NCBI GenBank assembly: GCA_020725925.1
Contig: DYTN01000002.1
Location: 44,621 to 108,620, forward strand
Direction of reading: 5' to 3'
Length of the DNA: 64,000 nt
Source: Methanobacteriota archaeon
GTDB taxonomy: Archaea; Thermoplasmatota; Thermoplasmata; UBA10834
Shown here: positions 1-64,000 of the stretch, piece after piece
Numbering within the stretch: the stretch's first letter is position 1
Layout of the letters: each line of letters starts with the position of its first letter
Translations under genes and position numbers: made by a program
The notes under the pieces: generated by a model
Seen by the model: the letters and a program-made list of their open reading frames with translations, nothing else
Databases searched by the model: none
What the model was told of the DNA's origin: nothing

Positions 1-63
1 GCACACATAGACGCCTATGCGTTCCTCTTTCTCCTTCGCCTTCTTCTCAGGTTTCTCGGCCAT
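1..63 (-). CDS. N-terminus of a gene running off the window start (MAEKPEKKAKEKEERIGVYVC...). Identity undetermined.
   Basis: An ATG at 61-63 on the minus strand opens a frame that continues to position 1. The peptide is Lys/Glu-rich. Only 21 codons are visible. Confidence 0.3.
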   Translation of the reverse strand, partial: MAEKPEKKAKEKEERIGVYVC

Positions 64-340
64 GTCCCAGACGGTCAGGAATGATTAACAGGGTAATTGT
101 TCCTTTTGGCGAAGCGCACATGGTCCCGCGGCGCTCGCAGACGGGCGAGGGCGCAGGCGCGCATAATAAGCTATGTGCCCGCGTCCTGTCCAGCATCGAT
201 TCCCATTTGGGTAACTATAAATATTCCGACTCTTCTATTTAGACAGGACGGGACGATGCGCAGGGCCCGACTTGGCCCTGGAACGCAACGGACTTATTCG
301 GGTCCCGTGCTCCCCCAACGAGCCAGGCATAGGAGAGCGG

Positions 341-2755
341 ATGCCGAAGGACGAGTCAGGAAAGGTCACTTGCCCCATCTGCGGCTACGAATCACCGGAA
401 GGTTCCGCCAGGTGCGAGCACTGCTACAGCTCGCTTCTCCCTGTCGCCACCGAGAACGAGGGGCGGGGGAAGGACTCCAAGACGGTTCCAGACGAGAAGG
501 AGTTGGACGAGCTCAAGCTCGTTCCCGGCGTCGGAGAGGCGAAGGCGGAGGCCCTCCACGAGGCAGGCTATCGATCGATCAAGGACCTCAAGAGCGCGCG
601 CGTCGACGACCTCGCGTCCGTCAAGGGCATCGGCGAGAAGCTCGCGACCAAGATCCTCGAGAGCGTGCACAGGATGTCGACAGGGACGACGGATTCGTCC
701 CTCGCGAACTGGCTCTCGGGCGAGGACGACGGCCTGTCGGACTGGCTCTCGGGAGACGAGAGAGCGCGGCCGGAGGCCACGGTCGCCAACAGAGAGCGGC
801 CGCGGGACGATTCGCTCGCGCGCTGGCTAGCCGGCGATGAGGAGGACGTGAGCGTCTGGCTCGACGAGACGAGGACGGCCGAGGTCGAGCCGCACGAGAT
901 CGGTCCGAACGAGCTGCTCGCCCGCGAGGCCGAGCTCATCCAGCTCAGGGAAACCCTGAGGGAGAAGCTGAGGCAGCTCGACATCGGGGATTTCGACGCC
1001 CAGGGCACAATCGAGGAGCTCGCCAAGGTCCGGGGGGACTACGAGCTCGAGAGGAACAAGACGAGGGAGCTCGAGGAAGAGCTGGAGAACGTCAAGCGCG
1101 GGAGCATCGCAGTCATCAAGTTCATCAAGAGCCAGCAGGGCGGCGAGGCCGACCAGGACGCACTCGCCGACAAGCTGGCGTCCGAGATGGCCAACCGTGA
1201 GACGCTCGAGCTGCAAATCATGCAGCTCGAGGAGACCGTCTCGGCACTCAAGGACAAGCTGGACTCGGGCTTGCAGGAGCTGCCCTCGGACGCACAGGCG
1301 CTGAAGCAGCAGGAGATCGCGCTCGCGGAGAGGCAGGCACAGCTGGATGCGATGAAGAAGCAGCTCCTCGCCAAGGAGGAGGCTCTCAGTAGGGGCGCGC
1401 TCGTGGGAGCGCCCGGGGAAGCGGGCGTCGTCGTGGACCCAGGCCTCGTCCAGAAGGTCCAGGAGTATGCGCGCAGGGAGCAGGAGCTACTCGCAAAGGC
1501 CCAGGACCTCGAGTCCAGGCTCGCCCAGGCCAAGCTCGAGACGAAGCAGAAGGAGGAGATGATGAAGCTCTCGAGCGCGCCGGGAAAGACCATGGACAAG
1601 GAGGTCCTGAGGAAGGTCGAGGACGCTCAGCGCATCGAGCGGACGCTCGTCGTCAGGGAACAGGAGGTCCAGCGCCTCAGGGAGGACCTGAAGATCCGCG
1701 AGGAGGAGATCACCAAGCTCAAGGAGCCGATGAAGTACAAGGAGGACGAGATGCTCAGGCGCGAGGAGGACCTCATGTACCGCGAGCGCCTCCTCCAGGA
1801 AGAGCTCAAGAAGGTGAGCCAGGCAAGGGCGGAGCTGACCTCGCAGGACGAGCTCACGCTCAAGAGGCGCCTGGAGGAGCTCCAGGCGGAGGTCACGGTC
1901 AAGGAAGAGGAGATCAGGTCCAAGGAGAAGTACCTCTCGGCCAAGGAGGAGGAGCTGAGGCTCCGCGAGCAGGGCGTCATCACTGAGGAGATCGAGAGGC
2001 GCGAGCAGGAGCGCATGCTCGAGTTCAAGCAGGAGAAGGTGAAGACTGGAACTGCAAGGCTCGACGACCTGCTGCTCGGCGGCGTGCCGTTCGGCTCGAA
2101 CATACTGATCTATGGTCCGCCGTTCACGGGGAAGGAGGTGCTGTTGAGCGCGTTCATCGCCGAGGGGCTCAAGAAGGGCATCCCCGCACTCTGGATACTC
2201 ACCGAGAAGTCCCCCAAGGAGATGCGCGAGGAGATGTCGTACGTCGTGTCTGGGTACGAGGAGTACGAAAAGCTTGGGCTCGTGAGATACGTCGACGCGT
2301 ACTCGAGGAGCATGGGGGACGAGTCCCAGGACCCGTACGCAGAGTACATCGAGTCGCCCACGGACTACGAGTCGATCCAGAAGGCGATTGAGAACGCCAC
2401 GAAGGCGTTCAAGGAGAAGCACGAGTACTACCGCGTGGGCTTCAGGTCGATATCGACGCTCATCGCCTACCTCGACCCGGGCACGGCCTTCAGGTTCCTC
2501 AGCCCCGTCGTGGGCAGGAGGAAGAGGGACAGGGCCGTGGCGGTGTACACCATCGAGAAGGGCGTTCACGGCGAGCAGGAGATACAGATGATAGGCTCGC
2601 TCATGGACGGCATGATCGAGTTCAAGGTGGAGAACCTGAACACGTTCCTGTCCGTGAGGGGCATATGCGACGTCCAGTCCAGGGCATTCATCAGATACTC
2701 CGCAACGAAGACCGGGGTGTCGATCGGCTCGTTCTCGCTCGACCACATTCGGTGA
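341..2755 (+). CDS. Multidomain protein: N-terminal zinc ribbon, helix-hairpin-helix pair, ~450-aa coiled coil, C-terminal KaiC/RecA-like P-loop domain.
   Basis: - ORF 272..2755; preferred start ATG 341 after GGAGAG.
- N-terminal zinc ribbon CPICGY..CEHC.
- HhH motifs (LVPGVGEAKAEALHEAGY, VKGIGEKLATKILESV).
- Long Glu/Leu/Lys/Arg heptad-rich region.
- C-terminus GGVPFGSNILIYGPPFTGKEVLL..VDAY, typical of KaiC-family single domains.
- Walker A is variant (GKE instead of GKT/S). Confidence 0.7.
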   Translation: MPKDESGKVTCPICGYESPEGSARCEHCYSSLLPVATENEGRGKDSKTVPDEKELDELKLVPGVGEAKAEALHEAGYRSIKDLKSARVDDLASVKGIGEKLATKILESVHRMSTGTTDSSLANWLSGEDDGLSDWLSGDERARPEATVANRERPRDDSLARWLAGDEEDVSVWLDETRTAEVEPHEIGPNELLAREAELIQLRETLREKLRQLDIGDFDAQGTIEELAKVRGDYELERNKTRELEEELENVKRGSIAVIKFIKSQQGGEADQDALADKLASEMANRETLELQIMQLEETVSALKDKLDSGLQELPSDAQALKQQEIALAERQAQLDAMKKQLLAKEEALSRGALVGAPGEAGVVVDPGLVQKVQEYARREQELLAKAQDLESRLAQAKLETKQKEEMMKLSSAPGKTMDKEVLRKVEDAQRIERTLVVREQEVQRLREDLKIREEEITKLKEPMKYKEDEMLRREEDLMYRERLLQEELKKVSQARAELTSQDELTLKRRLEELQAEVTVKEEEIRSKEKYLSAKEEELRLREQGVITEEIERREQERMLEFKQEKVKTGTARLDDLLLGGVPFGSNILIYGPPFTGKEVLLSAFIAEGLKKGIPALWILTEKSPKEMREEMSYVVSGYEEYEKLGLVRYVDAYSRSMGDESQDPYAEYIESPTDYESIQKAIENATKAFKEKHEYYRVGFRSISTLIAYLDPGTAFRFLSPVVGRRKRDRAVAVYTIEKGVHGEQEIQMIGSLMDGMIEFKVENLNTFLSVRGICDVQSRAFIRYSATKTGVSIGSFSLDHIR

Positions 2756-2783
2756 GCGCCGGGCCGTTGCCGAGCATGCTTTC

Positions 2784-3230
2784 TCAGGCGACTTCCATCG
2801 AGGACTTGTGGTCCTTCGCGCCCGGGGCCTTCGCTCCCCCTTTCACCTGGATCTGCGGGGGAGGGAGAGGCGGCGGGAGCCCAAGGTCCCTGGATATCAC
2901 GACGGCCGCGGGCATGCAGTTCGTGAAGATGGCGCCGAGGATTGGGTTGAACACCTCGTTCGGAAGCGCCTTGTTCTGAGGCCACTGCGAGGCAATGCTC
3001 TTCGCGTCGCCGTCCCACACGACTCTGCCCTCGATCGTTATCATGCCCATCCCGACATAGCTGATCGTGAACCGGAAATCAATCTGCGCATCCTTGTCTG
3101 AGAGAGCAGAGACGTTGGTCACGTTCGTGGTGTGGTCCACCCTGATCTGCGGAGGACGCTCGCCGAGCTTGGAGTATCTCTTGGCGTCGACGGACGTGAG
3201 TTCGAAGGACTTGATCGGCATATGGTGCAA
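2784..3230 (-). CDS. Hypothetical protein (beta-rich, Pro-rich C-terminus).
   Basis: 148-aa ORF with coding-like composition. No recognisable family. The promoter-like AT-rich stretch and direct repeats lie upstream (3231-3300). Confidence 0.4.
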   Translation of the reverse strand: MHHMPIKSFELTSVDAKRYSKLGERPPQIRVDHTTNVTNVSALSDKDAQIDFRFTISYVGMGMITIEGRVVWDGDAKSIASQWPQNKALPNEVFNPILGAIFTNCMPAAVVISRDLGLPPPLPPPQIQVKGGAKAPGAKDHKSSMEVA

Positions 3231-3269
3231 CCTCTCGTCTACGGCACTAACCGCGTCATGTCAATTTAA

Positions 3270-3294
3270 GCTATCTGTGTTTAGGCTATCTGTG
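3270..3294. repeat. Tandem direct repeat GCTATCTGTG (x2, 15-nt period) between the tRNA-Phe 3' end and the 2784..3230 gene start.
   Basis: Read directly from the sequence. Confidence 0.5.
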
Positions 3295-3328
3295 GCCCGG
3301 CTGCCCAGGCTCACAGATGACAGACGAG

Positions 3329-3401
3329 TGCCGTGGGCCGGACTTGAACCAGCGACTTCAAGATCTTCAGTCTTGCACTCTCCCAACTGAGTTACCACGG
3401 C
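3329..3401 (-). tRNA. tRNA-Phe (anticodon GAA), CCA not encoded.
   Basis: - The reverse complement folds as a cloverleaf.
- Acceptor GCCGUGG / CCACGGC.
- D-arm ACUCAGUUGGGAGAGU.
- Anticodon stem CAAGA/UCUUG with loop CUGAAGA.
- T-arm GCUGG-UUCAAGU-CCGGC.
- Discriminator A. Confidence 0.8.
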
Positions 3402-3675
3402 TCGCCGGAGCAAAAAGGCAGTTACGCGTTTCCTATATTAAACCTCTGCACGCGATGCGAGGAGCGGATGCCTCTCGCAAGAACGTGCAGGGATGCGCTC
3501 GCAGCGTGCGGGGAGGAGGTCGTCAGAGGAGTCAACGAAAGGCATCCGGAAGGAGCGGCTCTCGGGCGTTTTTTTCGCAATCCACAGGCGTTTTCGCCAC
3601 GATAGCAAAAACAATAGTATTAAATATGTTCCAGACGCTGATTAGGTTGCTTCGAAACTCTTGTTTGGTGGTAGG

Positions 3676-4680
3676 ATGACGTCGTCCCCCCAGTACACTC
3701 ACTACTCTACTGACTCGACCGCCGACCGTATCAAGAAATCACCTAGATGGGGCAACGATGAGGGGGTCGCCGCGACGGTCGGCACCATCATGGCGCTCCT
3801 TGTCTTCCTGACCTTCTTCGGCATGTTCACGAACCAATTCGTCCCCGTTTGGATGGGCGACAACGAGAGCGCTCACATGTCGACTGCGATCCAACAGGTC
3901 ACGACGCTCAAGTCGTCAATCGACACCTCGATCTCGATCTACGCGAACAGCCTGGTCGCTGCGGCGCCGATGTCCGTGCCAATCACTCTAAGCGCGTCAG
4001 GCATACCCGTCTTCGCCGCTCCCACTGCGGGCATTCTGCAGTTCACACCCGAGGGAGTCCTTGTGCGCCCAATGTTCAATGTCACATACACCTACCAGTC
4101 CACGGGCGGGTATACGAACACGCTCAGCCCGGCCAACGACGGAAGGTCCGGGGGGATGCTCGACCTGTACTGTCCGAACAGGTACTATGTGGAGCAGCAC
4201 CTGACCTGGGAGAACGGCGCGGTGATACTGAACCAGAGCGACGGCGAGTTCGTCATCGCGGGACCGCAGTTCTCGGTCAGGGACCTGGGCACCGCGGGCT
4301 CGCCCAACAGGGCCGTGATGCTGACCCAGATCTCGCTCCAGGGCACCAACAAGACGATAGGGGGGACTGGCTCGAAGCTCGTCACGGCCGAGATGCAGTT
4401 CGCGGACACGAAGTCCTACGAGAACGCCAACGGTGCCTCGCTGACGATCACCATAGTCACGAAGCACGGCATGGCGTGGGCGAGGTACTTCAACTCGTCG
4501 CTCCAGAGCTCCCCCGCCGGCCTCGACTACGGGACGGACTTCTGGGTCAACTGGACCCTCCACGAGCAGACCAACAAGCTCGACAACTACTACACGGTCA
4601 CAATCACGATAGGCCAGGTCATGATACTCGACCACACGAAGGCGACAGTCAAGCTGTCAGTCGGCGAGCTGGGGGTCTAG
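3676..4680 (+). CDS. Membrane-anchored extracellular beta-rich protein, candidate (minor) pilin or pilus-associated protein of the downstream pilus operon.
   Basis: - ATG at 3676 (the ORF-track TTG at 3661 is less likely).
- A charged N-region is followed by a single hydrophobic helix VAATVGTIMALLVFLTFFGMF.
- A Thr/Ser/Gly/Asn-rich beta-rich ectodomain follows.
- Stop is 12 nt before the secretion ATPase start.
- An AT-rich TTAAATAT box lies ~45 nt upstream. Confidence 0.5.
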   Translation: MTSSPQYTHYSTDSTADRIKKSPRWGNDEGVAATVGTIMALLVFLTFFGMFTNQFVPVWMGDNESAHMSTAIQQVTTLKSSIDTSISIYANSLVAAAPMSVPITLSASGIPVFAAPTAGILQFTPEGVLVRPMFNVTYTYQSTGGYTNTLSPANDGRSGGMLDLYCPNRYYVEQHLTWENGAVILNQSDGEFVIAGPQFSVRDLGTAGSPNRAVMLTQISLQGTNKTIGGTGSKLVTAEMQFADTKSYENANGASLTITIVTKHGMAWARYFNSSLQSSPAGLDYGTDFWVNWTLHEQTNKLDNYYTVTITIGQVMILDHTKATVKLSVGELGV

Positions 4681-4691
4681 GGAGGAAGACG

Positions 4692-6446
4692 ATGGCCGAA
4701 ACACATCCGAAACCGAAGCATGAAGTGCCCGTCAGCGCCCCGAAGATGCCGCTGGGTTCGAGAATCTACCAGGGCTGGGTGGGCGCGCTGAGCAAGATGA
4801 AGTCCTCGCCCGTGGAGGTCAGACAGCCCAGGGGAGCCGCTGCCAGGAAGCGCGACTGGAGCCAGGGCAGGGGTTCGGTGTACACTCAGGTCCCGCCGAT
4901 AACCGACATCGACATCCAGGAGATGGGGTTCTACGGGGTCGAGGAGCCGTTCAGCTACGTCAGGGCCACATACAACGGCGCCACCAGCGAATACCTCCTT
5001 AACGTGATCGAGCCCGCGCTGACCGAGGAGGAGGAAGAGCTGCTGAGGCTGATTAAGGAGACCCTCGAGAAGACCCTCGAGTACGACTGGGAGAAGCTCA
5101 CGGTGATGGACAAGAAGACCTACATCGAGAGGAGCGTGGACAGCTACATCAAGTCCAGGGGGATGGCGATCGAGCCCATCTCCAAGGACAAGGTCTCATA
5201 CTTCATCGCAAGGGACTTCGTCGGCTATGGGCCAATTGACGCCCTGATGAACGACCACCACATCGAGGACGTTTCTTGCGACGGCGTTGGCATCCCGCTG
5301 TTCGTGTTCCACAGCAAGTTCGAGTCGATCAAGACGAACATCATGTTCGAGGACGAGAACGACCTGAACTCGTTCGTGGTCAACCTGGGCCAGAGGTGCG
5401 GGAAGCAGCTCTCGGTCTCAAACCCGATCCTGGACGGCACCGCACCGGAAGGGCACAGGGTCCAGGCGACGTACGCCAGGGAGGTCACGACCAGGGGCGC
5501 ATCGTTCACCATCAGGCGGTTCAAGGAGAAGCCCTTCACCCCCGTCGAGCTCATCAAGTACGGCACCGCATCTCCCGAGATCGTGGCGTACATGTGGCTC
5601 AGTGTGGAGCACGGCGAATCCGCGATCATATGCGGGGGAACAGCGAGCGGCAAGACCGCGACCTTGAACGCCATGGCACTTTTCATACCGCCCGGCGCGA
5701 AGGTCGTCACGATGGAGGACACCAGGGAGATCAACCTGCCCCACGAGAACTGGATCCCCGGCACCACCAGGTCAGGTGTGGGAGAGCGCGGGCCCGACGG
5801 CAAGGCCGCGGGCGAGATAGACATGTACGACCTGGTGAGGGCCTCGTTGAGGCAGAGGCCCAACTACATCATCGTCGGTGAGGTCAGGGGCAAGGAGACC
5901 TACACGATGTTCCAGGCGATGGCCACGGGCCACACAACATTCTCGACGATGCACGCGGACAGCGTCAAGGGCATGGTCAACAGGCTCGAGAACCCCCCCA
6001 TCAACTGCCCGAGGATACTGCTCACCGCCCTGAGGAACGTCATCATACAGACCCATGCCAGGGTGGGCATGGACATGGTCAGGCGCATAAAGCAGCTCAT
6101 AGAGATCGTGGGGTTCGAGCCCGAGACGAACGAACTGATCTCGAACACCGTCTACGAGTGGGACCAGGCAACTGACAAGTTCATCTTCAAGGGGCACAGC
6201 TTCCTGTTCGACAAGATCATGGAGATGAAGAACCTGACGCACGAGGAGCTCCTGCAGGAGTTCGAGCGGAGGGTGGACGTCGTGAAGTACATGGTCGCGA
6301 AGGACATCACTGACCACAGGGAGATCTGGGGGCTCATCAGGGAGTACTACAAGGACTCGAAGGTCACCTCGGAGCGAATCAGGAAGGAGCTCTATGGCTC
6401 CGCCCCCAGGCCCACGATGATACCCGGAGGTGAGGTCGCTGCCTGA
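4692..6446 (+). CDS. Type IV pilus/archaellum-type assembly ATPase (FlaI / TadA / GspE-VirB11 superfamily), paralog 1.
   Basis: - ATG 4692 preceded by GGAGG.
- Walker A GGTASGKTATLNA.
- Asp box TMEDTREINLPHENW.
- Walker B/His box region IIVGEVRGKETYTMFQAMATGH.
- Full-length FlaI-like N-terminal domain. Confidence 0.9.
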   Translation: MAETHPKPKHEVPVSAPKMPLGSRIYQGWVGALSKMKSSPVEVRQPRGAAARKRDWSQGRGSVYTQVPPITDIDIQEMGFYGVEEPFSYVRATYNGATSEYLLNVIEPALTEEEEELLRLIKETLEKTLEYDWEKLTVMDKKTYIERSVDSYIKSRGMAIEPISKDKVSYFIARDFVGYGPIDALMNDHHIEDVSCDGVGIPLFVFHSKFESIKTNIMFEDENDLNSFVVNLGQRCGKQLSVSNPILDGTAPEGHRVQATYAREVTTRGASFTIRRFKEKPFTPVELIKYGTASPEIVAYMWLSVEHGESAIICGGTASGKTATLNAMALFIPPGAKVVTMEDTREINLPHENWIPGTTRSGVGERGPDGKAAGEIDMYDLVRASLRQRPNYIIVGEVRGKETYTMFQAMATGHTTFSTMHADSVKGMVNRLENPPINCPRILLTALRNVIIQTHARVGMDMVRRIKQLIEIVGFEPETNELISNTVYEWDQATDKFIFKGHSFLFDKIMEMKNLTHEELLQEFERRVDVVKYMVAKDITDHREIWGLIREYYKDSKVTSERIRKELYGSAPRPTMIPGGEVAA

Positions 6447-7470
6447 GGTATCTGACGTATTTAGGAAGGTCGAGGTGAAGCCGGCTCAGTACCTCAAGAC
6501 CAAGATCACCATGGGCGAGGGGACCATCGGGCCGCACTCGGTCAGGCTCGTGAAGGGGACGGTGCCGGAGTACATCAAGCTCTCTCCGTTCCAGGACCTC
6601 GCCTGGAGGACCATGGGCAAGCGCGCCAAGACGAAGACCGCGCTCCTGCAGCAGCTCGAGGAGTCGCTCCTGAAGGCCCACATGAAGATCCGGCCGGAGG
6701 AGTACCTGGCGTATGTCCTCATGGCGACACTGGTGACCGCCGTCGTGGGGGTCGTGATAGCCATCGTGGTCGGCGTGCTGATCTTCGGCCTGATGGATGT
6801 CAACATCATGCTCAGGATAATGGTCTCGGTGGCAGCGATTCTGCTCCTTCCGATCATGACCTACTTCCTTCTGTTGGGCTCCCCCGGCTCGAAGGCGAAG
6901 TCCAGGAGCAGGGACATAGACAAGCGCATTGCGGCCGCGATGAGCTTCATATCCGCGATGGCGTCTGCGGACGTCAACATCGATGTCATCTTCAAGGAGC
7001 TGTCGAGGCAGAAGGTGTACGGGGAGATAGCCCACGAGTCCGCCTGGATCACGAGGGACACGGAGCTCCTCGGGTCCGATATCCTGTCCGCCATCAAGAA
7101 GGCCGCCAGGAGGTCCCCATCCGCGAAGTTCCAGGACTTCCTACAGGGCGTCATCACAACCTCCACCTCGGGCGGGCAGCTCAAGCCGTACTTCCTGCTC
7201 AAGGCGGAGGAGTTCCAGAAGGAGAACAAGCTCGCCCTCAAGTCCCAGATGGAGACCCTCGGGATGCTTGCTGAATCCTTCGTGACGGTCGTGGTGGCGT
7301 TCCCGCTGTTCCTCGTGCTCATCCTGGCGATCATGGCAATCGTCGGCGGCGGAGGCGACCCGGACTTCATGGTCATGATGCTCTATCTGATCGTCCTGGG
7401 GATGATCCCTGTGTCCCAGTTCGGCTTCGTGTTCGTCATCTGGAACATGTCAAAGGAGGCTTCGATGTAG
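6430..7470 (+). CDS. Pilus platform membrane protein with a single T2SSF domain (TadB/TadC/FlaJ-like), half 1.
   Basis: - Several TM helices.
- The cytoplasmic helical domain RDIDKRIAAAMSFISAMASA..QDFLQGV is typical of GspF/TadC family domains.
- Overlaps the upstream ATPase stop, indicating operon coupling. Confidence 0.75.
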   Translation: MRSLPEVSDVFRKVEVKPAQYLKTKITMGEGTIGPHSVRLVKGTVPEYIKLSPFQDLAWRTMGKRAKTKTALLQQLEESLLKAHMKIRPEEYLAYVLMATLVTAVVGVVIAIVVGVLIFGLMDVNIMLRIMVSVAAILLLPIMTYFLLLGSPGSKAKSRSRDIDKRIAAAMSFISAMASADVNIDVIFKELSRQKVYGEIAHESAWITRDTELLGSDILSAIKKAARRSPSAKFQDFLQGVITTSTSGGQLKPYFLLKAEEFQKENKLALKSQMETLGMLAESFVTVVVAFPLFLVLILAIMAIVGGGGDPDFMVMMLYLIVLGMIPVSQFGFVFVIWNMSKEASM

Positions 7471-8406
7471 ATGCCGCCGCAGAGGAAGATGTCGGAGCAG
7501 GAGCGGGAGAGGGCCCTCAAGAGGATCCTCGCGACTGAGCGGGCCGACAAGACCAGGACTATCGTGGGCGGCTCCATCGGAGTGGCTGCGGTCCTCATAT
7601 TCGCGGGCGTCGTGGACTACATAGGCAGTGCTGACCTGCCGCTGGACGCCATCGACTGGATCATATTCGCCATAGCCGCGATCATCGGCCCGTACGGCTT
7701 CTACGTGAGCGCCAGGGAGAAACGCGTGAGGGAGATTGAGATGAGGCTGCCCGACTTCCTCAGGGATGTCGCAGAGGCCGGGAGGTTCGGCATGACCCTC
7801 GCGGATGCCATCGTCGTCGCGAGCACCGGCAGGTACGGCAGGCTCACGCCGGAGATAAAGAAGATGGCCGCGCAGATAGAGTGGGGCGTGCCCGCCTCGG
7901 AGGCCATCAGGCTGTTCTCCGAGAGGGTCAAGACGCCCCTGGTGACGAGGATGGCATCCATCATCATGAAGGCGAACGATGCGGGCGGCAACGTCGCCGA
8001 CGTGCTGAGCATGGTCTCGCACGACGCGAAGGAGACCATCCTGACGCAGGAGGAGCGGGGCGTGACGATGCAGACCTATGTGCTCGTCGTGTACATCGCC
8101 TTCTTCGTGTTCATCGCGACAATCCTGATCCTGCAGGGCCAGTTCCTCCCGAAGATGGAGGAGGCGGGCACGCAGGTGAGCGAGGCGGCGGAGGCCCAGG
8201 GCGTCGGGGAGATACCGGGAGTGAGCATACAGGTCGACATCATACCAACAGTGGGGTTCATCTTCCTGCTGTCCGTGCTCGTACATGCGATTGGCGACGG
8301 GCTCCTGGCGGGCGTGATACAGAAGGGGAGCATCCCGATAGGCATGAGGCACAGCTTCATCATGCTGCTGGCCGGCTTCGTGTCCCTGAGGATCATAGGA
8401 GGCTGA
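7471..8406 (+). CDS. Pilus platform membrane protein with a single T2SSF domain (TadC-like), half 2.
   Basis: - Start codon abuts the previous stop (TAGATG).
- TM helices.
- T2SSF-like cytoplasmic domain LPDFLRDVAEAGRFGMTLADAI..RLFSERV. Confidence 0.75.
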   Translation: MPPQRKMSEQERERALKRILATERADKTRTIVGGSIGVAAVLIFAGVVDYIGSADLPLDAIDWIIFAIAAIIGPYGFYVSAREKRVREIEMRLPDFLRDVAEAGRFGMTLADAIVVASTGRYGRLTPEIKKMAAQIEWGVPASEAIRLFSERVKTPLVTRMASIIMKANDAGGNVADVLSMVSHDAKETILTQEERGVTMQTYVLVVYIAFFVFIATILILQGQFLPKMEEAGTQVSEAAEAQGVGEIPGVSIQVDIIPTVGFIFLLSVLVHAIGDGLLAGVIQKGSIPIGMRHSFIMLLAGFVSLRIIGG

Positions 8407-8410
8407 CAGG

Positions 8411-10126
8411 ATGACAGCAGAGACTGCGCAACCAAGGATCGTGCCTCTGGAGGCCCCGACGGAGGAGGCCAAGGAGAAGAAGAAGGGGCCTGGCCTGAAG
8501 TCCGCGTACTACAACTTCCTGCTCAAGCTCAAGCCCAAGCCCCTCATGGTCGCGCTCCCGAAGACGGAAGCGACCGTGGACATGTCCAGGATAACGGAGA
8601 TACCGAAGCTGACCGAGCCGAACATCGACGAGGTGGAGACGGCCCCGGTCAAGCAGAACTACTCCTATGTCAGGATCAAGTACGACAACAAGTCGAACGA
8701 GTACCTCTACGAGGTGATCGAGCCGCGGCTCTCAGAGGACGAGCGGGACGTGCTGAGCCTGCTCAAGGAGACGCTCGTCGCCTCCGTCGAGCACATGACG
8801 GAGGTCTCGACTGAGGAGAAGGAGAAGTACCTGAGGAGAATAGTCGAGCAGCTGATGCTCCAGCTGGCCGTCACCCTCAACCCCGTCTCGAAGGAGAGAG
8901 TGATGTACTACATAGCCAGGGACTTCATCGGGTACGGCGTCATCAACGTGATGATGATGGATCCGAACGTCGAGGACTGCTCCTGCGATGGCGTCGACAT
9001 CCCGTTCTACATATACCACAGGAAGTACGGTTCGATCAGGTCCAACCTCAGGTTCGCGGCCGAGGTGGAGCTTGACGGATTCGTCGTCTGGCTGGCCCAG
9101 AAGTGCGGCAAGCACATATCCGTGGCGAGCCCGCTCCTGGACGCCACCATCCCCGACGGCTCGAGGCTCCAGGCAACCCTGGGCAAGCACGTGACCAAGA
9201 GGGGCTCCTCGTTCACCATCAGGCGGTTCAAGGAGAACCCCTTCACGCCCCTGGACCTGCTCAAGTTCAAGACCATGGGCACCGAGATGATGGCCTACCT
9301 GTGGATCGCCATCGAGCACGGGCAGTCGATGCTCGTGTGCGGAGGCACCGCGAGCGGCAAGACGACCACGCTCAACGCCGTCCTGCTGTTCATCCCGCCC
9401 CAGATGAAGATAGTCTCGATAGAGGACACTAGGGAGCTCAACCTCCCGCATGAGAACTGGGTCCCGGGCCTGACTAGGGAGGGCTTCGGCGGCAAGAGCG
9501 CGATCACCGGCCGCGCCACGGGCGAGATAGACATGTTCGACCTGCTCACATCGGCCATGAGGCAGAGGCCCCAGTACCTGATGGTCGGAGAGGTCAGAGG
9601 CAAGGAGGCGTACGTCGTCTTCCAGGCCATGGCCACGGGCAAGACCTGCTACTCCACCTTCCACGCAGAGGATGTCCAGGCGATGGTGCACAGGATGGAG
9701 AACGACCCCATCAACCTCCCCAGGGCGCTCATCACGGCGCTCAATGTCGTGCTCCTCCAGGCGCAGGTCAAGGTCGGCACGAAGATGACCAGGCGGGTCA
9801 AGTCGCTCACTGAGATCGTCGGGTTCGACCCCGAGACCAACGAGCTCATCACCAACTCTGTCTACACCTGGAACCCGGCGGACGACACCTTCAACTACAG
9901 CGGCCACAGCTATGTCTACGAGAAGGTCAGGATGGCCAGGAACTGGTCCCCCAGGGAGATGGAGAGGGAGCTCAAGAGGCGCGTGGACATCCTGGAGTAC
10001 ATGAAGAAGATAGGCATGGACAGCCACAGGAAGGTCGCGACGATCATCTCGGCGTACTACAAGGACCCCGAGAAGGTCATGAAAGAGGTCCGGGCGAAGC
10101 TGGCCGAGGGCGCGGAGAGGATCTGA
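8411..10126 (+). CDS. Type IV pilus assembly ATPase (FlaI/TadA family), paralog 2.
   Basis: - AGGAGG 8 nt upstream of the ATG.
- Walker A GGTASGKTTTLNA.
- Asp box SIEDTRELNLPHENW.
- MVGEVRGKEAYVVFQAMATG.
- Roughly 50-55% identical to the 4692..6446 product over its full length. Confidence 0.9.
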   Translation: MTAETAQPRIVPLEAPTEEAKEKKKGPGLKSAYYNFLLKLKPKPLMVALPKTEATVDMSRITEIPKLTEPNIDEVETAPVKQNYSYVRIKYDNKSNEYLYEVIEPRLSEDERDVLSLLKETLVASVEHMTEVSTEEKEKYLRRIVEQLMLQLAVTLNPVSKERVMYYIARDFIGYGVINVMMMDPNVEDCSCDGVDIPFYIYHRKYGSIRSNLRFAAEVELDGFVVWLAQKCGKHISVASPLLDATIPDGSRLQATLGKHVTKRGSSFTIRRFKENPFTPLDLLKFKTMGTEMMAYLWIAIEHGQSMLVCGGTASGKTTTLNAVLLFIPPQMKIVSIEDTRELNLPHENWVPGLTREGFGGKSAITGRATGEIDMFDLLTSAMRQRPQYLMVGEVRGKEAYVVFQAMATGKTCYSTFHAEDVQAMVHRMENDPINLPRALITALNVVLLQAQVKVGTKMTRRVKSLTEIVGFDPETNELITNSVYTWNPADDTFNYSGHSYVYEKVRMARNWSPREMERELKRRVDILEYMKKIGMDSHRKVATIISAYYKDPEKVMKEVRAKLAEGAERI

Positions 10127-10236
10127 GCCTGCCGAACGCGGTTGAGCATAGTTTCCCGATAGCGTGAGCTCTCAGAACATTGGGAAATGAAAGACCGGAA
10201 AGGTGTTTCGTAGGGTTTGCCGATGCCCAGGAGCGC

Positions 10237-13200
10237 CTACTGGTTCTCCTCGTCGCCGCCTTCCTCGCCCTCTTTCTTCTCCTCGGCGCCCAACGGCGTC
10301 TTTATGATCTTCTTGGGCACGACCTTGCGGTCGATCGGTCTCCTGATGACCATCCTCGGAGCGGCTGCCGGGGGCACTGCCGGTGGCGCACCAGCCTCCC
10401 TCTCCGCTGGAGCTGCTGGCTCCACTGCAGCCGGTGCCGTGGGCGGTGGGCCCCTGCGCACAGGCGGTGGGGCGGCTCTCTCGGCGCCGAACACGGTGCC
10501 GCACTTGTGGCACACGGTGGCCTCCTTCGGGTTTAGCGTTCCGCAGACCGGGCACGGGATCGGCCCCTCCTTCTTCTTCTCCTCTTCCTTGGCGAGCCAG
10601 TCCTCGAAGCTGATGTACGCCGGCTGTCTCCTCCACCACTCCTCGAAGGCCCTGTCGGTGAACTTCTTGCCCAGCTCCGGCTTGGCGAGCTCACGGTACT
10701 TGGAGACCATGTCGTCGTACTGCTTCCTCATGCGCTCCAAGTAGTCCGCCTCCTCCTCGACCTCGCCGATGAACTTCACGCCACAGTTCGGGCACTCAGC
10801 GGACTCGGCGGGTATCCATGCGCCGCACTCGGAGCACTTCATCGTACCAGCTTCGAACTCCACGCCACACTTCGGGCACCTCTTGCTCGCAGCGGGTATG
10901 AACGCGCCGCACTCGCCGCACTCGACGAGCTTGCCGAGGCCATACACGTACGTGTATATGGTGAAGCCCGCGACGACGCCGACCACCGCCACTATGATCA
11001 CGATCCAGACCCACCACGGGAACAGGCCGCCCTCGACGGCCGCGCTGATGGTGACCGTCGTGGTGGCATCGTAGTTCTGGCCCAGCACGACCGTCCTCAC
11101 GGCATACGAGCCCGAGTCCAGCTCAGCGGGTATCCTCAGGAAGACTATGATGCTCCCGTCGGCGTCGGTCGTCTCGACCGTGCTGTTGGAGTAGGGCACG
11201 ACCAGCGGGTTGTCGGGGTCGCTCGGATCGATCAGCCAGAAGACCACTCCCGGCAGGCCCACCACGCCTTGGGACGTCCCCTGGTAAGTTATCGTGGCCG
11301 TGATGATCATGATGTCGCCGGCGTCGTACTCGTTCGCGTCGGTGGTCACGGTGACCGAGACCTGCAGCTGCTGTATCGTGAAGGTGTGGTTGGCGAAGTT
11401 GTTGGTCTCGTATGGCTCCGACACGGAGTAGGCCGGATCGAGCCAGACCCACAGCTCGTATTCTCCTGGCGTTGTGAGGTTGATCAGCCAGCTCACGGAG
11501 ATCAGAAGCACGTTGTCAGTCGCGTTGGCGGAGATGTTGTACTCCAGGCCGGTGTGTATCGTGTGGTTGTAGCCCGCAGCGTTCCTCACGCCGATCCGCA
11601 CCTCAAAGACGCTGACGACGCTGCCGCCCAGGTTGCGCACCCTGGCATTGACGGTCACGTTCCTCCCGAAGGTCTCGCCCGTGGTGTTGCTCCCGCCGCG
11701 CTGGACGAATATCTCGTCACCGTCGATCGACAGGTCCGCCCTGATGTCCAGCACGGTGATCGACCCTGTGAGGATGTTGTCCGCATAGGACTCCTCGATG
11801 CGGGACTGCTCGGGGTTGACTATCACGACGATGCTGGCAACGACACTCTGGGTGAGCACTGGGGCAGGGAACTCTATCTTGACCGGCCACTTCCCACTCT
11901 CAGATGTCAGGCTCACGATGACGGTCGTTGTCTTGAGCTCCGAGATGCCCGAGTAGTTGAAGTACACCCAGACCTCCGGGTTGGAGAACGGCATTGGGTT
12001 GGAGTTGCTGAGGTTCACTTCGACTGTGATTGTCTGGCCGCCAGCGACCGAGCCGGCAGGGGATATCTTGAGGTCCGTCAGCTTCAGGTCCGGATGCTCG
12101 TACACGTCGATGTAGACGTAGTCCCAGTTGTTCGTGGTGTACAGCTCCTCGACCCCGTCGGGCAGGCTGGCCACTACTGTGATCCAATGCAGCTCGGGCG
12201 TGGAAGGTGTCCACGGCATTGAGACGAACGTATAGGAGCCAGGAGCGATGCTCGGGATCGTCGTCGTCCCGACCAAGTCCCCTCCGTCGAAGATGTCCAC
12301 AGTCACATCGTAGCTGGTGTTGCTGCCGATGTTGCTTATCTTCGCGACCAGGGTCGTGGGAACATCGACTTCGACGTAGGTATCAGTCGCATAGATCCAT
12401 GGGTCCCACGGGTAGCCATCAGACACGTAGACGTCCGGGAGGCTCTTGACAGTGACGAACCCAGACCCAGTAGCTGGTGCTGTGTTGTTGAGCTCAGGGA
12501 TCGTGTCCAGCGGGTCGACGACAACGATGATTCTGTGCGCATTTGGGTCCAACGGGCTGTCAGCAGTCCAATACCACACAGCGGTGGCATTCGAGCCCGG
12601 CTCGATGACGGGTATCACCGTGGATCCGAAAAGCTCGTCCGACTCAGGGATTCCGTTGTCCCAAGCGTCGTCGTAGAAGTCCACCCTGACATCATATGCC
12701 CTCGCGATACCGTCATTGTGAATGTTGGCGTACACGGTGACGTTCTGCCCAATCCTGGGGTACACAGGGTCAGTCCAAACAGGCACCGGAGGATCATGCA
12801 CTGCCAAGTCCGGCAACGCATCCTCGATGGTCACTGTCAGGTAGGTCACGTTTCTCCCGAGGGGAGTCGTGTAGGGCAGGACGCTCGTCGAAACCTCGCC
12901 GTCGGGGTAGTAGTTCTGCGAGTTGAACGTGTAGGTCACGTTCACCCAGTAGTTGCCCACGTAGCCTTCTGTCGGTCCTGCGCTCGTCAATCTCTGCGCG
13001 AGCGCGTTCACCTTGGCGACACCAAGCGCATCAGGTGCGGAGCTGCTCACAGCAGAGCTTGCGTTTATGCCACTGATGTAGTACCTCGCGGTCACCAAGG
13101 CGCCTGGCAAAGGCTTGCCGACACCGTCCAGGACGGTGACATGTATCCATCTGTATATCAGAGCCGCTGCGTCGCGCTCGACTGTTATGGAGGGAGCGCT

Positions 13201-15408
13201 TGTGTTCGTGAACTCGCCGACTGTGGTTCCAGACAGGATGGGAGCGGCCTGAAGGTCAGAGTCCTTGACGATGATGCTTGCATTGGAGTCCCATTCGGAA
13301 GTGATGACCTTGTCAATCGCCGAGTTCACGATCAGGACTTGAGCGTTCTCGCGGGCCACGATGCTCACACCGACCAGCGATGAATTCAGCACCTGGAGCC
13401 TGCCCTCACCCTGGACGATTATGTCGATCGGCAACGCACTAGACATCGTGGATCCTTCGAACACGAGGAGTGCGGGGTTCGACAGAGTCCCGTCGACGTA
13501 GACCGTCCTCTGGTTCGCGGAGGTCTGCACTATCTGGAAGACCGCGTTCGTGAACCTGAGCGTGCCACCTGCGGCGACGATCGTGTCGCCAGCGTGGTAG
13601 TACGTCATATCGTATATGTGCAAGGAGGGCGGGACAACCAGCCACCTGGCTGGGTCAGGGCTCTCAGCGGATGCCCCCAGCAATGACACGGTTACATCAT
13701 CGCTCTGATCCGAAGCTGTCATAGCTGGATAAGCGTCAAGAGAGAAGGTTTCTGTCGACGAGTAGTTGATAACGCCAATCATTGCACTTCCCGTGATAGC
13801 ATAGGAGCCGACGTAGAGCGATTCGGGGATACCGGCATTCGTGATTATGTCAGAGAGATACGGTATCGCGGCTCTACCATCTGACTTTGTGACGTTGAAT
13901 GTTAGGGCAGTCTCTCCCATATAGCCAAGGACCTCAGGAGGCGGGCTCATGGACAGCCCCGTCGGAGTATAATAGAAGGCTTGCTCGCCCTGGAGCTCGG
14001 TGATTCCCGTGAAATGAGCAACAACGGAGGCACCTTCAATTGGAACGCCATACTCATCTCCCACGGTGACATTCAACCATCTGTAGATGAAGGCATCAGC
14101 ACCGACGGTGAACTCGACTCCGATCCAGTCAAACTCCACGAAACCAGTGCCGACACCGCCGTTGTTCTCGAACCGCACATTGAGTTCCATTATGTCTGCG
14201 ACAGTTGGCACAGCTCCCAACGGTAGGTCAAAGGACATCAGAGTCCCAGGTGGGTCAGTCACACGCGGGATAACGCTAGAATCAGAGTAGACCCCTGACT
14301 CCGGACTCCACTGAATGGCAGCAGTCCCAGCATATGTAGGGGCGACAGAGTACTCCCCAATGACGGAGGCGGAACTCACTGAAAGCGCCGGAGCTAGAGT
14401 GCCGATATCCCATGTGTCAACCTCAAGTATCATTGTCGGCTGCACTTGGATTGTAGAACCGTCGTCGAGCCTGATATTTCCGATTGGCTGACCGGTGTTG
14501 TCATCTCCTCCTTGAGCAAGAGGAACTGCCGTTTGTAGACTACCACCAAGAGAAACCACTGCTGGCGCCCGGTCCGCAAGAGCGCCTGCATACGTCTCGA
14601 AAGATGTGCCATACAAATACGCGTGAGACAGATCATCCAACGCGAGGGTGTTGTGCACATACCAGTGCCCAAGCGTTATCGCAGGTCCGAAGTCCACAGC
14701 GAGGAAACTGTTGACTGCCAACAGGGTCGAGTCCCCGTTCAGCGTGATGTTCTTGGCGAACTGGGCATTCGTCGGATACTCGGGAAGGTCCAATATGCTC
14801 GAGTCGTACAGCTCCAACGTCGAGTCCGTGAGCGTTATCGCCGGCCCGTCATCCGCCGAATCGTAGGTTATGGCACCGCTCGACCCGACGACATACTGGG
14901 AGACGAGCTCTCCCGGCAACGCATGAATCGTGCACTCGTCCAGGGACATCGTGCCGCCGTTCACCAGGGTGATGTTCCCGGGGAACATGAACTCCGATAG
15001 GGCAGAAGCCTCTACCACACCGCCGTCCACAGTGAGCTCGAGGAACGGCCACGGGTTGATCTGGTCCAAGTAAGTGGTTATGACGCCGTGGTCCAGAGTG
15101 AGCGTCCCACCTGCGAACACGGTGATGGAGTGCTTCAATGTCGGGTCGTTGTTGCTGATGACGCTCAGGGTGGCGTCCCTGACTATCAGCGTACCCCCGC
15201 TCCTGACCTCCACGTCGCCGTCGATGGGCTGTTCGATGTTCTCGATGACGTAGGTCTCGTTCTCGACGATCAGGTCGCCCTCGGCGGCTTCCGTTGTCGG
15301 GGCGCCCGAGAGGAACAACAGCCCCGCGAACGCAGAGAACACAAGACTCACGACAACCAAAGCACTCAGAGTTCTATTGGCAAGGAGCATGTCAGCTTTG
15401 CCCTTCAT
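10237..15408 (-). CDS. Giant cell-surface protein (~1720 aa): signal peptide, right-handed beta-helix-like region, several CARDB-like Ig-fold domains, C-terminal TM helix, and a cytoplasmic tail carrying three zinc-ribbon motifs, a Pro/Ala-rich stretch and an acidic tail.
   Basis: - ORF 10237..15480; likely start ATG 15408 (MKGKADMLLANRTLSALVVVSLVFSAFAGLLFL).
- Repeated NxT sequons and beta-strand-rich repeats.
- CARDB-like blocks (PDLAVHDPPVP..VTVYANIHNDG..; PDVYVSDGYPW..; ADLSIDGDEIFVQRGG..).
- C-terminal TM helix WWVWIVIIVAVVGVVAGFTIYTYV.
- Cytoplasmic tail: CGECGAFIPAASKRCPKCG, CSECGAWIPAESAECPNCG, CPVCGTLNPKEATVCHKCG. Confidence 0.8.
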   Translation of the reverse strand: MKGKADMLLANRTLSALVVVSLVFSAFAGLLFLSGAPTTEAAEGDLIVENETYVIENIEQPIDGDVEVRSGGTLIVRDATLSVISNNDPTLKHSITVFAGGTLTLDHGVITTYLDQINPWPFLELTVDGGVVEASALSEFMFPGNITLVNGGTMSLDECTIHALPGELVSQYVVGSSGAITYDSADDGPAITLTDSTLELYDSSILDLPEYPTNAQFAKNITLNGDSTLLAVNSFLAVDFGPAITLGHWYVHNTLALDDLSHAYLYGTSFETYAGALADRAPAVVSLGGSLQTAVPLAQGGDDNTGQPIGNIRLDDGSTIQVQPTMILEVDTWDIGTLAPALSVSSASVIGEYSVAPTYAGTAAIQWSPESGVYSDSSVIPRVTDPPGTLMSFDLPLGAVPTVADIMELNVRFENNGGVGTGFVEFDWIGVEFTVGADAFIYRWLNVTVGDEYGVPIEGASVVAHFTGITELQGEQAFYYTPTGLSMSPPPEVLGYMGETALTFNVTKSDGRAAIPYLSDIITNAGIPESLYVGSYAITGSAMIGVINYSSTETFSLDAYPAMTASDQSDDVTVSLLGASAESPDPARWLVVPPSLHIYDMTYYHAGDTIVAAGGTLRFTNAVFQIVQTSANQRTVYVDGTLSNPALLVFEGSTMSSALPIDIIVQGEGRLQVLNSSLVGVSIVARENAQVLIVNSAIDKVITSEWDSNASIIVKDSDLQAAPILSGTTVGEFTNTSAPSITVERDAAALIYRWIHVTVLDGVGKPLPGALVTARYYISGINASSAVSSSAPDALGVAKVNALAQRLTSAGPTEGYVGNYWVNVTYTFNSQNYYPDGEVSTSVLPYTTPLGRNVTYLTVTIEDALPDLAVHDPPVPVWTDPVYPRIGQNVTVYANIHNDGIARAYDVRVDFYDDAWDNGIPESDELFGSTVIPVIEPGSNATAVWYWTADSPLDPNAHRIIVVVDPLDTIPELNNTAPATGSGFVTVKSLPDVYVSDGYPWDPWIYATDTYVEVDVPTTLVAKISNIGSNTSYDVTVDIFDGGDLVGTTTIPSIAPGSYTFVSMPWTPSTPELHWITVVASLPDGVEELYTTNNWDYVYIDVYEHPDLKLTDLKISPAGSVAGGQTITVEVNLSNSNPMPFSNPEVWVYFNYSGISELKTTTVIVSLTSESGKWPVKIEFPAPVLTQSVVASIVVIVNPEQSRIEESYADNILTGSITVLDIRADLSIDGDEIFVQRGGSNTTGETFGRNVTVNARVRNLGGSVVSVFEVRIGVRNAAGYNHTIHTGLEYNISANATDNVLLISVSWLINLTTPGEYELWVWLDPAYSVSEPYETNNFANHTFTIQQLQVSVTVTTDANEYDAGDIMIITATITYQGTSQGVVGLPGVVFWLIDPSDPDNPLVVPYSNSTVETTDADGSIIVFLRIPAELDSGSYAVRTVVLGQNYDATTTVTISAAVEGGLFPWWVWIVIIVAVVGVVAGFTIYTYVYGLGKLVECGECGAFIPAASKRCPKCGVEFEAGTMKCSECGAWIPAESAECPNCGVKFIGEVEEEADYLERMRKQYDDMVSKYRELAKPELGKKFTDRAFEEWWRRQPAYISFEDWLAKEEEKKKEGPIPCPVCGTLNPKEATVCHKCGTVFGAERAAPPPVRRGPPPTAPAAVEPAAPAEREAGAPPAVPPAAAPRMVIRRPIDRKVVPKKIIKTPLGAEEKKEGEEGGDEENQ

Positions 15409-15521
15409 AAGTTCACCAACCCAGAGATGCTGGGTACTGCGGGAGAAGTAAGCAGTTCGGCCATATAAAAAGGTATTCACCAGGTTTTCATGTCGGAGCA
15501 GACTGTTTTTCGGCAGTCTGG

Positions 15522-16517
15522 CTAACCGCTTTTTCGCTTCACTATTTTCTTGACAAATATCTGCGGTTTCCTCGTCTCCGAGGGCTTGTCAGAGACATCT
15601 TCCGAGCCGACCTTCACCTCGAGCTTCGTCAGCGATTCCTTGATGTTCACGCCGCAGGCGTAGCACATCAGGGCGTCCCGGCTGACCATCGTCTTGCAGT
15701 TGAGGCAGGGGATCTCTTCATCCTCGGACCCCTCCTCTGCCTTCACGGGCTCGCCGAACTCCTCCTCGCGTATCTTCTGCCCGCAGGCGTAGCACATGAT
15801 CGCGTCCTTGCTGATCACGGTCCTGCAGCCGGGGCAGAGCATCTCGTCCTCGCTCAGCGTGGCTGCGAGCGCGGGCTCGGGCTCAATCCTGACCGGCGCG
15901 GCTGCCACCTTGGTCAGCATGTCCTTCTGGCGGTCCAGGAGCTTCCTCGCGTCCTCCGAGAGCTTCTCCCTGTCGCGCCTGAGGGACTCCTCCTCCTCCG
16001 CGAGCGCGCGCTCCCTCGCGACGAGCGTGTCCCTCCGGGCAGTGATCTGCTCGAGCACCCGCTGGATCTCCTCCTCGGACTTCTTCAGCAGGTCCTCCCT
16101 GCTCAGGAGCCTCTTCCGCCTTTCGGTCACATCCGCCTGGAGGGTGTTGATCTCCGCAAGCCTGTCCGAGGCGTCCTTCTCCCTCGCCTCCGCAGACGTG
16201 ACCGCCGCCTTCGATACCGCCTCGAGCTTGGCTAGCTCGGCGGCCCTCGAATCAAGCTGGCCCGCCCTCTCCTTAAGGGATGACTCCTGTCTCTTGAGTT
16301 CCTCAACGCGCGCCTCGACCGAGGATTCCTTCTGCCTGATCGAATCCTCCTTCTCCCTGAGGCGCTGCTCGAGCGCCTCGACCTCGGACTTCTGCTTCAG
16401 GACGTCCTCGCGCTCCGCCTTGAGCTCGAGGTCCTTCTTCCTGACCTCGGCCTCCTGGGTCTTGAGGCGCTTGACCGCGTCCTCGATTATCTGGGAGATC
16501 GTCTGGTCTTCTGCCAT
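15522..16517 (-). CDS. Coiled-coil protein with two C-terminal zinc ribbons (DZR-type).
   Basis: - ~230 aa of Glu/Lys/Arg/Leu-rich heptads.
- Then CPGCRTVISKDAIMCYACG and CLNCKTMVSRDALMCYACG.
- Followed 80 nt later, on the same strand, by a KaiC-like gene. Confidence 0.7.
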   Translation of the reverse strand: MAEDQTISQIIEDAVKRLKTQEAEVRKKDLELKAEREDVLKQKSEVEALEQRLREKEDSIRQKESSVEARVEELKRQESSLKERAGQLDSRAAELAKLEAVSKAAVTSAEAREKDASDRLAEINTLQADVTERRKRLLSREDLLKKSEEEIQRVLEQITARRDTLVARERALAEEEESLRRDREKLSEDARKLLDRQKDMLTKVAAAPVRIEPEPALAATLSEDEMLCPGCRTVISKDAIMCYACGQKIREEEFGEPVKAEEGSEDEEIPCLNCKTMVSRDALMCYACGVNIKESLTKLEVKVGSEDVSDKPSETRKPQIFVKKIVKRKSG

Positions 16518-16596
16518 CGCTCACCACTTGGGATGGTTCGGGCGAACGCTTCCTCACGCATATACGTTGTGGACTACTACAAAGTTTTGCCGCGCG

Positions 16597-17313
16597 CTAC
16601 GGCGCGCTCATGAGCGGGCCGAGCACCTGGATGCCGTTCCTCCCGACCTCGATCGCGTGCCTTTCCATCGAGTGCTCCGAAGCCCTCATCTTCTCCACCT
16701 GCAGGAACCTCACGAGCTTCCCACGCTGCCTGTCCAGGCCGAGCATCAGTATGCCGTCCGCGAGGAAGCCCTCGTTGCCCAGGAGCTGGCTCTCGCCCGA
16801 GAGCGAGCGCTCCATTATGATGAAGCATGTCAGGTTGTTGTCCCTGATCATCTTGAAGAAATAGAACATCTTCTTGCGCATGTCGCTCACGTTCTCCATG
16901 AGCGAGTAGAGCGCGCCGAGCGAGTCGAGGACGAATATCGAGAACTTGTCCCCGTGGGTCTTCTTGAAGCGCTGGATCATCTTCTCGATGAAGAGGACGT
17001 AGTCGGTCTGCGCCTCCTGGCCTATGACCTCGTCTATCTGGTCGACCTCCCTGAGGTCGGTCAGGTCCGAGATCTGCATCTTCATCGAGAGCTTCGCGCC
17101 TACGCTGTCCATGTTCTTCAGGTGGCTGTCGACCGTCTCCTCCAGGGTGGTGTACAGCCCGAACTCGTTCTTGTCTTTGAGGTAGCTGCTCATGAGAGAA
17201 TAGCAGAATGTGGTCTTCATCGAGCCCGGGGGTCCAGTGACCAAGACGACCTTCGGCCGGTCGATGTCGTTCTTGAAGACCTTCTCCAAGCCCGGAACAG
17301 AATCCTTGAACAA
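16597..17313 (-). CDS. KaiC/RecA-superfamily single-domain (pseudo)ATPase (COG0467-like).
   Basis: - TTG start 7 nt after AGGAGG.
- VVLVTGPPGSMKTTFCYSL..FVLDSLGALY..CFIIMER matches the KaiC-like fold.
- P-loop has Met in place of the second Gly. Confidence 0.75.
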   Translation of the reverse strand: MFKDSVPGLEKVFKNDIDRPKVVLVTGPPGSMKTTFCYSLMSSYLKDKNEFGLYTTLEETVDSHLKNMDSVGAKLSMKMQISDLTDLREVDQIDEVIGQEAQTDYVLFIEKMIQRFKKTHGDKFSIFVLDSLGALYSLMENVSDMRKKMFYFFKMIRDNNLTCFIIMERSLSGESQLLGNEGFLADGILMLGLDRQRGKLVRFLQVEKMRASEHSMERHAIEVGRNGIQVLGPLMSAP

Positions 17314-17437
17314 AGTCGAAACCTCCTGAGGGGGGAACGATGCTCAGACGCTTGCGCTTTTCAATGGAATCGTGTCTATTAAACCTTTCCGGGCCATTAT
17401 CATAACTGAAACGATTGCCAGGAGCTGTGCCAGGACC

Positions 17438-20036
17438 TCACTCAGCGTCGTCCTCGGAGCCCTCATCCCCGTCGTCTGACCCCTTCTCTCCGGGCTCGTC
17501 CTCGTCAACCATGTCGCCGTTCGGCGCAGGGCAGCTGGTCAGCGTGCGCCCCGACTCTATCGTCCGCTCCTCCTCGGATGCGCCGACGAGGCGGGCGACG
17601 GCACTGATGGTGTCCCCCTCCTTGAGCTTCATCAGGCGCACGCCCATGGTGTTCCTGCCGAGGACGCTGATTCCCGAGACAGGCATGCGGATGACCATCC
17701 CGTAGACGCTCGTGACGATGAGCTCGTTCTCGTCCTTCACGGCCTTGACGGTGACGACGTCCCCGTTCCTGCCGCCCGTCTTGATCGTGATGACGCCCTT
17801 GCCGCCCCTGCGTATCTTCCTGTACTCCTCCACTGTGGAGCGCTTCCCGTAGCCGTTCTCAGTCACCGTCAGGAGCTGGTCCTTCGAGTCGACCACGGCC
17901 ATGCTGACGACCTCGTCGCCCTTCTGGAGCCTGACGCCCCTGACGCCGTACGTGGCCCGCCCGGTCGGCCGGACATCGCTCTCCATGAACCGCGCGGCGA
18001 GGCCCTTCTTGGTGGCCAGTATGATCTCCTTCGACCCGTCCGTGATGGACGTGTCGACGACCGAGTCGCCCTCGTCCAGCTTGATGGCGATTATGCCGCT
18101 CTGCCGGACGTGCGAGTACGCCGAGAGCCTCGTCTTCTTGATGGTCCCGTTGGCCGTGGCGAACACGAGGTAGCTGTCGTCCGTGAAGAGCTTCACGGGT
18201 ATCGTGTTCACGACCTTCTCGCCGTCCTCTAGGTGCTCGAGCAGGTTCACGACGGGCTTGCCCTTGGCGTGCCTGCCGGCCGCGGGGATCTTGTACGCCT
18301 TGAGCCAGTAGACCCTGCCCTTGTTGGTTATGTACATCACGTAGTCGTGAGAGCATGTGATGAACAGGTCGACGACGTAGTCCTCTTCCTTGGTCTCCAT
18401 ACCCATGAGCCCCACGCCGCCCCTGTGCTGGCGCTCGTATGTGTCGAGCGGTAGGCGCTTGATGTAGCCTGTGTTGCTGATCATCACGACCACGTCCTCG
18501 ACCGGTATGAGGTCCTCGATGTCCATGTCGATCGCGTTGGCCTCGATGGTCGTGCGCCTGGCGTCCCCGAACTGCTTCTTGACAGCCAGCACCTCGTCCT
18601 TGATGACGCCCAGGATCTTCTTCTCGTCCTTGAGTATCGATTTGAGCTCGTCTATCAGCTTCTTCGTGGCGTCGGCCTCGTCCCTGACTGCCTGCATCTC
18701 CATCCCCGTCAGCCGCTGCAGCTGCATCTCGAGGATTGCCTTGGTCTGCTCCTCCGACAGGAGGTACTTGGCCATCAGGGAGTTCCTGGCCTCGTCCCGA
18801 GTCTTGGCCTTCCTGATGATCCTGATGACATCGTCCAGGTGGTCGAGCGCGGTCATGAGGCCCGCGAGGATGTGCGCGCGCTTCTCCGCCTCCCTGAGCC
18901 TGTGCTCCGTCCTCCGCTTGACGACATCGAACCTGTGCTCGACGTAGTACTCGAGCATCTCCTTGAGCGAGAGCACCCTGGGCTGGTTGTTCACGAGCGC
19001 GAGGTTGAATTATGCCGAAGGTCGTCTGGAGCTGCGAGTGCGCGAACAGCTGGTTCAGCACGACCTCCTCGATCGCGTCCTTCTTCAGCTCGATGACTAT
19101 CCGCATGCCCTCCTTGTCGGACTCGTCCCTGAGGTCGGAGATGCCTTCGATGCGCTTCGACTTCACCAGCTCGGCGATCTCCTCGAGCAGGGTGGACTTG
19201 TTGACCATGTAAGGTATCTCCGTGACCACCAGTTGCGCCTTGCCGGAGTCCTCGTCCCTCTCGATGGAGTACCTGGCGCGGATGCGCATCCTGCCCTTGC
19301 CGGTGGCGTACGCCTCCGCAATCCCCTGGGCACCGTAGATGACGCCCCCAGTGGGGAAGTCCGGGCCCTTCACGATCTCCATGAGGTCCCTGAGCTCCGG
19401 GTCCTTGCCCTGGATCTGCATGTCGACCATGAGCGCGACCGCGTCCACGACCTCGCCGAGGTTGTGCGGCGGGATGTTCGTGGCCATCCCGACGGCGATG
19501 CCCTGGGAGCCGTTCACGAGCAGGTTGGGGAGCTTCGCAGGCAGCACGAGCGGTTCCTTGAGGGTGCCGTCGAAGTTGTCTGTGAAGTCGACCGTCTCCT
19601 CGTCGACGTCCTTGAGCATCTCCGCGGCGATGGCCGAGAGCCTGCACTCGGTGTACCTCATCGCGGCGGCGGAGTCGCCGTCCACGCTCCCGAAGTTCCC
19701 TTGGCCGTCAATGAGCGGGTAGCGCATGGAGAACTCCTGGGCCATGCGGACGAGGGTGTCGTAGATGGCCATGTCGCCGTGCGGGTGGAACTTGCCCAGC
19801 ACCTCACCGACGACCCGCGCGGACTTCTTGTGGGCCTTGTTGTGGCCCAGGCCCATCTCGTTCATCGCGAACAGGATGCGCCTGTGGACCGGCTTGAGCC
19901 CGTCGCTGACATCGGGGAGCGCGCGACCGACTATGACGCTCATGGCATAGTCGATGTACGACTTCTTCATCTCGATCTCGATGGGCCTCTGGACAAGCCT
20001 GGTCGCGATGTGTGGCTCCTCGGTTGCGTCGACCAT
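17438..20036 (-). CDS. gyrA: DNA gyrase subunit A, interrupted by a single-nucleotide frameshift near 19005-19012.
   Basis: - N-terminal part (from 20036) carries the GyrA catalytic region: AAMRYTE, GNFGS, PHGD.
- This frame ends at ..TTFGII.
- The remainder ([20 protein letters not shown].. through the six-bladed beta-pinwheel C-terminal domain) is in another frame, ORF 17438..18994. Confidence 0.9.
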
Positions 20037-20046
20037 CCGATATCAC

Positions 20047-22191
<2,145 letters not shown>

Positions 22192-22332
22192 TCAGCCCAC
22201 CCTTGACAGGAATTGACATGATGCCTCTAGCGCGCACGGGGCCCCGGAACGCATCCTGCTGGCCAAGGGCATCTCCATCGCCCTCAATCAAAGGCTTTAT
22301 ACCGACGAGGCAATTAGTGGCCCAGGACACTG

Positions 22333-23598
22333 ATGAGAGGCGCCAAGGGCAGTTCTTTTCCACAGGAAATGAAGGGGATTTCGAAAGACGAGGGGGTTGA
22401 GCCAGACAAGCTAGCCCGACTACTAAAGGCCGGGAGGGCCGTAGTTCCTTCGAACCCGAGGCACAGGGGCCTCAGACCCTGCGCGATAGGCGAGGGGCTC
22501 AGGGTGAAGGTCAACGCGAACATAGGCACCTCGCGGGACTACATCGACCTGAAGGAGGAGCTGGAGAAGCTCAGGGTGGCCGTGAGGTATGGCGCTGACG
22601 CGGTCATGGACCTCAGCACGGGCGGTGACATCCGGGAGATCCGACGGAACATCGTCAAGAACAGCAGGGTGCCTGTCGGGACAGTGCCCATCTACGAGGC
22701 TGTGTGCAAGAGCTCCTCGAAGGGCGGGGCGATGAACATGACGGGGGACGACCTGTTCTCGGCCATTGAGCGACACGCGAAGGACGGTGTCGACTTCATG
22801 ACCGTCCACTGCGGGGTCACGAAACGGACCGCTGGCTCGTTGAAGAAGCACAAGAGGGTCACGGGCGTGGTCTCGAGGGGCGGGGCGATGCTCATCGCTT
22901 GGATGCGGGAGAACGGCAAGGAGAATCCCCTGTTCGAGGACTACGGCTACCTGCTCGAGCTGGCGAAAGAGCACGAGTTCGCCCTGAGCCTGGGCGACGG
23001 GCTCAGGCCGGGCAGTGTCCACGATGCCACCGACGTTCCCCAGCTGCACGAGCTGCTCGTCTTGGGGAAGCTGGTCGAGAGGGCCAGGAAGGCTGGGGTC
23101 CAGGTGATGGTCGAGGGGCCAGGGCACGTGCCGTTGAACCAGATCGAGGCCAACGTCCGGGTGGAGAAGGTGCTGTGCAAGGGTGCGCCGTTCTACGTCC
23201 TCGGGCCGCTGGTGTGCGATGTTGGCGCGGGCTACGACCACATCACCGGTGCGATAGGAGGGGCCCTTGCGGCGTACTTCGGGGCCGATTTCCTGTGCTA
23301 CGTGACGCCCTCGGAGCACCTCTCGCTTCCCACGGTAGAGGACGTGCGCCAGGGGGTCGTGGCGAGCAAGATCGCCGCCCACGCGGCCGACCTTGCGAGG
23401 GGCAGGGAGATGGCCTGGGACCTCGAGATGTCGAAGGCGAGGAAGGCCTTCGACTGGCAGAAAATGTACAGGCTATCGGTCGACCCGGAGAGGGCAAAAG
23501 AGGTCCGGACCAGACGAGGTTCGAAGAGCCCTCAGGTCTGCTCGATGTGCGGCGACCTCTGCGCGATGAAGATCGTGGACGACATGCTCGGACAATGA
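22333..23598 (+). CDS. thiC: Phosphomethylpyrimidine synthase ThiC (short archaeal form).
   Basis: Full-length match to ThiC signatures: GTVPIYEA, HCGVT, EGPGHVPLNQI, DVGAGYDHITGAIGGA, CSMCGDLCAMK. Confidence 0.9.
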   Translation: MRGAKGSSFPQEMKGISKDEGVEPDKLARLLKAGRAVVPSNPRHRGLRPCAIGEGLRVKVNANIGTSRDYIDLKEELEKLRVAVRYGADAVMDLSTGGDIREIRRNIVKNSRVPVGTVPIYEAVCKSSSKGGAMNMTGDDLFSAIERHAKDGVDFMTVHCGVTKRTAGSLKKHKRVTGVVSRGGAMLIAWMRENGKENPLFEDYGYLLELAKEHEFALSLGDGLRPGSVHDATDVPQLHELLVLGKLVERARKAGVQVMVEGPGHVPLNQIEANVRVEKVLCKGAPFYVLGPLVCDVGAGYDHITGAIGGALAAYFGADFLCYVTPSEHLSLPTVEDVRQGVVASKIAAHAADLARGREMAWDLEMSKARKAFDWQKMYRLSVDPERAKEVRTRRGSKSPQVCSMCGDLCAMKIVDDMLGQ

Positions 23599-23603
23599 GC
23601 CGT

Positions 23604-24554
23604 TCAGAGCGACAGGCCCATCGGGAGGCGCATGACGGCTCCGACCAGGAGGTACACGATCCCGGCCGCGATGACGGCCAGGATCTCTGAAAGCACGGCC
23701 TCCCCCGTGGAGATGTCGTTCGCAACGCTGATGGCTCTGCTTGCGATTGTGACGAGCCACACCAGGCCGACCAGGGCGATGAGCAACAGGACGCCGCCCG
23801 CGGCGATTGCCTGGTCGAGCTCATCAGGGGTCCAATCCTGGACATCTGTCATGTCGAGGCCCTGGAACCCCACGGTGAACAGCACCAAGAGCACGATCTC
23901 CAGGAACACGTATGCAGGGTAGACGTAGCCGAGGAGGGTGAGGGTGGCCGTACGCTCACCCCTCCCGCCGAAGATGTTCTTGGCGATTACCGCGGCAGCG
24001 ACGCCGAACAACAGGAAGGCGAGCAGCGAGATCACCCAGCTGACGAATCCCTGGAATGCAACCTCCAGCGCGTCGCCCGTGCTGTATCCCAGCACCTCGC
24101 CCATGTCGGCCGTCACGAGCGTGCTCACCACTGCGGACAGGATCGAGAACACGACGACGATGGCCAAAGCCCTCTGGAGGTTGGTGGACAGGTAGAGCGA
24201 CACGCAGGCCTTGGTGGGAGAGTACAGGATCCTGACGAGGTCCGCGAAGTCCGGCCTCGGCGCGTGCTTCGGCTGCATGTAGAGCCCGGGGTAGTGGCTG
24301 ATGTGGACGTGCGGATGCGCGGGCGAATGGAAATCCGAAGGCGGTATCTGTTCGACGAAGTGCGCGGGGAGCGCCTGCCTGATGGTGGTGCCGCACCTCG
24401 GGCAGTTCGTGACGCCGGTCCCATCCCCCAACGACTGGAGATAGCCAGACGCTCTGAACCCGCACGACGGACATGCGATGTCGTGCGCATACACGACGGA
24501 CTCTGGGATCATGCCTTGGGCCAATCGTGTCCAGAGGATATGATTGTTGCCCAC
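23604..24554 (-). CDS. Yip1-family multi-pass membrane protein with an N-terminal double zinc ribbon.
   Basis: - N-terminus CPSCGFRASG...CPRCGTTI.
- Then 5 TM helices with a Yip1-like pattern. Confidence 0.65.
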   Translation of the reverse strand: MGNNHILWTRLAQGMIPESVVYAHDIACPSCGFRASGYLQSLGDGTGVTNCPRCGTTIRQALPAHFVEQIPPSDFHSPAHPHVHISHYPGLYMQPKHAPRPDFADLVRILYSPTKACVSLYLSTNLQRALAIVVVFSILSAVVSTLVTADMGEVLGYSTGDALEVAFQGFVSWVISLLAFLLFGVAAAVIAKNIFGGRGERTATLTLLGYVYPAYVFLEIVLLVLFTVGFQGLDMTDVQDWTPDELDQAIAAGGVLLLIALVGLVWLVTIASRAISVANDISTGEAVLSEILAVIAAGIVYLLVGAVMRLPMGLSL

Positions 24555-24573
24555 GGCCGTCGGGGAAAATCAA

Positions 24574-24675
24574 TGGAGCCACTGGAGGGTATTGAACCCC
24601 CGGCCTGCGGTTTACGAAACCGCCGCTCTTTAGCGGCACGCGCGAGAGCGTGTGCAACCGCTGAGCTACAGTGGC
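24574..24675 (-). tRNA. tRNA-Thr (anticodon CGU) with encoded CCA and a ~29-nt insertion (putative intron) in the D-loop region.
   Basis: - Reverse complement: acceptor GCCACUG/CAGUGGC + U + CCA.
- Anticodon arm GCGGU-UUCGUAA-ACCGC.
- T-arm GGGGG-UUCAAUA-CCCUC.
- D-stem GCUC...GAGC is interrupted by a GC-rich hairpin (GCACACGC-UCUC-GCGCGUGC). Confidence 0.55.
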
Positions 24676-24814
24676 AGGCAGGTTGTTGTGAAGATTGTCT
24701 TGCTAGTTAAGGCTTTTGACATTTGACTTGTTCGATTGGGCGCATCCAGTCACGCCGCGGGAGAAACGAATGTCTTTTTATGAGTGGCACATTATCTACC
24801 ACGGGTCGCCCTGA

Positions 24815-26974
24815 ATGGTCACAGACCTCCGCATACCTGAGGGAATCGTCGTCCGGACCGCAAAAGGCGGTTCGGAGTCGCTCAAGACGATATTGGCAGA
24901 CCTCAAGCAATACAGCTTCACCGGCTACGTCAAGGTCACTCTGGAGAAGGAGATAATGAGCTCCATCGGATACCTTGTCGTGGAGCAAGGCGTCCCCGTG
25001 ATGGCCATATACGAGTTCGAGAAGTCGAAGCCGAGGGAGCTCAAGAGGATATACACTGGTGAGAAGTCGCTCAGGTTCATCCTGGAGGATTCCCAGGACA
25101 AGGCATCGAACATCGAGCTGCACAGCAGGGTCCCGAGCGAGGAATTCGAGAGGCGGTTCCCAGACTCCCGCCTTGCCGAGGCCCCAGTGGCCGCAAGGCC
25201 CTCTAGGGCCGAGACCGAGCGCGTCATCGAGGAGGCCGTGGAGGAGCCGGAGCAGGTGGACGCGCAGCGCGAGATCATCGAGCTCTGGCGCAGGAAGGGC
25301 TTCAAGGTCGACACTCTGGAGGAGGCGCTTGAGGAGGGGCCGCAGGCGCTGACGACGGAGCTATCAGCGTTCGAGCAGGACGCCCAGAGGCTGAAGCAGT
25401 TCGAGGTCGTGCTCAACAACTTCCCCGTGCTCGGGCACGAGGAGGAGATCCAGGAGATCAGGACGAAGCTCGACGACCGCACGAGGATAGCGGAGATCGA
25501 ATCGGACGTCGAATTCCTCCAGGAGAAGATCCGCCGGAAGATCCAGAAGCGCAAGGCCGATGAGGAGTCCATCCGGCAGGAGATGGAGAAGAAGAGGCAG
25601 GAGGAGAAAGCTGCCGATGTCTACGACCTGATCCTGCGCTACCAGACGCAGCCCGAGGAACAGGTCGAGAAGAGGTGCCCGAGGTGCGGGGGGCCCGTGG
25701 GCCCGGACGGCAAGTGCCCGAAGTGCAGCGTGGCAGAGGAGGCGCCCGCGCCCAGCTTCGTGAAGCCCTTGCCGGAGGGCATGAGGTTCGACAACTTCGT
25801 CGTCGGCCCGGGCACCAAGTTCCCCGTGGCCGCAGCCGTCGCCGTCGCCGAAGCTCCCAGCAAGACCTACAACCCGCTGCTGCTGTTCGGAGGCTCGGGC
25901 CTGGGGAAGACCCACCTCATCACCGCGATCGGCATCCAGGTGAAGCAGAGGTCTCGGAACGCCAAGGTGAACTACGTGCCCGCGGACAGGTTCGTCGAGG
26001 CGATCGGGCAGGCCCAGGACGACGCCCTGAGGAAGAGGATCCGGGAGGACCTGAAGCGCTCGGACCTCCTGCTGGTCGACGACATGCAGTTCCTCGCGGC
26101 CAACGAAAACGCCCAGCTGGAGATGGCGCAGGTCATCGAATACCTGATAGATGCAAAGAGGCAGGTCGTGTTCGCGAGTGACAGGCTCCCGGCGCAGCTG
26201 CCTGGCTTCAGCGACAGGCTCAACTCCCGCATAATGCTCGGGCTAACAACGGACCTCCCACCGCCCGACATGGACACGAGGGTGAAGATACTGAGGATGA
26301 AGGCCCAGGAGAAGGGCCTGAAGCTCAGCGACGAGATCATCGGCTACATCGCCGAGAGGGTCACGACGAACGTCAGGGAGCTGGAGAGCACGCTCACCAA
26401 GATTGTCGCCTTCTCATCGATAATGAAGCTCGACGTGGACCTGAACCTCGTCTCCGACATACTGAAGCCCTTGGCCCCCGTCCAGGAGACGAGGAAGGAG
26501 ATCATGAAGGAGGTCAAGGCGTCGCCAGGGCACTGCTACATGATAGAGGAGGAGAGGCCGCTGTACAGCAACGTCCTCCTCGGCAGGAAGATGGACGAGG
26601 GCTGTGCCGGCCTGGTCATCACCCGCCTCAACCCCAAGCGCCTGAGGGACGAGTTCAAGGTCGCCCCCGAGATACTCTGGCTCACGGACAAGGAGAGCTC
26701 CCAGGAGAAGACCGTCCCACCGTCGCTCGAGATGCTCATCCACACGATCCAGGAGTTCATGGAGACCGAGGAGAAGGGCATGATCGTCCTGGACGGCCTC
26801 CAGTACCTCGTCAGCAGCACCAACTTCGAGGCCGTGCTCAGGTTCCTCAGGAGCCTGATTGACGAGATCTCGGAGTCGAACTGCATACTCGCGCTGTCGA
26901 TCAGCCCCGAGACCCTGAAGCCGCAGGAGGTCTCCATCCTCGAGCGGGAGATGGAGGTCCTCAACCTCACTTGA
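24815..26974 (+). CDS. DnaA-family AAA+ ATPase (domain III/IIIb complete; no DnaA domain IV) embedded in a novel archaeal architecture: DUF4388-like N-terminal domain, acidic linker, internal zinc ribbon, DnaA-like AAA+, C-terminal DUF835/KaiC-like P-loop-less domain.
   Basis: - Walker A NPLLLFGGSGLGKTHLITAIG.
- Walker B LLLVDDMQFL.
- SDRLP..FSDRLNSRIMLGL, with the arginine-finger Arg retained.
- Box VIII/sensor II TTNVRELESTL.
- Collinear with E. coli DnaA residues ~130-370 at roughly 35-40% identity.
- Zinc ribbon RCPRCGGPVGPDGKCPKCS lies just N-terminal of the AAA+ core.
- C-terminal 170 aa (HCYMIEEERP..GLVITRLNP..IVLDGLQYLV..) resembles the DUF835-like gene at 46785..47381. Confidence 0.8.
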   Translation: MVTDLRIPEGIVVRTAKGGSESLKTILADLKQYSFTGYVKVTLEKEIMSSIGYLVVEQGVPVMAIYEFEKSKPRELKRIYTGEKSLRFILEDSQDKASNIELHSRVPSEEFERRFPDSRLAEAPVAARPSRAETERVIEEAVEEPEQVDAQREIIELWRRKGFKVDTLEEALEEGPQALTTELSAFEQDAQRLKQFEVVLNNFPVLGHEEEIQEIRTKLDDRTRIAEIESDVEFLQEKIRRKIQKRKADEESIRQEMEKKRQEEKAADVYDLILRYQTQPEEQVEKRCPRCGGPVGPDGKCPKCSVAEEAPAPSFVKPLPEGMRFDNFVVGPGTKFPVAAAVAVAEAPSKTYNPLLLFGGSGLGKTHLITAIGIQVKQRSRNAKVNYVPADRFVEAIGQAQDDALRKRIREDLKRSDLLLVDDMQFLAANENAQLEMAQVIEYLIDAKRQVVFASDRLPAQLPGFSDRLNSRIMLGLTTDLPPPDMDTRVKILRMKAQEKGLKLSDEIIGYIAERVTTNVRELESTLTKIVAFSSIMKLDVDLNLVSDILKPLAPVQETRKEIMKEVKASPGHCYMIEEERPLYSNVLLGRKMDEGCAGLVITRLNPKRLRDEFKVAPEILWLTDKESSQEKTVPPSLEMLIHTIQEFMETEEKGMIVLDGLQYLVSSTNFEAVLRFLRSLIDEISESNCILALSISPETLKPQEVSILEREMEVLNLT

Positions 26975-26998
26975 CCGGCAAAGAACACAGCTGAGGGT

Positions 26999-28630
26999 TC
27001 ACGCGGCCTTCTTCATCATCTCTTTGAACTCGCGCATCTCCCTGACGGCCTGGGCGTAGTCCCCTGACTTCATGAGGTTCGTGGCGGACTTGAGGACGGT
27101 GAGCATCGGGGTGATGTTCACGTTCCTGACCTTGGCCTCGAGGAGGTCGTCCCTTGCCTTCTTCATCTCCTCGTTCATGCGCGAGGGGATGGCCTTGCCC
27201 AGGCTCTCGTTGGCCGCCCTGACCGTGTTGTCCATCTTGTCAAAGTCCTTCTGGTCGAGGGCCTTCTGGGCGTCCAGGAGCAACCGCCTGGCCTCCTTCG
27301 TGTCGACGATGAACAGCTCGCAGTCCGAGACGAACTGCCTCAGGCCGGTGATCTTCTTCTTCGATTCGTTGTACCTGCCCGTGATCGGCAACAGCTCCTT
27401 CGAGACCTTGTCGGCGTAGACGAACGCGGCCTCGATGTCCCCCGAGGAGCGGGCCCTCGCGACCTCTTGGATGTATGTGGTCGCCCTGGAGATGTCCCCT
27501 CCGAAATCACGGGCTATCTTGATCTCCTCGTTCAGTTGGATTATGCTCTGCGCGAGATGCGCATCGATCCTCCCCATGAGGACCGTCTTGGATTTCTGAA
27601 CGAGCTCGATGGCCTTGTCTATCTGCCTGTCCCTTCCCGCCTCGGCCGCCTCGTCAATGAGCTGCTTGCTCTCCCCGATCTCGACCTCCTTCTCCCTGGC
27701 GACGGCGAGAAGCGGTTTCATCTCTGCGACCATCCTCGCGAGGTCCCTGCCCTTATCCCTGACAGGGGGCGCGGCTGGGACGGCAGGGGCGGGCGCCGGC
27801 GTCGGAGCCTCCTTGACAACTCTCACGGCAGGCGCAGGTGGTGCTGGTGCAAGTGCCGGAGCGGGCTTCTCCTTCACGACGGGCTTCTCTGGCTTCGCAG
27901 GCGCAGGCTTCGGTGCCGGCTCTGGCTCCTTCTTGCCCAGCTTCCACCGGCCGAACAGTCCCTTCTTCTCCTCGGCCTTGGGCTCCGGGGGAGCGGCTTT
28001 CTCCACCCTCTTCGGCGGCGCCTTCACCTCTTCGACGGGCGCCTCGATCTCCATCTTCGGAGTGGGTGCGGCAGGCGCGGCCTCCTCGGGCTCGACAAAC
28101 ACCGCCCCGCAGCCAGGACATGACTCCGCATCCATGCTGACGAGCGTGTTGCACGCGGGGCACTGGAACATGTCGGCCCCCTCCTCCGCGAAGAGCACTC
28201 CGCACTTGGGGCACGCGGTCGCCGTGGTCTCGACGGTAGCGCCACACTGCGGGCACTCGAAATACTCGACCGCAGCCGGCTCCTCGACGGGCTTCTCCTC
28301 GGCCACGGGTGCGACCTGCACGACCGGAGCAGGCTTCGGGGGCTCGGCTCTCACGAGCTCCGGCGGCTTGGGCGGGGGCTGTGCGACAGGAGGCGGTGCC
28401 GGCGCCTCTCGTTGAGGTGGTGGCCTCGAGAGTATCTCGTCCACCCTAGCCTCGACCGACAACTTCGGCGGGGGCGCAGGCGCGGGCGCGGGCTCAGGGG
28501 CCTTCTTAGGTGGCTCTAGGTCTATCTCAAATATGGACAGGTCGGTCCCGCAGAACCCGCATTTCTTCGATCCGGGCTGAAGCGGAGAGTCGCAGATCGG
28601 ACAGAGCCTATCTCCGCTGGATTCTGGCAA
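26999..28630 (-). CDS. Multi-zinc-ribbon protein with Pro/Ala-rich linkers and a C-terminal alpha-helical repeat domain.
   Basis: - TTG start 9 nt after AGGAGG.
- N-terminus CPICDSPLQPGSKKCGFCG, CPQCGATVETTATACPKCG, CPACNTLVSMDAESCPGCG.
- (PAPA)n low-complexity stretches.
- C-terminal ~270 aa of helical repeats. Confidence 0.65.
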   Translation of the reverse strand: MPESSGDRLCPICDSPLQPGSKKCGFCGTDLSIFEIDLEPPKKAPEPAPAPAPPPKLSVEARVDEILSRPPPQREAPAPPPVAQPPPKPPELVRAEPPKPAPVVQVAPVAEEKPVEEPAAVEYFECPQCGATVETTATACPKCGVLFAEEGADMFQCPACNTLVSMDAESCPGCGAVFVEPEEAAPAAPTPKMEIEAPVEEVKAPPKRVEKAAPPEPKAEEKKGLFGRWKLGKKEPEPAPKPAPAKPEKPVVKEKPAPALAPAPPAPAVRVVKEAPTPAPAPAVPAAPPVRDKGRDLARMVAEMKPLLAVAREKEVEIGESKQLIDEAAEAGRDRQIDKAIELVQKSKTVLMGRIDAHLAQSIIQLNEEIKIARDFGGDISRATTYIQEVARARSSGDIEAAFVYADKVSKELLPITGRYNESKKKITGLRQFVSDCELFIVDTKEARRLLLDAQKALDQKDFDKMDNTVRAANESLGKAIPSRMNEEMKKARDDLLEAKVRNVNITPMLTVLKSATNLMKSGDYAQAVREMREFKEMMKKAA

Positions 28631-28805
28631 CTAGAAATGCCTCCTCTGGGGTGGTAGCTCCACTCTACGATATGCCTGGATAAATAGTTAATCGTTTTGA
28701 TTTCTCGATTCGATAATGATTCGACCGCAGGCATTGACTCGCCTGGCTGGCTCGGGGAGAAACCTATTTCCATCAGAGCGTTGATGCGAGCCCGAGGGGG
28801 TCGAG

Positions 28806-29288
28806 ATGGAACTGAAATCGGTGAAGGTGGAGTTCCCCGAGACCGCGAACGTGATCATCGGTCAGACGCACTTCATCAAGACGGCGGAGGACCTGTACGA
28901 GGCGATCGTCACTGCCGTCCCTCAGGCGAAGTTCGGCCTCGCGTTCTGCGAGGCGTCAGGACCATGCCTCATCAGGACGGAGGGCAACGACGACAGGCTG
29001 ACGAGGATCGCTGCGGATAACGCCGAGAGGATAGGTGCAGGGCACACTTTCGTGGTGGTCATGGAGAACTCGTACCCGATCAATGTGCTCAACAGGATCA
29101 AGGGCGTCCAGGAGGTCTGCTCGATATTCTGCGCGACCTCGAACCCTGTTGATGCCATCGTGGCGGAGAACGAGCGCGGCAGGGGGGTCGTCGGCGTCAT
29201 CGATGGCGAGAAGCCGAAGGGGATAGAGACTGCGAAGGACGCCGAGGACAGGAAGGCCTTCCTGAGGAAGATTGGCTACAAGAGATAG
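28806..29288 (+). CDS. Conserved small archaeal protein, possibly COG1839/PF04008 (annotated in databases as adenosine-specific kinase-like).
   Basis: 160-aa ORF beginning MELKSVKVEFPETANVIIGQTHFIKTAEDL. The family assignment is from memory and should be checked. Confidence 0.45.
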   Translation: MELKSVKVEFPETANVIIGQTHFIKTAEDLYEAIVTAVPQAKFGLAFCEASGPCLIRTEGNDDRLTRIAADNAERIGAGHTFVVVMENSYPINVLNRIKGVQEVCSIFCATSNPVDAIVAENERGRGVVGVIDGEKPKGIETAKDAEDRKAFLRKIGYKR

Positions 29289-30165
29289 CCCCTCGCCAAG
29301 GATGCCGGCTGCGATGAAATTCGAGACGCGCATAGCCCCGCTCGACCTGGACATCACTCTCGGATGCGGCCAGACATTCAGGTGGCGGAGGAGGGAGGAT
29401 GGTGCCTGGCAGGGCGTTCTGGGCGACCAGCTGGTGAGCTTGGCCATGGGCGCCTACGGCCTGGTCGTGGATTCGTCACCTGGCAGGCATGATGTCGAGG
29501 CGATGGTCAGGGAGTACCTGCGCGCGGAGGACGACATCGCGAAGATCCAGCGCAGGCTTGGCAGGGACGCGGTCCTGGCGAGGGGGATGCGCGAGGTCAA
29601 GGGCCTCAGGATAGTCAAGATGGATGAGTGGGAGTGCCTCGTGAGCTACCTGCTCGCAACCTATGCCAACATCCCCAGGATAGCGAGGATGATCGAGTCC
29701 GTGTCCAGCACGTGGGGCGCACAGATAGCCGATAGGGTCCATGAGTTCCCGTCGCGCGACGATCTCTCAGGCGCTAGTGAGAGCGAGCTGAAGCGCTGCG
29801 GCCTCGGCTATCGGGCGAGATACGTCCGGGAGCTCTGCGACGCGGTCGACATGAGCTCGATGAGACGGTTCAGGCGCCTCGGATACGAGGACCTCCGAGA
29901 GGCCCTCAAGGAGCTGCCCGGCGTGGGAGACAAGGTGGCGGATTGCGTCTGCCTGTTCGGCTTCGGCAGGCTCGAGGCGTTCCCGATCGATGTCTGGATG
30001 GAGAGGGCCCTGGCAAGGCTGTACAAAGCGAAAGGGTCGTACCGGAAGCTGAGGATGTTCGCGCTGGAGAAATTCGGTCCGTTCGCCGGCTACGCCCAGG
30101 AATACCTCTACTACAACGAGCGCCTGCGCGCGCCCGATGGTACGTGCGTGTTCTCACACAAATGA
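29272..30165 (+). CDS. ogg: 8-oxoguanine DNA glycosylase / AP lyase (Ogg, HhH-GPD superfamily).
   Basis: - GCGQTFRWRR motif.
- HhH-GPD LPGVGDKVADCVCLFGF..D.W with catalytic Lys/Asp.
- Real start probably at the internal Met at 29302 or 29314. Confidence 0.8.
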   Translation: MATRDSPSPRMPAAMKFETRIAPLDLDITLGCGQTFRWRRREDGAWQGVLGDQLVSLAMGAYGLVVDSSPGRHDVEAMVREYLRAEDDIAKIQRRLGRDAVLARGMREVKGLRIVKMDEWECLVSYLLATYANIPRIARMIESVSSTWGAQIADRVHEFPSRDDLSGASESELKRCGLGYRARYVRELCDAVDMSSMRRFRRLGYEDLREALKELPGVGDKVADCVCLFGFGRLEAFPIDVWMERALARLYKAKGSYRKLRMFALEKFGPFAGYAQEYLYYNERLRAPDGTCVFSHK

Positions 30166-30705
30166 CAGGATGGACCTGTCGAGCAGCAGCAGGATGCCCT
30201 CTGCGACCGCAGCGAGCCCGACGACTACCATCGTGGGCTTCCACTGCAGGACCATGGTGGCAATCGTCAGCAGGTCCTCGAGGAAATGGAAGATGACGGC
30301 CACGATGCCTCCGACGACGAAGAAGACTATGAGCAGTATGATCCACTCGTCGATCCCGAAGACGTGCGACGGAAGCACGAGGGACGCGGCGAGGGACGCG
30401 GCGCTCCCCACGACCGCGCCTATCACGCCCGACCAAGGTATCTCCCGCATTGGCTTCAGGAACAGCGTCAGAGCGACGATCACGAGTATGGTGAGGGACA
30501 GCCAGTTGACCGTGCCCTCGGTGCCTGCGAGGAACGCGAGCACTATCATCGCCGCGCCCAGAATGAATGCGAGGAAAGTCCCGACTTCGTCCCAGTAGGA
30601 GTCATCCCGCACCCCGTAGACCGCGATGGCCATCGACAGAAGCCCGCCTACCACGAGCGCGAGCGCGGGCACGGGCTCTTCAGCCAGGGCTGATAAGTCG
30701 ACCAC
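30154..30705 (-). CDS. Hypothetical integral membrane protein (5-6 TM).
   Basis: Hydrophobic 183-aa ORF. No recognisable family. Confidence 0.45.
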   Translation of the reverse strand: MVDLSALAEEPVPALALVVGGLLSMAIAVYGVRDDSYWDEVGTFLAFILGAAMIVLAFLAGTEGTVNWLSLTILVIVALTLFLKPMREIPWSGVIGAVVGSAASLAASLVLPSHVFGIDEWIILLIVFFVVGGIVAVIFHFLEDLLTIATMVLQWKPTMVVVGLAAVAEGILLLLDRSILSFV

Positions 30706-30732
30706 GGGGCCCGGAAGGAGAGACCGTGCTCA

Positions 30733-33700
30733 TTATGCTTGCCCCTTCCTGACGCTCTTGACGCCCGGGTGGGTCCTCTGGTAGAAGTCCATGATCTCCC
30801 AGTCCGAAACCCTGCCCGCCTCCTTGCCTGCGAGGGCGAGGCCGAGGGTCCTGGCGTAGCCTGCTATGATCTCCTCGCAGCCGGGTTCGCCCTGGACATC
30901 GGAGACCTCGAGCTTTCCCTTCACCACCCTGCCCAGGAACGAGCCGATCGGCTCGATCCCGCGGAAGATTGCATAGCGGCCCGTCTCCGGCAGCAGCTCC
31001 CTGTAGGTCGCGCGCAGATAGGGCACGACGTAGTCGAGCGGCGTCAGGACGACCGTGGCTGAGAACCTCCGCCTCCCCAGAGCCTCGTACGTCTCCCTGG
31101 AGGCCCAGTAGAGAGTGCCCGACCCGCGCAAGAGGAACCCCTTCACCAGGAAGCCCTCGTCCTCGAGCGCGCGCAACGAGCGCCTGATCTCGCGCATGCG
31201 TATCTCGTGCCCGAGGATCGACGCCACCGTCTCCGCGTTGACCACGCCGTAGGTCTCGAACAGGCGCTTGACTATGCGGGTCCACGCAGCCCGCCTTGAT
31301 GTCCTCATCCGCTTTGTGACCACGTAGGCCAGCGCCTCGTCCCAGTAGACCCTCGAGGACTCGTAGAGCGATGCCAGGGCCACGAGAGTGTCCTCCCTTC
31401 CGAGCGGGGACAGCTCCAGCAGGCGGGAGCGTCTCACGGGCTCCTGATCGGCGACTATGCGCATCACGAGCTTCTCGTCCGGGGTGAGGTCCTTGGCCCT
31501 GGCCGACCTGTAGAGGCTCGCGTCCTCCATACTGCAGTACCCGTGCCTGTCCGGGACGAGCCGCCCCCTGACGACCTCGCCCTTTCGCTGGAGCTTCTGG
31601 AGGGAGACGAACTTCTTGACCCGGACGAGGGCCTCCGCATTCGACCGGAACCCTCCGTACCGCTCCAGGGCATCGGCCATGTCCCTGAGCTTCTCCGACT
31701 CCTCAAGGTTCTGCATGGAGAAGACGACGTGCAGGATGTCCTGGTCGTCGAAGCACTCCGTGACGAGCCTGCCCTTGACCAGCATGCCGTTCGCCTCCAC
31801 ATACCCTCTGCTGATGAACGGCGCTTTGAGGTCGTCTTGGAGCTGGTCTATGTCGGTCCCCAGCACGCGCCTCACGCGGTCGATCTCCACTCCCTGGGCG
31901 TTGTAGAACGGCATGATCGCGTCCACGGAGTCTATGGCCTGGCCGAGCATCTCGGGCTCGTCGAGCTGCATCTCGCGGATCTCGACGGAGCCTGCCATGA
32001 GCCACTTCTCCATCATCCCCACTATCCTGCCGTTCTTGACCAGCGGGAAGATCCAGCCCTCGCCGTACCTGGAGGTGACTTCGGTCCACTTGTCGCTCAG
32101 GAACGGATCGTACAGGGAGAGGATGTGTAGCCTGTCGTCCGCCTTGTGCGCATGCTCCAGCTCGCGCAGCTCTTCTGGCATGAGGAACATCTCGGTCTTC
32201 TCCAAGCCCACGAAGACGCTCTTCGTGCCTATCTTCCGGAGAAGCGCCCTCGCGTCCTCCGGCTCGATGTCCAGGTATTTCGCCGCCTGGCTGGCTGTGG
32301 CCGGCCCGAAGCCCCTGAGGTACCGTCTCAGGACCCTCTCGAAGGGCGAGTCGGTCTCCGGCTCGATCTCGCACGGGGCGTACACGCTCCTGGCGCTCCA
32401 CGATTCTGCCTCATCGTACTCCCTGAGGAGGAGGCCCTTCCTGTCCAGCGTGTCGAAGTTCTCCCTCATGATGTCCGGGGGGAAGCCGGTCGCCTCCGCG
32501 AGCTGTTGATATGTGCCCGACCCGAGCTTCCGGAGCGTGTGCAGTATCTCCGCCTCGTACTTGTCCAGCCTGCCTTCTCTGTACACGCCGAGGTAGTAGG
32601 GCGCATCCTCGGCGAGCACGTACCTGAGCCTCCCGCGCACGAACCTCCCGAGGAGGATCTCGCCCTTCCTGCGCATCTCCCCGAACTCCTCCATGTCGAA
32701 CCCATCGACCCTCTGGAAGATGTCGTAGATCATGCCGGCCTCGCCGAACTCCTCGAAGTACTCCCGTATCGACTGGACCTTGGCGAACTGCTTCCTCTCG
32801 CTGTACGCCCTGACGGTCTCTCGGTCGAAGACGGCCTGGTCCTTGGACCTCAGCCTCAGGTAGTCCCTGGCCAGCATGTACTGCTGCTGCTCGCCCACGA
32901 CGAACCGCCCTGAAACGACCGCCTCCTTCGAGACCAGCTCCCGGAGAGCCTCCTCCGCTTCAGGCTCCGTCACGCCGACCTCGTACGCGAGGTCCTCGAC
33001 CGTGATGGGCGCATGATACGCGATGTGTCGCAGGACCGCCTCCTGAAGGCAGTCTCTGTGCGAGCCCTGCTCTTGGCCTACCAACGCGAACAGGAATGTG
33101 TCGCCCCTGATGTCCGACCTGCATATCTCGTTCGCAGTCTCGAGCCTTCGGAGCGACTCCCGCAGGTCGGCGGCCTCGACATGGAGCGCCTCCGCAAAGG
33201 AGTGCGCGCTCCTGCCGGCCTTCGAGAGTCCCTTCAGGATCCCTCCCTCGATCTCGGAGTGCTTGACCCTCTTCCGGTGCAGGCAGACATACAGCGGATG
33301 GTCCTCTGCGGCGACGTAGACGTCCTCCCCTATCCAGACGGACCTGACCCCGCCCTCGTGCAGGAGCTCGGAGCTCCAGCCCTTAAGTATGTCGAAGGGC
33401 TCCGACGAGTGGGCGAAGACGCTCTCCCCCTTCTCCCTGAACAGGTTCATGGGGCCGACCAGCCTGACGGCTCGAAGGACGTCCTCCTTCGATTCTATCC
33501 TGGGGAACTTGGCCGCGAAATACTCCTCCACGGAGTCGGCGTCGAACTGGTACTCCACGATGGCCTCCTCGCCAAGAGCACGCGCGAGCACCTTCCTGTG
33601 GAGCTCCCTGAGCAGCATGCTCCTGTCCTCCATCAGGACTATGTCCGAGACGCCCACGAGGATCGCGTTGTGGGCGAACGGGGACGGCACGCTCGAGAAC

Positions 33701-36138
33701 GGGACGAACTCGACCTTCCTCTCGCCCTTCTCTATGCTGGCCAGCACCTCCTTGGCGTGCTCGAGATCCATGACATCCGTGAGTATCTCCTGATAGGTTT
33801 CGGCCATCACGGGGAAGTCGTCGAGCTCGTGCAGCGCGTCGAGCAGCCTTCCTGACCGCAGCTGCTGCCTCGCGACCGAGAGCTCCTTGCCCTTGTAGTT
33901 CCTCAGTATCATGAAGCTGCGCGTGGCCGTGTGCCTGAACCGCTGCGAGAAAAGCTCCGACCCGCGTATGGCGCTCCTGAGGACGCGCTCCAGGTCCGAG
34001 GACCTGAGCATGACCTCGAGCTCCTCCAGCCTGAAGCTCCTGGGGGCGGTCAGCATGAAGTTGTCGTCGGTGACGGAGACGGTGACATTGCACTTCAGCC
34101 TCTCGGTCAGGACGGCTGCGTAGGCCCTGGACAGAGCATCGTTCGCGCGTCTGCCGAACGGGAAGTGGAATATCGCGCTCTTGTTGCCGGACGCATCCAC
34201 ATAGCCCTCAATCAGGAGCCTCGAGTTGGTCGGGATCTTGGCGACCGTCGCCTGCTCCTTGAAGTAGTTGATGATGGTGGTGGCGGAGCCCTCGTCGACG
34301 GCGAACTCCGACCTGAGCCACGAGGTGATTTCCCCGTCAGGCATGCTTCCCAAGCGCCGTTCCATCTCCCCTCTGAACTTGCCGACGAGGACCGATAGGT
34401 CGAAGCTCCGCGGGAGCAGCTCTCCGGTCCATGATGGCACGGTCGGCTTCCTCCCGCTGGCGCTCTTCACGAAGGCCTTGGTGACCTTCGACTTGACGAA
34501 CTCGTAGCTCCTGCCACCGAGAACGAATATGTCTCCCTGGGAGAGCCTCTCGACGAACTTCTCAGACAAGGAGCCTATAAGCGACCCGCGCTCGGAGAAG
34601 ACCTCGTAGTCCGCCTCCTCTGGGATAGTCCCCTGGTTCAGGTAGTAGATCATCCGCGAGCCACGCTTCCTCCCGAACGTGCCCTCCTTCTCGTCGTACC
34701 AGAGCTTCGAGTAGATGCCCTCGAACTCCTCCTTGCCCCCGAGGAACCTGAGCACGCTCTTCATCTGCTCCAAGGTCAGGTCCCTGTAGCAGTAGGAGCG
34801 CCTGACGAGGCCGAAGGCCTCGTCGACCTTCCACTTGCGCTCAATCGACATGCCGACCAAGAGCTGCGCGAGCACGTCCAAGGAGCACATGGGGATTGTG
34901 ACCCGGTCGATCATCTTCCTGTGGGCCGCCCGGCACAGGACCGCGCACTCGACAAGGTCGTCGTTCTCGAAGACCACTATCCGCCCCTTCGAGGTGCCGC
35001 CGTACTTGTGCCCCGCCCTGCCAATCCTCTGGAGGCCCTTCGCGACGGACTTCGGGGAGCCTATCTGCACTACCAGGTCGATGTATCCGATGTCTATTCC
35101 AAGCTCGAGCGAGGTGGACGACACCACGGACCTGAGGGACCCGTTCCTGAGGCCGCCCTCGACGTCCATGCGGGTCTCCCGGCTGAGGCTCCCGTGGTGC
35201 GTGCCTATGTTCTCGACGCCGCGCTCCTTCAGCTTGTAGACGACGCTCTCCGCGCCGCTCCTGGTGTTCGTGAAGACCAGCGTGGTCCTGTGCTGTCCGA
35301 TCATCTCCCTCAGCAGGTCGTACATCTTCGAGTTGACGACCTCGAACGACAGCGCGGTCATGTCCTTCGCCGGGCACAGCACCTCCAGGTCGAGCCCCCG
35401 CTGGCCGAACACCTCGACGATGTCGATCTCCCGGGGGATGCCGCCCTTGAGGCCCGCGAGGTACTCCGCCACCTGCTCGAGGGGCGCGACGGTGGCGGAG
35501 AGCCCTATCCTCACGAACTCCTTCAGACAGAAGCTCTGCAGACGCTCGAGCGCGACCGAGAGCGCGACGCCCCTCTTCGAATCGCAGACCTCGTGGACCT
35601 CGTCAACTATCACATAGTCGACGCTCTCGAACTTCGTGCTGAACACGGGTGTGGAGAGTACGAGCGACAGCGACTCCGGGGTCGTGATGAATATGTGGGG
35701 CGGGGACCGGGCCTGCCGCTGCCTCTCGCTGGGCAGCGTGTCGCCCGTGCGCACCGCCACCTTGACCTTCGGCGCCTCCAGGCCTTTCGATTCGAAGAGT
35801 GCCGAGATCTCCCCAAGGGGCTTCAGGAGGTTCTCGTTGATGTCGTTCGCGAGGGCCTTCAGGGGCGAGACATAGACCGCGAATATCCTGTCCTCGAGCT
35901 CCCCCTGCTCCGCGAGCAGGATCAGCTCGTTCAGTATGGACAGGAACGCCGTCAGGGTCTTTCCCGAACCCGTGGGGGAGGAAACGAGAACGCTCCGCTT
36001 GGCGTGGATGAGCGGGACTGCCATTGACTGTGCCTGGGTGACCTCTCCGAACTTCGAGCGGAACCACTCGGAGACGACTGGATGCATCGCCGAGAGGGCC
36101 TCGCCCGTGGTCCGACCGTTGCTTACCTTGTTGACCAT
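30733..36138 (-). CDS. lhr: Lhr-family ATP-dependent DNA helicase, unusually long (1801 aa), with ~900 aa of C-terminal winged-helix-like repeat modules.
   Basis: - N-terminal ~900 aa: SF2 motifs (SSPTGSGKT, DEVHE).
- Lhr-core WH/domain-4 order.
- C-terminal half holds repeated GRLV/WH-like blocks (EILLGRFVRGRLRYVLAEDAPYY; EVVRGRLVPDRHGY; GFLLRGSGTLYWASRE). Confidence 0.85.
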   Translation of the reverse strand: MVNKVSNGRTTGEALSAMHPVVSEWFRSKFGEVTQAQSMAVPLIHAKRSVLVSSPTGSGKTLTAFLSILNELILLAEQGELEDRIFAVYVSPLKALANDINENLLKPLGEISALFESKGLEAPKVKVAVRTGDTLPSERQRQARSPPHIFITTPESLSLVLSTPVFSTKFESVDYVIVDEVHEVCDSKRGVALSVALERLQSFCLKEFVRIGLSATVAPLEQVAEYLAGLKGGIPREIDIVEVFGQRGLDLEVLCPAKDMTALSFEVVNSKMYDLLREMIGQHRTTLVFTNTRSGAESVVYKLKERGVENIGTHHGSLSRETRMDVEGGLRNGSLRSVVSSTSLELGIDIGYIDLVVQIGSPKSVAKGLQRIGRAGHKYGGTSKGRIVVFENDDLVECAVLCRAAHRKMIDRVTIPMCSLDVLAQLLVGMSIERKWKVDEAFGLVRRSYCYRDLTLEQMKSVLRFLGGKEEFEGIYSKLWYDEKEGTFGRKRGSRMIYYLNQGTIPEEADYEVFSERGSLIGSLSEKFVERLSQGDIFVLGGRSYEFVKSKVTKAFVKSASGRKPTVPSWTGELLPRSFDLSVLVGKFRGEMERRLGSMPDGEITSWLRSEFAVDEGSATTIINYFKEQATVAKIPTNSRLLIEGYVDASGNKSAIFHFPFGRRANDALSRAYAAVLTERLKCNVTVSVTDDNFMLTAPRSFRLEELEVMLRSSDLERVLRSAIRGSELFSQRFRHTATRSFMILRNYKGKELSVARQQLRSGRLLDALHELDDFPVMAETYQEILTDVMDLEHAKEVLASIEKGERKVEFVPFSSVPSPFAHNAILVGVSDIVLMEDRSMLLRELHRKVLARALGEEAIVEYQFDADSVEEYFAAKFPRIESKEDVLRAVRLVGPMNLFREKGESVFAHSSEPFDILKGWSSELLHEGGVRSVWIGEDVYVAAEDHPLYVCLHRKRVKHSEIEGGILKGLSKAGRSAHSFAEALHVEAADLRESLRRLETANEICRSDIRGDTFLFALVGQEQGSHRDCLQEAVLRHIAYHAPITVEDLAYEVGVTEPEAEEALRELVSKEAVVSGRFVVGEQQQYMLARDYLRLRSKDQAVFDRETVRAYSERKQFAKVQSIREYFEEFGEAGMIYDIFQRVDGFDMEEFGEMRRKGEILLGRFVRGRLRYVLAEDAPYYLGVYREGRLDKYEAEILHTLRKLGSGTYQQLAEATGFPPDIMRENFDTLDRKGLLLREYDEAESWSARSVYAPCEIEPETDSPFERVLRRYLRGFGPATASQAAKYLDIEPEDARALLRKIGTKSVFVGLEKTEMFLMPEELRELEHAHKADDRLHILSLYDPFLSDKWTEVTSRYGEGWIFPLVKNGRIVGMMEKWLMAGSVEIREMQLDEPEMLGQAIDSVDAIMPFYNAQGVEIDRVRRVLGTDIDQLQDDLKAPFISRGYVEANGMLVKGRLVTECFDDQDILHVVFSMQNLEESEKLRDMADALERYGGFRSNAEALVRVKKFVSLQKLQRKGEVVRGRLVPDRHGYCSMEDASLYRSARAKDLTPDEKLVMRIVADQEPVRRSRLLELSPLGREDTLVALASLYESSRVYWDEALAYVVTKRMRTSRRAAWTRIVKRLFETYGVVNAETVASILGHEIRMREIRRSLRALEDEGFLVKGFLLRGSGTLYWASRETYEALGRRRFSATVVLTPLDYVVPYLRATYRELLPETGRYAIFRGIEPIGSFLGRVVKGKLEVSDVQGEPGCEEIIAGYARTLGLALAGKEAGRVSDWEIMDFYQRTHPGVKSVRKGQA

Positions 36139-36176
36139 GCTGACTGACCGTCTATTCCGCTTCGTTATCCAGTGAG

Positions 36177-36188
36177 CGTATTAATACG
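36177..36188. promoter_or_regulatory. Perfect 12-bp AT-rich palindrome CGTATTAATACG between the divergent lhr and surface-protein genes; candidate shared TATA/BRE element or operator.
   Basis: Read directly. It is 40 nt upstream of the lhr start and 85 nt upstream of the 36273 start. Confidence 0.3.
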
Positions 36189-36272
36189 TTTTCAGCAGGG
36201 ACCGCGAAATTCGAGGGGAGCGGCAAACGTATTTACCTGCCCGAGCCAATGGTGGGCAACAGCGGATGACTG

Positions 36273-37958
36273 ATGGCCAGACCTCTAGTTCCAGCGCTCA
36301 GGTTGCTACCACTCGCACTCGTCCTTCTGTCGCTCTCCGCCTTCGTCTTCTGCCCGCTCACAGTCTGTCCCGGGGCCGAGACGCAGAGAGCGCAGACCAT
36401 GCAGGCACCTGGCACTGGGAACGTGAATGTGACGGTCACGGACAACTCGGGAAGGCCCGTCTCCGACGCACGCGTGATGTTCAATGGCTCCGCCGCTGGC
36501 ATCACTGACAGCGACGGGACGTTGACCATCCACGATGTGATTCCGAACGAGACCGGGAGACCGTACCTCGTATGGGCGAACAGAAGCGGGTATCTGAACA
36601 GCACGGTCGAGCTGTGCATTGTCTCGGCAGACGCCACGACCAATGTGACCCTTGAGCTCGAGGGAAGCACCATCCTCGGCACCGTCACGGGTCCCTCCGG
36701 AGGGCTCGTCGGGGCTACGGTCTCCATCTTCGAGCTCGGATTGTCGGTCGTCATCACGAACGCTGACGGCAGCTACGGTTTGGTGGGAGTCAGGGGCGGT
36801 CCCAGGTCCGTGATGGCAAACGCCACGGGCTACATCCAACAGACCAAAGACGTCGTGCTTCCCGTCGGGGAGAGCCTGCTCCTCAACTTCGTCCTGAGCT
36901 CGCTGCAGGGATCGGTCTCGGGGCACGTCTATCACTCCGCCCTTCTGACGCCCCTGAACAACACCAACATATCCATCCAGATCGGTGCTACAACGCTCAC
37001 CGTTGTCAGCGACTCGGCAGGGAGCTACAACATCACCAACGTCCCTGAGGGGACCTACTCGCTCACGGCCTCCAGGGAGGGATTCTTCTCCTCCACGCTG
37101 GCGAACGTCGCGGTCACGAGGGGCAACGAGACCGAGGACGTGGACTTCTACCTGCAGGAGAGGCCAACGCGCCTATACGGGGTCGTCAGGTCGGGCACGC
37201 TCCTGCTCGCCGGCGTCAACGTGACCATCGAGGCGACGACATACTACAACATATCTGGGGCGGACGGCAGCTATGAGATACGCAACCTGACCGCTGGAGC
37301 GTACACAGTGAAGGTTGCAGTCACCGGGTATGAGACCGCCTTGGTCACAGGTGTCGTGATACCATCAGGGGGCGAGGTGCAGGTGAATATCAACCTGGTC
37401 GCCCTTCCCGGTGCGATACTCAGGGGAGTCGTCACCGCCAGTGACTCTGGCGACCCGCTGGCGAACGTGTTCATCACAATCGTGGACTCGGAGCCGAGCG
37501 TGCGCTCCACGCTCACCAACATCATGGGCGAGTTCGAGTTCACTGGGCTCTCGGCGGGGAACTACACACTCAGGTTCGAGAGGACGGGGTACAGGCCGAT
37601 GGAGGTCTCCAAGATACTGGTCCAGGAGGATGCGGTCACCAACAGGACCTTCGAGATGACCCCCCTCAGGAGGGGCTTCGAGGGGTTCATCTTCGGGTTC
37701 GACATGGCCCATTCGATGATGATCCTGGCGCTGTTCCTCACCATTGTGATCCTGGCGATGGCCGTCTACCTGCGCATAAGGACCTTCCAGGCCCCGGAGA
37801 CCGCGCCTGCCGTGTACGACCAGGCGGAGGAGGAGGCGGTCGAGGGCGGTGAGAAGAAACCTTCGGAGGAGGTTCCACCAGCCGCCGAGAGCGAGGACAG
37901 CGACAGCTCTAGCCAACAGACAAATAAGGTGAGAAGGATCCGGCAGGGTGGCACGTAG
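36273..37958 (+). CDS. Secreted/anchored surface protein with ~5 carboxypeptidase-regulatory-like (CarboxypepD_reg/PEGA-type) beta-sandwich repeats, C-terminal TM helix and acidic tail.
   Basis: - Signal peptide LRLLPLALVLLSLSAFVFC.
- Repeats with the G.Y.L......GY signature (GTYSLTASREGF, GAYTVKVAVTGY, GNYTLRFERTGY).
- C-terminal TM helix MMILALFLTIVILAMAVYL.
- Glu/Ser-rich tail. Confidence 0.7.
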   Translation: MARPLVPALRLLPLALVLLSLSAFVFCPLTVCPGAETQRAQTMQAPGTGNVNVTVTDNSGRPVSDARVMFNGSAAGITDSDGTLTIHDVIPNETGRPYLVWANRSGYLNSTVELCIVSADATTNVTLELEGSTILGTVTGPSGGLVGATVSIFELGLSVVITNADGSYGLVGVRGGPRSVMANATGYIQQTKDVVLPVGESLLLNFVLSSLQGSVSGHVYHSALLTPLNNTNISIQIGATTLTVVSDSAGSYNITNVPEGTYSLTASREGFFSSTLANVAVTRGNETEDVDFYLQERPTRLYGVVRSGTLLLAGVNVTIEATTYYNISGADGSYEIRNLTAGAYTVKVAVTGYETALVTGVVIPSGGEVQVNINLVALPGAILRGVVTASDSGDPLANVFITIVDSEPSVRSTLTNIMGEFEFTGLSAGNYTLRFERTGYRPMEVSKILVQEDAVTNRTFEMTPLRRGFEGFIFGFDMAHSMMILALFLTIVILAMAVYLRIRTFQAPETAPAVYDQAEEEAVEGGEKKPSEEVPPAAESEDSDSSSQQTNKVRRIRQGGT

Positions 37959-37979
37959 CCCCGCACCACGACTCGCTTC

Positions 37980-38568
37980 TCAGCTCAGCCCGAGCTTCGC
38001 CCTGGCCTTCTTCTCGTTCTCCTTGACCTTGGCATCAACGTCGGCGAACAGGCTGTTCCCGTGAGAGTCGATCGCGACGGTCAGGGGCCCGAAGTTGTCC
38101 GCGTCCAGGATCCAGATTGCTTCTGGCATGCCAAGCTCGAACCACTCGACGCCCTCGACGCTCTTGATGCCCTTGGCCGCTAGCACCAGTGATGGCCAGG
38201 TAGACGCACCCGAACTTCTTCATCGCGTCCACCGTGGGCTGTGACATGCCCCCCTTGCCGATGATCGCCCCTGGCCTGAACTTCTCGATGAACTGAGGCT
38301 CGAGCGAGTTCATCCTGGAGGAGGTCGTGGGCCCCGCAGCCACGGCGACCCACCTCTCGCCCACCTTCTTCATGATGGGCCCGCAGTGGAACAGGGCCGA
38401 GCCCTTGAACTCGACGGGCACCTTCTTCCCCTTCTCGAGGCACTCGAGGGCATGTATGTGGACCTCGTCCCTGCCAGTGTAGATGATGCCGTCCAGATAG
38501 ATCGTCTCTCCCAGCTTCAACGCGCGCACATCGCTCTCCGGCAGCGGCGTCTTCAACCTCTTGGGCAT
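37980..38568 (-). CDS. Fumarate hydratase class I beta subunit (Fe-S hydro-lyase beta), interrupted by a frameshift near 38186-38196.
   Basis: - N-terminal part ([46 protein letters not shown]) is in one frame.
- C-terminal part ([46 protein letters not shown]) is in another.
- SD GAGGTGA precedes the ATG at 38568. Confidence 0.75.
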
Positions 38569-38573
38569 CTTGG

Positions 38574-39509
38574 TCACCTCTCGTGCGTCGGATAGGATGT
38601 CTTCCCGTCCGGCCCTATCCTGACGGTCCCCCGCCTCCCGGCCCAACACTGCACGTTTATCCCGACCGGCAGGCTGGCCGTGTGGCAGAATGCGTACTCG
38701 ATGTTCAGGCCCAGACACGTGGTCTTGCCCCCGAGGCCCATGGGACCGATGCCGAGCATGTTGATCGCCTCGAGCAGCTCCGACTCGAGCTTGGCTATCT
38801 CCGGGTCCTTGTGTCTCTGGTTGATTGGCCGGAGCAGCGCCTCCTTGGCCAGCTTCATGGCGATGTCGCTGGAGCCGCCGATCCCGACGCCGAGGATCGT
38901 TGGCGGGCACGGGTTGCTCCCGGCCCTCACGACTGTGTTGAGCACGAACTCCTTGATGCCCTTCAGGCCCTGGCTGGGAGTGAGCATCGCGAGGGCGCTC
39001 ATGTTCTCCGAGCCCGCGCCCTTGGTCATCACGGTGATCTCGATGTAGTCCTTGTCGTGGACCTTCCAGTTGATGTAGGGCATCCTCTCGCCGACGTTGT
39101 CGCCGGGGTTCTTGCGGGTGATCGGGTGCACGGCGTTGGGTCTGAGAGGGACCTCCTTGGTCGCCTTTCTGACGCCCTCCACGATGCCCCTGCCCACATC
39201 GACCTTGCAGTCCTTCGGCAGCGCCGCATAGAATATCGTCACGCCCGTGTCCTGGCACATGGGCGTATTGCCCTTGATTGCCATGTCTATGTTGTCCACA
39301 ATCGTCTTGAGCTGCATCCTGGGGACCTCGTCCGTCTCCGCGGCGTATGCCTTCCTCAAGGCCTCCTCGACGTCAGTCGGGAGCTTCACGACGGTCTTCC
39401 TGAGCAGCTCGACCGTGGCATTGGCTATGTCCGCTTCGGTGACCATTTCTAACAGACCTCTCCGGCCTGGGAAAGGCTCGACGGAATTAATGCCTTTCGG
39501 GGGAACCAT
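38574..39509 (-). CDS. Fumarate hydratase class I alpha subunit (Fe-S hydro-lyase, tartrate/fumarate subfamily).
   Basis: Full-length alpha-subunit match, including the Cys ligand region (NTPMCQDTG, NVQCWA). Confidence 0.85.
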   Translation of the reverse strand: MVPPKGINSVEPFPGRRGLLEMVTEADIANATVELLRKTVVKLPTDVEEALRKAYAAETDEVPRMQLKTIVDNIDMAIKGNTPMCQDTGVTIFYAALPKDCKVDVGRGIVEGVRKATKEVPLRPNAVHPITRKNPGDNVGERMPYINWKVHDKDYIEITVMTKGAGSENMSALAMLTPSQGLKGIKEFVLNTVVRAGSNPCPPTILGVGIGGSSDIAMKLAKEALLRPINQRHKDPEIAKLESELLEAINMLGIGPMGLGGKTTCLGLNIEYAFCHTASLPVGINVQCWAGRRGTVRIGPDGKTSYPTHER

Positions 39510-39524
39510 GCGGGAACGGGACGA

Positions 39525-40559
39525 CTACCAGCTGTCGCTCAGGACGAACGCTCCGAGCTTCGTCTTCACGAGCCTGACCTGCTCTCCCTTTCGAGAGAAT
39601 CCGGGTGGCTTTGGCACGTCCAGCGGGGCGCTCGTCTCGGGGTCGAGCACCTGCAGCTCCCGGTCCTTGTCCACGAGGACGACCGCCTTGCGGATCCCTG
39701 CCTTCGCCTCCACCAGCGCGCACTCGCCCGCGTCCCTGACCCTGATCGGGTGGTCCTCTCCGGTCCTGAGATCTATGCCGTGCACGACCCCCCGGGACAT
39801 GCCCCTCACGAAGTAAAGCTTCCCAGCGCTCTCGACTATGTCCCCCTTTGAGAACCCTGGGAGGCGCACCAGGAACGTCATCCTGTATATCTCCTGGCCC
39901 GCCCGCCTGCCCCACAGGCTAGAGGACTCCTTGTACTCGGCGCACCTGCTCTCCTGCAACTCGCGCGCGACGGACCTGGCGGATGAAATCGTGCTGAAGT
40001 AGAAGTCCAGGCCGCCCTTGACCCTCTCGGCCTTGCTCAGGAACACCTCCCTGCTGGACTTCCTCATGGACGCGACCCTCTCCCTGACGAGGCGCTCCAT
40101 GTCCGCCTCCGCCTGCCTGCCCAGAGAGCGCTCCGGCCCGCGCACCTGCAGGATGGCCTCGTAGTACTTCCCCTGCTGCTTCGAGCACTCGGTACACGAC
40201 CCGCGCTTGACCCGCACGATGGTCCCCAGCTCGCGCCTGAACTCGTGGCCTTCGACCGAGAGCAGGAGGTCGACCTTCGCCGCGAGATTCCTCTCGTCCC
40301 TCTCTGAGAGCTGCACGGAAATGTCCAGGAGCTTCGACTCCTTGGGCATGGCCAATGCGCTCTCGACCGCCAGCTCGGCCGCCTCGCGCACGGAGCCGAT
40401 GTCCTCCCAGCCCTTGGCCGTCTGCATGGCCGAGCAGTGCGCGCACAGCGTGAGGTCGACATGGTCCGGGAGAGTGGGATGCACGTGCTTCTTCGCATAG
40501 CAGACGCTGCACAGAGAGCCTATCAGCTCCTCCTCGCGCCCGCACTCGACACAGAACAC
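39525..40559 (-). CDS. Archaeal NMD3-family protein (60S export adaptor homolog).
   Basis: N-terminal Cys clusters MFCVECG..CSVC..CAHC..C.EC followed by an NMD3-like OB/SH3 region. Length 344 aa is typical. Confidence 0.7.
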   Translation of the reverse strand: MFCVECGREEELIGSLCSVCYAKKHVHPTLPDHVDLTLCAHCSAMQTAKGWEDIGSVREAAELAVESALAMPKESKLLDISVQLSERDERNLAAKVDLLLSVEGHEFRRELGTIVRVKRGSCTECSKQQGKYYEAILQVRGPERSLGRQAEADMERLVRERVASMRKSSREVFLSKAERVKGGLDFYFSTISSARSVARELQESRCAEYKESSSLWGRRAGQEIYRMTFLVRLPGFSKGDIVESAGKLYFVRGMSRGVVHGIDLRTGEDHPIRVRDAGECALVEAKAGIRKAVVLVDKDRELQVLDPETSAPLDVPKPPGFSRKGEQVRLVKTKLGAFVLSDSW

Positions 40560-40856
40560 CTAGACCATCCTCGCCATCTGCGCGTGAGGGACCTCGCCTA
40601 TCCTGATGACGCACCCGGGGTCGATGAAGCCGCGCCTGACGGCTATCTCGAGCGTCTTCTCCCCCACGAGGTTGGCGATCGTGGCCATCTCCAGCCTGTT
40701 GACGAGCATCTCCTCGTCCGCCCTCTCGCCCCTGTAGAAACCCTCGGAAACCTGCAGCTTCAGGTCCCTGGACCTGAAGGTCTTGCCGACTATGTCCTCG
40801 TCGCACGCGGCCACCAGGACCTCGACCCCTTTCCTGTACACCTTGACTGTGATCAT
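40560..40856 (-). CDS. DUF424-family small archaeal protein.
   Basis: 98 aa. Overlaps the MCM stop and abuts the NMD3 start. Family call from memory. Confidence 0.5.
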   Translation of the reverse strand: MITVKVYRKGVEVLVAACDEDIVGKTFRSRDLKLQVSEGFYRGERADEEMLVNRLEMATIANLVGEKTLEIAVRRGFIDPGCVIRIGEVPHAQMARMV

Positions 40857-42976
40857 CCGATGCGCTCCTCGCTCGCCAGCTTGAAGTATCCCGGCTGCGG
40901 GGAGTACACCTCACCGGCGTCGCTGAGGCGCTTGAGGAGCGCCCGCACGCGGTCCTCCGCGATGTTCTCCGAGCCCGCCTTCTGTATGAGCTCCTCGGCG
41001 CTCACGCCCCTCCTCGGGTCCGAGAGCGTCTGTATCAAGCTCCTGAGCACGTAGATCTGCTCCCTCTGGCTCCTGCTGGTGCCGGTGGCTATGAGGTCTA
41101 TGTCCCTTCTCCCGCCCTCACTGGCGACCTTGGCCAGGTAGTACTCGACGATCTTGATCGCGCGGCTGGCATCCTCCGAGTTGATTATGGGGCTGAGGCG
41201 CGCGCGTGCGCTCGCCTCCGACAGCCGGATGAGTGCCTCCAGCTGCCTGGCCGTGATGGGGACCGAGGCCTCCTCGCCCTCTCCCAGCTTCCTGATGGAG
41301 ATGTAGTACCCCTCGAGCGTGCGCGTGGCCTCGTCGCTGAGGATGGGCGTGATGCGCTTGCTGTACGCGACGTACTTCCTCAGGAACTCCCGGTCCATCG
41401 CCGGGACAAGGCCCGTGCTGTCCCGGAGTATCTCGGCCGTGTCCACGGCCGTGATCTGCTCGGGCGCCTCGTGGAGCTTCACCTCTCCCCGCCTGTGCGC
41501 CTTGAGTATGTGCGCCGCGACGTTCCTGTCCTGCTCTGCATCCGGCCTGTCCGTCATGGTGAATATGGCGTCGAACCTGGACAGGAGCGCGGGCGGGAGG
41601 TCGATCTGCTCCGCGATGTTCCTGCTCTCGTCGAACCTGCCGTACTTCGGGTTCGCGGCCCCGAGCACGGCGCACCTCGACTGGAGCGTGGCCGTGATGC
41701 CGGCCTTCGCGACTGATATCGTGCCCTGCTCGAGGCTCTCGTGTATGCTCGACCTGTCCTGGTCGTTCATCTTGTCCAGCTCGTCTATGCATGCCAGACC
41801 CTTGTCCGCGAGCACGAGCGCGCCCGCCTCGAGGGTCCATCTGCCCTCGCCGAACTCGTCCTTGACTGCCGCTGCGGTGAGCCCGGCGGCGGAGGACGAC
41901 TTCCCGGAGGTGTAGATGCCTCTGGGGGCGAGCTGCGACATGTAGCGGAGTATCTGGGACTTGGCCGTGCCAGGGTCGCCGATCAGAGCTATGTGTATGT
42001 CCCCCCGGATGCGCGTGCCGTCGTCCATGACCTTGCCCACGCCCCCGAAGAGCTGCAGCGCGAGGGCCTCCTTCTCCTGGTCGTACCCGTAGATGGTCGG
42101 GGAGATGGACGCGATTACCTTGTCGAAGGCGTCCGGGCTTCCTGCGAACTCGCGGATCCTGACCTCGTCCTCCGGGGTGATGAGCACCTCCTCGTACTCC
42201 TTCTCCTCGTACTCGATCGAGTTGAGGTCCAGCTGGATCTCGAAGAGCGTGGACTTGACCTGCCCGCCCTTCTGCGTGCTCCTCAGGATCCCGTTCAGTA
42301 TGACCCTGTCGCCCGGGGAGATGCGCCCGGAGAGATCGTCCTCGATGTAGCCTACTAGGCGCTCAGGCTGCGCCCCGCCCCTTAGGCCCTCCGGGGGCTC
42401 CTGGATCTCTATCTTCTGTGTGTCCACGAACCTGGACGGGTCCGTGAGAAGCCTGAACTTGGTCGAGCCCGTGCCCCTGCCGCACCCGCCCTCCTCCTTC
42501 GAGCACTCGAGAGGCTCATGGAACAGCATCCCCTCCTGCTCCACCGTGATCCTGTGCCCGCACCTGGCGCACTCGAACTCTGCCACGGTGACCCTCGGCC
42601 TGACCTCGGTCGCCTTCCGGACGAGCCCCTCGATGGACACGAAATTCCCGAGGTGCTTCGCCCTCAGCTTCCGTATCTCTATGCGGGAGTCCCGCGGAAG
42701 GTCCTTGATCCTGAAGTGGACGAACGGGTTCGTCAGGGCGTGAGAGACCATGCGCCTCAGGGCCTCTTCTGCAGAGCGGATCGACTGCGTCGGGTTGACG
42801 AGGATGTAGTTCGCGAGGTCGGGGTCGAACTTCTCGACGGCAGAGAAGTCGATGTAGATGCTCCTGACATCCGGGTACAGGTCAGCTATCGCTGATACAT
42901 GGTGCCTGTGCTCCTGCCCTCCCAGGAACTCTTCCCAGATGGCGACGAGGTCCTCGGGAGTATACTCCTTGGGCGT
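40853..42976 (-). CDS. mcm: MCM replicative helicase. The N-terminal domain A is encoded in frame upstream of the first ATG; the putative start position holds ACG.
   Basis: - AAA+ motifs IHIALIGDPGTAKSQ and SRFDAIF.
- Zinc finger CARCGH..C..GGCG.
- The 75 in-frame codons upstream of ATG 42751 (PKEYTPEDLVAIWEEFL..YPDVRSIYIDFSAVEKFDPDLANYILVNPTQSIRSAEEAL) match MCM domain A.
- The codon after the upstream TGA is ACG (42976-42974), preceded by AAGGAG. Confidence 0.85.
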   Translation of the reverse strand, partial: TPKEYTPEDLVAIWEEFLGGQEHRHHVSAIADLYPDVRSIYIDFSAVEKFDPDLANYILVNPTQSIRSAEEALRRMVSHALTNPFVHFRIKDLPRDSRIEIRKLRAKHLGNFVSIEGLVRKATEVRPRVTVAEFECARCGHRITVEQEGMLFHEPLECSKEEGGCGRGTGSTKFRLLTDPSRFVDTQKIEIQEPPEGLRGGAQPERLVGYIEDDLSGRISPGDRVILNGILRSTQKGGQVKSTLFEIQLDLNSIEYEEKEYEEVLITPEDEVRIREFAGSPDAFDKVIASISPTIYGYDQEKEALALQLFGGVGKVMDDGTRIRGDIHIALIGDPGTAKSQILRYMSQLAPRGIYTSGKSSSAAGLTAAAVKDEFGEGRWTLEAGALVLADKGLACIDELDKMNDQDRSSIHESLEQGTISVAKAGITATLQSRCAVLGAANPKYGRFDESRNIAEQIDLPPALLSRFDAIFTMTDRPDAEQDRNVAAHILKAHRRGEVKLHEAPEQITAVDTAEILRDSTGLVPAMDREFLRKYVAYSKRITPILSDEATRTLEGYYISIRKLGEGEEASVPITARQLEALIRLSEASARARLSPIINSEDASRAIKIVEYYLAKVASEGGRRDIDLIATGTSRSQREQIYVLRSLIQTLSDPRRGVSAEELIQKAGSENIAEDRVRALLKRLSDAGEVYSPQPGYFKLASEERIG

Positions 42977-43067
42977 TCAGCTCCCCCCACAGTTCAGTGT
43001 CGATGCCCCTGCCCTTCCCTGACGACTTGGCAAAAGGGGAAGAGGAATCGACAATGTGATACTAAAG

Positions 43068-43610
43068 CTACGTGGTCCGTTCATCTTTGCTCCTTTGGAC
43101 TGCACGTAGCATTCGCTGCTGCGCAGCGACGACCTCGGCGCTCGTCTCGACAGAAGCGTACTCTTCGAGCCTCTCCCTGTTCATCGATATGAAAGTCGGC
43201 CCCCACTTGAACCTGCTCATCAGATGCTCCGCCCGCTGCTTCTCGCCCAGGATGTAGAGCGATGCTGCGAGCGCCTCGGCGCTCGAGAGCTTCTGGGCCT
43301 TGCCGAAGTTCGTGGGGTTCGCGGCCACAAGGAACGGCAGCGCCCTGTGCCTGAGCCCTGCCCTCACCCTCGGGAACCTGTCGAGCTTGTTCCACGAGCA
43401 GTCGAGCACGAGCAGGCCCGCTCGGACGGACGCCCCGAGGTCCTCCCTGGACAACGCCTTCTCCGCCTCAGGGTCGAGCACCACGGCTCCCCTGGGTATC
43501 CTGGGGGCCTTCACCTCATGCAGGTCGCCGAGCCTCACGAGCTTCGCCGCTGTGCACTTCTTCGGGTCGTCCTCGCGCTCCATCAGGGCTAGGAGCCTAA
43601 CGTCAGCCAT
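43068..43610 (-). CDS. tsr3: Tsr3/DUF367 18S(16S) rRNA aminocarboxypropyltransferase.
   Basis: Conserved LDCSW and FGKAQKLSSAEA motifs. Size 180 aa. Confidence 0.75.
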   Translation of the reverse strand: MADVRLLALMEREDDPKKCTAAKLVRLGDLHEVKAPRIPRGAVVLDPEAEKALSREDLGASVRAGLLVLDCSWNKLDRFPRVRAGLRHRALPFLVAANPTNFGKAQKLSSAEALAASLYILGEKQRAEHLMSRFKWGPTFISMNRERLEEYASVETSAEVVAAQQRMLRAVQRSKDERTT

Positions 43611-43705
43611 CGCTATGACAAGTACAGGCGGCAGTATAAAGGCGTGGCTGGGGGCACAGCGAATCTGGCCCGATGGTTCTTAAGGGCGGGAGTGCGATAC
43701 GCTCC

Positions 43706-43765
43706 CGCCACGATGACGAGAAGAACCCAGCTGACCTGTGATGAGTGATGGGCGATCCGAGTGGC
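43706..43765 (+). ncRNA. Candidate C/D-box sRNA (weak): variant C box CGAUGA, D' CUGA, C' UGAUGA, variant D CCGA, with terminal stem CCAC/GUGG. A GC hairpin sits immediately upstream.
   Basis: Box spacing fits archaeal C/D sRNAs (about 12-14 nt guides, 4 nt D'-C' spacer). Two boxes deviate from consensus. Confidence 0.2.
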
Positions 43766-43832
43766 ATTCCGCACTTGAAGGAAAGAAATATACCAGCGTG
43801 AGGCATCGAGGGTGCGGGAGCTGTGAGCTGAC

Positions 43833-44249
43833 ATGGTGACAGGGTTCGACTACCTGGGCCAGGACAAGGCTCTGCAGGAGCATTGGTTGAGGAGGCTCAT
43901 CGCCATAGTCGTCGACGCCGTCCTGATCTACGCGCCTGTGCTGATCCTCCTACGGATACTCGGCACTCCGATCCTGTTCCCCGGGTTCCTTACGGGCGCG
44001 CTGTTTTTCTTCTACTGCGCCCTGTTCGACCTCGCCATAGGCGGCACTGTCGGCAAGATGCTCATGCGGCTGAAGACGGTCTCTGTCACCGGGCAGGTGA
44101 ACGTCTCGCAGGCACTGATGAGGAACGTGTCGAAGGTCTTCGGGCCGCTGCTGCTCCTGGACTGGATAATAGGGATGGCGGTGGACACGCACGACCCGAG
44201 GCAGAAGTGGACCGATCAGGTAGCCCGGACCTCGGTGATGCTCCACTAG
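43833..44249 (+). CDS. RDD-family membrane protein.
   Basis: R..IA..VD, 3 TM helices and GTVGKMLMRLK, as in RDD domains. Confidence 0.7.
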   Translation: MVTGFDYLGQDKALQEHWLRRLIAIVVDAVLIYAPVLILLRILGTPILFPGFLTGALFFFYCALFDLAIGGTVGKMLMRLKTVSVTGQVNVSQALMRNVSKVFGPLLLLDWIIGMAVDTHDPRQKWTDQVARTSVMLH

Positions 44250-44485
44250 GGCACCCACCAGACCCAGCCGCGCTTCTCGAGCGAGGCCTCGCCCCTGATC
44301 AGGCCCCTCCTCTTCATCTTGGTCAGGAAGATGACAGTCTGGTCAGGGCAGCGCTTGTGCTCCTTCCTCGCGCGCCTCTCGATCTCCATGGTGCTCATCG
44401 AGCCTTCGAGCTTGAGCAGGTCGATGACGAACCTCTCGGCCGAAGAGACGTCCATGACCACGATATCAGGGCCTGAGTCCTTCAT
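44246..44485 (-). CDS. Small winged-helix-like protein (hypothetical regulator).
   Basis: 79 aa with a basic, helix-rich composition. Overlaps the RDD stop by 4 nt. Confidence 0.4.
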   Translation of the reverse strand: MKDSGPDIVVMDVSSAERFVIDLLKLEGSMSTMEIERRARKEHKRCPDQTVIFLTKMKRRGLIRGEASLEKRGWVWWVP

Positions 44486-44553
44486 CGCCCGGCGTATTGC
44501 CCGGGCTCTGAATAATCCCTTCCCTCGCGGAGAGGACCGGGGCCAGACGGCGC

Positions 44554-45117
44554 CTAGTCTCCCTGGAAGATCAGCGAGTAGATCTCCGAGCTTGTGGGGT
44601 CGTGCATGAGGAAGAGCTGGTAGGTCACCGTGTTATCGAACTCTCCCCCGCTGGTGGTGAGCGTGAAGCTGTCCCCCTGGTTCACGAGGCCGTTCCCGGC
44701 AAGGTCCGTGATGTTGATGAACACCGTCAGCGAACCCAGGGTCTGGCTCCCGAAGCTCTTGACGACCGGCGCGGAGCCGGTCATGACAGTCGTCGTGATG
44801 TTGGTGAAGGCGATTGCGTTGGTCCCGTCCGTGAGCATGACGCTGATGTCGCTCCAGACGGTCTCCCGCGAGAAGGGCGTGAATGTGAACTTGAAGCCAT
44901 CCGTGACAGACGCCTTGGTGAGGCTCGCGACGGGCGGGGAGTTGCTGGAGCCCAGTCCGAGCCCGAAGACCATGACATACAGCGTCGCGGCGAGCACGAC
45001 GGTGATGCCGACGAGGAGGATCGTCGCTATGACGGGTGAAACGGCGGGTGTGTCGAGTCTCCTTCGGCACCAGACCTTCTTCATGGCACTCATCCCAGCG
45101 GGGGACGGGACGGGCAA
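44554..45117 (-). CDS. Archaeal type IV pilin (class III signal peptide, DUF1628-like), paralog A.
   Basis: - ...MKKVWCRRRLDTPAVSPVIATILLVGITVVLAATLYVMV.
- Then a beta-rich Thr/Ser-rich domain.
- Likely start is the internal Met at 45084. Confidence 0.75.
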   Translation of the reverse strand: MPVPSPAGMSAMKKVWCRRRLDTPAVSPVIATILLVGITVVLAATLYVMVFGLGLGSSNSPPVASLTKASVTDGFKFTFTPFSRETVWSDISVMLTDGTNAIAFTNITTTVMTGSAPVVKSFGSQTLGSLTVFINITDLAGNGLVNQGDSFTLTTSGGEFDNTVTYQLFLMHDPTSSEIYSLIFQGD

Positions 45118-45293
45118 TCCCTTGGGACGTTCATAAACGCTTGTGAATATAAAAATAGTTGCATTCCAGATTCATCGGAAGCAAGACGTTCGGAATGCAA
45201 GAACTCAGGCCATGGCTCGCCCACGACCTATGCAGAAAAGGAAGAAGTTGGAAAGGGTTTTTGGGTCTTCCATCAGGCAATGATGCCGCTCGA

Positions 45294-45857
45294 CTAGCCG
45301 TTGAAGCTTGCGTGGCAGATCTCAGCGGATGTCGGGTCGTGCATTATGGTGACGGTGTAGGTCACCGATGCCGAGAAGGTTGTCGCGCCCGTCTGGAAGG
45401 TCATGTAGTCTCCCTGGTTCACATAACCGTTGCCCGCGAGGTCCGTGAGGTTGCACCAGACCGTCAACGAGCCGAGAGCCCTACCGGCCGTGGTCGGGTC
45501 GTCGTACTCCGCTGGGGGCGTCGAGTCAGTCAGTGCGGCTGTCGTCGGTGCCCATGTCAGCGTGTTCGTCCCGTCCGTGAGCTGGATCGTGATGTCACCC
45601 CATGGGGTGTCCTTGCTCATCGGGGCGAAGGTGTACTTCACGCCGTAGTTCACCGTCGTCTTCGTAATGCTCGACGTTGGGGTTTGAGACGTTGTCCCGC
45701 CGAATCCCAGGACCATGACATACAGCACGGCCGCTAGAACGACGGTGATGGCAACCATTAGAATGGTCGCGATCACAGGGGACACTGCCTCGGCATCCTT
45801 GCGGATTGCCCAGATCTTCTTCATGTTTTGTCCTCCTGCAGGCCTTTCGGCCCGCAC
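45294..45857 (-). CDS. Archaeal type IV pilin (class III signal peptide), paralog B.
   Basis: - ...MKKIWAIRKDAEAVSPVIATILMVAITVVLAAVLYVMV.
- Same architecture as paralog A.
- Likely start is the Met at 45824.
- TATA-like CTATTTAAA on the minus strand ~45880. Confidence 0.75.
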   Translation of the reverse strand: MRAERPAGGQNMKKIWAIRKDAEAVSPVIATILMVAITVVLAAVLYVMVLGFGGTTSQTPTSSITKTTVNYGVKYTFAPMSKDTPWGDITIQLTDGTNTLTWAPTTAALTDSTPPAEYDDPTTAGRALGSLTVWCNLTDLAGNGYVNQGDYMTFQTGATTFSASVTYTVTIMHDPTSAEICHASFNG

Positions 45858-46057
45858 GGGATGTAATACGCCGGTGCTGAGTTTAAATAGCTTTGCGGCT
45901 GGTTCTCATAGACGAGCGTTATCGCTTTCGATAACTGCCGAATTGGACCATCTGGCTATGTCGCATTCCTTAGGGGACACAAGAAGACTATGTCTTCTTG
46001 GGCCTGTGAGGCCAGTACTAGAAACGACGACATTCCCGGAAGAGGCGACACACCGGC

Positions 46058-46783
46058 CTAGCCGGGCTTGATGCCCGTCCTGTCGTAGATCGCTGGTATT
46101 ATGCCCACCATCGCGGGCCTGTTCCTGACCTTCTGCACTACTATGTACTTCTTGAACTCGTGCCCGACCTTCTCCCTGTCGAGCTCTATTATCACGTCCG
46201 CGAGGTCCTCAAGGCTGCTCTGGATCTTCGAGTCATGCACGCCCTTCAGCATCGTGTTCAGCGTGACGCTCTCGGAGTGCTGCGTGTGGGCCTTGATCGT
46301 GCGCATGGCCATGAGCACCTCCTGGCTCTCGTAGTTCTCGAGGTAGAAGTCCAGCGAGTTGATCACGACCCTGAAGGGCGGGTTCAGCTTCGATATCTCA
46401 TACGCCAGGAAGGTGAGGAAGTTCTCCTCCTTGGCGGCGTCCTGGTCCCTGAACTTCCTGATGTCGCTGAGCGTGATGCCCTCCTGCCTGAACCTGCTCA
46501 CCTCGAGCTTCCTGGCGAGGACCTTCTCGTAGTACTTCCTTCCGATGTTGACTATCTTGATATCCGTCCTCCAGCCGTACTCGCGCATGACTGCCAGGAC
46601 ATCCTCGTCCCGCTCCGTGGACGTGAAGTAGGTCACGGGCTCGGTGCCCGCGGAGGCGAACTGCTTCGCGAAGAACTCCGTGCCGGAGCCCGGGCCGCCC
46701 ATCACGAGCAGGGTCGAGCCCTTCAGGATTCCTCCTCCGAGGTGCTCGTCCAGGGCAGGTATCCCTATGCTCGTGAACTGCAT
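46058..46783 (-). CDS. KaiC/RecA-like protein with degenerate P-loop (GGPGSGTE, Lys missing); likely pseudo-ATPase.
   Basis: Domain pattern GIPALDEHLGGGILKGSTLLVMGGPGSGTEF..VVINSLDF. Confidence 0.7.
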   Translation of the reverse strand: MQFTSIGIPALDEHLGGGILKGSTLLVMGGPGSGTEFFAKQFASAGTEPVTYFTSTERDEDVLAVMREYGWRTDIKIVNIGRKYYEKVLARKLEVSRFRQEGITLSDIRKFRDQDAAKEENFLTFLAYEISKLNPPFRVVINSLDFYLENYESQEVLMAMRTIKAHTQHSESVTLNTMLKGVHDSKIQSSLEDLADVIIELDREKVGHEFKKYIVVQKVRNRPAMVGIIPAIYDRTGIKPG

Positions 46784-46784
46784 G

Positions 46785-47381
46785 TCAGCCCTCCCGCAGC
46801 TTGCCCGCGTGGATGCCGTGGTCGCACACGAGGTTGACCATGTTGCTTATGTCCGGGGTCGAGTGCTCCTCGACTGTGAGTATCACGGTGTACGCGTCCC
46901 TGGACCTCAGCCCGGACACCAGTATGTGGAGGAGCTCAGACAAGATCCAGTTGTTGTTGTGTATGGCCAGGGAGTTGATGGAATCGATCACGACGACCTT
47001 GCCCTCGGACTGCGACCGCCTGATCAGGTACTCGACCTTGAGCATCAGGTTCTCCAGCATCGTCGGGCTCTCGACCAGGGTGGTCTTCTCGTCCTGCGCT
47101 GCGGTCGAGGCGCCCATCATGATGTGCGATATGCAGTCGACGAAGAAGACCCTCTCGGAGTCTATGTCCAGGGCCTCGAGCACGCGCTTGATGGCCTCGG
47201 AGGATATCGTCGCGGTGACGTATATCGTGTCCATCTTCTTCTTGTTCGCGAACAGGTCCACGACGCCTCGGATGACATCAAGGTAGTTGTCCACGCTCAT
47301 CTGCAGGGAGACCGCCGAGGCCTCGGGCATCTCGAGGAGTTCGTCCGCGATCTGTTGCGCGCTGGCCAGCTCCGGGCTCAT
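46785..47381 (-). CDS. P-loop-less KaiC-like/DUF835-like domain protein.
   Basis: - No Walker A.
- ..TIYVTATIS..VVVIDSINSLAI..TVILTVEEH pattern.
- Resembles the C-terminal domain of the DnaA-like protein. Confidence 0.6.
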   Translation of the reverse strand: MSPELASAQQIADELLEMPEASAVSLQMSVDNYLDVIRGVVDLFANKKKMDTIYVTATISSEAIKRVLEALDIDSERVFFVDCISHIMMGASTAAQDEKTTLVESPTMLENLMLKVEYLIRRSQSEGKVVVIDSINSLAIHNNNWILSELLHILVSGLRSRDAYTVILTVEEHSTPDISNMVNLVCDHGIHAGKLREG

Positions 47382-48208
47382 TGCGTGCTACCTCCTTTCA
47401 GGAGCGGCACCAGGAGGACACCCATGGGCGTGAGGTCCAGCACGTACTTGGCCCTCGAGTGCATCGTGCCCCTCATCTTGATCACCTGGAGCGTCCTGAG
47501 CAGGTCGCCCCTCCGCTCCATGTTCGCCATGAGCACGATCCCGTCTGCGATGGCCTCCTCGACCCCGAAGCTGGAGTACGATGTGGAATCGGCTGGCACC
47601 TCACCGACCAGGATGGATGTGCAGCCCAGGTCGGAGAGCGCCTTGCTGAGCTTGAGTATGAAGTCCCTGATCTTCTCGGATGTCTTCAGCTTGTAGCAGA
47701 CGGAGGTGATGGAGTCTATCACGAGCCTCTTGCTTCCGAGCTCCTTGGCCAGGCTGGCCAGGGCGGACACCAGCAGGTCTATCTCCTCCATGCTCAGGTC
47801 TGGCTTCGTGAGCCCGAGCCGCTCGTACATGATGGGCATGTCCACGAACACGAGCCTGCCGGACCTGACCAGGGTCCTGTCGAAGAACCTGTAGGGGATG
47901 ATGTTCGCCAGGAGCTTCTCTGAGTTCTCCGTGACGGATATGAAGAGGGAGTTTTCCCCCCTGATGGCGCCATGGATCAGGAACTCGAGCGCGAGCGAGG
48001 TCTTGCCCGTCCCGCAGCTGCCCGTGAGCAGGACCGTGTTCGTCCTCGGTATCCCGCCGTACAGGATGGTGTCGAGCCCCTCCACGCCAGTCGCGCAACG
48101 TTCCCTGTCGCCAGGCTTCAGAGGCATCGTTCCTTGAGAATGACCTGTTCCACTTATTATGGTTTCTTCTTGGACGTGCGAGCGCACATACGCGCCAGTC
48201 AGTACCAT
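47378..48208 (-). CDS. KaiC/RecA-like ATPase with intact Walker A (GSCGTGKTSLALEF).
   Basis: - GIPRTNTVLLTGSCGTGKTS.
- Walker B LVIDSITSV.
- Overlaps the downstream gene by 4 nt (operon). Confidence 0.75.
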   Translation of the reverse strand: MVLTGAYVRSHVQEETIISGTGHSQGTMPLKPGDRERCATGVEGLDTILYGGIPRTNTVLLTGSCGTGKTSLALEFLIHGAIRGENSLFISVTENSEKLLANIIPYRFFDRTLVRSGRLVFVDMPIMYERLGLTKPDLSMEEIDLLVSALASLAKELGSKRLVIDSITSVCYKLKTSEKIRDFILKLSKALSDLGCTSILVGEVPADSTSYSSFGVEEAIADGIVLMANMERRGDLLRTLQVIKMRGTMHSRAKYVLDLTPMGVLLVPLLKGGSTQ

Positions 48209-48246
48209 TCGTTCGACATGTTTTTAGCCGAGGAAGGAGGTCTTCG

Positions 48247-49545
48247 ATGCCGATGAAGCCCGTGCTCCAGGTCGCGCTCGACCTCGTCCATGCTGAGCGG
48301 GCGCTCAAGATAGCAGCCGATGCCGTCAAGGGCGGCGTCGACTGGATAGAGGCCGGCACTCCACTGATAAAGAGCGAGGGCATGGAGGTCGTGCGCCAGC
48401 TCAAGAAGACTTTCCCGAGGCACACCATCGTCGCGGACATGAAGACGATCGATGTCGGAGGCGCCGAGGTCGAGATCGCGGCGAAGTCGGGCGCGGATGT
48501 CGTGGTCGTCCTCGGTGTGTCATCGGACCCCACTATCACGGAGGCGATCCTGAGCGCAAGGCAGTACGGAGCCAAGGTCATGGTCGATCTCTTCAATGTC
48601 CATGGCATCAAGGCCCGGGCGAAGGAGGTCGAGTGCATGGGCGCGGACTACCTGTGCGTGCACATCGGCGTGGACGAGCAGATGGTGGGCGGCACGCCCC
48701 TTTCAGAACTCAGGACGCTCGCGAAAGCGACAAGACTGCCAATCGCTGTTGCAGGGGGCATCAACAGCGAGACCGCTCAGGACGTGGTCAAGGCCGGGGC
48801 GTCGATTGTCATAGTCGGCGGGGCCATCATCAAGGCGAAGGACGTCGCTGCGGCAGCAAGGTCGGTCAAGCGGGCGATGACCACGGGCAAGAAGGTCAAA
48901 ACCGAGCTGTTCAAGAAGTACGGCGAGAAGGACCTCTTTGAGGCCTTCTCGAAGGTGTCCTCGCCCAACGTCGCGGACGCCCAGCACAAGAAGGGCTCGA
49001 TGAAGGGCATCCACCCGAGGATCGCTCACGGCGTCAAGATGGTCGGGAAGGCGCTGACGGTGCACACAGTCAACGGCGACTGGGCCAAGTCCGTCGAGGC
49101 GATCGACCGGGCGAAGCCAGGCGATGTCATCGTCATCGACGCCTGCGCGGGCGACATCGCCGTCTGGGGAGAGCTTGCCTCTTGGAGCTGCAAGACCAAG
49201 GGTGTCGCGGGCGTGGTAATCGATGGCGCGGCTAGGGACATCGACTCGATCATCGAGATGGGCTTCCCGCTCTTCTCGAGGCATGTGACCTCCAACGCGG
49301 GGGAGCCCAAGGGCTACGGGGGCATAGGGCACGAGATCGTCTGCGGCGGAGTCACCGTCAGGACGGGCGACTGGATCATCGGAGATGAGAGCGGGGTGGT
49401 CGTCGTCCCGCAGGAGCACGCAGTCGAGGTAGCCAACAGGGCCCTGGACGTGATGGAGCGGGAGAACAGGCTCAGAGAGGAGATCAAGAAGGGCGGCACC
49501 CTCTCGAGCGTGATGAACCTCGAGAAATGGGAAAAGGTCGGTTGA
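48247..49545 (+). CDS. Bifunctional 3-hexulose-6-phosphate synthase (HPS, OMPDC-like barrel) fused to an RraA/MenG-like domain.
   Basis: - N-terminal ~210 aa: LQVALDL..DWIEAGTPLIK..VADMKTID..VAGGI (HPS).
- C-terminal ~210 aa: RraA-family pattern (GDVIVIDA..AVWGELAS..KGVAGVVIDGAARD). Confidence 0.8.
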   Translation: MPMKPVLQVALDLVHAERALKIAADAVKGGVDWIEAGTPLIKSEGMEVVRQLKKTFPRHTIVADMKTIDVGGAEVEIAAKSGADVVVVLGVSSDPTITEAILSARQYGAKVMVDLFNVHGIKARAKEVECMGADYLCVHIGVDEQMVGGTPLSELRTLAKATRLPIAVAGGINSETAQDVVKAGASIVIVGGAIIKAKDVAAAARSVKRAMTTGKKVKTELFKKYGEKDLFEAFSKVSSPNVADAQHKKGSMKGIHPRIAHGVKMVGKALTVHTVNGDWAKSVEAIDRAKPGDVIVIDACAGDIAVWGELASWSCKTKGVAGVVIDGAARDIDSIIEMGFPLFSRHVTSNAGEPKGYGGIGHEIVCGGVTVRTGDWIIGDESGVVVVPQEHAVEVANRALDVMERENRLREEIKKGGTLSSVMNLEKWEKVG

Positions 49546-49557
49546 AGGGCCTCCCGG

Positions 49558-50472
49558 TCAGCCGATGAAACCGGTCTGGTCGGCGAGCTGCTCCAGCCTC
49601 TTGACCCTCGACTCGATCGACGGGTGCGTCATGAATAGCGTTACGAGCCCGCTGCCCCTGAACGGGTTCACGATGAAGAGCGAGGCCGATGCGGGGCTGC
49701 CCCTCTGGAGAGGACGCCTCCGGTTGCCCTCCTCGAGCTTCTCGAGCGCGCGGGCCAGTGCCAGTGGTTTCTGGATCATGAGCGCGCCCTCCTTGTCCGC
49801 CTTGTACTCGCGGCTCCTCGAAATCGCGAGCCGCAGCAGCATGGCGGCCAGAGGGGCCGTGATGGCGACCACCAGGAGCAGCAGCGCGTTGTTATTGCTC
49901 CTCCTGCTGCCCATGGAGGCATACCACGCGTACCTAGCTGCGAAGGATATCGCGCCCGCAACTGTAGCAGCTATGGACATCACGAGCATGTCCCTGTCCT
50001 TGATGTGAGCCATCTCGTGGGCAAGGACGCCTTCGAGCTCGTCGTCAGTGAGCTGAGACATCAGTCCCTCGGTCGCCGCCACGACGGCGTTGTTCTTGTT
50101 CCTTCCAGTGGCGAACGCGTTCGGGGTCTGGGTCGACACGATGGCGATCCTCGGCATGGGCATGTCCCCCTTGAGGCAGACCTTGTTGACCACGTTGTAG
50201 AGCCTTGGGGCCTCCGCCTGAGAGGCGATCTTGGCCTTGTAGGACCAGAGCACTATCCTGTCGCTGAAGAAGTAACTGATGAAGTTGATTATCGCCGCGA
50301 GAACGAGGAACACGAGAGCTCCTGTGACCCAGTCGTTGAAGAACACGCCGCCCAGGACCCAGCCTATGACCATGAACAGGGCTATCAGGGCGCCGAAAAG
50401 CGCGGCTATCCTCAATGTGGCCTGCATTAGGTCTACTCCCCCTCTTCGTGCATGTCGGTGTGCAGGTCCCAT
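49558..50472 (-). CDS. htpX: HtpX-like M48 zinc metalloprotease.
   Basis: - HEMAHIKDRD (HExxH).
- TM helices.
- GTHPSIESR-like C-terminus.
- Real start probably the Met at 50427. Confidence 0.85.
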   Translation of the reverse strand: MGPAHRHARRGGVDLMQATLRIAALFGALIALFMVIGWVLGGVFFNDWVTGALVFLVLAAIINFISYFFSDRIVLWSYKAKIASQAEAPRLYNVVNKVCLKGDMPMPRIAIVSTQTPNAFATGRNKNNAVVAATEGLMSQLTDDELEGVLAHEMAHIKDRDMLVMSIAATVAGAISFAARYAWYASMGSRRSNNNALLLLVVAITAPLAAMLLRLAISRSREYKADKEGALMIQKPLALARALEKLEEGNRRRPLQRGSPASASLFIVNPFRGSGLVTLFMTHPSIESRVKRLEQLADQTGFIG

Positions 50473-50643
50473 TTACTCCAATGTCGGATAAGAAGCTTTC
50501 GACGTGAGTCCTACGCAAGTCGACGAATCTGATCGTCCTCCTTCGAGACCCGCATGAGAACGGAAGTAAGGGTTTATTGGGAATGAGAGCTTACCATCCG
50601 CGGGGGAGAATTCTCCGCCCTGACTCTCGAAGCACCCCAGCAG

Positions 50644-52122
50644 GTGTTCAAGATGGAGACGACAGACGACAAGATGGAAAGAAGGCTGTACAGCCATGAC
50701 CTCGCACCGCTTCCGAAGGAGATGGACCTCATCTTCAAGACCATGCCCGACCACGTCGACAGGCCGCAGTACGCCCAGGATGTCGCGCAACTGGTCAAGA
50801 AGGCCATAAACACGAACACGCCCCTCGTTCCGAGGGGGGCGGGCACCTGGGGCCTCGGGGGCTCGGTCCCGGTCAAGGGCGGGCGCGTCCTGGACATGAC
50901 CGCCATGAACAAGATCCTCAGCATCGATGAGGTGAATCTAATCGTCACCGTCCAGCCAGGGGTGACGTGGAAGGCGCTCGCTGATGCTCTGGACGCGAAG
51001 GGCCTCTTCCTGCCGTGCTATCCCAGCAGCTTCCCATCGGCCACGCTCGGCGGGTGGATCAACACTGGAGGCACGGGCATTGGTGCGTTCAAGTACGGCA
51101 GCGCGGGCGACCTCATCAGAGACCTCGAGGTCGTGCTTCCAACGGCCGAGATAATCCACACCGGGGACAAGTACGTCCCGCAGAACGGCGGAGGGCCCAA
51201 CCTGAACTGGCTGTTCGTTGGCTCGGAGGGCACGCTCGGCGTCGTAACAGAGATCACCTTCGCAGTCCTGCCGAAGCCCGAGGAACTCAGGCCGGTCACA
51301 TATTCCTTCGACGACCTCAGGAGTTTCCAGCCAGCCCTCAAGAGGCTCGTCAGGAGCGGCGTCGCACCGATGCACATCATGTTCGGTGACAGGCTGCACT
51401 ACGAGTACCTCAGGGCCATAGGCAAGCACGCGCCCGATGTCGGGGCACTGGTCACGATGTCCCTCACGGGCACGAAGGCCCAGGTGGACATGGACGAGAA
51501 GACGATAGATGAGATCATGACCGCCGCGGGCGCGAAGAAGGAGCCCAAGGAGCTCGCGCAGCACGAGTGGACTGAGCGAAGCTACGAGTTCCGGGTCCGG
51601 GAGCTCGGCGTGGGTGCCATTCCCGGCGAGATACTCGTGCCCATAGAGAACCTGAACAAGGTCCTGGACGGCACGGCGAAGCTGATCCAGCAGCTCAAGC
51701 TCAAGGCGCCCTTGATCGGCACCGTCGTGGACAACAACACGGCCATGCTCATGCCGTACTATCTGACGGACGAGCACAAGCTCGTTGCGTCGACTGCAGC
51801 TATGGGCTTCGCCAAGAGGCTCGGGGACCTGGCCTTCGAGAACGGCGGGAGGCCAGTGGGCCTGGGCATATTCTTCGCCGGGAACCTGGCGAAGTACAGG
51901 GGCAGGGACGGCGCGATGCTCATCCGGAAGCTCAAGGACACGATGGACCCGTACGGCATCATGAACCCAGGCAAGATGGTGGAGACTGGCACTCGGTTCG
52001 GCATATCCATGCCCGCGTTCCTGATGAACTTCGGCATGCACTTGATGGGCTCTGTGAAGAGGATCCTCCCCAGGGACAAGATGGGCGAGAGGGAACTCTC
52101 GAAGCTGAAGAAGGGCCACTGA
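50644..52122 (+). CDS. FAD-linked oxidase (PCMH-type FAD-binding; GlcD/D-lactate dehydrogenase family).
   Basis: PRGAGTWGLGGSVP and GSEGTLGVVTEIT FAD-binding signatures, plus a C-terminal FAD-oxidase_C domain. Confidence 0.8.
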   Translation: MFKMETTDDKMERRLYSHDLAPLPKEMDLIFKTMPDHVDRPQYAQDVAQLVKKAINTNTPLVPRGAGTWGLGGSVPVKGGRVLDMTAMNKILSIDEVNLIVTVQPGVTWKALADALDAKGLFLPCYPSSFPSATLGGWINTGGTGIGAFKYGSAGDLIRDLEVVLPTAEIIHTGDKYVPQNGGGPNLNWLFVGSEGTLGVVTEITFAVLPKPEELRPVTYSFDDLRSFQPALKRLVRSGVAPMHIMFGDRLHYEYLRAIGKHAPDVGALVTMSLTGTKAQVDMDEKTIDEIMTAAGAKKEPKELAQHEWTERSYEFRVRELGVGAIPGEILVPIENLNKVLDGTAKLIQQLKLKAPLIGTVVDNNTAMLMPYYLTDEHKLVASTAAMGFAKRLGDLAFENGGRPVGLGIFFAGNLAKYRGRDGAMLIRKLKDTMDPYGIMNPGKMVETGTRFGISMPAFLMNFGMHLMGSVKRILPRDKMGERELSKLKKGH

Positions 52123-52128
52123 AGGGCT

Positions 52129-52698
52129 TCACGCTGCCGCCAGGGAAGGGTACGACCTCTTGACATAGTACGACAGCAGGGCGCCTATGGTGCCGCCGAG
52201 CACCACCTGGGCCACATTGATTGGAACCTCGGCCAGGGCCTTCCCCAGGCCGACGTTGAGCACCAGCAATTCGCCCACGAAGTATGTCGTTATCATGCAC
52301 AGGCCGCCGACGGCAATCCCAGCGACCACAGCCCATAGCTGCCCGCCACGGAGCCTGCCAATCACTCCGGCCACATAGCCCTCTGCGCCCTTCGCCACCA
52401 GCGTTATCGGCGCGTATATCCCGGAGCCCAGGAGTATGTCCGCGGCTGCGGAGCCTATCCCTCCGCAGATCATGCCCGCCCTCCACCCGAAGGCGAGCGC
52501 GGAGAAGAACACCATCGACTCCCCGAGGTTGAAGTAGCCCTTGGTGGGCGAGAAGGGCGTGTACGAGGCGTACGTGACCGCCGCGGTGAGTGCCGTGAGG
52601 ACGCCATAGACAGCTACCACCTTGGGCGAGACGAACTTGGCCGGCTTCGACTGCGCCAGCGCTGGTCGTCCTTCGGGTTCAATGCTTGGCTCCGCCAT
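52129..52698 (-). CDS. ECF transporter S (substrate-capture) component, substrate unknown.
   Basis: Small 6-TM protein immediately downstream of ecfA-ecfA-ecfT on the same strand. Confidence 0.55.
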   Translation of the reverse strand: MAEPSIEPEGRPALAQSKPAKFVSPKVVAVYGVLTALTAAVTYASYTPFSPTKGYFNLGESMVFFSALAFGWRAGMICGGIGSAAADILLGSGIYAPITLVAKGAEGYVAGVIGRLRGGQLWAVVAGIAVGGLCMITTYFVGELLVLNVGLGKALAEVPINVAQVVLGGTIGALLSYYVKRSYPSLAAA

Positions 52699-52759
52699 GT
52701 TCCCCGAGGCTACACTACGACCCCGTACTTAAACTATGATGTCGCAAGGGGACGAGGGC

Positions 52760-53551
52760 TCATATCTGGACATGGAGAAGGAACTTGGCCACGGCCGGGA
52801 GCACCAGCAGCGCCACAAGGACAGTCAGCGCGACATAGTCCGCCGGGCGCATCGAAAGCTCGCGCAAGTACGTTCTGTCGGCCCTCGCGCCGTAGGCCCT
52901 CGATTGCAGCGCGAGGGAGAGAGTGTCGGCAGTGCGGAGAGCGGACACGATGGTGGGGACGAGGACTGCCACGTAGTTCTTCGACCGCCTGACCAGACCG
53001 CCCTTGCTCAGCTCGAGGCCCCGTGCGCGCTGGGCGTCCTTGATGGATTCTATGAGGACGCCGAACGTCGGCAGAAACCGCAGGGAGATCGCGAGTGTCA
53101 GACCATAGTCGAACCTGAGCCCCAGCTTCACGAGTGCTCGGACGAGATCGCGCTGCGACGTCGTGAACATGAGTATGTACCACACCGTGGCGAGGCAGCC
53201 GACGCGCACGGCTGAGGTGACGCCGCGCCAGATCGCTGGCTCAGTGATCTTCACTGGCCCGAGCTCCGCCAAGACCGGAGTGCCCGACGGGTCGAACAGC
53301 GGCCACAGGACCACTATCAGCACCATGAACCGGACGACGAACTTGAGGGCGAAGAGGGTCCTCGAGAGGGTCGCCCTCGCAAGGAACAGCAGCAGGAAGA
53401 TGAAGCCCAGCAGCAGAAGGAGCGAGTCCAGATTGGAGAGGATGAACGCCAGGACGCTAAGCAGCAGCACCGCTATGATCTTGACCCTGGGATCGAGCCT
53501 GTGGAGGAACGTGTCGGCCGGTGTGAAGAGATCCACGAAACCGCCCGTCAT
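52760..53551 (-). CDS. ecfT: ECF transporter T component (EcfT/CbiQ family).
   Basis: CbiQ-like TM pattern with conserved ARG..L...R motifs. Confidence 0.8.
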   Translation of the reverse strand: MTGGFVDLFTPADTFLHRLDPRVKIIAVLLLSVLAFILSNLDSLLLLLGFIFLLLFLARATLSRTLFALKFVVRFMVLIVVLWPLFDPSGTPVLAELGPVKITEPAIWRGVTSAVRVGCLATVWYILMFTTSQRDLVRALVKLGLRFDYGLTLAISLRFLPTFGVLIESIKDAQRARGLELSKGGLVRRSKNYVAVLVPTIVSALRTADTLSLALQSRAYGARADRTYLRELSMRPADYVALTVLVALLVLPAVAKFLLHVQI

Positions 53552-54405
53552 TTGATCCCCCCTGCCCTCAGAACTTGGAACACCAGCTCCTGTGGCGATA
53601 TGATGTCCTTCGGAATCCCTCTCTCGACGAGCCTGTGGGCCAGCTGCGTCACTGCGGGCGGCTGCAGGTTGCTCTGGCGCAACAGGTCCAGGTCGGAGAA
53701 GGCGCCCCTGGGGTCGGAGTCGAGGAGCACCCTTCCTTGGGAGAGCACAATCACGCGCTTCGCGTGGTCGGCGACCAGCCTCATGTCATGAGTGATGAGT
53801 ATGATGGTCTTGCCCTCGTCGTTGAGCACCTTGAGCTTGGCCATGAGCTCCTCGGTCTCCTCGTTGTCGAGGCCCGTGCTGGGCTCGTCGAGTATCAGCA
53901 CCTCGGGGTTCATGGCAATCACTGAGGCAATCGACACCCTCCGCCTCTCGCCGAGTCTGAGCGAAAGCGGCGCAACGGCCCTCAGCTTGCCGAGGGCCAT
54001 TGCCTCGACGGCGCGATCGACGTTCTTCCTGACCTCGTCCTCGGGATAGCCGAGGTTCTGAGGCCCGAACCTGATCTCCTCCTCCACCGATGAGCAGAAC
54101 AGCTGGTGGTCTGGGTTCTGGAAGGCGTACCCCACAGTCTTGGCCAGCTCAGCGACGGTCATCTGGGACGCGTCCCTCTCCTCGATGAGCACCTGCCCGC
54201 TCGTCGGCCTCAGCAGGCCGTTGAGAGTTTTGGCAAGCGTGGTCTTCCCCGAGCCGTTCCCTCCGACGATTGCGGCGTACTCGCCGCGCTTGAAGTCCAA
54301 AGATACTTCCACCAGCGCGGTCACGCCGCCCTCGTAGACGTACTTCAGGTTTCGGATGGTGATGACCTTCCCCTCGTGCAGGGGCGAGACGATGCTGGGG
54401 ATCAC
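53548..54405 (-). CDS. ecfA: ECF transporter ATPase component (EcfA/CbiO).
   Basis: Walker A GGNGSGKTT, LSLGERRRV signature, ILDEPSTGLD. Confidence 0.85.
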   Translation of the reverse strand: MIPSIVSPLHEGKVITIRNLKYVYEGGVTALVEVSLDFKRGEYAAIVGGNGSGKTTLAKTLNGLLRPTSGQVLIEERDASQMTVAELAKTVGYAFQNPDHQLFCSSVEEEIRFGPQNLGYPEDEVRKNVDRAVEAMALGKLRAVAPLSLRLGERRRVSIASVIAMNPEVLILDEPSTGLDNEETEELMAKLKVLNDEGKTIILITHDMRLVADHAKRVIVLSQGRVLLDSDPRGAFSDLDLLRQSNLQPPAVTQLAHRLVERGIPKDIISPQELVFQVLRAGGIK

Positions 54406-55271
54406 CTCCGACCCCTCCCGACTTTCGAGAACACATTTCCGGCAATGGCGGCTTCGGCTTCGTCAACCGTGAGGAAGGAGAACTCTGAGGTCATCAGTCT
54501 GGTGTTGAGCAGATCCGCGACCTCGGAGACCTGCGGCGGACTGATGCCCAGCGTGCGAAGCCGTTCGGACTTGCGAAGTATCAGCCTTGGAGGACCCGCC
54601 TCCAGGACCCTTCCGGCCTTCATCAGGACGAGCCTGTCGGAGAACGCCGCTGCCTCCTCTGCGTCCCTCTCGGCCAGTACTACCGTCATGCCATGGCGCT
54701 CCTTGAGGTCCTCGAGGACCGAGTAGAGCTCCATACGGCCGACTGGATCAAGGGCGTATGCGGGCTCGTCCAGGACGAGGATTTGAGGGCGCATGGAGAG
54801 CGCAGCGGCGATGGCGACGCGCTGTTTCTGCCCGCCCGACAGGCTGAAGGGAGAGCGGTCGTTGTATCCCTTCATGCCCACGAGCTCTAGCGCCCACTCG
54901 ACTCTGTCCCGCAACTCCTCCCTGGGCACCGCGAGGTTCTCCGGCCCGAACGCGACCTCCTCCTCGACGCTCATGCAGAACAGTTGGCTCTCTGGCTCCT
55001 GAAAGACCATCCCCACGATCGTCGACAGCTCAGCCACTGAGTGCTCGACGACGTCGTACCCGAACACGCTCACCTTTCCCTGGAGCTCCCCCGGGAGCGC
55101 GTGCGGTATGAGGCCGTTCGCGAGCATGCAGAGGGTCGACTTGCCCGAGCCATTCGCCCCCAGGAGGGTGACGAACTCGCCCTTCTCGACCTCCAGGGAC
55201 ACCTTCTCCAGAGCCCATTCCTTGGAGCCCAGGTGCTTGAAACTGACATCCCTCAGGTCGAGCGCGCGCAT
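54402..55271 (-). CDS. ecfA: ECF transporter ATPase component (second EcfA).
   Basis: GANGSGKST, LSGGQKQRVAIA, LVLDEPAYALD. Confidence 0.85.
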   Translation of the reverse strand: MRALDLRDVSFKHLGSKEWALEKVSLEVEKGEFVTLLGANGSGKSTLCMLANGLIPHALPGELQGKVSVFGYDVVEHSVAELSTIVGMVFQEPESQLFCMSVEEEVAFGPENLAVPREELRDRVEWALELVGMKGYNDRSPFSLSGGQKQRVAIAAALSMRPQILVLDEPAYALDPVGRMELYSVLEDLKERHGMTVVLAERDAEEAAAFSDRLVLMKAGRVLEAGPPRLILRKSERLRTLGISPPQVSEVADLLNTRLMTSEFSFLTVDEAEAAIAGNVFSKVGRGRR

Positions 55272-55355
55272 GGACGGCCTCTTGAATGGCGCTCAATCGG
55301 GAGGTTCTGTATTAAACCTTTGTAACCTTAGCCAGCAGCGCGCCCGATGCGAGAA

Positions 55356-56234
55356 TCAGGCGCAGCAGTAGAACTCCTTCTTGGCCTTCCGGACCAACTT
55401 GACCTTTCCCTGCTTCATCAACGCGTCCAATGCCTGCACGAACTGCTCCTTGGGCAGCCTGACGGCGCGCACGAGGTCCCTGGAAGACAGTTCGCCGCCT
55501 AGCAGCGACTCAAGGATCCTGGCCTGAGCTTCCTGCTCGTCCTTGGCCGGGACCATCTGCAGAGTCTTCCTGACGACCGGCGCTGGGGGCGGTATCAGGC
55601 AGTAGAGTTCCGTCCCGTCCCTCAGCAGCCGCCTGGCGCTCTCGGACGATATGAGCCTGCCGAGCGAGAGGGTTATCTGGTCCTCGGAGTAGCCGGTCCT
55701 CGCCTTGAGCTCGTCTATGGTCCTGCCCTGCTCGTCCAGGAGCGCGAGTATCTCGCCATCGACCTGGTTGTCCGATGGCCTCCTGTCCTTCACCACCGAG
55801 AGCTGGTCCAGATGGGTCCTCAGGAACTCCTTGCTGGCTTCCTTGAAGTGGTCCAGGTCCCTCTCCAGAAGGACCTCGAGCTCGGCCACGTCGAGCCCCA
55901 TGTCCCTCCACCGCTCCAGCTTCGCCTTGTACACGGACTTCTTCAGCTCCGCGGGCCTCAGGTCGACATAGTGAGTGACCTCGTGCCTGGTCCTGGCGGA
56001 TGTCTCCTCGTCGGCATCCGTCCTCGTCGTGAGAGTGTACCTGACCTTCGCCCCCTTGAGCGCGTGATGGATCTCCTCGAGCTTGTCGAACAGCCGCTCG
56101 TCCTCCACGAGGCTGAGCTCGAAATCGTAGTCGCCGACCACGGGCACTGCGCCGATCCTGCGCAGGCGCTCGATGACCTGCTTGGGCGACTCCCCCTCGC
56201 TGCTGAGCTCCACTCGGATGTAAGTCTTGATCAT
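55356..56234 (-). CDS. Hypothetical protein with two winged-helix-like modules.
   Basis: 292 aa. wH-like segments GEILALLDEQGRTIDELKARTGYS and ARILESLLGGELSSRDLVRAV. Divergent from priS. Confidence 0.45.
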   Translation of the reverse strand: MIKTYIRVELSSEGESPKQVIERLRRIGAVPVVGDYDFELSLVEDERLFDKLEEIHHALKGAKVRYTLTTRTDADEETSARTRHEVTHYVDLRPAELKKSVYKAKLERWRDMGLDVAELEVLLERDLDHFKEASKEFLRTHLDQLSVVKDRRPSDNQVDGEILALLDEQGRTIDELKARTGYSEDQITLSLGRLISSESARRLLRDGTELYCLIPPPAPVVRKTLQMVPAKDEQEAQARILESLLGGELSSRDLVRAVRLPKEQFVQALDALMKQGKVKLVRKAKKEFYCCA

Positions 56235-56358
56235 CCTTCCGACCTGTCTGGAGCAGTTGATGGGGGTGGGGGGTTTTTATGGTTTCTGAATTGATGCTAC
56301 TAGCAGCTGTCAGGCAGATAACAGCTTAATATACAGGTCAAGGCACTGACTCGCTGAC

Positions 56359-57588
56359 ATGCCCTTGGACGAGTCGACCAGGTTTGTCATGAGGATGTTC
56401 TCGAAGCACTACAGGGAGGCGCCGCTCCATATGCCGGACCGGTTCTCCAAGCGCGAGTTCGGGTTCATGTTCTTCGACAGGCAGGGCATGGTCAGGCACG
56501 TCGGGTTCCCCCAGAGAGCGCAGCTGAAGAACTACCTCGTCGAGCAGGTGCCCGCGCATGTGTACTACTCATGTGCGTACTACGAAAAGCCAGATGCGCA
56601 GACGATGGCCGAGAAGAGCTGGCAGGGCGCGGATCTGATCTTCGATCTTGATGCGGATCACGTGGAAGGAGCCCAGGACCTTCCATACGCAAAGATGCTG
56701 GTGAGGGTGAAGGAGGAGGTCATCAGGCTCATCGACGAGTTCCTCCTGGGAGACCTCGGGTTCGACCAGGATGACCTCAGGATCGTCTTCTCCGGAGGCA
56801 GGGGATACCATGTGCACATCAGCGACCCCAAGGTGCTCAAGTTGAGCAGCCACGAGCGACGAGAGATCGTCGACTACATCACTGGCACGGACCTCGACAT
56901 AGACTGGGTGTTCCCATCGACAACCTTCGAGATCGGCAGGTTCAAGGACAGGGTGGACGCGGATAGGAAGCGCGCGATGCCCCTGGCATCGGAAGGTGGC
57001 TGGAGGGCGAGGATGAGGAAGGGAATAGACTCGCTCCTCGAGGAGCTGGAGAGGCTCACAAACACGGAGGCAACGATGCGCCTGGCCGAGATGTTCAAGG
57101 ACTCCAAGCGCGAGATAGGCAAGAAGACAATCGAGGGGTTGTACAAGGACCTCTTCGGAGGCAGAAAAGGAAGACGCGGAGTGGACAGGATGAGGGACGA
57201 GAACACCTTCGAGGTGTTCTCCGAGAAGAGACACGCTGATGCCTTCATGGACCTGGTGGACATGCGCGTGAGGGTCAAGATGAAGGGGGAAACGGACGAG
57301 CCCGTCACCTCGGACATCAAGAGGCTCATCAGGCTTCCGAGCTCCCTTCACGGCAAGACGGGGTTCGAGGTCGTGCCACTCGACAGGGACAGGTTGGACG
57401 AGTTCGACCCGTTCAGAGACGCTGTGCCCGAAACACTCGGGGATGAGGCCGTCGAGATCGTGCTCGAGAATCCCGTGCAGCTGGATCTACGGGATGAGCG
57501 GTTCGACCTCGGGCCCGGCAAGGCCGAGGTTCCAACGTTCGCCGCGGTCCACCTCATCTGCAGGAAGCAGGCGAGGATCGGACCGTGA
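56359..57588 (+). CDS. priS: DNA primase small (catalytic) subunit PriS.
   Basis: Prim-Pol signatures FGFMFFD, DLDADH and RLPSSLHGKTG. TATA-like CTTAATATAC ~30 nt upstream. Confidence 0.8.
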   Translation: MPLDESTRFVMRMFSKHYREAPLHMPDRFSKREFGFMFFDRQGMVRHVGFPQRAQLKNYLVEQVPAHVYYSCAYYEKPDAQTMAEKSWQGADLIFDLDADHVEGAQDLPYAKMLVRVKEEVIRLIDEFLLGDLGFDQDDLRIVFSGGRGYHVHISDPKVLKLSSHERREIVDYITGTDLDIDWVFPSTTFEIGRFKDRVDADRKRAMPLASEGGWRARMRKGIDSLLEELERLTNTEATMRLAEMFKDSKREIGKKTIEGLYKDLFGGRKGRRGVDRMRDENTFEVFSEKRHADAFMDLVDMRVRVKMKGETDEPVTSDIKRLIRLPSSLHGKTGFEVVPLDRDRLDEFDPFRDAVPETLGDEAVEIVLENPVQLDLRDERFDLGPGKAEVPTFAAVHLICRKQARIGP

Positions 57589-57682
57589 GCTGGGTCCTGG
57601 CCCGCGATTGCCCAGCTTGTCGTCCACCTTGAGATTCCAGCGCGCAAAACTATTTATCAAGTACCACTCATTTAAACACGCG

Positions 57683-58522
57683 ATGCCGACATCAGGCAAG
57701 GTCCTCGAAGACTCCATCCGTCTGAGCAGGATCAGGAAGATCAAGCTCACGCTCTACCTCGTCCAGGCGGTGATGCTGGTGGTCCTCGCCATCGTGGTGG
57801 TGTTCGTCGTCGGTGGGGCGCAGCTCCAGCCCGTCCTGTTCATGCCTTTCGACTCGTTCCTAGCGGTCGTGGTGCTTCTCCTGCTGATCATATGCCTCGA
57901 GAGCTTCTTCTTCCGGATACTCGAGATCAGGTTCGCCAGGAGCTCGAGCGCGAGACATCTGATGGCCAAGAACTCGATGAAACGGGCTCTGCTGATCGCA
58001 ATCGTCACAGGCGTCCTGGCGGCCGTGCTAGCAGTCCCTGCAATCAGGGGTGCGCTCGAGGGAACGGGCAGCAGCTCGACAGACATCACCGCGAGCAATG
58101 TTCCACCATCCTTCTGGGCATCAGACCCACTCGCCCTCATGAGCGCAAAAGAGGTGGTGGTCTCCTCAACGAGGACGGTCCAGATCTACCTGCTCGACGA
58201 CGAAGTGTTCGACATGTACTGGGGCACGGAGAACGCGATGAACGCCCTGTACTCCTTCAGGCTCAACAAGGACAACTACATCGTGGAGGACCAGCTGGTA
58301 ATCGATGTGCCCGACCAGGGCTATGTGAAGTACCACGTCGTCCTCAACGACATGGACAACCCGACCACGTCCGCGACGGTGGAGGTGGTCAGGGAGATGT
58401 CCGGGACCTTCACGGGCATCGTCTCCCTCCTACTGATTTCGTTCGTGGCGGCGAACGTGGCGTGGTTCGCGTACCTGATCCCGATCGAGCGCAAGTACTC
58501 CGCGGGATCGATCTACAAGTGA
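57683..58522 (+). CDS. Hypothetical membrane protein (3-4 TM with extracytoplasmic domain).
   Basis: ATG 57683 after an AT-rich box (TTTAAACA). Confidence 0.5.
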   Translation: MPTSGKVLEDSIRLSRIRKIKLTLYLVQAVMLVVLAIVVVFVVGGAQLQPVLFMPFDSFLAVVVLLLLIICLESFFFRILEIRFARSSSARHLMAKNSMKRALLIAIVTGVLAAVLAVPAIRGALEGTGSSSTDITASNVPPSFWASDPLALMSAKEVVVSSTRTVQIYLLDDEVFDMYWGTENAMNALYSFRLNKDNYIVEDQLVIDVPDQGYVKYHVVLNDMDNPTTSATVEVVREMSGTFTGIVSLLLISFVAANVAWFAYLIPIERKYSAGSIYK

Positions 58523-59368
58523 TCAGACGAGCGAGCAGCACACGGACCTCTTCTTCACCGAGTACCCTGCATCCTTGAGCCTGTCCACGGTTGCGCTCGC
58601 CGGGAGCACGATGCCGTCCAGGCCGGCGGTGACGAGGTCGAATTCGGGGCTCCTGTCGAGCTTCGAGCGCATGCAGCCTAGCAGCAATCTCGCGGCCGGC
58701 AGTTCCTCCCTCGCCTTCTTCACGACTGAAATCATCGATCCAGCGTCAGGAGCGGCGACGGACTGGAACTCGGTCCCCTTCGTGGGGATGAGGGATATCA
58801 GGATGAGAGCCCGAGTCTCCAGCTTCCGCAGGCTCTCGACGGCCGCGAACTCGCCCTTCAGCTTCCCAGCGTGGACGCCGACGCATATGTGCGGCGCCAC
58901 GATGTCGGCTCCCGCCTCCATCAGCCGCTTCACCACGCCGAGGTAGTCTTCAGTCGTCGCGTTCAAGCCGAGCACTTCCCTGATCGTCTCGTCGGAGCCG
59001 TACACGTCGACGGAGAAGGAGTCGATGCCGCTCTTGACCAGACGCTCGATCTCGTCCTTCGTCGCGAGCCCGATGTGCGCGTTGATCCTCAGATCTGTAG
59101 TGCTCTTGATTTCGCTGATGGCGTCAGCGAAACCAGCCATCCGGACCCTGCCTGTGCTGTCCGCGCCACCGCTGAGAAGGAATCCGCTTGCGCCCCTCTC
59201 AGCCAGCGCTTCTGCTACCTCCAGAAGGTCGCCGGGCGTCGTGGCGGGGATCATGCCCTCGAGGTACTTCCTCGAGCAGTGCTTGCAGTTGAGGGCGCAT
59301 GACGCACCCGTGATGGAGATCGCGGGGAATCCCTTCCCCGGGTAGAAGCATTCGACCGTCCTAGCCAC
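58523..59368 (-). CDS. Radical SAM protein (CxxxCxxC), subfamily undetermined.
   Basis: CALNCKHC cluster near the N-terminus, a GGE-like SGGAD motif, and a TIM-barrel-sized 281 aa. Confidence 0.7.
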   Translation of the reverse strand: MARTVECFYPGKGFPAISITGASCALNCKHCSRKYLEGMIPATTPGDLLEVAEALAERGASGFLLSGGADSTGRVRMAGFADAISEIKSTTDLRINAHIGLATKDEIERLVKSGIDSFSVDVYGSDETIREVLGLNATTEDYLGVVKRLMEAGADIVAPHICVGVHAGKLKGEFAAVESLRKLETRALILISLIPTKGTEFQSVAAPDAGSMISVVKKAREELPAARLLLGCMRSKLDRSPEFDLVTAGLDGIVLPASATVDRLKDAGYSVKKRSVCCSLV

Positions 59369-59483
59369 AGACCGTTCTCATTGTGACCGTCGGTTAAGAA
59401 CCTTGTGCATCGCATTTATCGTCTGCCAGGGCACCAGGCAAAAGCTTTATCTCAAGTACCCACTTAGGGCGGTGCTGGTCAGG

Positions 59484-59717
59484 ATGAAAGCTTTCGAAGT
59501 CAGCGGACAGCTCATGACATCTCACAGGCGTTGGACGCCTTTCGCCATCGAGGTTGCCGCGGCGGACGAAAGCGCTGCCCGCGAGAAGACCTTGGCCCTC
59601 ATGGGGTCGAGGCACAAGGTCAAGCGGAAGTTCGTGCAGATAGAGGGCATCAAATCGCTGCGGCCCGAGGAGATCACGGACCACTTGGTCAAGCACCTGG
59701 TGGAGGCGAAGAAGTGA
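59484..59717 (+). CDS. rplX: Ribosomal protein LX (archaeal family, related to eukaryotic eL20).
   Basis: MKAFEVSG..AREKTLALMGSRHKVKRKFVQIEGI matches the LX family. Conserved LX-pfdA-ftsY order. Confidence 0.7.
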   Translation: MKAFEVSGQLMTSHRRWTPFAIEVAAADESAAREKTLALMGSRHKVKRKFVQIEGIKSLRPEEITDHLVKHLVEAKK

Positions 59718-60160
59718 GCCCGCAGGATTCGCCCGTCGAGCAGCAGCTGAGGGACAACTACGTGCTGCTCGAGACCGCGAAGGCGCAGCTGGACGGGCTG
59801 GTCAAGCAACAGCAGCTCATCCAGATGGCCGTCGAGGAGCACGTCCGCGCGAGAGAGACCATAAAGCGGATGGCTGCGAGCGCGCAGGGGGACGAGATCC
59901 TCGTCCCGGTCGGCGCGGACTCATACGTCCACGCCAAGGTCTCCGACAACAAGGATGCCGCAGTGGGCGTGGGTTCGGGCGTGGCGATCCGCAAGGCGCC
60001 TGATGAAGCTGAGAAGAGCCTGGACCTGAAGATAGACGAGCTGTCGCGGGCGTTCAAGGCGGTCACCGACAAGGCGGCTCAGACAGAGGCGCTCATCGGC
60101 GAGTTGACGGAGAAGGTCCAGACGCAGTACGACCAGCTACAGTCCGATGGCAAGGCTTGA
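59714..60160 (+). CDS. pfdA: Prefoldin alpha subunit.
   Basis: - GTG start overlapping the LX stop.
- Two coiled-coil arms flank a beta-hairpin region (ILVPVGADSYVHAKV).
- 148 aa. Confidence 0.7.
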   Translation: MSPQDSPVEQQLRDNYVLLETAKAQLDGLVKQQQLIQMAVEEHVRARETIKRMAASAQGDEILVPVGADSYVHAKVSDNKDAAVGVGSGVAIRKAPDEAEKSLDLKIDELSRAFKAVTDKAAQTEALIGELTEKVQTQYDQLQSDGKA

Positions 60161-60169
60161 GGGCTGGCC

Positions 60170-61135
60170 ATGTTCAAGGCGCTCAGGGAGAAGTTTTCGA
60201 GGGTCTCCAAGGAGGCGCAGGAGAAGTCCATCGAGGACATCTCCGAGGTTGTTGACGATTCTGGGAGACGGCTCAAGGAGGGCGTCCTCGACGACCTGCT
60301 CCACGAGCTCGAGCTCGGGCTACTGGAGGCCGACGTCGCGCTCCCCGTGGCTGAGGATCTCACCAAACACGTGAAGACGGAACTCTTCGGCAGACGGATT
60401 GACAAGGCGTTCGACATCGACGAGGCGGTGAGGCTGGCCCTCAAGGCTGCAGTCAAGGAGGTGCTGACGCAGCAGTCCCTTTCGCTCAACGACCGGATCA
60501 AGGCCAAGCCGAAGCCGTTCGTCATCATGTTCGTGGGGATCAACGGAGGCGGGAAGACCACGGCGATCGCCAAGCTCGCGCACAGGATGCAGAAGCACAA
60601 CCTGAGCTGCGTCCTCGCGGCTGGGGACACCTTCCGGGCGGGTGCGATCGAGCAGCTCACGCTCCACTCGGAGAGGCTCGGATGCAAGATCATCAAGCAC
60701 CAGGAGGGGAGCGACCCGGCAGCGGTGGCCTACGATGCCATAGAGCACGCGAAGGCCAGGAAGAAGGACATCGTACTCATTGACACGGCCGGGCGCATGC
60801 AGACCAACATCAACCTCATGGACGAGATGAAGAAGATCAAGCGCGTGGCGAAGCCCGACCTCGTGTTCTTTGTCGGGGACGCGCTCGCAGGCTCAGACGC
60901 GGTCGAGCAGGCGAGGAGGTTCGACGATGCGGTCGGGATTGACGGCGTCATCCTGACGAAGATTGACGCTGACGCGAAGGGCGGGGCCGCGCTGTCGATA
61001 GCCAGGACCATAGGCCGCCCGATCGCGTATGTCAGCATGGGCCAGGAGTACGACGAGTTCATGAGGTTCGATGCCGACTGGATGGTCGACCGGATCTTCG
61101 GCGACACGAAGGGCAGGGCGGCCCAGGACCTCTAG
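60170..61135 (+). CDS. ftsY: Signal recognition particle receptor FtsY.
   Basis: GINGGGKTTAIAKLA, DTAGR and TKIDADAKGG SRP-GTPase motifs. Confidence 0.9.
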   Translation: MFKALREKFSRVSKEAQEKSIEDISEVVDDSGRRLKEGVLDDLLHELELGLLEADVALPVAEDLTKHVKTELFGRRIDKAFDIDEAVRLALKAAVKEVLTQQSLSLNDRIKAKPKPFVIMFVGINGGGKTTAIAKLAHRMQKHNLSCVLAAGDTFRAGAIEQLTLHSERLGCKIIKHQEGSDPAAVAYDAIEHAKARKKDIVLIDTAGRMQTNINLMDEMKKIKRVAKPDLVFFVGDALAGSDAVEQARRFDDAVGIDGVILTKIDADAKGGAALSIARTIGRPIAYVSMGQEYDEFMRFDADWMVDRIFGDTKGRAAQDL

Positions 61136-62370
61136 ACTCGACCGAGGTTCTTCCCAGCGAACAGGACGGCGTACACCTGAGCGTCGGACACGGGGTCTCT
61201 GATCCTCGCGTACTCGTTCGCGTCATGGGCGTTACCTGGTGCCGTGGACCACACCGCCGCATCGATGCCCATCCGCCTGAACGGGGCGGCGCATGTGCCG
61301 CCGCCTATGCCGACCGGGCGCGGCTTCACACCCTTGACGGCCATGATGGCCGCGCTCAGACGCACCACGACCTCCGAATCCACGCTGGTTTTCGGAGCGG
61401 CAACCGCCTTCTGGATGTAAGACAGCTTGATCTTCGCCCCTGTCTTCTTCTCGAGACCATCGGCGATTGCCCTCATGTCGGCCATGATGACGCGGATCTT
61501 GTGTCGGGGCAGGACCCTGAAGTCGAACGAGAAGACCTGCCTCCCGGGGATCGTGTTCACGTTCAGGCCGTTGGCCTCGCAACTTGTCGGGGCGAATGTG
61601 CTCACGGGGGGATCGAACAGCTCGTCCGTGGCCTTGTACTTCGACCGCAACCTGTCGACGACCGCAATCATGTACCGCGCGGCAACTTCGAATGCATTGA
61701 TGCCGTGCGCTGGCGTGCTGGCGTGCGTCTGCTTGCCGATGACCTCGACCTTGACCCACGCCAGGCTCTTCTCCACCACTTCTATCGCCGAACCGTCAGG
61801 ATCTCCATGGTCGGGAACGACCACCAGGTCGCCCTTTCTGAAAAGGCCCTTGCTGATGAGGAAGTCGATTCCGTGCGTGTTCCCGTGCTCTTCGTCGGCC
61901 ACGAACACGAGCCCGACGTTGAACTCAGGAGCGATGCCGCACCTGAGCAGCGCGCGCAGACCGTACAGGGACGCGATCAGCTCCTGCCCGTTGTCCTCGG
62001 CACCCCTTCCATATATCTTGCCCGAGACGACCTTCGGCTCGAAGGGCGGGTTCTTCCATGCGTCCGCATCTCCCTCGGGGACGGTGTCCATGTGGGAGAT
62101 CACCCACAGCCGCTTCTTGCCAACACCATCGAGCCTGACGATCACGTTCGGCCTCCTGCCAGTGGGCACTGAAGGGTCGTGCGATTCGAAGACTTCGATG
62201 GACTTGAATCCGAGTCGTTTCGCGAGGGCCACCAGGTATTTCCCTCTCTCTGCTTCGCCTGGGCCCTTGCTCTCTGGTCCCACGGCGACTATCCTCAGCA
62301 TGTCGCAGAGGCTCTGGACCATCTCGTCCCTGTCATCCGCGACTGCCTTCTTTAGTTCGCTTGCGTTCAT
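61132..62370 (-). CDS. M20-family metallopeptidase (ArgE/DapE/succinyl-diaminopimelate desuccinylase-like).
   Basis: HMDTVP, GRGAEDNG, metal-ligand Glu/His pattern and a dimerisation domain. Start at the Met at 62370. Confidence 0.8.
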   Translation of the reverse strand: MNASELKKAVADDRDEMVQSLCDMLRIVAVGPESKGPGEAERGKYLVALAKRLGFKSIEVFESHDPSVPTGRRPNVIVRLDGVGKKRLWVISHMDTVPEGDADAWKNPPFEPKVVSGKIYGRGAEDNGQELIASLYGLRALLRCGIAPEFNVGLVFVADEEHGNTHGIDFLISKGLFRKGDLVVVPDHGDPDGSAIEVVEKSLAWVKVEVIGKQTHASTPAHGINAFEVAARYMIAVVDRLRSKYKATDELFDPPVSTFAPTSCEANGLNVNTIPGRQVFSFDFRVLPRHKIRVIMADMRAIADGLEKKTGAKIKLSYIQKAVAAPKTSVDSEVVVRLSAAIMAVKGVKPRPVGIGGGTCAAPFRRMGIDAAVWSTAPGNAHDANEYARIRDPVSDAQVYAVLFAGKNLGRV

Positions 62371-62440
62371 GTTCTCAGGCCCCGAATGAGGCGGACGAGA
62401 GTATCCACTCCTCAGATAAGTGATTTTTAAGCGGACGCCC

Positions 62441-63616
62441 TTACCGCTCGATGAGCATCGCGACCGCGTTCCCGCCGCCGAGACACAGAGTGGCAACCGC
62501 GCGTCTCGAGTCGCGCGCGCGCATTGCATACAACAATGTGGTCAGCACCCTCGCACCACTGCATCCGATCGGGTGCCCGAGGGCGATGGCCCCGCCGTTG
62601 ACGTTGAACTTCGATTCTGGGACGCCAAGGGCCTTCATCACCGCAATCGATGCCGTGGAGAAGGCCTCGTTGTGCTCGAAGAGGTCTATGTCCTTCATGG
62701 TCAGCTTGTTCCTGCTGAGGAGCTTCTGCGTGGCACCAATAGGAGCCTCCATGATGAGCTCCGGCTTCACCCCGGTGGTCACATAGTCGACGACCCGCGC
62801 CATGGGCTTGATGCCCTTCTCCTCCGCCAGCTCGGAGTCCATCACCACCAGAGCCGACGCCCCGTCGTTGATGCTCGACGAATTCCCCGCCGTGAGGACG
62901 CCGTCGTTCTTGAAGACGGGCTTGAGCTTGGCCAGCGCCTCGAGCGAGGTGTCCTCCCTCGGGCCCTCGTCCACGGAGAACAGCTGGGGCTCCTTCTTCG
63001 ACGGAAGCTCGACAACAACGGTCTCTTCCTTGAAGGCGCCGGATTTGATTGCGGCGACTGCCTTCTGGTGGCTCCATAGGGCGAACTTGTCAGCCTCCTG
63101 GCGCGTGATGCCGTTCCTCTCGGCGACGATCTCGCCGGTGTTGCCCATGTGGAAGTTGTTGAACGCCTCCCAGAGCCCGTCCCTGACCATGGAATCTACG
63201 AGCGTGGAGTCGAACAGCTTGTACCCGAACCTCGCCTTCTCGAGCAGGTAGGGGGCGTTGGTCATGCTCTCCATTCCGCCAGCCACAACGATCCTCTCCT
63301 TGCCCGCGAGTATGGCATCCGCCGCCAGCATCACTGCCTTGAGGCCCGACCCGCAGACCTTGTTAATCGTGAGGGCGGCGACCTCGTCCGCGAGCCCACC
63401 CAGCAGCGCGGCCTGCCGGGCCGGGTTCTGGCCCAAGCCGGCGGAGACCACGTTGCCCAGGATGCACTCATCGACTTCCTTGGGATCTATCCCGGCGCGC
63501 CTCACGGCTTCCCTCACGGCCACAGCGCCGACCTTGGGGGCGCTGAGGTCCTTGAGAGCGCCACCGAACCTCCCGACGGGCGTCCTTGTGGCGCTCACAA
63601 TGACAGCTTCTCTCAT
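62441..63616 (-). CDS. Acetyl-CoA C-acetyltransferase (thiolase).
   Basis: MREAVIVSATRTPVGRFGG, active-site Cys (NKVCGSGL) and C-terminal GGGNAVAMLIER signature. Confidence 0.85.
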   Translation of the reverse strand: MREAVIVSATRTPVGRFGGALKDLSAPKVGAVAVREAVRRAGIDPKEVDECILGNVVSAGLGQNPARQAALLGGLADEVAALTINKVCGSGLKAVMLAADAILAGKERIVVAGGMESMTNAPYLLEKARFGYKLFDSTLVDSMVRDGLWEAFNNFHMGNTGEIVAERNGITRQEADKFALWSHQKAVAAIKSGAFKEETVVVELPSKKEPQLFSVDEGPREDTSLEALAKLKPVFKNDGVLTAGNSSSINDGASALVVMDSELAEEKGIKPMARVVDYVTTGVKPELIMEAPIGATQKLLSRNKLTMKDIDLFEHNEAFSTASIAVMKALGVPESKFNVNGGAIALGHPIGCSGARVLTTLLYAMRARDSRRAVATLCLGGGNAVAMLIER

Positions 63617-63687
63617 CACATACCACACACCCAGCACTCAGATAACAGCCGTGCTGATGCCTGGTGCGAAGATTCCGTGAACCGTAT

Positions 63688-64000
63688 TTATAGATTGTCT
63701 ATGTCCACCCTCGACATCCGCCGTATGGGCTTGTGAAGGTGCCGGCGTGAGGCCACGGGAGGCTCGTACCAACCCGGTCGGACCGAGCGCGGGAAGGTCT
63801 TGAATGTCGCCGCATGAGCGGAGGACTTGGAGCCGCATATCTTGCACCTGTACCCCTGGCCCCTGCCCAGGGAGCCCATGCTCTTCCGGCACTTCTTGCA
63901 CACGGGATTGTGCACCTTTCGGACATCCTCCACAAGCCCCCTGACCGACATCTTCTCCACGTTGAGGCTGCGGGGGGTTTCTCTGACAGACCCCTGGAGG
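63688..64000 (-). CDS. C-terminal part of a zinc-ribbon protein (CKKC...CKIC) whose 5' end lies beyond the window.
   Basis: The open frame continues past position 64000. Cys pairs CKKCRKSM..CKICG. Identity not established. Confidence 0.35.
   Translation of the reverse strand, partial: LQGSVRETPRSLNVEKMSVRGLVEDVRKVHNPVCKKCRKSMGSLGRGQGYRCKICGSKSSAHAATFKTFPRSVRPGWYEPPVASRRHLHKPIRRMSRVDIDNL

Follow-up and report, generated by a model that had tools for sequence, protein, structure and literature searches.

A conserved ACG codon as the probable translation start of the MCM helicase gene in a Thermoplasmata lineage

Where does translation of an MCM gene begin if the first canonical in-frame start codon is found only after 75 codons of the reading frame? 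The question is raised by a locus on the minus strand of a 64-kb stretch of DNA (the whole of which is called the window below) from a lineage of uncultured Thermoplasmata.

The MCM locus and its reading frame

An in-frame TGA (42979..42977) is followed immediately by an ACG (42976..42974), as the preliminary description of this DNA had stated, and we found 707 codons open from that ACG onwards. No ATG, GTG or TTG occurs in the MCM frame between the ACG and the ATG at 42751, and it is also correct that starting at this first ATG would yield an MCM without domain A (632 aa). The elements of the locus are the following:

40853..42976, minus strand: MCM coding sequence as proposed from translation, Pfam and orthologues, with 707 codons from the ACG start and the stop at 40855..40853
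42974..42976, minus strand: proposed initiation codon ACG, based on the spectrum of homologous codons and on the lack of synonymous variants
42977..42979, minus strand: in-frame TGA directly 5' of the ACG, which closes the frame and is part of the spacer that separates G-run and start
42749..42751, minus strand: ATG, codon 76, the first canonical in-frame start of MCM (ORF scan)
43068..43610, minus strand: gene for a Tsr3-type ribosome biogenesis protein (Pfam Ribo_biogen_C), upstream of MCM, with its stop TAG at 43070..43068
40560..40856, minus strand: DUF424 gene, downstream of MCM, whose ATG overlaps the MCM stop (ATGA)
39525..40559, minus strand: NMD3 gene, directly after DUF424

The protein encoded from the ACG matches the Pfam families MCM_N (26.3 bits), MCM_OB (100.2), MCM (P-loop, 310.3) and MCM_lid (89.5), all four above the curated cut-offs, and these main MCM domains are intact in one polypeptide in the window copy. 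Compared with proteins named MCM by NCBI and JGI, identity is 81-93% at a query coverage of 91-100%. The MCM_N match covers residues 35-80, and residues 12-120 align (E = 4e-16) to residues 16-121 of the M. thermautotrophicus MCM N-domain, whose structure has been solved (1LTL), confirming the earlier proposal that the 75 codons upstream of the ATG encode MCM domain A. The Met at ATG 42751 is itself a conserved internal residue (alignment column 75). Inspection of orthologous starts, which had been suggested as a check, showed that relatives with ATG begin at the position of the ACG and not at the site corresponding to 42751; MPKEYTPEDL is the N-terminus of the orthologues that measure exactly 707 aa.

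The intergenic region between tsr3 and mcm measures 91 nt. The order tsr3-mcm-DUF424-nmd3 is kept in 40/40 genome loci, and mcm, DUF424 and nmd3 likely form an operon. Among the best public MCM calls for the clade, over half have a wrong start, with lengths from 642 to 736 aa vs 707, because ACG is not recognised as a start by standard prokaryotic gene callers. Such mis-called MCM starts affect domain annotation, marker-gene alignments and completeness estimates, and other non-canonical starts are probably being missed for the same reason.

Start codon and coding boundary among orthologues

We compared the start codon of the window with that of 120 orthologous loci, taken from 40 species-representative genomes and 80 metagenome contigs. 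At the homologous position the 121 loci carry ACG (75), ATG (37), GTG (5), CTG (3) or ATA (1) and nothing else, that is, every codon found at this site is ATG or a single base away from it. ACG is present in 20/40 of the genomes and 54/80 of the contigs. These were obtained in many separate projects, and one of them is a closed chromosome of 1.98 Mb. The nearest outgroup has TTG at the homologous position, and MCM in this group and in that outgroup, with the same N-terminus, uses mostly weak starts (ACG, CTG, ATA, GTG, TTG), which hints that a low or tunable synthesis of MCM may be favoured.

If the ACG were an ordinary Thr codon, synonymous codons would be expected at this position, but ACC, ACA and ACT are found there in none of the 121 loci and all of the Thr-type codons (75/75) are ACG. 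The significance of the site stems from this conservation of ACG in 75/121 loci without any synonymous variant. By comparison, ACG makes up only about 45% of the Thr codons in the ACG taxa, and while the start codon is ACG in 21/21 ACG genomes, none of the 20 invariant internal Thr columns is codon-monomorphic (0/20; 20 of the 21 taxa were used for these columns, L029 being too short to align). The start codon has changed state at least 8 times on a tree of 39 taxa, and ACG spans a deep clade in which pairwise synonymous differences are about 0.58. The ratio of C to T at the second base of the start codon in the clade with a G6 run is 20:7, resembling that of the C-major fourfold sites (0.55:0.11). 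These ratios are ambiguous, as they fit near-neutral toggling as well as selection for a weak start.

The limits of the coding region were determined from the substitution pattern around the start. Codons 2-25 have a dN/dS of 0.062 in ACG taxa vs 0.050 in ATG/GTG taxa, and codons 26-75 one of 0.133 in ACG taxa. The 45 nt upstream of the start give a ratio of 0.77, as in non-coding sequence, and contain 1-nt indels and stops. Codon 2 is an invariant Pro written with four synonyms (CCG 46, CCT 30, CCC 23, CCA 21) and is therefore translated. Just upstream of the start, 1-nt indels separate the close relatives L012, L013 and L008, two of which (L008 and L013) have 1-nt insertions at the position of the upstream TGA; a TGA occupies that same position in many relatives, including some with ATG (L009, L026). 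Initiation further upstream is excluded by the in-frame TGA at -1 in the window together with these indels. The next canonical in-frame codon after the start is codon 10, 12, 26, 36, 72 or 75, depending on the species, and therefore there is no conserved internal start. Thus, by dN/dS, indels, stop and codon-2 synonyms alike, the coding signature begins right after the ACG and is absent before it.

Ribosome-binding site and leader

The region between tsr3 and the ACG contains four elements of interest:

42981..42988, minus strand: Shine-Dalgarno-like GGGGGGAG, followed by CTGA; its G6 run is at 42988..42983, with a 6-nt spacer to the ACG
42999..43019, minus strand: partly conserved leader block GGGAAGGGCAGGGGCATCGAC, with (G)CATCGA(C) in most relatives
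43029..43039, minus strand: conserved block CCCCTTTTGCC (consensus ACCCTTTTGCC), from the upstream alignment
43059..43066, minus strand: TATA-box-like TTTAGTAT, in a strongly conserved block cTTTwGTATcacat of 41 aligned upstream regions, just after the tsr3 stop

The 111 dereplicated loci have a G-run whose end lies 6-8 nt upstream of the start codon; it comprises 3-6 bases, and 5 or 6 in 104/111 loci. Its length varies with the start codon: G6 accompanies ACG in 65/66, CTG in 3/3 and ATA in 1/1 loci, vs ATG in 9/36 and GTG in 0/5. Taken together, G6 stands 6-8 nt upstream in 69/70 loci with a weak start (ACG/CTG/ATA) vs 9/41 with ATG/GTG; for ACG against ATG the Fisher p is 6.5e-16, with loci counted without phylogenetic correction. 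Among the five closest ATG/ACG pairs, three combine ATG with G5 and ACG with G6, namely L111 (ATG, G5) and L005 (ACG, G6), with 94% nucleotide identity, L018/L029 (93%) and L073/L062 (87%). The association nevertheless goes back largely to one ancestral change from G5 to G6 plus a handful of later G6 to G5 losses in ATG lineages, so that the number of independent events linking Shine-Dalgarno (SD) and start codon is small. Taken by itself, the pattern G6-N6-ACG is nothing unusual for the window, with 2 occurrences vs 0.96 expected.

The preliminary description had placed the ribosome-binding site in an AAGGAG preceding the ACG. This motif in fact lies at 42970..42965 (minus strand), 3 nt downstream of the ACG, where it encodes Lys3-Glu4; relatives have AAAGAA, AAGGAA or AAGGAT instead, and no start-like codon is found at SD spacing from it, so the assignment has to be given up. 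In other ORFs of the window GGAGG or a G-run precedes the first ATG/GTG (starts from the ORF scan), and judged by these motifs SD-led starts are normal in this genome. The 3' end of 16S rRNA, CCUCC, would be the pairing partner of the G-run; no 16S gene lies within the 64-kb window.

Taken as a promoter, TTTAGTAT would imply an mRNA leader of roughly 55-60 nt, and CCCCTTTTGCC would probably coincide with the 5' end of the mRNA or lie close to it. A structured or riboswitch-like leader was considered and rejected. RNAalifold on 37 leaders gave five CCCUU/GGGGG pairs (-3.0 kcal/mol), formed between the CCCUU of CCCCTTTTGCC and the SD G-run, which have no covariation support because they are either invariant or changed on one side only. 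The fold of the single leader sequence is not more stable than those of its shuffles (z = +1.28), Rfam gave no match in the leader region, and a hand-drawn hairpin, CCCUUUUGCC / GGGAAGGG, was dropped since it is not kept in all lineages.

Proposed initiation at ACG, its alternatives and known systems

Sequence comparison thus demonstrates the position of the start, its restriction to ATG and one-base neighbours of ATG, the coding boundary and the association with the SD. We consider it likely, and with good confidence, that the ACG at 42976..42974 is a genuine MCM start maintained by evolution in this Thermoplasmata lineage. The best reading of the comparative data is an SD-assisted, near-cognate initiation at ACG that would have been long maintained in MCM, and non-AUG initiation, one of the possibilities named at the outset, is supported by all comparative tests. 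The G-rich SD GGGGGGAG would anchor the 30S subunit via the 3' end of 16S rRNA, bringing the ACG, 6-7 nt downstream, into the P site. There the initiator Met-tRNA, presumably with its anticodon CAU, would pair with positions 1 and 3 of the ACG, the mismatch in the middle being tolerated. Decoding by this tRNA means that the protein would start with Met, and the product would be the same full-length 707-aa MCM as in the ATG relatives; removal of the Met is probable because Pro follows. The rate of initiation would likely be lower than at ATG and partly offset by the stronger SD.

In E. coli reporters, protein initiated at ACG had an N-terminal Met, with ACG falling in the class of 0.1-1% of AUG (preprint 10.1101/063800), and the aIF1 of archaea disfavours at least AUU (PMC4705826). 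Given this low efficiency and the stringency of aIF1, an essential helicase made from ACG needs either a very low demand or a context far more permissive than those measured in other systems. It is conceivable, though we hold this only tentatively and think it rather less probable than its opposite, that the ACG, rather than being a defect that is put up with, is a selected device, a very weak start kept on the ribosome by a strengthened SD, which throttles the supply of MCM and makes it sensitive to start-codon stringency (aIF1/aIF2, growth state), thereby placing replication capacity under translational control.

Several other explanations have to be weighed against SD-assisted initiation at ACG. 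If the window is viewed in isolation, the single base that separates ACG from ATG could be a sequencing or assembly error, and a base-call error had been offered by the preliminary description; the recurrence of ACG in 74 other independently assembled loci, the free variation of neighbouring third positions and the co-variation of the 5' flank with the start codon (G6 vs G5) refute this base-call error and reduce its probability to practically nil. A lost start, with translation of an N-terminally truncated MCM beginning at a canonical codon inside the gene (for the window, ATG 42751 and 632 aa), would agree with that ATG being the first canonical start and with the choice of internal codons by gene callers in many relatives (products of 642-698 aa). 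It has, however, scarcely any chance in view of the strong purifying selection on codons 2-25 and 26-75 in ACG taxa, of the very different positions of the first canonical codon between species and of the correspondence of residues 12-120 to the structured N-domain of solved MCMs. No 632-aa ATG-initiated product of the window MCM is on record. The related proposal of a recent start-codon mutation compensated by internal initiation fails on the deep clade that has ACG, on the selection on codons 2-25 and on the lack of a conserved internal start. Equally minute is the probability of an upstream start that reaches the MCM frame by readthrough of the TGA, frameshifting or termination-reinitiation. 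In the window a same-frame ORF of 42 codons does end at the TGA (43105..42977), and in some relatives an out-of-frame ATG lies 4 nt ahead of the start (gATGAACG). Against this, the region lacks a coding signature, carries indels of 1 nt and is interrupted by in-frame stops whose distance from the start varies; going upstream from the start position, most loci reach an in-frame stop before any canonical start codon. In other ACG taxa CTG, TTG or ATT stands in place of the out-of-frame ATG, or it is missing altogether.

Two further alternatives accept the position of the start and concern the way in which it is read. C-to-U editing of the mRNA, turning ACG into AUG before translation, would leave precisely the alternation of ACG and ATG among orthologues that is its classic genomic signature. 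We know of no mRNA editing system in archaea, though, and where columns are otherwise invariant, none of the 69 nonsynonymous single-base departures in ACG taxa is T>C. ATA cannot be converted to AUG by C-to-U, CUG would give only UUG, and the stronger SD found with ACG/CTG/ATA fits a weak codon rather than one restored to AUG, all of which makes editing very unlikely. Reading of the ACG by a non-standard tRNA (initiator-like with a CGU anticodon, or elongator Thr-tRNA) would produce an N-terminal Thr, as seen in some of the ACG-initiated protein of one E. coli culture (preprint 10.1101/063800). This is more improbable still, since the site switches freely to ATG, GTG, CTG and ATA, the near-cognate set of the CAU initiator and not of CGU, and since other genes starting with ACG would be expected, of which the 64-kb window has no further candidate. 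Our scan of the window sought an SD-like motif, an ACG and at least 100 open codons; a candidate at 57296 (plus strand) was judged spurious, as it overlaps the 3' end of the primase gene PriS and its 'N-terminus' is of low complexity and rich in R/S. In other ORFs of the window with long gaps between the stop and the first start, Pfam detected no domain reaching upstream of the canonical start.

Prokaryotic initiation is usually treated as ATG/GTG/TTG plus a few rare AUN/CUG cases, and ACG is, to our knowledge, absent from the start list of genetic code table 11. The archaeal repertoire of start codons would be widened by an ACG start that is deeply conserved in an essential replication gene and whose ribosome-binding site co-varies with it, and if the ACG is indeed a selected device, MCM would be the first cellular gene with a conserved ACG start to be described from a prokaryote. 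Such a start would also offer a natural system for the handling of near-cognate codons by the eukaryote-like archaeal aIF1/aIF2 on SD-led mRNAs. In the papers that we searched on ACG and other non-canonical starts in prokaryotes we found no archaeal ACG start described, and ACG is not among the annotated bacterial start codons (preprint 10.1101/063800).

Among known systems, the ACG starts of eukaryotes and viruses are similar in that the start is one base off AUG and presumably read by the initiator Met-tRNA; viral examples are VP2 of AAV and C' of Sendai virus. The eukaryotic non-AUG cases were recognised, as here, from coding potential that is conserved ahead of the first AUG. In MCM, on the other hand, the start is placed by a Shine-Dalgarno element and not by scanning and Kozak context, and the ACG serves as sole start of the main, essential product, not of an alternative isoform or extension. 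Conserved non-AUG N-terminal extensions are known in human genes (PMC3105428), and the eukaryotic factors by which this stringency is set have archaeal homologues in aIF1/aIF2 (PMC4705826).

Bacterial infC (AUU) and the rare CTG/ATT/ATC/ATA starts of table 11 share with MCM an inefficient start that has long been kept and needs a good SD, and, as with infC, one housekeeping gene has a non-canonical start while the rest of the genome uses ATG/GTG/TTG. The AUU of infC forms an autoregulatory loop, as IF3 itself rejects non-canonical starts, whereas MCM has no known role in start-codon selection; its product contains only helicase domains and no translation-factor domain, which sets it apart from the autoregulated infC-type class. 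The MCM start may nevertheless work like a weak-start throttle.

In plant organelles ACG starts are restored to AUG by C-to-U editing, for example in ndhD and psbL, and, as at this locus, ACG in some species corresponds to ATG at the start of orthologues. The MCM gene differs in showing no editing-like T>C pattern, and its ATA/CTG variants and strengthened SD do not fit. Non-AUG starts in chloroplasts are treated in PMC9845219. Finally, a stronger or better conserved SD accompanies weaker start codons across prokaryotes (Belinky, Rogozin & Koonin 2017, PMC5622118), and MCM follows this coupling, with G6 at ACG/CTG/ATA and G4-G5 common at ATG/GTG. That study covered only AUG/GUG/UUG, and MCM extends the pattern beyond the canonical set, within one orthologous gene.

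The MCM reading frame and its ACG codon

The gene for the MCM replicative helicase lies on the minus strand, and an ORF finder that accepts ATG, GTG or TTG begins it at ATG 42751, giving a protein of 632 aa and leaving 75 open codons without a canonical start. These lead back to an in-frame TGA (42979..42977) and, directly after it, an ACG (42976..42974), from which the frame runs on as CCC AAG GAG TAT ACT CCC GAG GAC ... for 707 codons to a stop at 40855..40853. Pfam recognizes MCM_N (residues 35-80), MCM_OB, the MCM P-loop domain and MCM_lid in the 707-aa translation, and residues 12-120 match residues 16-121 of 1LTL, the crystal structure of the N-terminal domain of MCM from M. thermautotrophicus (E = 4e-16), bearing out the preliminary description, which had placed the N-terminal domain in frame behind the ACG. 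The same description was mistaken in putting AAGGAG ahead of the ACG: this motif (42970..42965) forms codons 3-4 (Lys-Glu), and the sequence directly 5' of the ACG is GGGGGGAG (42988..42981) followed by CTGA.

Downstream, MCM and DUF424 overlap at an ATGA (40853..40856) that joins the stop of the one to the start of the other, and NMD3 begins one base after the end of DUF424; this arrangement suggests an mcm-DUF424-NMD3 operon with translational coupling. The block (39525..42976, minus strand, with tsr3 upstream) sets the replicative helicase among ribosome-biogenesis genes and is conserved in 40/40 genomes.

Elsewhere in the window, an Rfam tRNA match of 99 nt (24577..24675, minus strand, 56.6 bits; ARAGORN without report) lies inside a long, spurious-looking plus-strand ORF (23691..24710), and its length points to an archaeal tRNA with an intron. 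A DNA primase small-subunit (PriS-like) gene (56350..57588, plus strand) overlaps by ~300 nt a long open frame at 57284..58522 (plus strand), whose opening portion is an R/S-rich artefact caused by high GC; the actual downstream gene encodes a membrane protein and probably begins near 57690.

The start position in related genomes

A protein search retrieved 120 close homologues, at 81-93% identity, from metagenomes and metagenome-assembled genomes of Thermoplasmata. Roughly half of these proteins have exactly 707 aa and open with MPKEYTPEDL, so that their start corresponds to the position of the window ACG. The other homologues vary irregularly in length between 642 and 736 aa: some are cut short at one or another internal GTG or ATG codon, and others are extended upstream with T, I or V before PKEY. 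This scatter is characteristic of gene callers that miss a non-canonical start. DNA was taken from 40 species-representative genomes and 80 metagenome contigs, and the codon right before CCN-AAR-GAR-TAY was read. The gene order tsr3-mcm-DUF424-nmd3 is common to 40/40 genome loci, which are therefore orthologous.

Codons at the MCM start position
40 genomes: ACG 20, ATG 15, GTG 4, CTG 1, ATA 0
80 metagenome contigs: ACG 54, ATG 22, GTG 1, CTG 2, ATA 1
Dereplicated set, window included (n=111): ACG 66, ATG 36, GTG 5, CTG 3, ATA 1

Every codon at this position is ATG or one base away from it, and ACC, ACA and ACT are absent from the 40 genomes and 80 contigs. Among the ACG loci are one on a closed 1.98 Mb chromosome (locus L003, OY970070.1) and others in contigs of many unrelated projects.

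Three observations concern individual loci. L034 and L037, both on CP070748.1 ('bin352 chromosome', 1.70 Mb), are two diverged tsr3-mcm-DUF424-nmd3 copies that lie ~700 kb from each other and both start mcm with ATG; they reflect a genuine segmental duplication or else a chimera assembled from two strains. The MCM frame of L010 has 776 codons versus 707, implying an insertion of ~69 codons, and that of L038 stops after 535 codons while the contig continues, suggesting a frameshift, an assembly error or a pseudogene.

The ACG does not behave as a threonine codon. Across 20 of the 21 ACG genomes (L029 was left out, being too short to align), 0/20 internal columns of invariant Thr are codon-monomorphic and ACG makes up ~45% of their Thr codons; position 1 is ACG in 21/21. 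The dN/dS ratio of codons 2-25 is 0.062 in ACG taxa and 0.050 in ATG/GTG taxa, and that of the 45 nt upstream of the start is 0.77 (gap-free alignment subset). Codon 2 is an invariant Pro (CCG 46, CCT 30, CCC 23, CCA 21). In the window and in many related loci the codon at -1 is a stop, insertions of 1 nt at this point distinguish close relatives from one another (GCTGA-ACG, GCTGAA-ACG, GCTGAT-ACG), and upstream in-frame stops lie at variable distances, most loci having no canonical start between the nearest one and the start position. Nor do ACG taxa have an internal start in common: the canonical codon that comes next in frame falls at codon 10, 12, 26, 36, 72 or 75. Since the stop sets the earliest possible start at the codon that follows it, and codon 2 sets the latest, the ACG is the sole candidate.

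Parsimony on a neighbour-joining tree built from 39 full-length proteins puts ATG at the root and needs 8 or more switches of start-codon state. A deep 27-taxon clade is mostly ACG but also includes several taxa with ATG and one with CTG, and pairwise synonymous differences among ACG taxa are ~0.58. Judged from these comparisons, the ACG state is old and repeatedly inherited, neither a recent lesion nor an assembly artefact. The second-base C is kept in 20 of the 27 clade taxa, a retention that exceeds that of the major base at 97% of fourfold sites, but its C:T ratio resembles that at C-major fourfold sites; ACG may be selected to hold MCM low or may simply be tolerated. In the closest outgroup, Methanomassiliicoccales-like genomes, the homologous codon is TTG, so that weak MCM start codons reach beyond the ACG clade. 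These loci (L041, L043-L047, L058) read GAAGGTG-N6-TTG CCG ATC GAT TAT, and a frame-breaking indel in L045 between the Shine-Dalgarno (SD) motif (GGTG) and the TTG indicates that the stretch upstream is non-coding.

Ribosome-binding site and leader

A G-run ends 6-8 nt before the start in all loci, and is assumed to pair with the 16S 3' end, CCUCC; the window contains no 16S gene. A run of six (G6) is found in 65/66 ACG, 3/3 CTG and 1/1 ATA loci versus 9/36 ATG and 0/5 GTG loci (ACG vs ATG, Fisher p = 6.5e-16, uncorrected for phylogeny). On the tree, G6 extends over the entire clade that contains these weak starts, with G4-G5 in the basal ATG/GTG clades, so part of the association is a single ancestral event. 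Three close pairs independently set G5/ATG against G6/ACG (L111 vs L005, L018 vs L029 and L073 vs L062, with 94%, 93% and 87% nucleotide identity); G6 is kept in two other close ATG loci and missing in 1/70 weak-start loci. From this near-universality, a strong SD appears to be obligatory with ACG, CTG or ATA and dispensable with ATG. SD-led initiation looks normal in this organism, because other ORFs of the window carry a GGAGG or a G-run 5-9 nt ahead of their first ATG or GTG (first in-frame codons in an ORF scan). The MCM pattern fits the general prokaryotic trend in which weaker starts go with stronger or more conserved SDs (PMC5622118).

Features upstream of mcm
43066..43059, minus strand: putative promoter TTTAGTAT, from a conserved block
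42999..43066, minus strand: tsr3-mcm intergenic region with three clade-conserved blocks, cTTTwGTATcacat (TATA-like), ACCCTTTTGCC and (G)CATCGA(C)

We infer the promoter, the transcription start and the leader length from sequence. The same three blocks precede mcm in L001-L040, and ACCCTTTTGCC and GCATCGAC are conserved blocks of the leader. A CCCUU is complementary to the SD G-run; covariation does not back this pairing, and shuffled sequence folds at least as well as the leader. The intergenic blocks may serve as a promoter/initiator element, as a regulator site or in SD sequestration. Several ACG relatives (L001, L003, L005, L078, L094 and others) read GGGGGGAGATGAACG, with an out-of-frame ATG 4 nt upstream of the ACG and 2 nt past the SD that opens an 8-codon overlapping ORF; at this position the window has CTG and other relatives TTG, ATT or nothing. 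This ATG is probably incidental but could modulate initiation.

Probable initiation at ACG and its alternatives

The preliminary description offered three explanations. A base-call error is refuted by the ACG in relatives' DNA and its old, inherited state, and a recent start loss with internal initiation by the constraint on codons 2-25, the lack of a conserved internal start and the age of the ACG. The third, non-AUG initiation, is favoured. Upstream initiation with readthrough or frameshift is rejected, as the flank neither codes nor keeps a consistent frame, and the ATG that some relatives have out of frame (gATGAACG) is not conserved. C-to-U editing of the mRNA, which would restore AUG, is a remote possibility that finds no support: T>C-type departures elsewhere in the gene number 0/69, ATA is not editable to AUG, and SD reinforcement would be needless if the codon were restored. 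That a special tRNA reads ACG is unlikely, given that the codons at the start are the neighbourhood of the CAU anticodon and that no other ACG-start candidate was found in the window.

Non-AUG initiation would here be near-cognate and SD-anchored: the leader GGGGGGAG would hold the 30S subunit with ACG in the P site, where initiator Met-tRNA would pair with positions 1 and 3. The product would be a normal 707-aa MCM; since its second residue is Pro, the initiator Met is probably removed. In E. coli reporters, ACG belongs to the class giving 0.1-1% of AUG, and ACG-initiated protein carries N-terminal Met with traces of Thr (10.1101/063800). Archaea are described as using AUG, GUG and UUG, and aIF1 discriminates against at least AUU (PMC4705826); the literature searched on ACG or non-canonical starts in prokaryotes gave no description of an ACG start in archaea. 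We regard the MCM ACG as a case of non-canonical near-cognate initiation, for which the evidence is strong and entirely comparative. It would work like eukaryotic and viral ACG initiation but, unlike these, would be SD-directed and the sole start of the main product. Although it has no evident autoregulatory logic of the kind known for bacterial infC, it resembles infC (AUU) in being a conserved weak start.

Follow-up and report, generated by a model that had tools for sequence, protein, structure and literature searches.

In archaea, type IV pilus loci have associated KaiC-family ATPases (PMC4858521), and in Haloferax motility is repressed by a KaiC-like protein, CirA (PMC10983859). Inactivated KaiC domains (iKaiC) have been described as signalling modules (PMC5847659), and for archaeal KaiC-like ATPases with iKaiC partners a role as hubs of signal transduction has been proposed (Makarova, Galperin & Koonin 2017, as related in PMC5847659). 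Elp456, an assembly of RecA-fold paralogues, is a hetero-hexameric ring (PMC5286394). The archaellum motor, part of a type IV filament system, includes a KaiC-like protein of one domain, ArlH (FlaH); its Walker motifs are functional, it binds ATP and autophosphorylates, and its gene adjoins arlI and arlJ. KaiC-like ATPases are proposed to be the main archaeal signalling hubs, yet for almost none of them, to our knowledge, are the partners and the target defined.

As in iKaiC systems, the gene trio described here combines a KaiC-family ATPase of one domain with KaiC-fold domains devoid of catalytic motifs and, as in the pilus-linked KaiC systems too, it is found in genomes near type IV pilin genes. 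It differs from these systems in being a fixed trio (active, P-loop-less and Walker-A/B-mutated), with gene order and junctions conserved across Thermoplasmatota, and in adjoining structural pilin genes instead of machinery. The trio and its pilin context thus fit the published KaiC and inactivated-KaiC signalling modules tied to archaeal type IV pili, and the trio is probably a variant of this known archaeal theme. It offers a compact and testable case, with one subunit predicted to be active and two pseudo-ATPases that differ from each other and are strongly conserved, and one of its carriers, Aciduliprofundum, is in culture. For most genomes the obvious candidate output is the major pilin gene with a conserved putative operator and a leader hairpin.

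Genomic organization of the triad

ORF analysis of the window, the whole 64-kb stretch of DNA that was analysed, from an uncultured Thermoplasmata archaeon, identified three consecutive, translationally coupled ORFs on the minus strand (GC3 0.84-0.91), here named A, B and C. They constitute one transcription unit of three KaiC-family paralogues, one an intact ATPase and two without ATP-binding motifs. The first-pass annotation had described the genes as overlapping, which holds for A and B (4 nt, ATGA) but not for B and C, separated by a 1-nt gap (TGAcATG). Shine-Dalgarno sequences are found at both junctions, inside the respective upstream genes.

The operon promoter, a BRE-like AAGAAAC followed by a TATA-like ATAATAA (48154-48170, minus strand), lies ~30 nt upstream of the ATG of codon Met28 of A. 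The sequence AAGAAAC(A/C)ATAATA(T/A) is kept, with few minor variants, in nearly all of 26 aligned sequences (the window plus 25 species loci). A start of A at 48208 had been proposed earlier; Met28 (48127) is more likely, because the conserved BRE/TATA lies within what would be coding sequence in the longer ORF, and both an independent gene call (249 aa) and the lengths of the orthologues (245-260 aa) agree with it. Directly after the stop codon of C, an alignment of 28 orthologous intergenic regions revealed a conserved box, GTCGC...CGACGTTTT, with a T-run at its end (46022-46049, minus strand), which is probably the operon terminator. No Rfam family scored above threshold in the region of the triad. 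With the PADLOC defence models, A gave only a partial match to mad8 (29 bits) and B and C gave noise, leaving a defence-system reading unsupported.

Gene A encodes an intact KaiC CI-like ATPase

Gene A (47378-48127, minus strand; 249 aa from Met28) encodes a single-domain protein matching the Pfam KaiC family PF06745 with an E-value of 8.9e-53 (179.5 bits, cut-off 26.6). Its closest solved relatives are KaiC CI domains, aligned over the full length (E 1.7e-53), and it is nearer to CI than to CII (115 versus 68 bits), with GVEE at the position of the CII Ser/Thr phosphosite. Walker A (GSCGTGKT), VTE, Walker B (LVIDS), GVEE and KMRGT are kept in 70/70 aligned sequences, that is, the window and 69 orthologues. 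The protein has the Walker B Asp, the catalytic Glu after strand 2 and the trans-acting Lys/Arg (KxRG), so that the earlier claim of one intact KaiC-like ATPase is borne out for every catalytic motif.

The resemblance to cyanobacterial KaiC comprises the full-length alignment with CI, the common GVEE motif and the RecA-type hexamer fold. In contrast to the cyanobacterial protein, A has one domain instead of two and no CII Ser/Thr phosphosites, and neither KaiA nor KaiB is encoded nearby; no KaiB-like gene was seen in the neighbourhood of the triad. A also falls below the circadian KaiC models NF006799 (144.9 bits versus a cut-off of 408) and TIGR02655 (103.7 versus 546). Its identity across orders is 58-87%, a level that would suit either a housekeeping or a regulatory function.

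The triad might act in DNA repair, as a recombination mediator of the RadA-paralogue type (compare Rad55-Rad57, Shu and crenarchaeal aRadC), its adjacency to pilin genes being an accident of history. The family, COG0467, is named 'KaiC/GvpD/RAD55' and sources call C a 'RAD55 family ATPase'; the RadA paralogue SSO2452 is matched both by A (1.7e-19) and by the structure model of B, and the triad is kept at high identity in lineages without pilin linkage. However, A is much nearer to KaiC CI (1.7e-53) than to RecA (1.5e-9), and its scores against the recombinase models lie far below the cut-offs (RadB NF006861, 23.9 bits versus 278; archaeal RadA NF003301, 15.2 versus 259; bacterial-type RadA/Sms TIGR00416, 28.1 versus 403). 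By these equivalog scores, A is classed as other than a RadA/RadB recombinase. An N-terminal HhH, a polymerisation motif and conserved repair genes nearby are likewise absent, and we consider a role as recombination mediator quite unlikely.

C and B lack the motifs for ATP binding

Gene C (46058-46783, minus strand; 241 aa) encodes a full-length KaiC-like protein, predicted to be a pseudo-ATPase, that matches PF06745 (E 1.1e-20, 74.4 bits, cut-off 26.6), DUF7125 (30.5 bits) and PH0186 (7e-13). Its Walker A reads GGPGSGTE, with Lys replaced by Thr and Ser/Thr by Glu, and its Walker B reads VVINS, with Asn replacing Asp in the clade of the window and Asp present in distant orthologues. The loss of the Walker A Lys had been noticed before; the Ser/Thr and the Walker B Asp are gone too. 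C retains TER (one catalytic Glu) and the trans-acting K-V-R-N (K-x-R-N), and the Walker A consensus of its orthologues is GxPGxG[TAIM]E.

The best NCBIfam match of C is ArlH (NF052589), with an E-value of 4.2e-13 over nearly the full length. The scores against this model, 49.5 bits for C and 30 bits for A, are under the equivalog cut-off of 215 bits and, unlike ArlH, C has neither the Walker A Lys nor the Thr; its neighbours are HPS-RraA and pilins, with no arl genes.

Gene B (46785-47381, minus strand; 198 aa) encodes a KaiC-fold protein with no P-loop and a truncated C-terminus, which we tentatively assign to the inactivated KaiC domains of the DUF7504/DUF7090 type. It matches PF06745 over residues 48-178 (E 1.3e-8, 34.9 bits, cut-off 26.6), and all 63/63 of its relatives match the KaiC family. 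The glycine-rich loop is absent from every B orthologue, and the chain ends before the arginine-finger hairpin; among the catalytic motifs, only the Walker B Asp is retained. A profile of B gave no match to PDB sequences and single-sequence phmmer returned only noise, so placing the protein required fold comparison. The AlphaFold (AF2) model, computed with an alignment of database homologues as input, has a pLDDT of 89 and folds like RecA and KaiC, with strand 23-28 passing directly into helix 30-46. Foldseek with this model found PH0284 as the best match (TM 0.72), KaiC CI and SSO2452 also being matched. The invariant motifs of B are FVDCISH-MMG, VESPTMLEN, DS-NSLAIHN and ILSEF-H.

The unusual motifs are a stable property of both families. 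GxPG[SAC]Gx-E occurs in 66/66 C orthologues from species-level genomes and in 119/120 database homologues of C, and the dN/dS values are 0.084 for B, 0.092 for C and 0.127 for A. The first-pass annotation had named sequencing errors, with canonical Walker A motifs hidden by misreading, as the explanation that would undo its claim. Apart from the absent motifs themselves, nothing favours such errors or a decay of B and C into pseudogenes, and this reading is refuted, with practically no probability left to it, by motif variants fixed in hundreds of homologues, a dN/dS of ~0.09, intact frames and the confidently predicted fold of B. From their motifs and substitution rates, B and C are classified as true pseudo-ATPases rather than the product of errors, and all three genes are under purifying selection.

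The three sets of motifs complement each other: that of A is complete, C retains the Lys/Arg and one Glu, and B has only the Walker B Asp left. This is as expected for one catalytic subunit with inactive partners in a RecA-type ring, and makes an active subunit with pseudo-enzyme partners plausible. By analogy, Elp456, Rad55-Rad57 and Shu bring together three distinct RecA-fold paralogues, some of them without ATPase motifs, in a hetero-oligomeric ring. In contrast to those complexes, the Pfam matches of C and B are below the cut-offs (C to PAXNEB (Elp4), 26.1 bits versus 28 and over the N-terminal 28 residues only; B to Elong_Iki1, 14.7 bits versus 22.5, with 33/63 B relatives matching Elp5/Iki1 weakly), neither Elp3 nor repair genes are linked to the triad, and the hetero-oligomer is one that we infer. 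If the ring were true, it would be a prokaryotic example of an active enzyme with dead paralogues, comparable to eukaryotic Elp456 and the Rad51-paralogue complexes; if A, B and C do not assemble, they are an ordinary paralogue cluster.

The trio is conserved across Thermoplasmatota

The presence of the triad in related genomes, suggested as a check by the earlier reading, was confirmed. Species-level loci recovered numbered 78, including Aciduliprofundum, and the degenerate motifs recur in these genomes; A lies upstream of B in 72/72 assessable loci and C downstream in 67/72. The order A-B-C and the ATGA and TGAnATG junctions are conserved across Thermoplasmatota, the A-to-B junction being -4 nt in 37/69 loci and the B-to-C junction +1 nt in 44/66. 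Aciduliprofundum sp. MAR08-339 shows the same degenerate motif pattern, with no pilins adjoining its triad. C has been lost in one subclade, where the arrangement is A-B-pilin (L055, L057, L060 and L065).

Two apparent gene fusions were discarded as Rosetta-stone evidence of interaction: the 'B-C' fusion of L071 is a frameshift, and the 'A-B' fusion of L072 is a deletion removing ~28 N-terminal residues of B.

The persistence of A-B without C would be compatible with A, B and C being independent homo-oligomers with unrelated roles that merely share an operon, as would the fact that B-type domains work in many different proteins. Against it stand the strict order, the translational coupling and the co-inheritance across orders; moreover, a homo-oligomer of B would have no nucleotide-dependent behaviour, because B lacks both the P-loop and the Arg finger. 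We regard such independence as very unlikely.

Pilin genes and their control region

An all-against-all ORF comparison of 25 distant loci revealed no conserved neighbour except pilins. A pilin gene follows the triad immediately, at 100-300 nt, in 52/62 loci, and is found nowhere else in the 20-kb loci. The linkage holds where the upstream neighbour differs (L061 and L066) and where C is lost. In close relatives the whole block (HPS-RraA, HtpX, RDD and Tsr3) is syntenic, so pilin adjacency is weak evidence there. Ten assessable loci carry the triad without adjacent pilins which, together with Aciduliprofundum, means that the core function cannot depend on adjacency.

In the window, the first type IV pilin (45294-45824, minus strand) has a class III signal peptide, AVSPVIATILMVAI, and matches Pilin_N (E 4e-13) and arch_flag_Nterm; the second (44554-45093, minus strand, start approximate) matches Pilin_N with an E-value of 5e-10. 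The pilin gene forms a transcription unit apart from the operon; the terminator-like box lies between them, and each has a promoter of its own. The BRE/TATA of the first pilin gene, GCAAAGCTATTTAAAC (45881-45896, minus strand), is nearly invariant in the alignment of intergenic regions.

Between C and the pilin promoter lies a perfect palindrome, AAGAAGAC-N3-GTCTTCTT (45981-45999), a candidate operator. It is present in 28/28 aligned sequences (the window and 27 species loci), and the substitutions that L013 and L028 carry in it are symmetric; it has one copy in the window and no repeat at the pilus machinery locus. The string AAGAAGA before the TATA of A, considered as a palindrome half-site, was rejected, as it belongs to the BRE-like element.

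The 5' leader of the pilin mRNA contains a hairpin, GCGGGCC-GAAA-GGCCTGC (45838-45855, minus strand), abutting the Shine-Dalgarno sequence AGGAGGAC, with the ATG at 45824. An explicit stem search found a stem of 4-7 bp abutting the Shine-Dalgarno sequence in 44/48 sequences (the window and 47 orthologous loci), with 17 distinct stem pairs and compensatory changes. RNAalifold returned no structure for this hairpin, the stems being of unequal length and misaligned.

Downstream of the pilins, a 79-aa protein, s79 (44246-44485, minus strand), is syntenic in ~30 loci. Weak Pfam matches among 30 orthologues (Penicillinase_R in 9, MarR in 3 and TrmB in 3) suggest that it is probably a winged-helix regulator; its single-sequence AF2 model has three helices and a pLDDT of 61, too weak for a fold search. 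With tblastn, s79 was detected in the close clade and otherwise in L064 alone; there, beside the triad, its gene and a DUF835 gene overlap.

The pilus machinery, with two T2SSE ATPases (3849-6446 and 8411-10126), is encoded at 3849-10126, 36 kb from the triad; its platform protein is split into two genes and the locus is preceded by another inactivated-KaiC protein. The CdiP pilus of Cuniculiplasma divulgatum (PMC12448462) likewise has two assembly ATPases, a platform protein split in two genes and a remote pilin locus. The likeness is one of an unusual layout, and PMC12448462 reports no KaiC-like genes beside the pilins.

Possible function of the triad

The observations concern which genes are present, the state of their motifs, their fold, and how they are conserved, selected and arranged in synteny; from these we deduce that a hetero-oligomer may form, which of its sites would be active and that the pilus would be the target. 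The reading that we consider about evenly balanced between true and false is a KaiC-family switch complex made of the three paralogues and, in this lineage, most likely wired to the type IV pilus. In such a complex, A would be a slow CI-type ATPase without CII-type Ser/Thr phosphosites, and B and C, as inactivated KaiC domains, would assemble with it into a mixed RecA-type ring or stack. Only one kind of catalytic site would be complete, formed by the P-loop of A together with the Lys/Arg finger of A or of C. Having neither P-loop nor finger, B might serve as the adaptor or output surface through its invariant VESPTMLEN / DS-NSLAIHN / ILSEF-H patch. The module would set pilin expression, possibly via s79 and the palindrome upstream of the pilin promoter or, alternatively, would govern how the two-ATPase machinery assembles the pilus.

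A stricter version seems unlikely: an obligate A/B/C hetero-hexameric ring with a single type of site (A P-loop, C finger), inherited from the common ancestor of Thermoplasmatota and translating its ATP state into control of pilin transcription via s79 and the palindromic operator. If true, it would be a complete KaiC-centred non-phosphorelay pathway, with an input core, adaptor subunits, an output factor and a target promoter.

The triad might instead serve the type IV pilus as a structural or motor accessory, much as ArlH serves ArlI, the ring docking on the PilB-like ATPases and gating assembly, not transcription. ArlH, itself KaiC-like, interacts with the motor ATPase according to the literature, and it is the best NCBIfam match of C; pilins adjoin the triad, and an inactivated-KaiC protein precedes the two-ATPase machinery. 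However, the ArlH scores are far under the cut-off, the triad is outside the machinery operon, 36 kb off, and some genomes have a triad without adjacent pilins. We take an accessory of this kind to be rather unlikely.

Family relations of B and the DnaA-like protein

The description of B as a 'P-loop-less KaiC/DUF835-like' protein was right about the missing P-loop and the KaiC fold; on DUF835 (PF05763), B scores 15.7 bits, below the gathering cut-off of 33.1. Against DUF7504, the copy in the window gives 24.1 bits (cut-off 27). At E<=0.01, 38 of the 63 B relatives match DUF7504, 44 match DUF7090 and 16 match DUF835, and the longer proteins found with the B profile carry DUF7504. B-type domains are widespread and occur as C-terminal modules in fusions with TPR/SNAP, CARDB-like and DUF835 domains, a behaviour typical of signalling domains; fusion to sensor-like domains and DUF835 is a further feature in common with iKaiC systems.

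A tie between B and the C-terminus of the DnaA-like protein (24815-26974; Bac_DnaA plus DUF835) had also been proposed. In hhalign, the profile of B orthologues aligned to this DUF835 domain with an E-value of 0.15 (probability 0.4%), weaker than to A (0.003), to C (0.004) and to the C-terminal domain of an 827-aa protein at 272-2755 (4e-4). The tie is thus not specific, B being nearer to KaiC, DUF7090 and DUF7504 than to DUF835. From the DUF835 matches among B relatives, together with DUF7504/DUF835 fusions elsewhere, B and the DnaA-like C-terminus are judged to be related at the superfamily level, both as predicted inactivated KaiC-type domains.

Organization and conservation of a KaiC-like operon

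Three successive open reading frames with high GC3 occupy positions 46058-48208 of the minus strand, in a window of archaeal character (62% GC) whose nearest relatives are uncultured Thermoplasmata MAGs. Gene A (47378-48208 as the longest reading frame) encodes a protein matching Pfam KaiC with an E value of 8.9e-53; the KaiC CI domains of solved structures align with it over its full length (E 1.7e-53), and the CI half scores 115 bits versus 68 bits for CII. B (46785-47381) matches KaiC weakly (E 1.3e-8, residues 48-178) and C (46058-46783) with an E value of 1.1e-20. Curated cut-offs were not reached by A for the circadian KaiC, ArlH, RadB and RadA models, by C for ArlH, or by B for DUF835 and, marginally, DUF7504. 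The stop codon of A and the start codon of B overlap as ATGA, with GGAGG 9 nt upstream, and a single base separates B from C (TGAcATG), with GGGAGGG upstream. The true start of A is almost certainly Met28 (48127), since a BRE/TATA element lies ∼30 nt upstream of this ATG, the orthologues measure 245-260 aa and a separate gene call gave 249 aa; the element is kept across 26 aligned sequences (the window and 25 species loci). With these corrected boundaries, the three-gene KaiC-like operon with two degenerate members described in the first-pass annotation was confirmed.

The arrangement recurs in related genomes, as that annotation had proposed to check. In all 72 assessable orthologous loci, B is directly preceded by A, and in 67 of them it is directly followed by C. 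The spacing between A and B is -4 nt for 37 of the 69 loci and stays within ∼7 nt for nearly all of them; that between B and C is +1 nt for 44 of 66. The orthologues share 58-87% (A), 45-88% (B) and 40-88% (C) identity with the window proteins. C has been lost in one subclade, where four loci (L055, L057, L060 and L065) read A-B-pilin, and locus L068 carries A-B with neither C nor pilin. Two apparent fusions in short MAG contigs, B-C (L071, 2021-3325) and A-B (L072, 4-1275), were discarded as a frameshift and an internal deletion, respectively.

Complementary loss of ATPase motifs

The window copies of A, B and C were compared for motifs with 69, 76 and 66 orthologues, respectively, from 78 species-level genomes. 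A always presents Walker A as GS-GTGK(T), together with a Walker B hhhDS, a KMRGT Lys/Arg finger and GVEE at the position of the KaiC CII Ser/Thr phosphosites. Its catalytic motif is VTE, with Thr-Glu at the Glu-Glu position of KaiC. RadA/Rad51 also read Thr-Glu there.

B has neither Walker A nor catalytic Glu, retains the Walker B Asp and ends ahead of the hairpin carrying the finger. In its predicted model (pLDDT 89), strand 23-28 passes straight into helix 30-46 and therefore leaves no P-loop; alignment and model thus bear out its earlier description as P-loop-less. The solved structures nearest to this model are PH0284, KaiC CI and SSO2452, and the invariant motifs FVDCISH-MMG, VESPTMLEN, DS-NSLAIHN and ILSEF-H are particular to B. 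In C, previously noted to lack the Walker A Lys, the Ser/Thr is replaced as well (GxPG[SAC]G[TAIM]E, Glu invariant). Its Walker B residue is Asn in the window's clade and Asp in distant clades, and it keeps TER at the catalytic position and a K-x-R-N finger.

Sequencing errors or gene decay were considered as the origin of these motifs. Of 120 database homologues of C, 119 carry its variant Walker A, and for B as for C there are hundreds of homologues with at least 80% identity. Estimated from eight close genomes, dN/dS is 0.13 (A), 0.084 (B) and 0.092 (C), values that are approximate because dS is ∼1. The trio is also encoded in the complete genome of Aciduliprofundum sp. MAR08-339, where its degenerate motifs are the same. 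Errors and decay are therefore ruled out, and with them the refuting case named in the first-pass annotation, in which a correct reading would restore canonical Walker A motifs.

Pilin genes and a conserved regulatory region

The triad is immediately followed, on the same strand, by two genes for archaeal type IV pilins. Among 62 assessable loci, a pilin N-terminus model placed pilins 100-300 nt downstream of the triad in 52 and nowhere else in those 20-kb loci. The linkage persists in loci with a different upstream neighbour and after the loss of C; it is missing from the other ten loci and from Aciduliprofundum, in which the triad is followed by DUF763 and transketolase genes.

Between C and the pilin promoter, positions 45900-46050 are conserved nearly base for base in 28 aligned sequences (the window and 27 species loci). 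This region contains, after C, a GTCGC...CGACGTTTT box ending in a T-run, a perfect palindrome, AAGAAGAC-N3-GTCTTCTT (45981-45999), further conserved boxes, among them GCGACATAGCCAGATGT, and a strong BRE/TATA of the pilin gene. The palindrome is present in all 28 sequences, two of which carry symmetric substitutions, and occurs once in the window. From this layout, the A-B-C operon and the pilin gene are predicted to be separate units. The pilin mRNA leader forms a predicted stem-loop (45838-45855, minus strand, and orthologous positions in L001-L075), which starts about where transcription should begin and abuts the Shine-Dalgarno AGGAGGAC. It was found in 44 of 48 sequences, mostly as 7 bp with a GNRA loop, in 17 different stems with compensatory changes, and may serve mRNA stabilization or translation control.

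After the pilins comes a conserved gene for a 79-aa protein, s79 (44246-44485, minus strand), with weak winged-helix matches and an invariant CPDxTV...W.W motif. At locus L064 (7694-8465), the s79 coding sequence overlaps that of a stand-alone DUF835 protein and immediately precedes the triad, suggesting that s79 partners with inactivated-KaiC proteins. A candidate C/D-box sRNA lies at 43709-43762 (plus strand), between Tsr3-like and RDD genes; its best Rfam match, sR2, scores 27.6 bits against a gathering score of 42.

B as a probable free-standing signalling domain

A B profile searched against 1.84 billion representatives matched 31 clusters at E≤1e-30, corresponding to the orthologues; at E≤1e-10 it matched 607. 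Long proteins with a C-terminal B-type domain are frequent among these 607, the domain being preceded by TPR/SNAP repeats and CARDB/NPCBM-type domains or arranged in tandem with DUF835, in either order (the set including P0390, P0440, P0394, P0398 and P0428). Because of this recurrence, B is best read as a free-standing version of a widespread inactivated-KaiC signalling domain of the DUF7504/DUF7090 class.

The first-pass annotation interpreted the operon as an active subunit with pseudo-enzyme regulators, and tied B to the C-terminal domain of a DnaA-like protein (24815-26974, plus strand). This interpretation is supported in part: the degenerate members are real and kept with an intact A, but the DnaA-like tie proved not specific. 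In profile comparison, B versus that C terminus gave a non-significant E value of 0.15, weaker than B versus A, C or an 827-aa protein of the window, pointing to a relation at superfamily level only, although DUF835 and B-type domains are found together in other proteins. The DnaA-like protein itself combines a bacterial-type DnaA ATPase domain (Bac_DnaA, E 2.7e-48), an Hda lid and a C-terminal DUF835, a fusion that is itself odd.

A proposed mixed oligomer

In RecA-type rings, the nucleotide site is built from the P-loop of one subunit and the Lys/Arg finger of its neighbour. Because the motif losses are complementary, the simplest model would be a mixed A/B/C oligomer in which ATP binding and hydrolysis fall to A alone, the finger comes from C or from another A, and B acts as an adaptor. 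Since A resembles the CI (ATPase) half of KaiC, a conformational switch would be expected from it, not a phosphorylation clock. In this lineage, the switch would probably act on the type IV pilus, which could be controlled at transcription, through s79 and the palindrome, or through the assembly ATPases in an ArlH-like manner.

A link between KaiC ATPases and archaeal type IV pili has already been proposed (PMC4858521), as have inactivated KaiC domains as signalling modules (PMC5847659), and the Haloferax KaiC-like protein CirA is a motility repressor (PMC10983859). The description that best suits the trio is a distinct and deeply conserved variant of the KaiC/inactivated-KaiC theme.

Pilus machinery and other KaiC-like proteins

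Type IV pilus machinery is encoded 36 kb from the triad (3849-10126, plus strand), where genes for two T2SSE ATPases (865 and 571 aa), each with a PilB3_C domain, flank two T2SSF platform genes. This unusual layout, with two ATPases, a platform split between two genes and pilins encoded at a distance, is also reported for the Cuniculiplasma CdiP pilus (PMC12448462). Just upstream of the machinery, the 827-aa protein (272-2755, plus strand) comprises a Zn-ribbon, HhH, a long coiled coil and a C-terminal KaiC/DUF7504 domain. In the Walker A of this protein, GPPFTGKE, the Ser/Thr position is occupied by Glu, as in C, and the C-terminal domain carries an ESPT motif resembling that of B. A further single-domain KaiC-like protein (16597-17313, minus strand) has a deviant Walker A, GPPGSMKT, and its gene is followed by one for a coiled-coil/double zinc-ribbon protein (15522-16517, minus strand).
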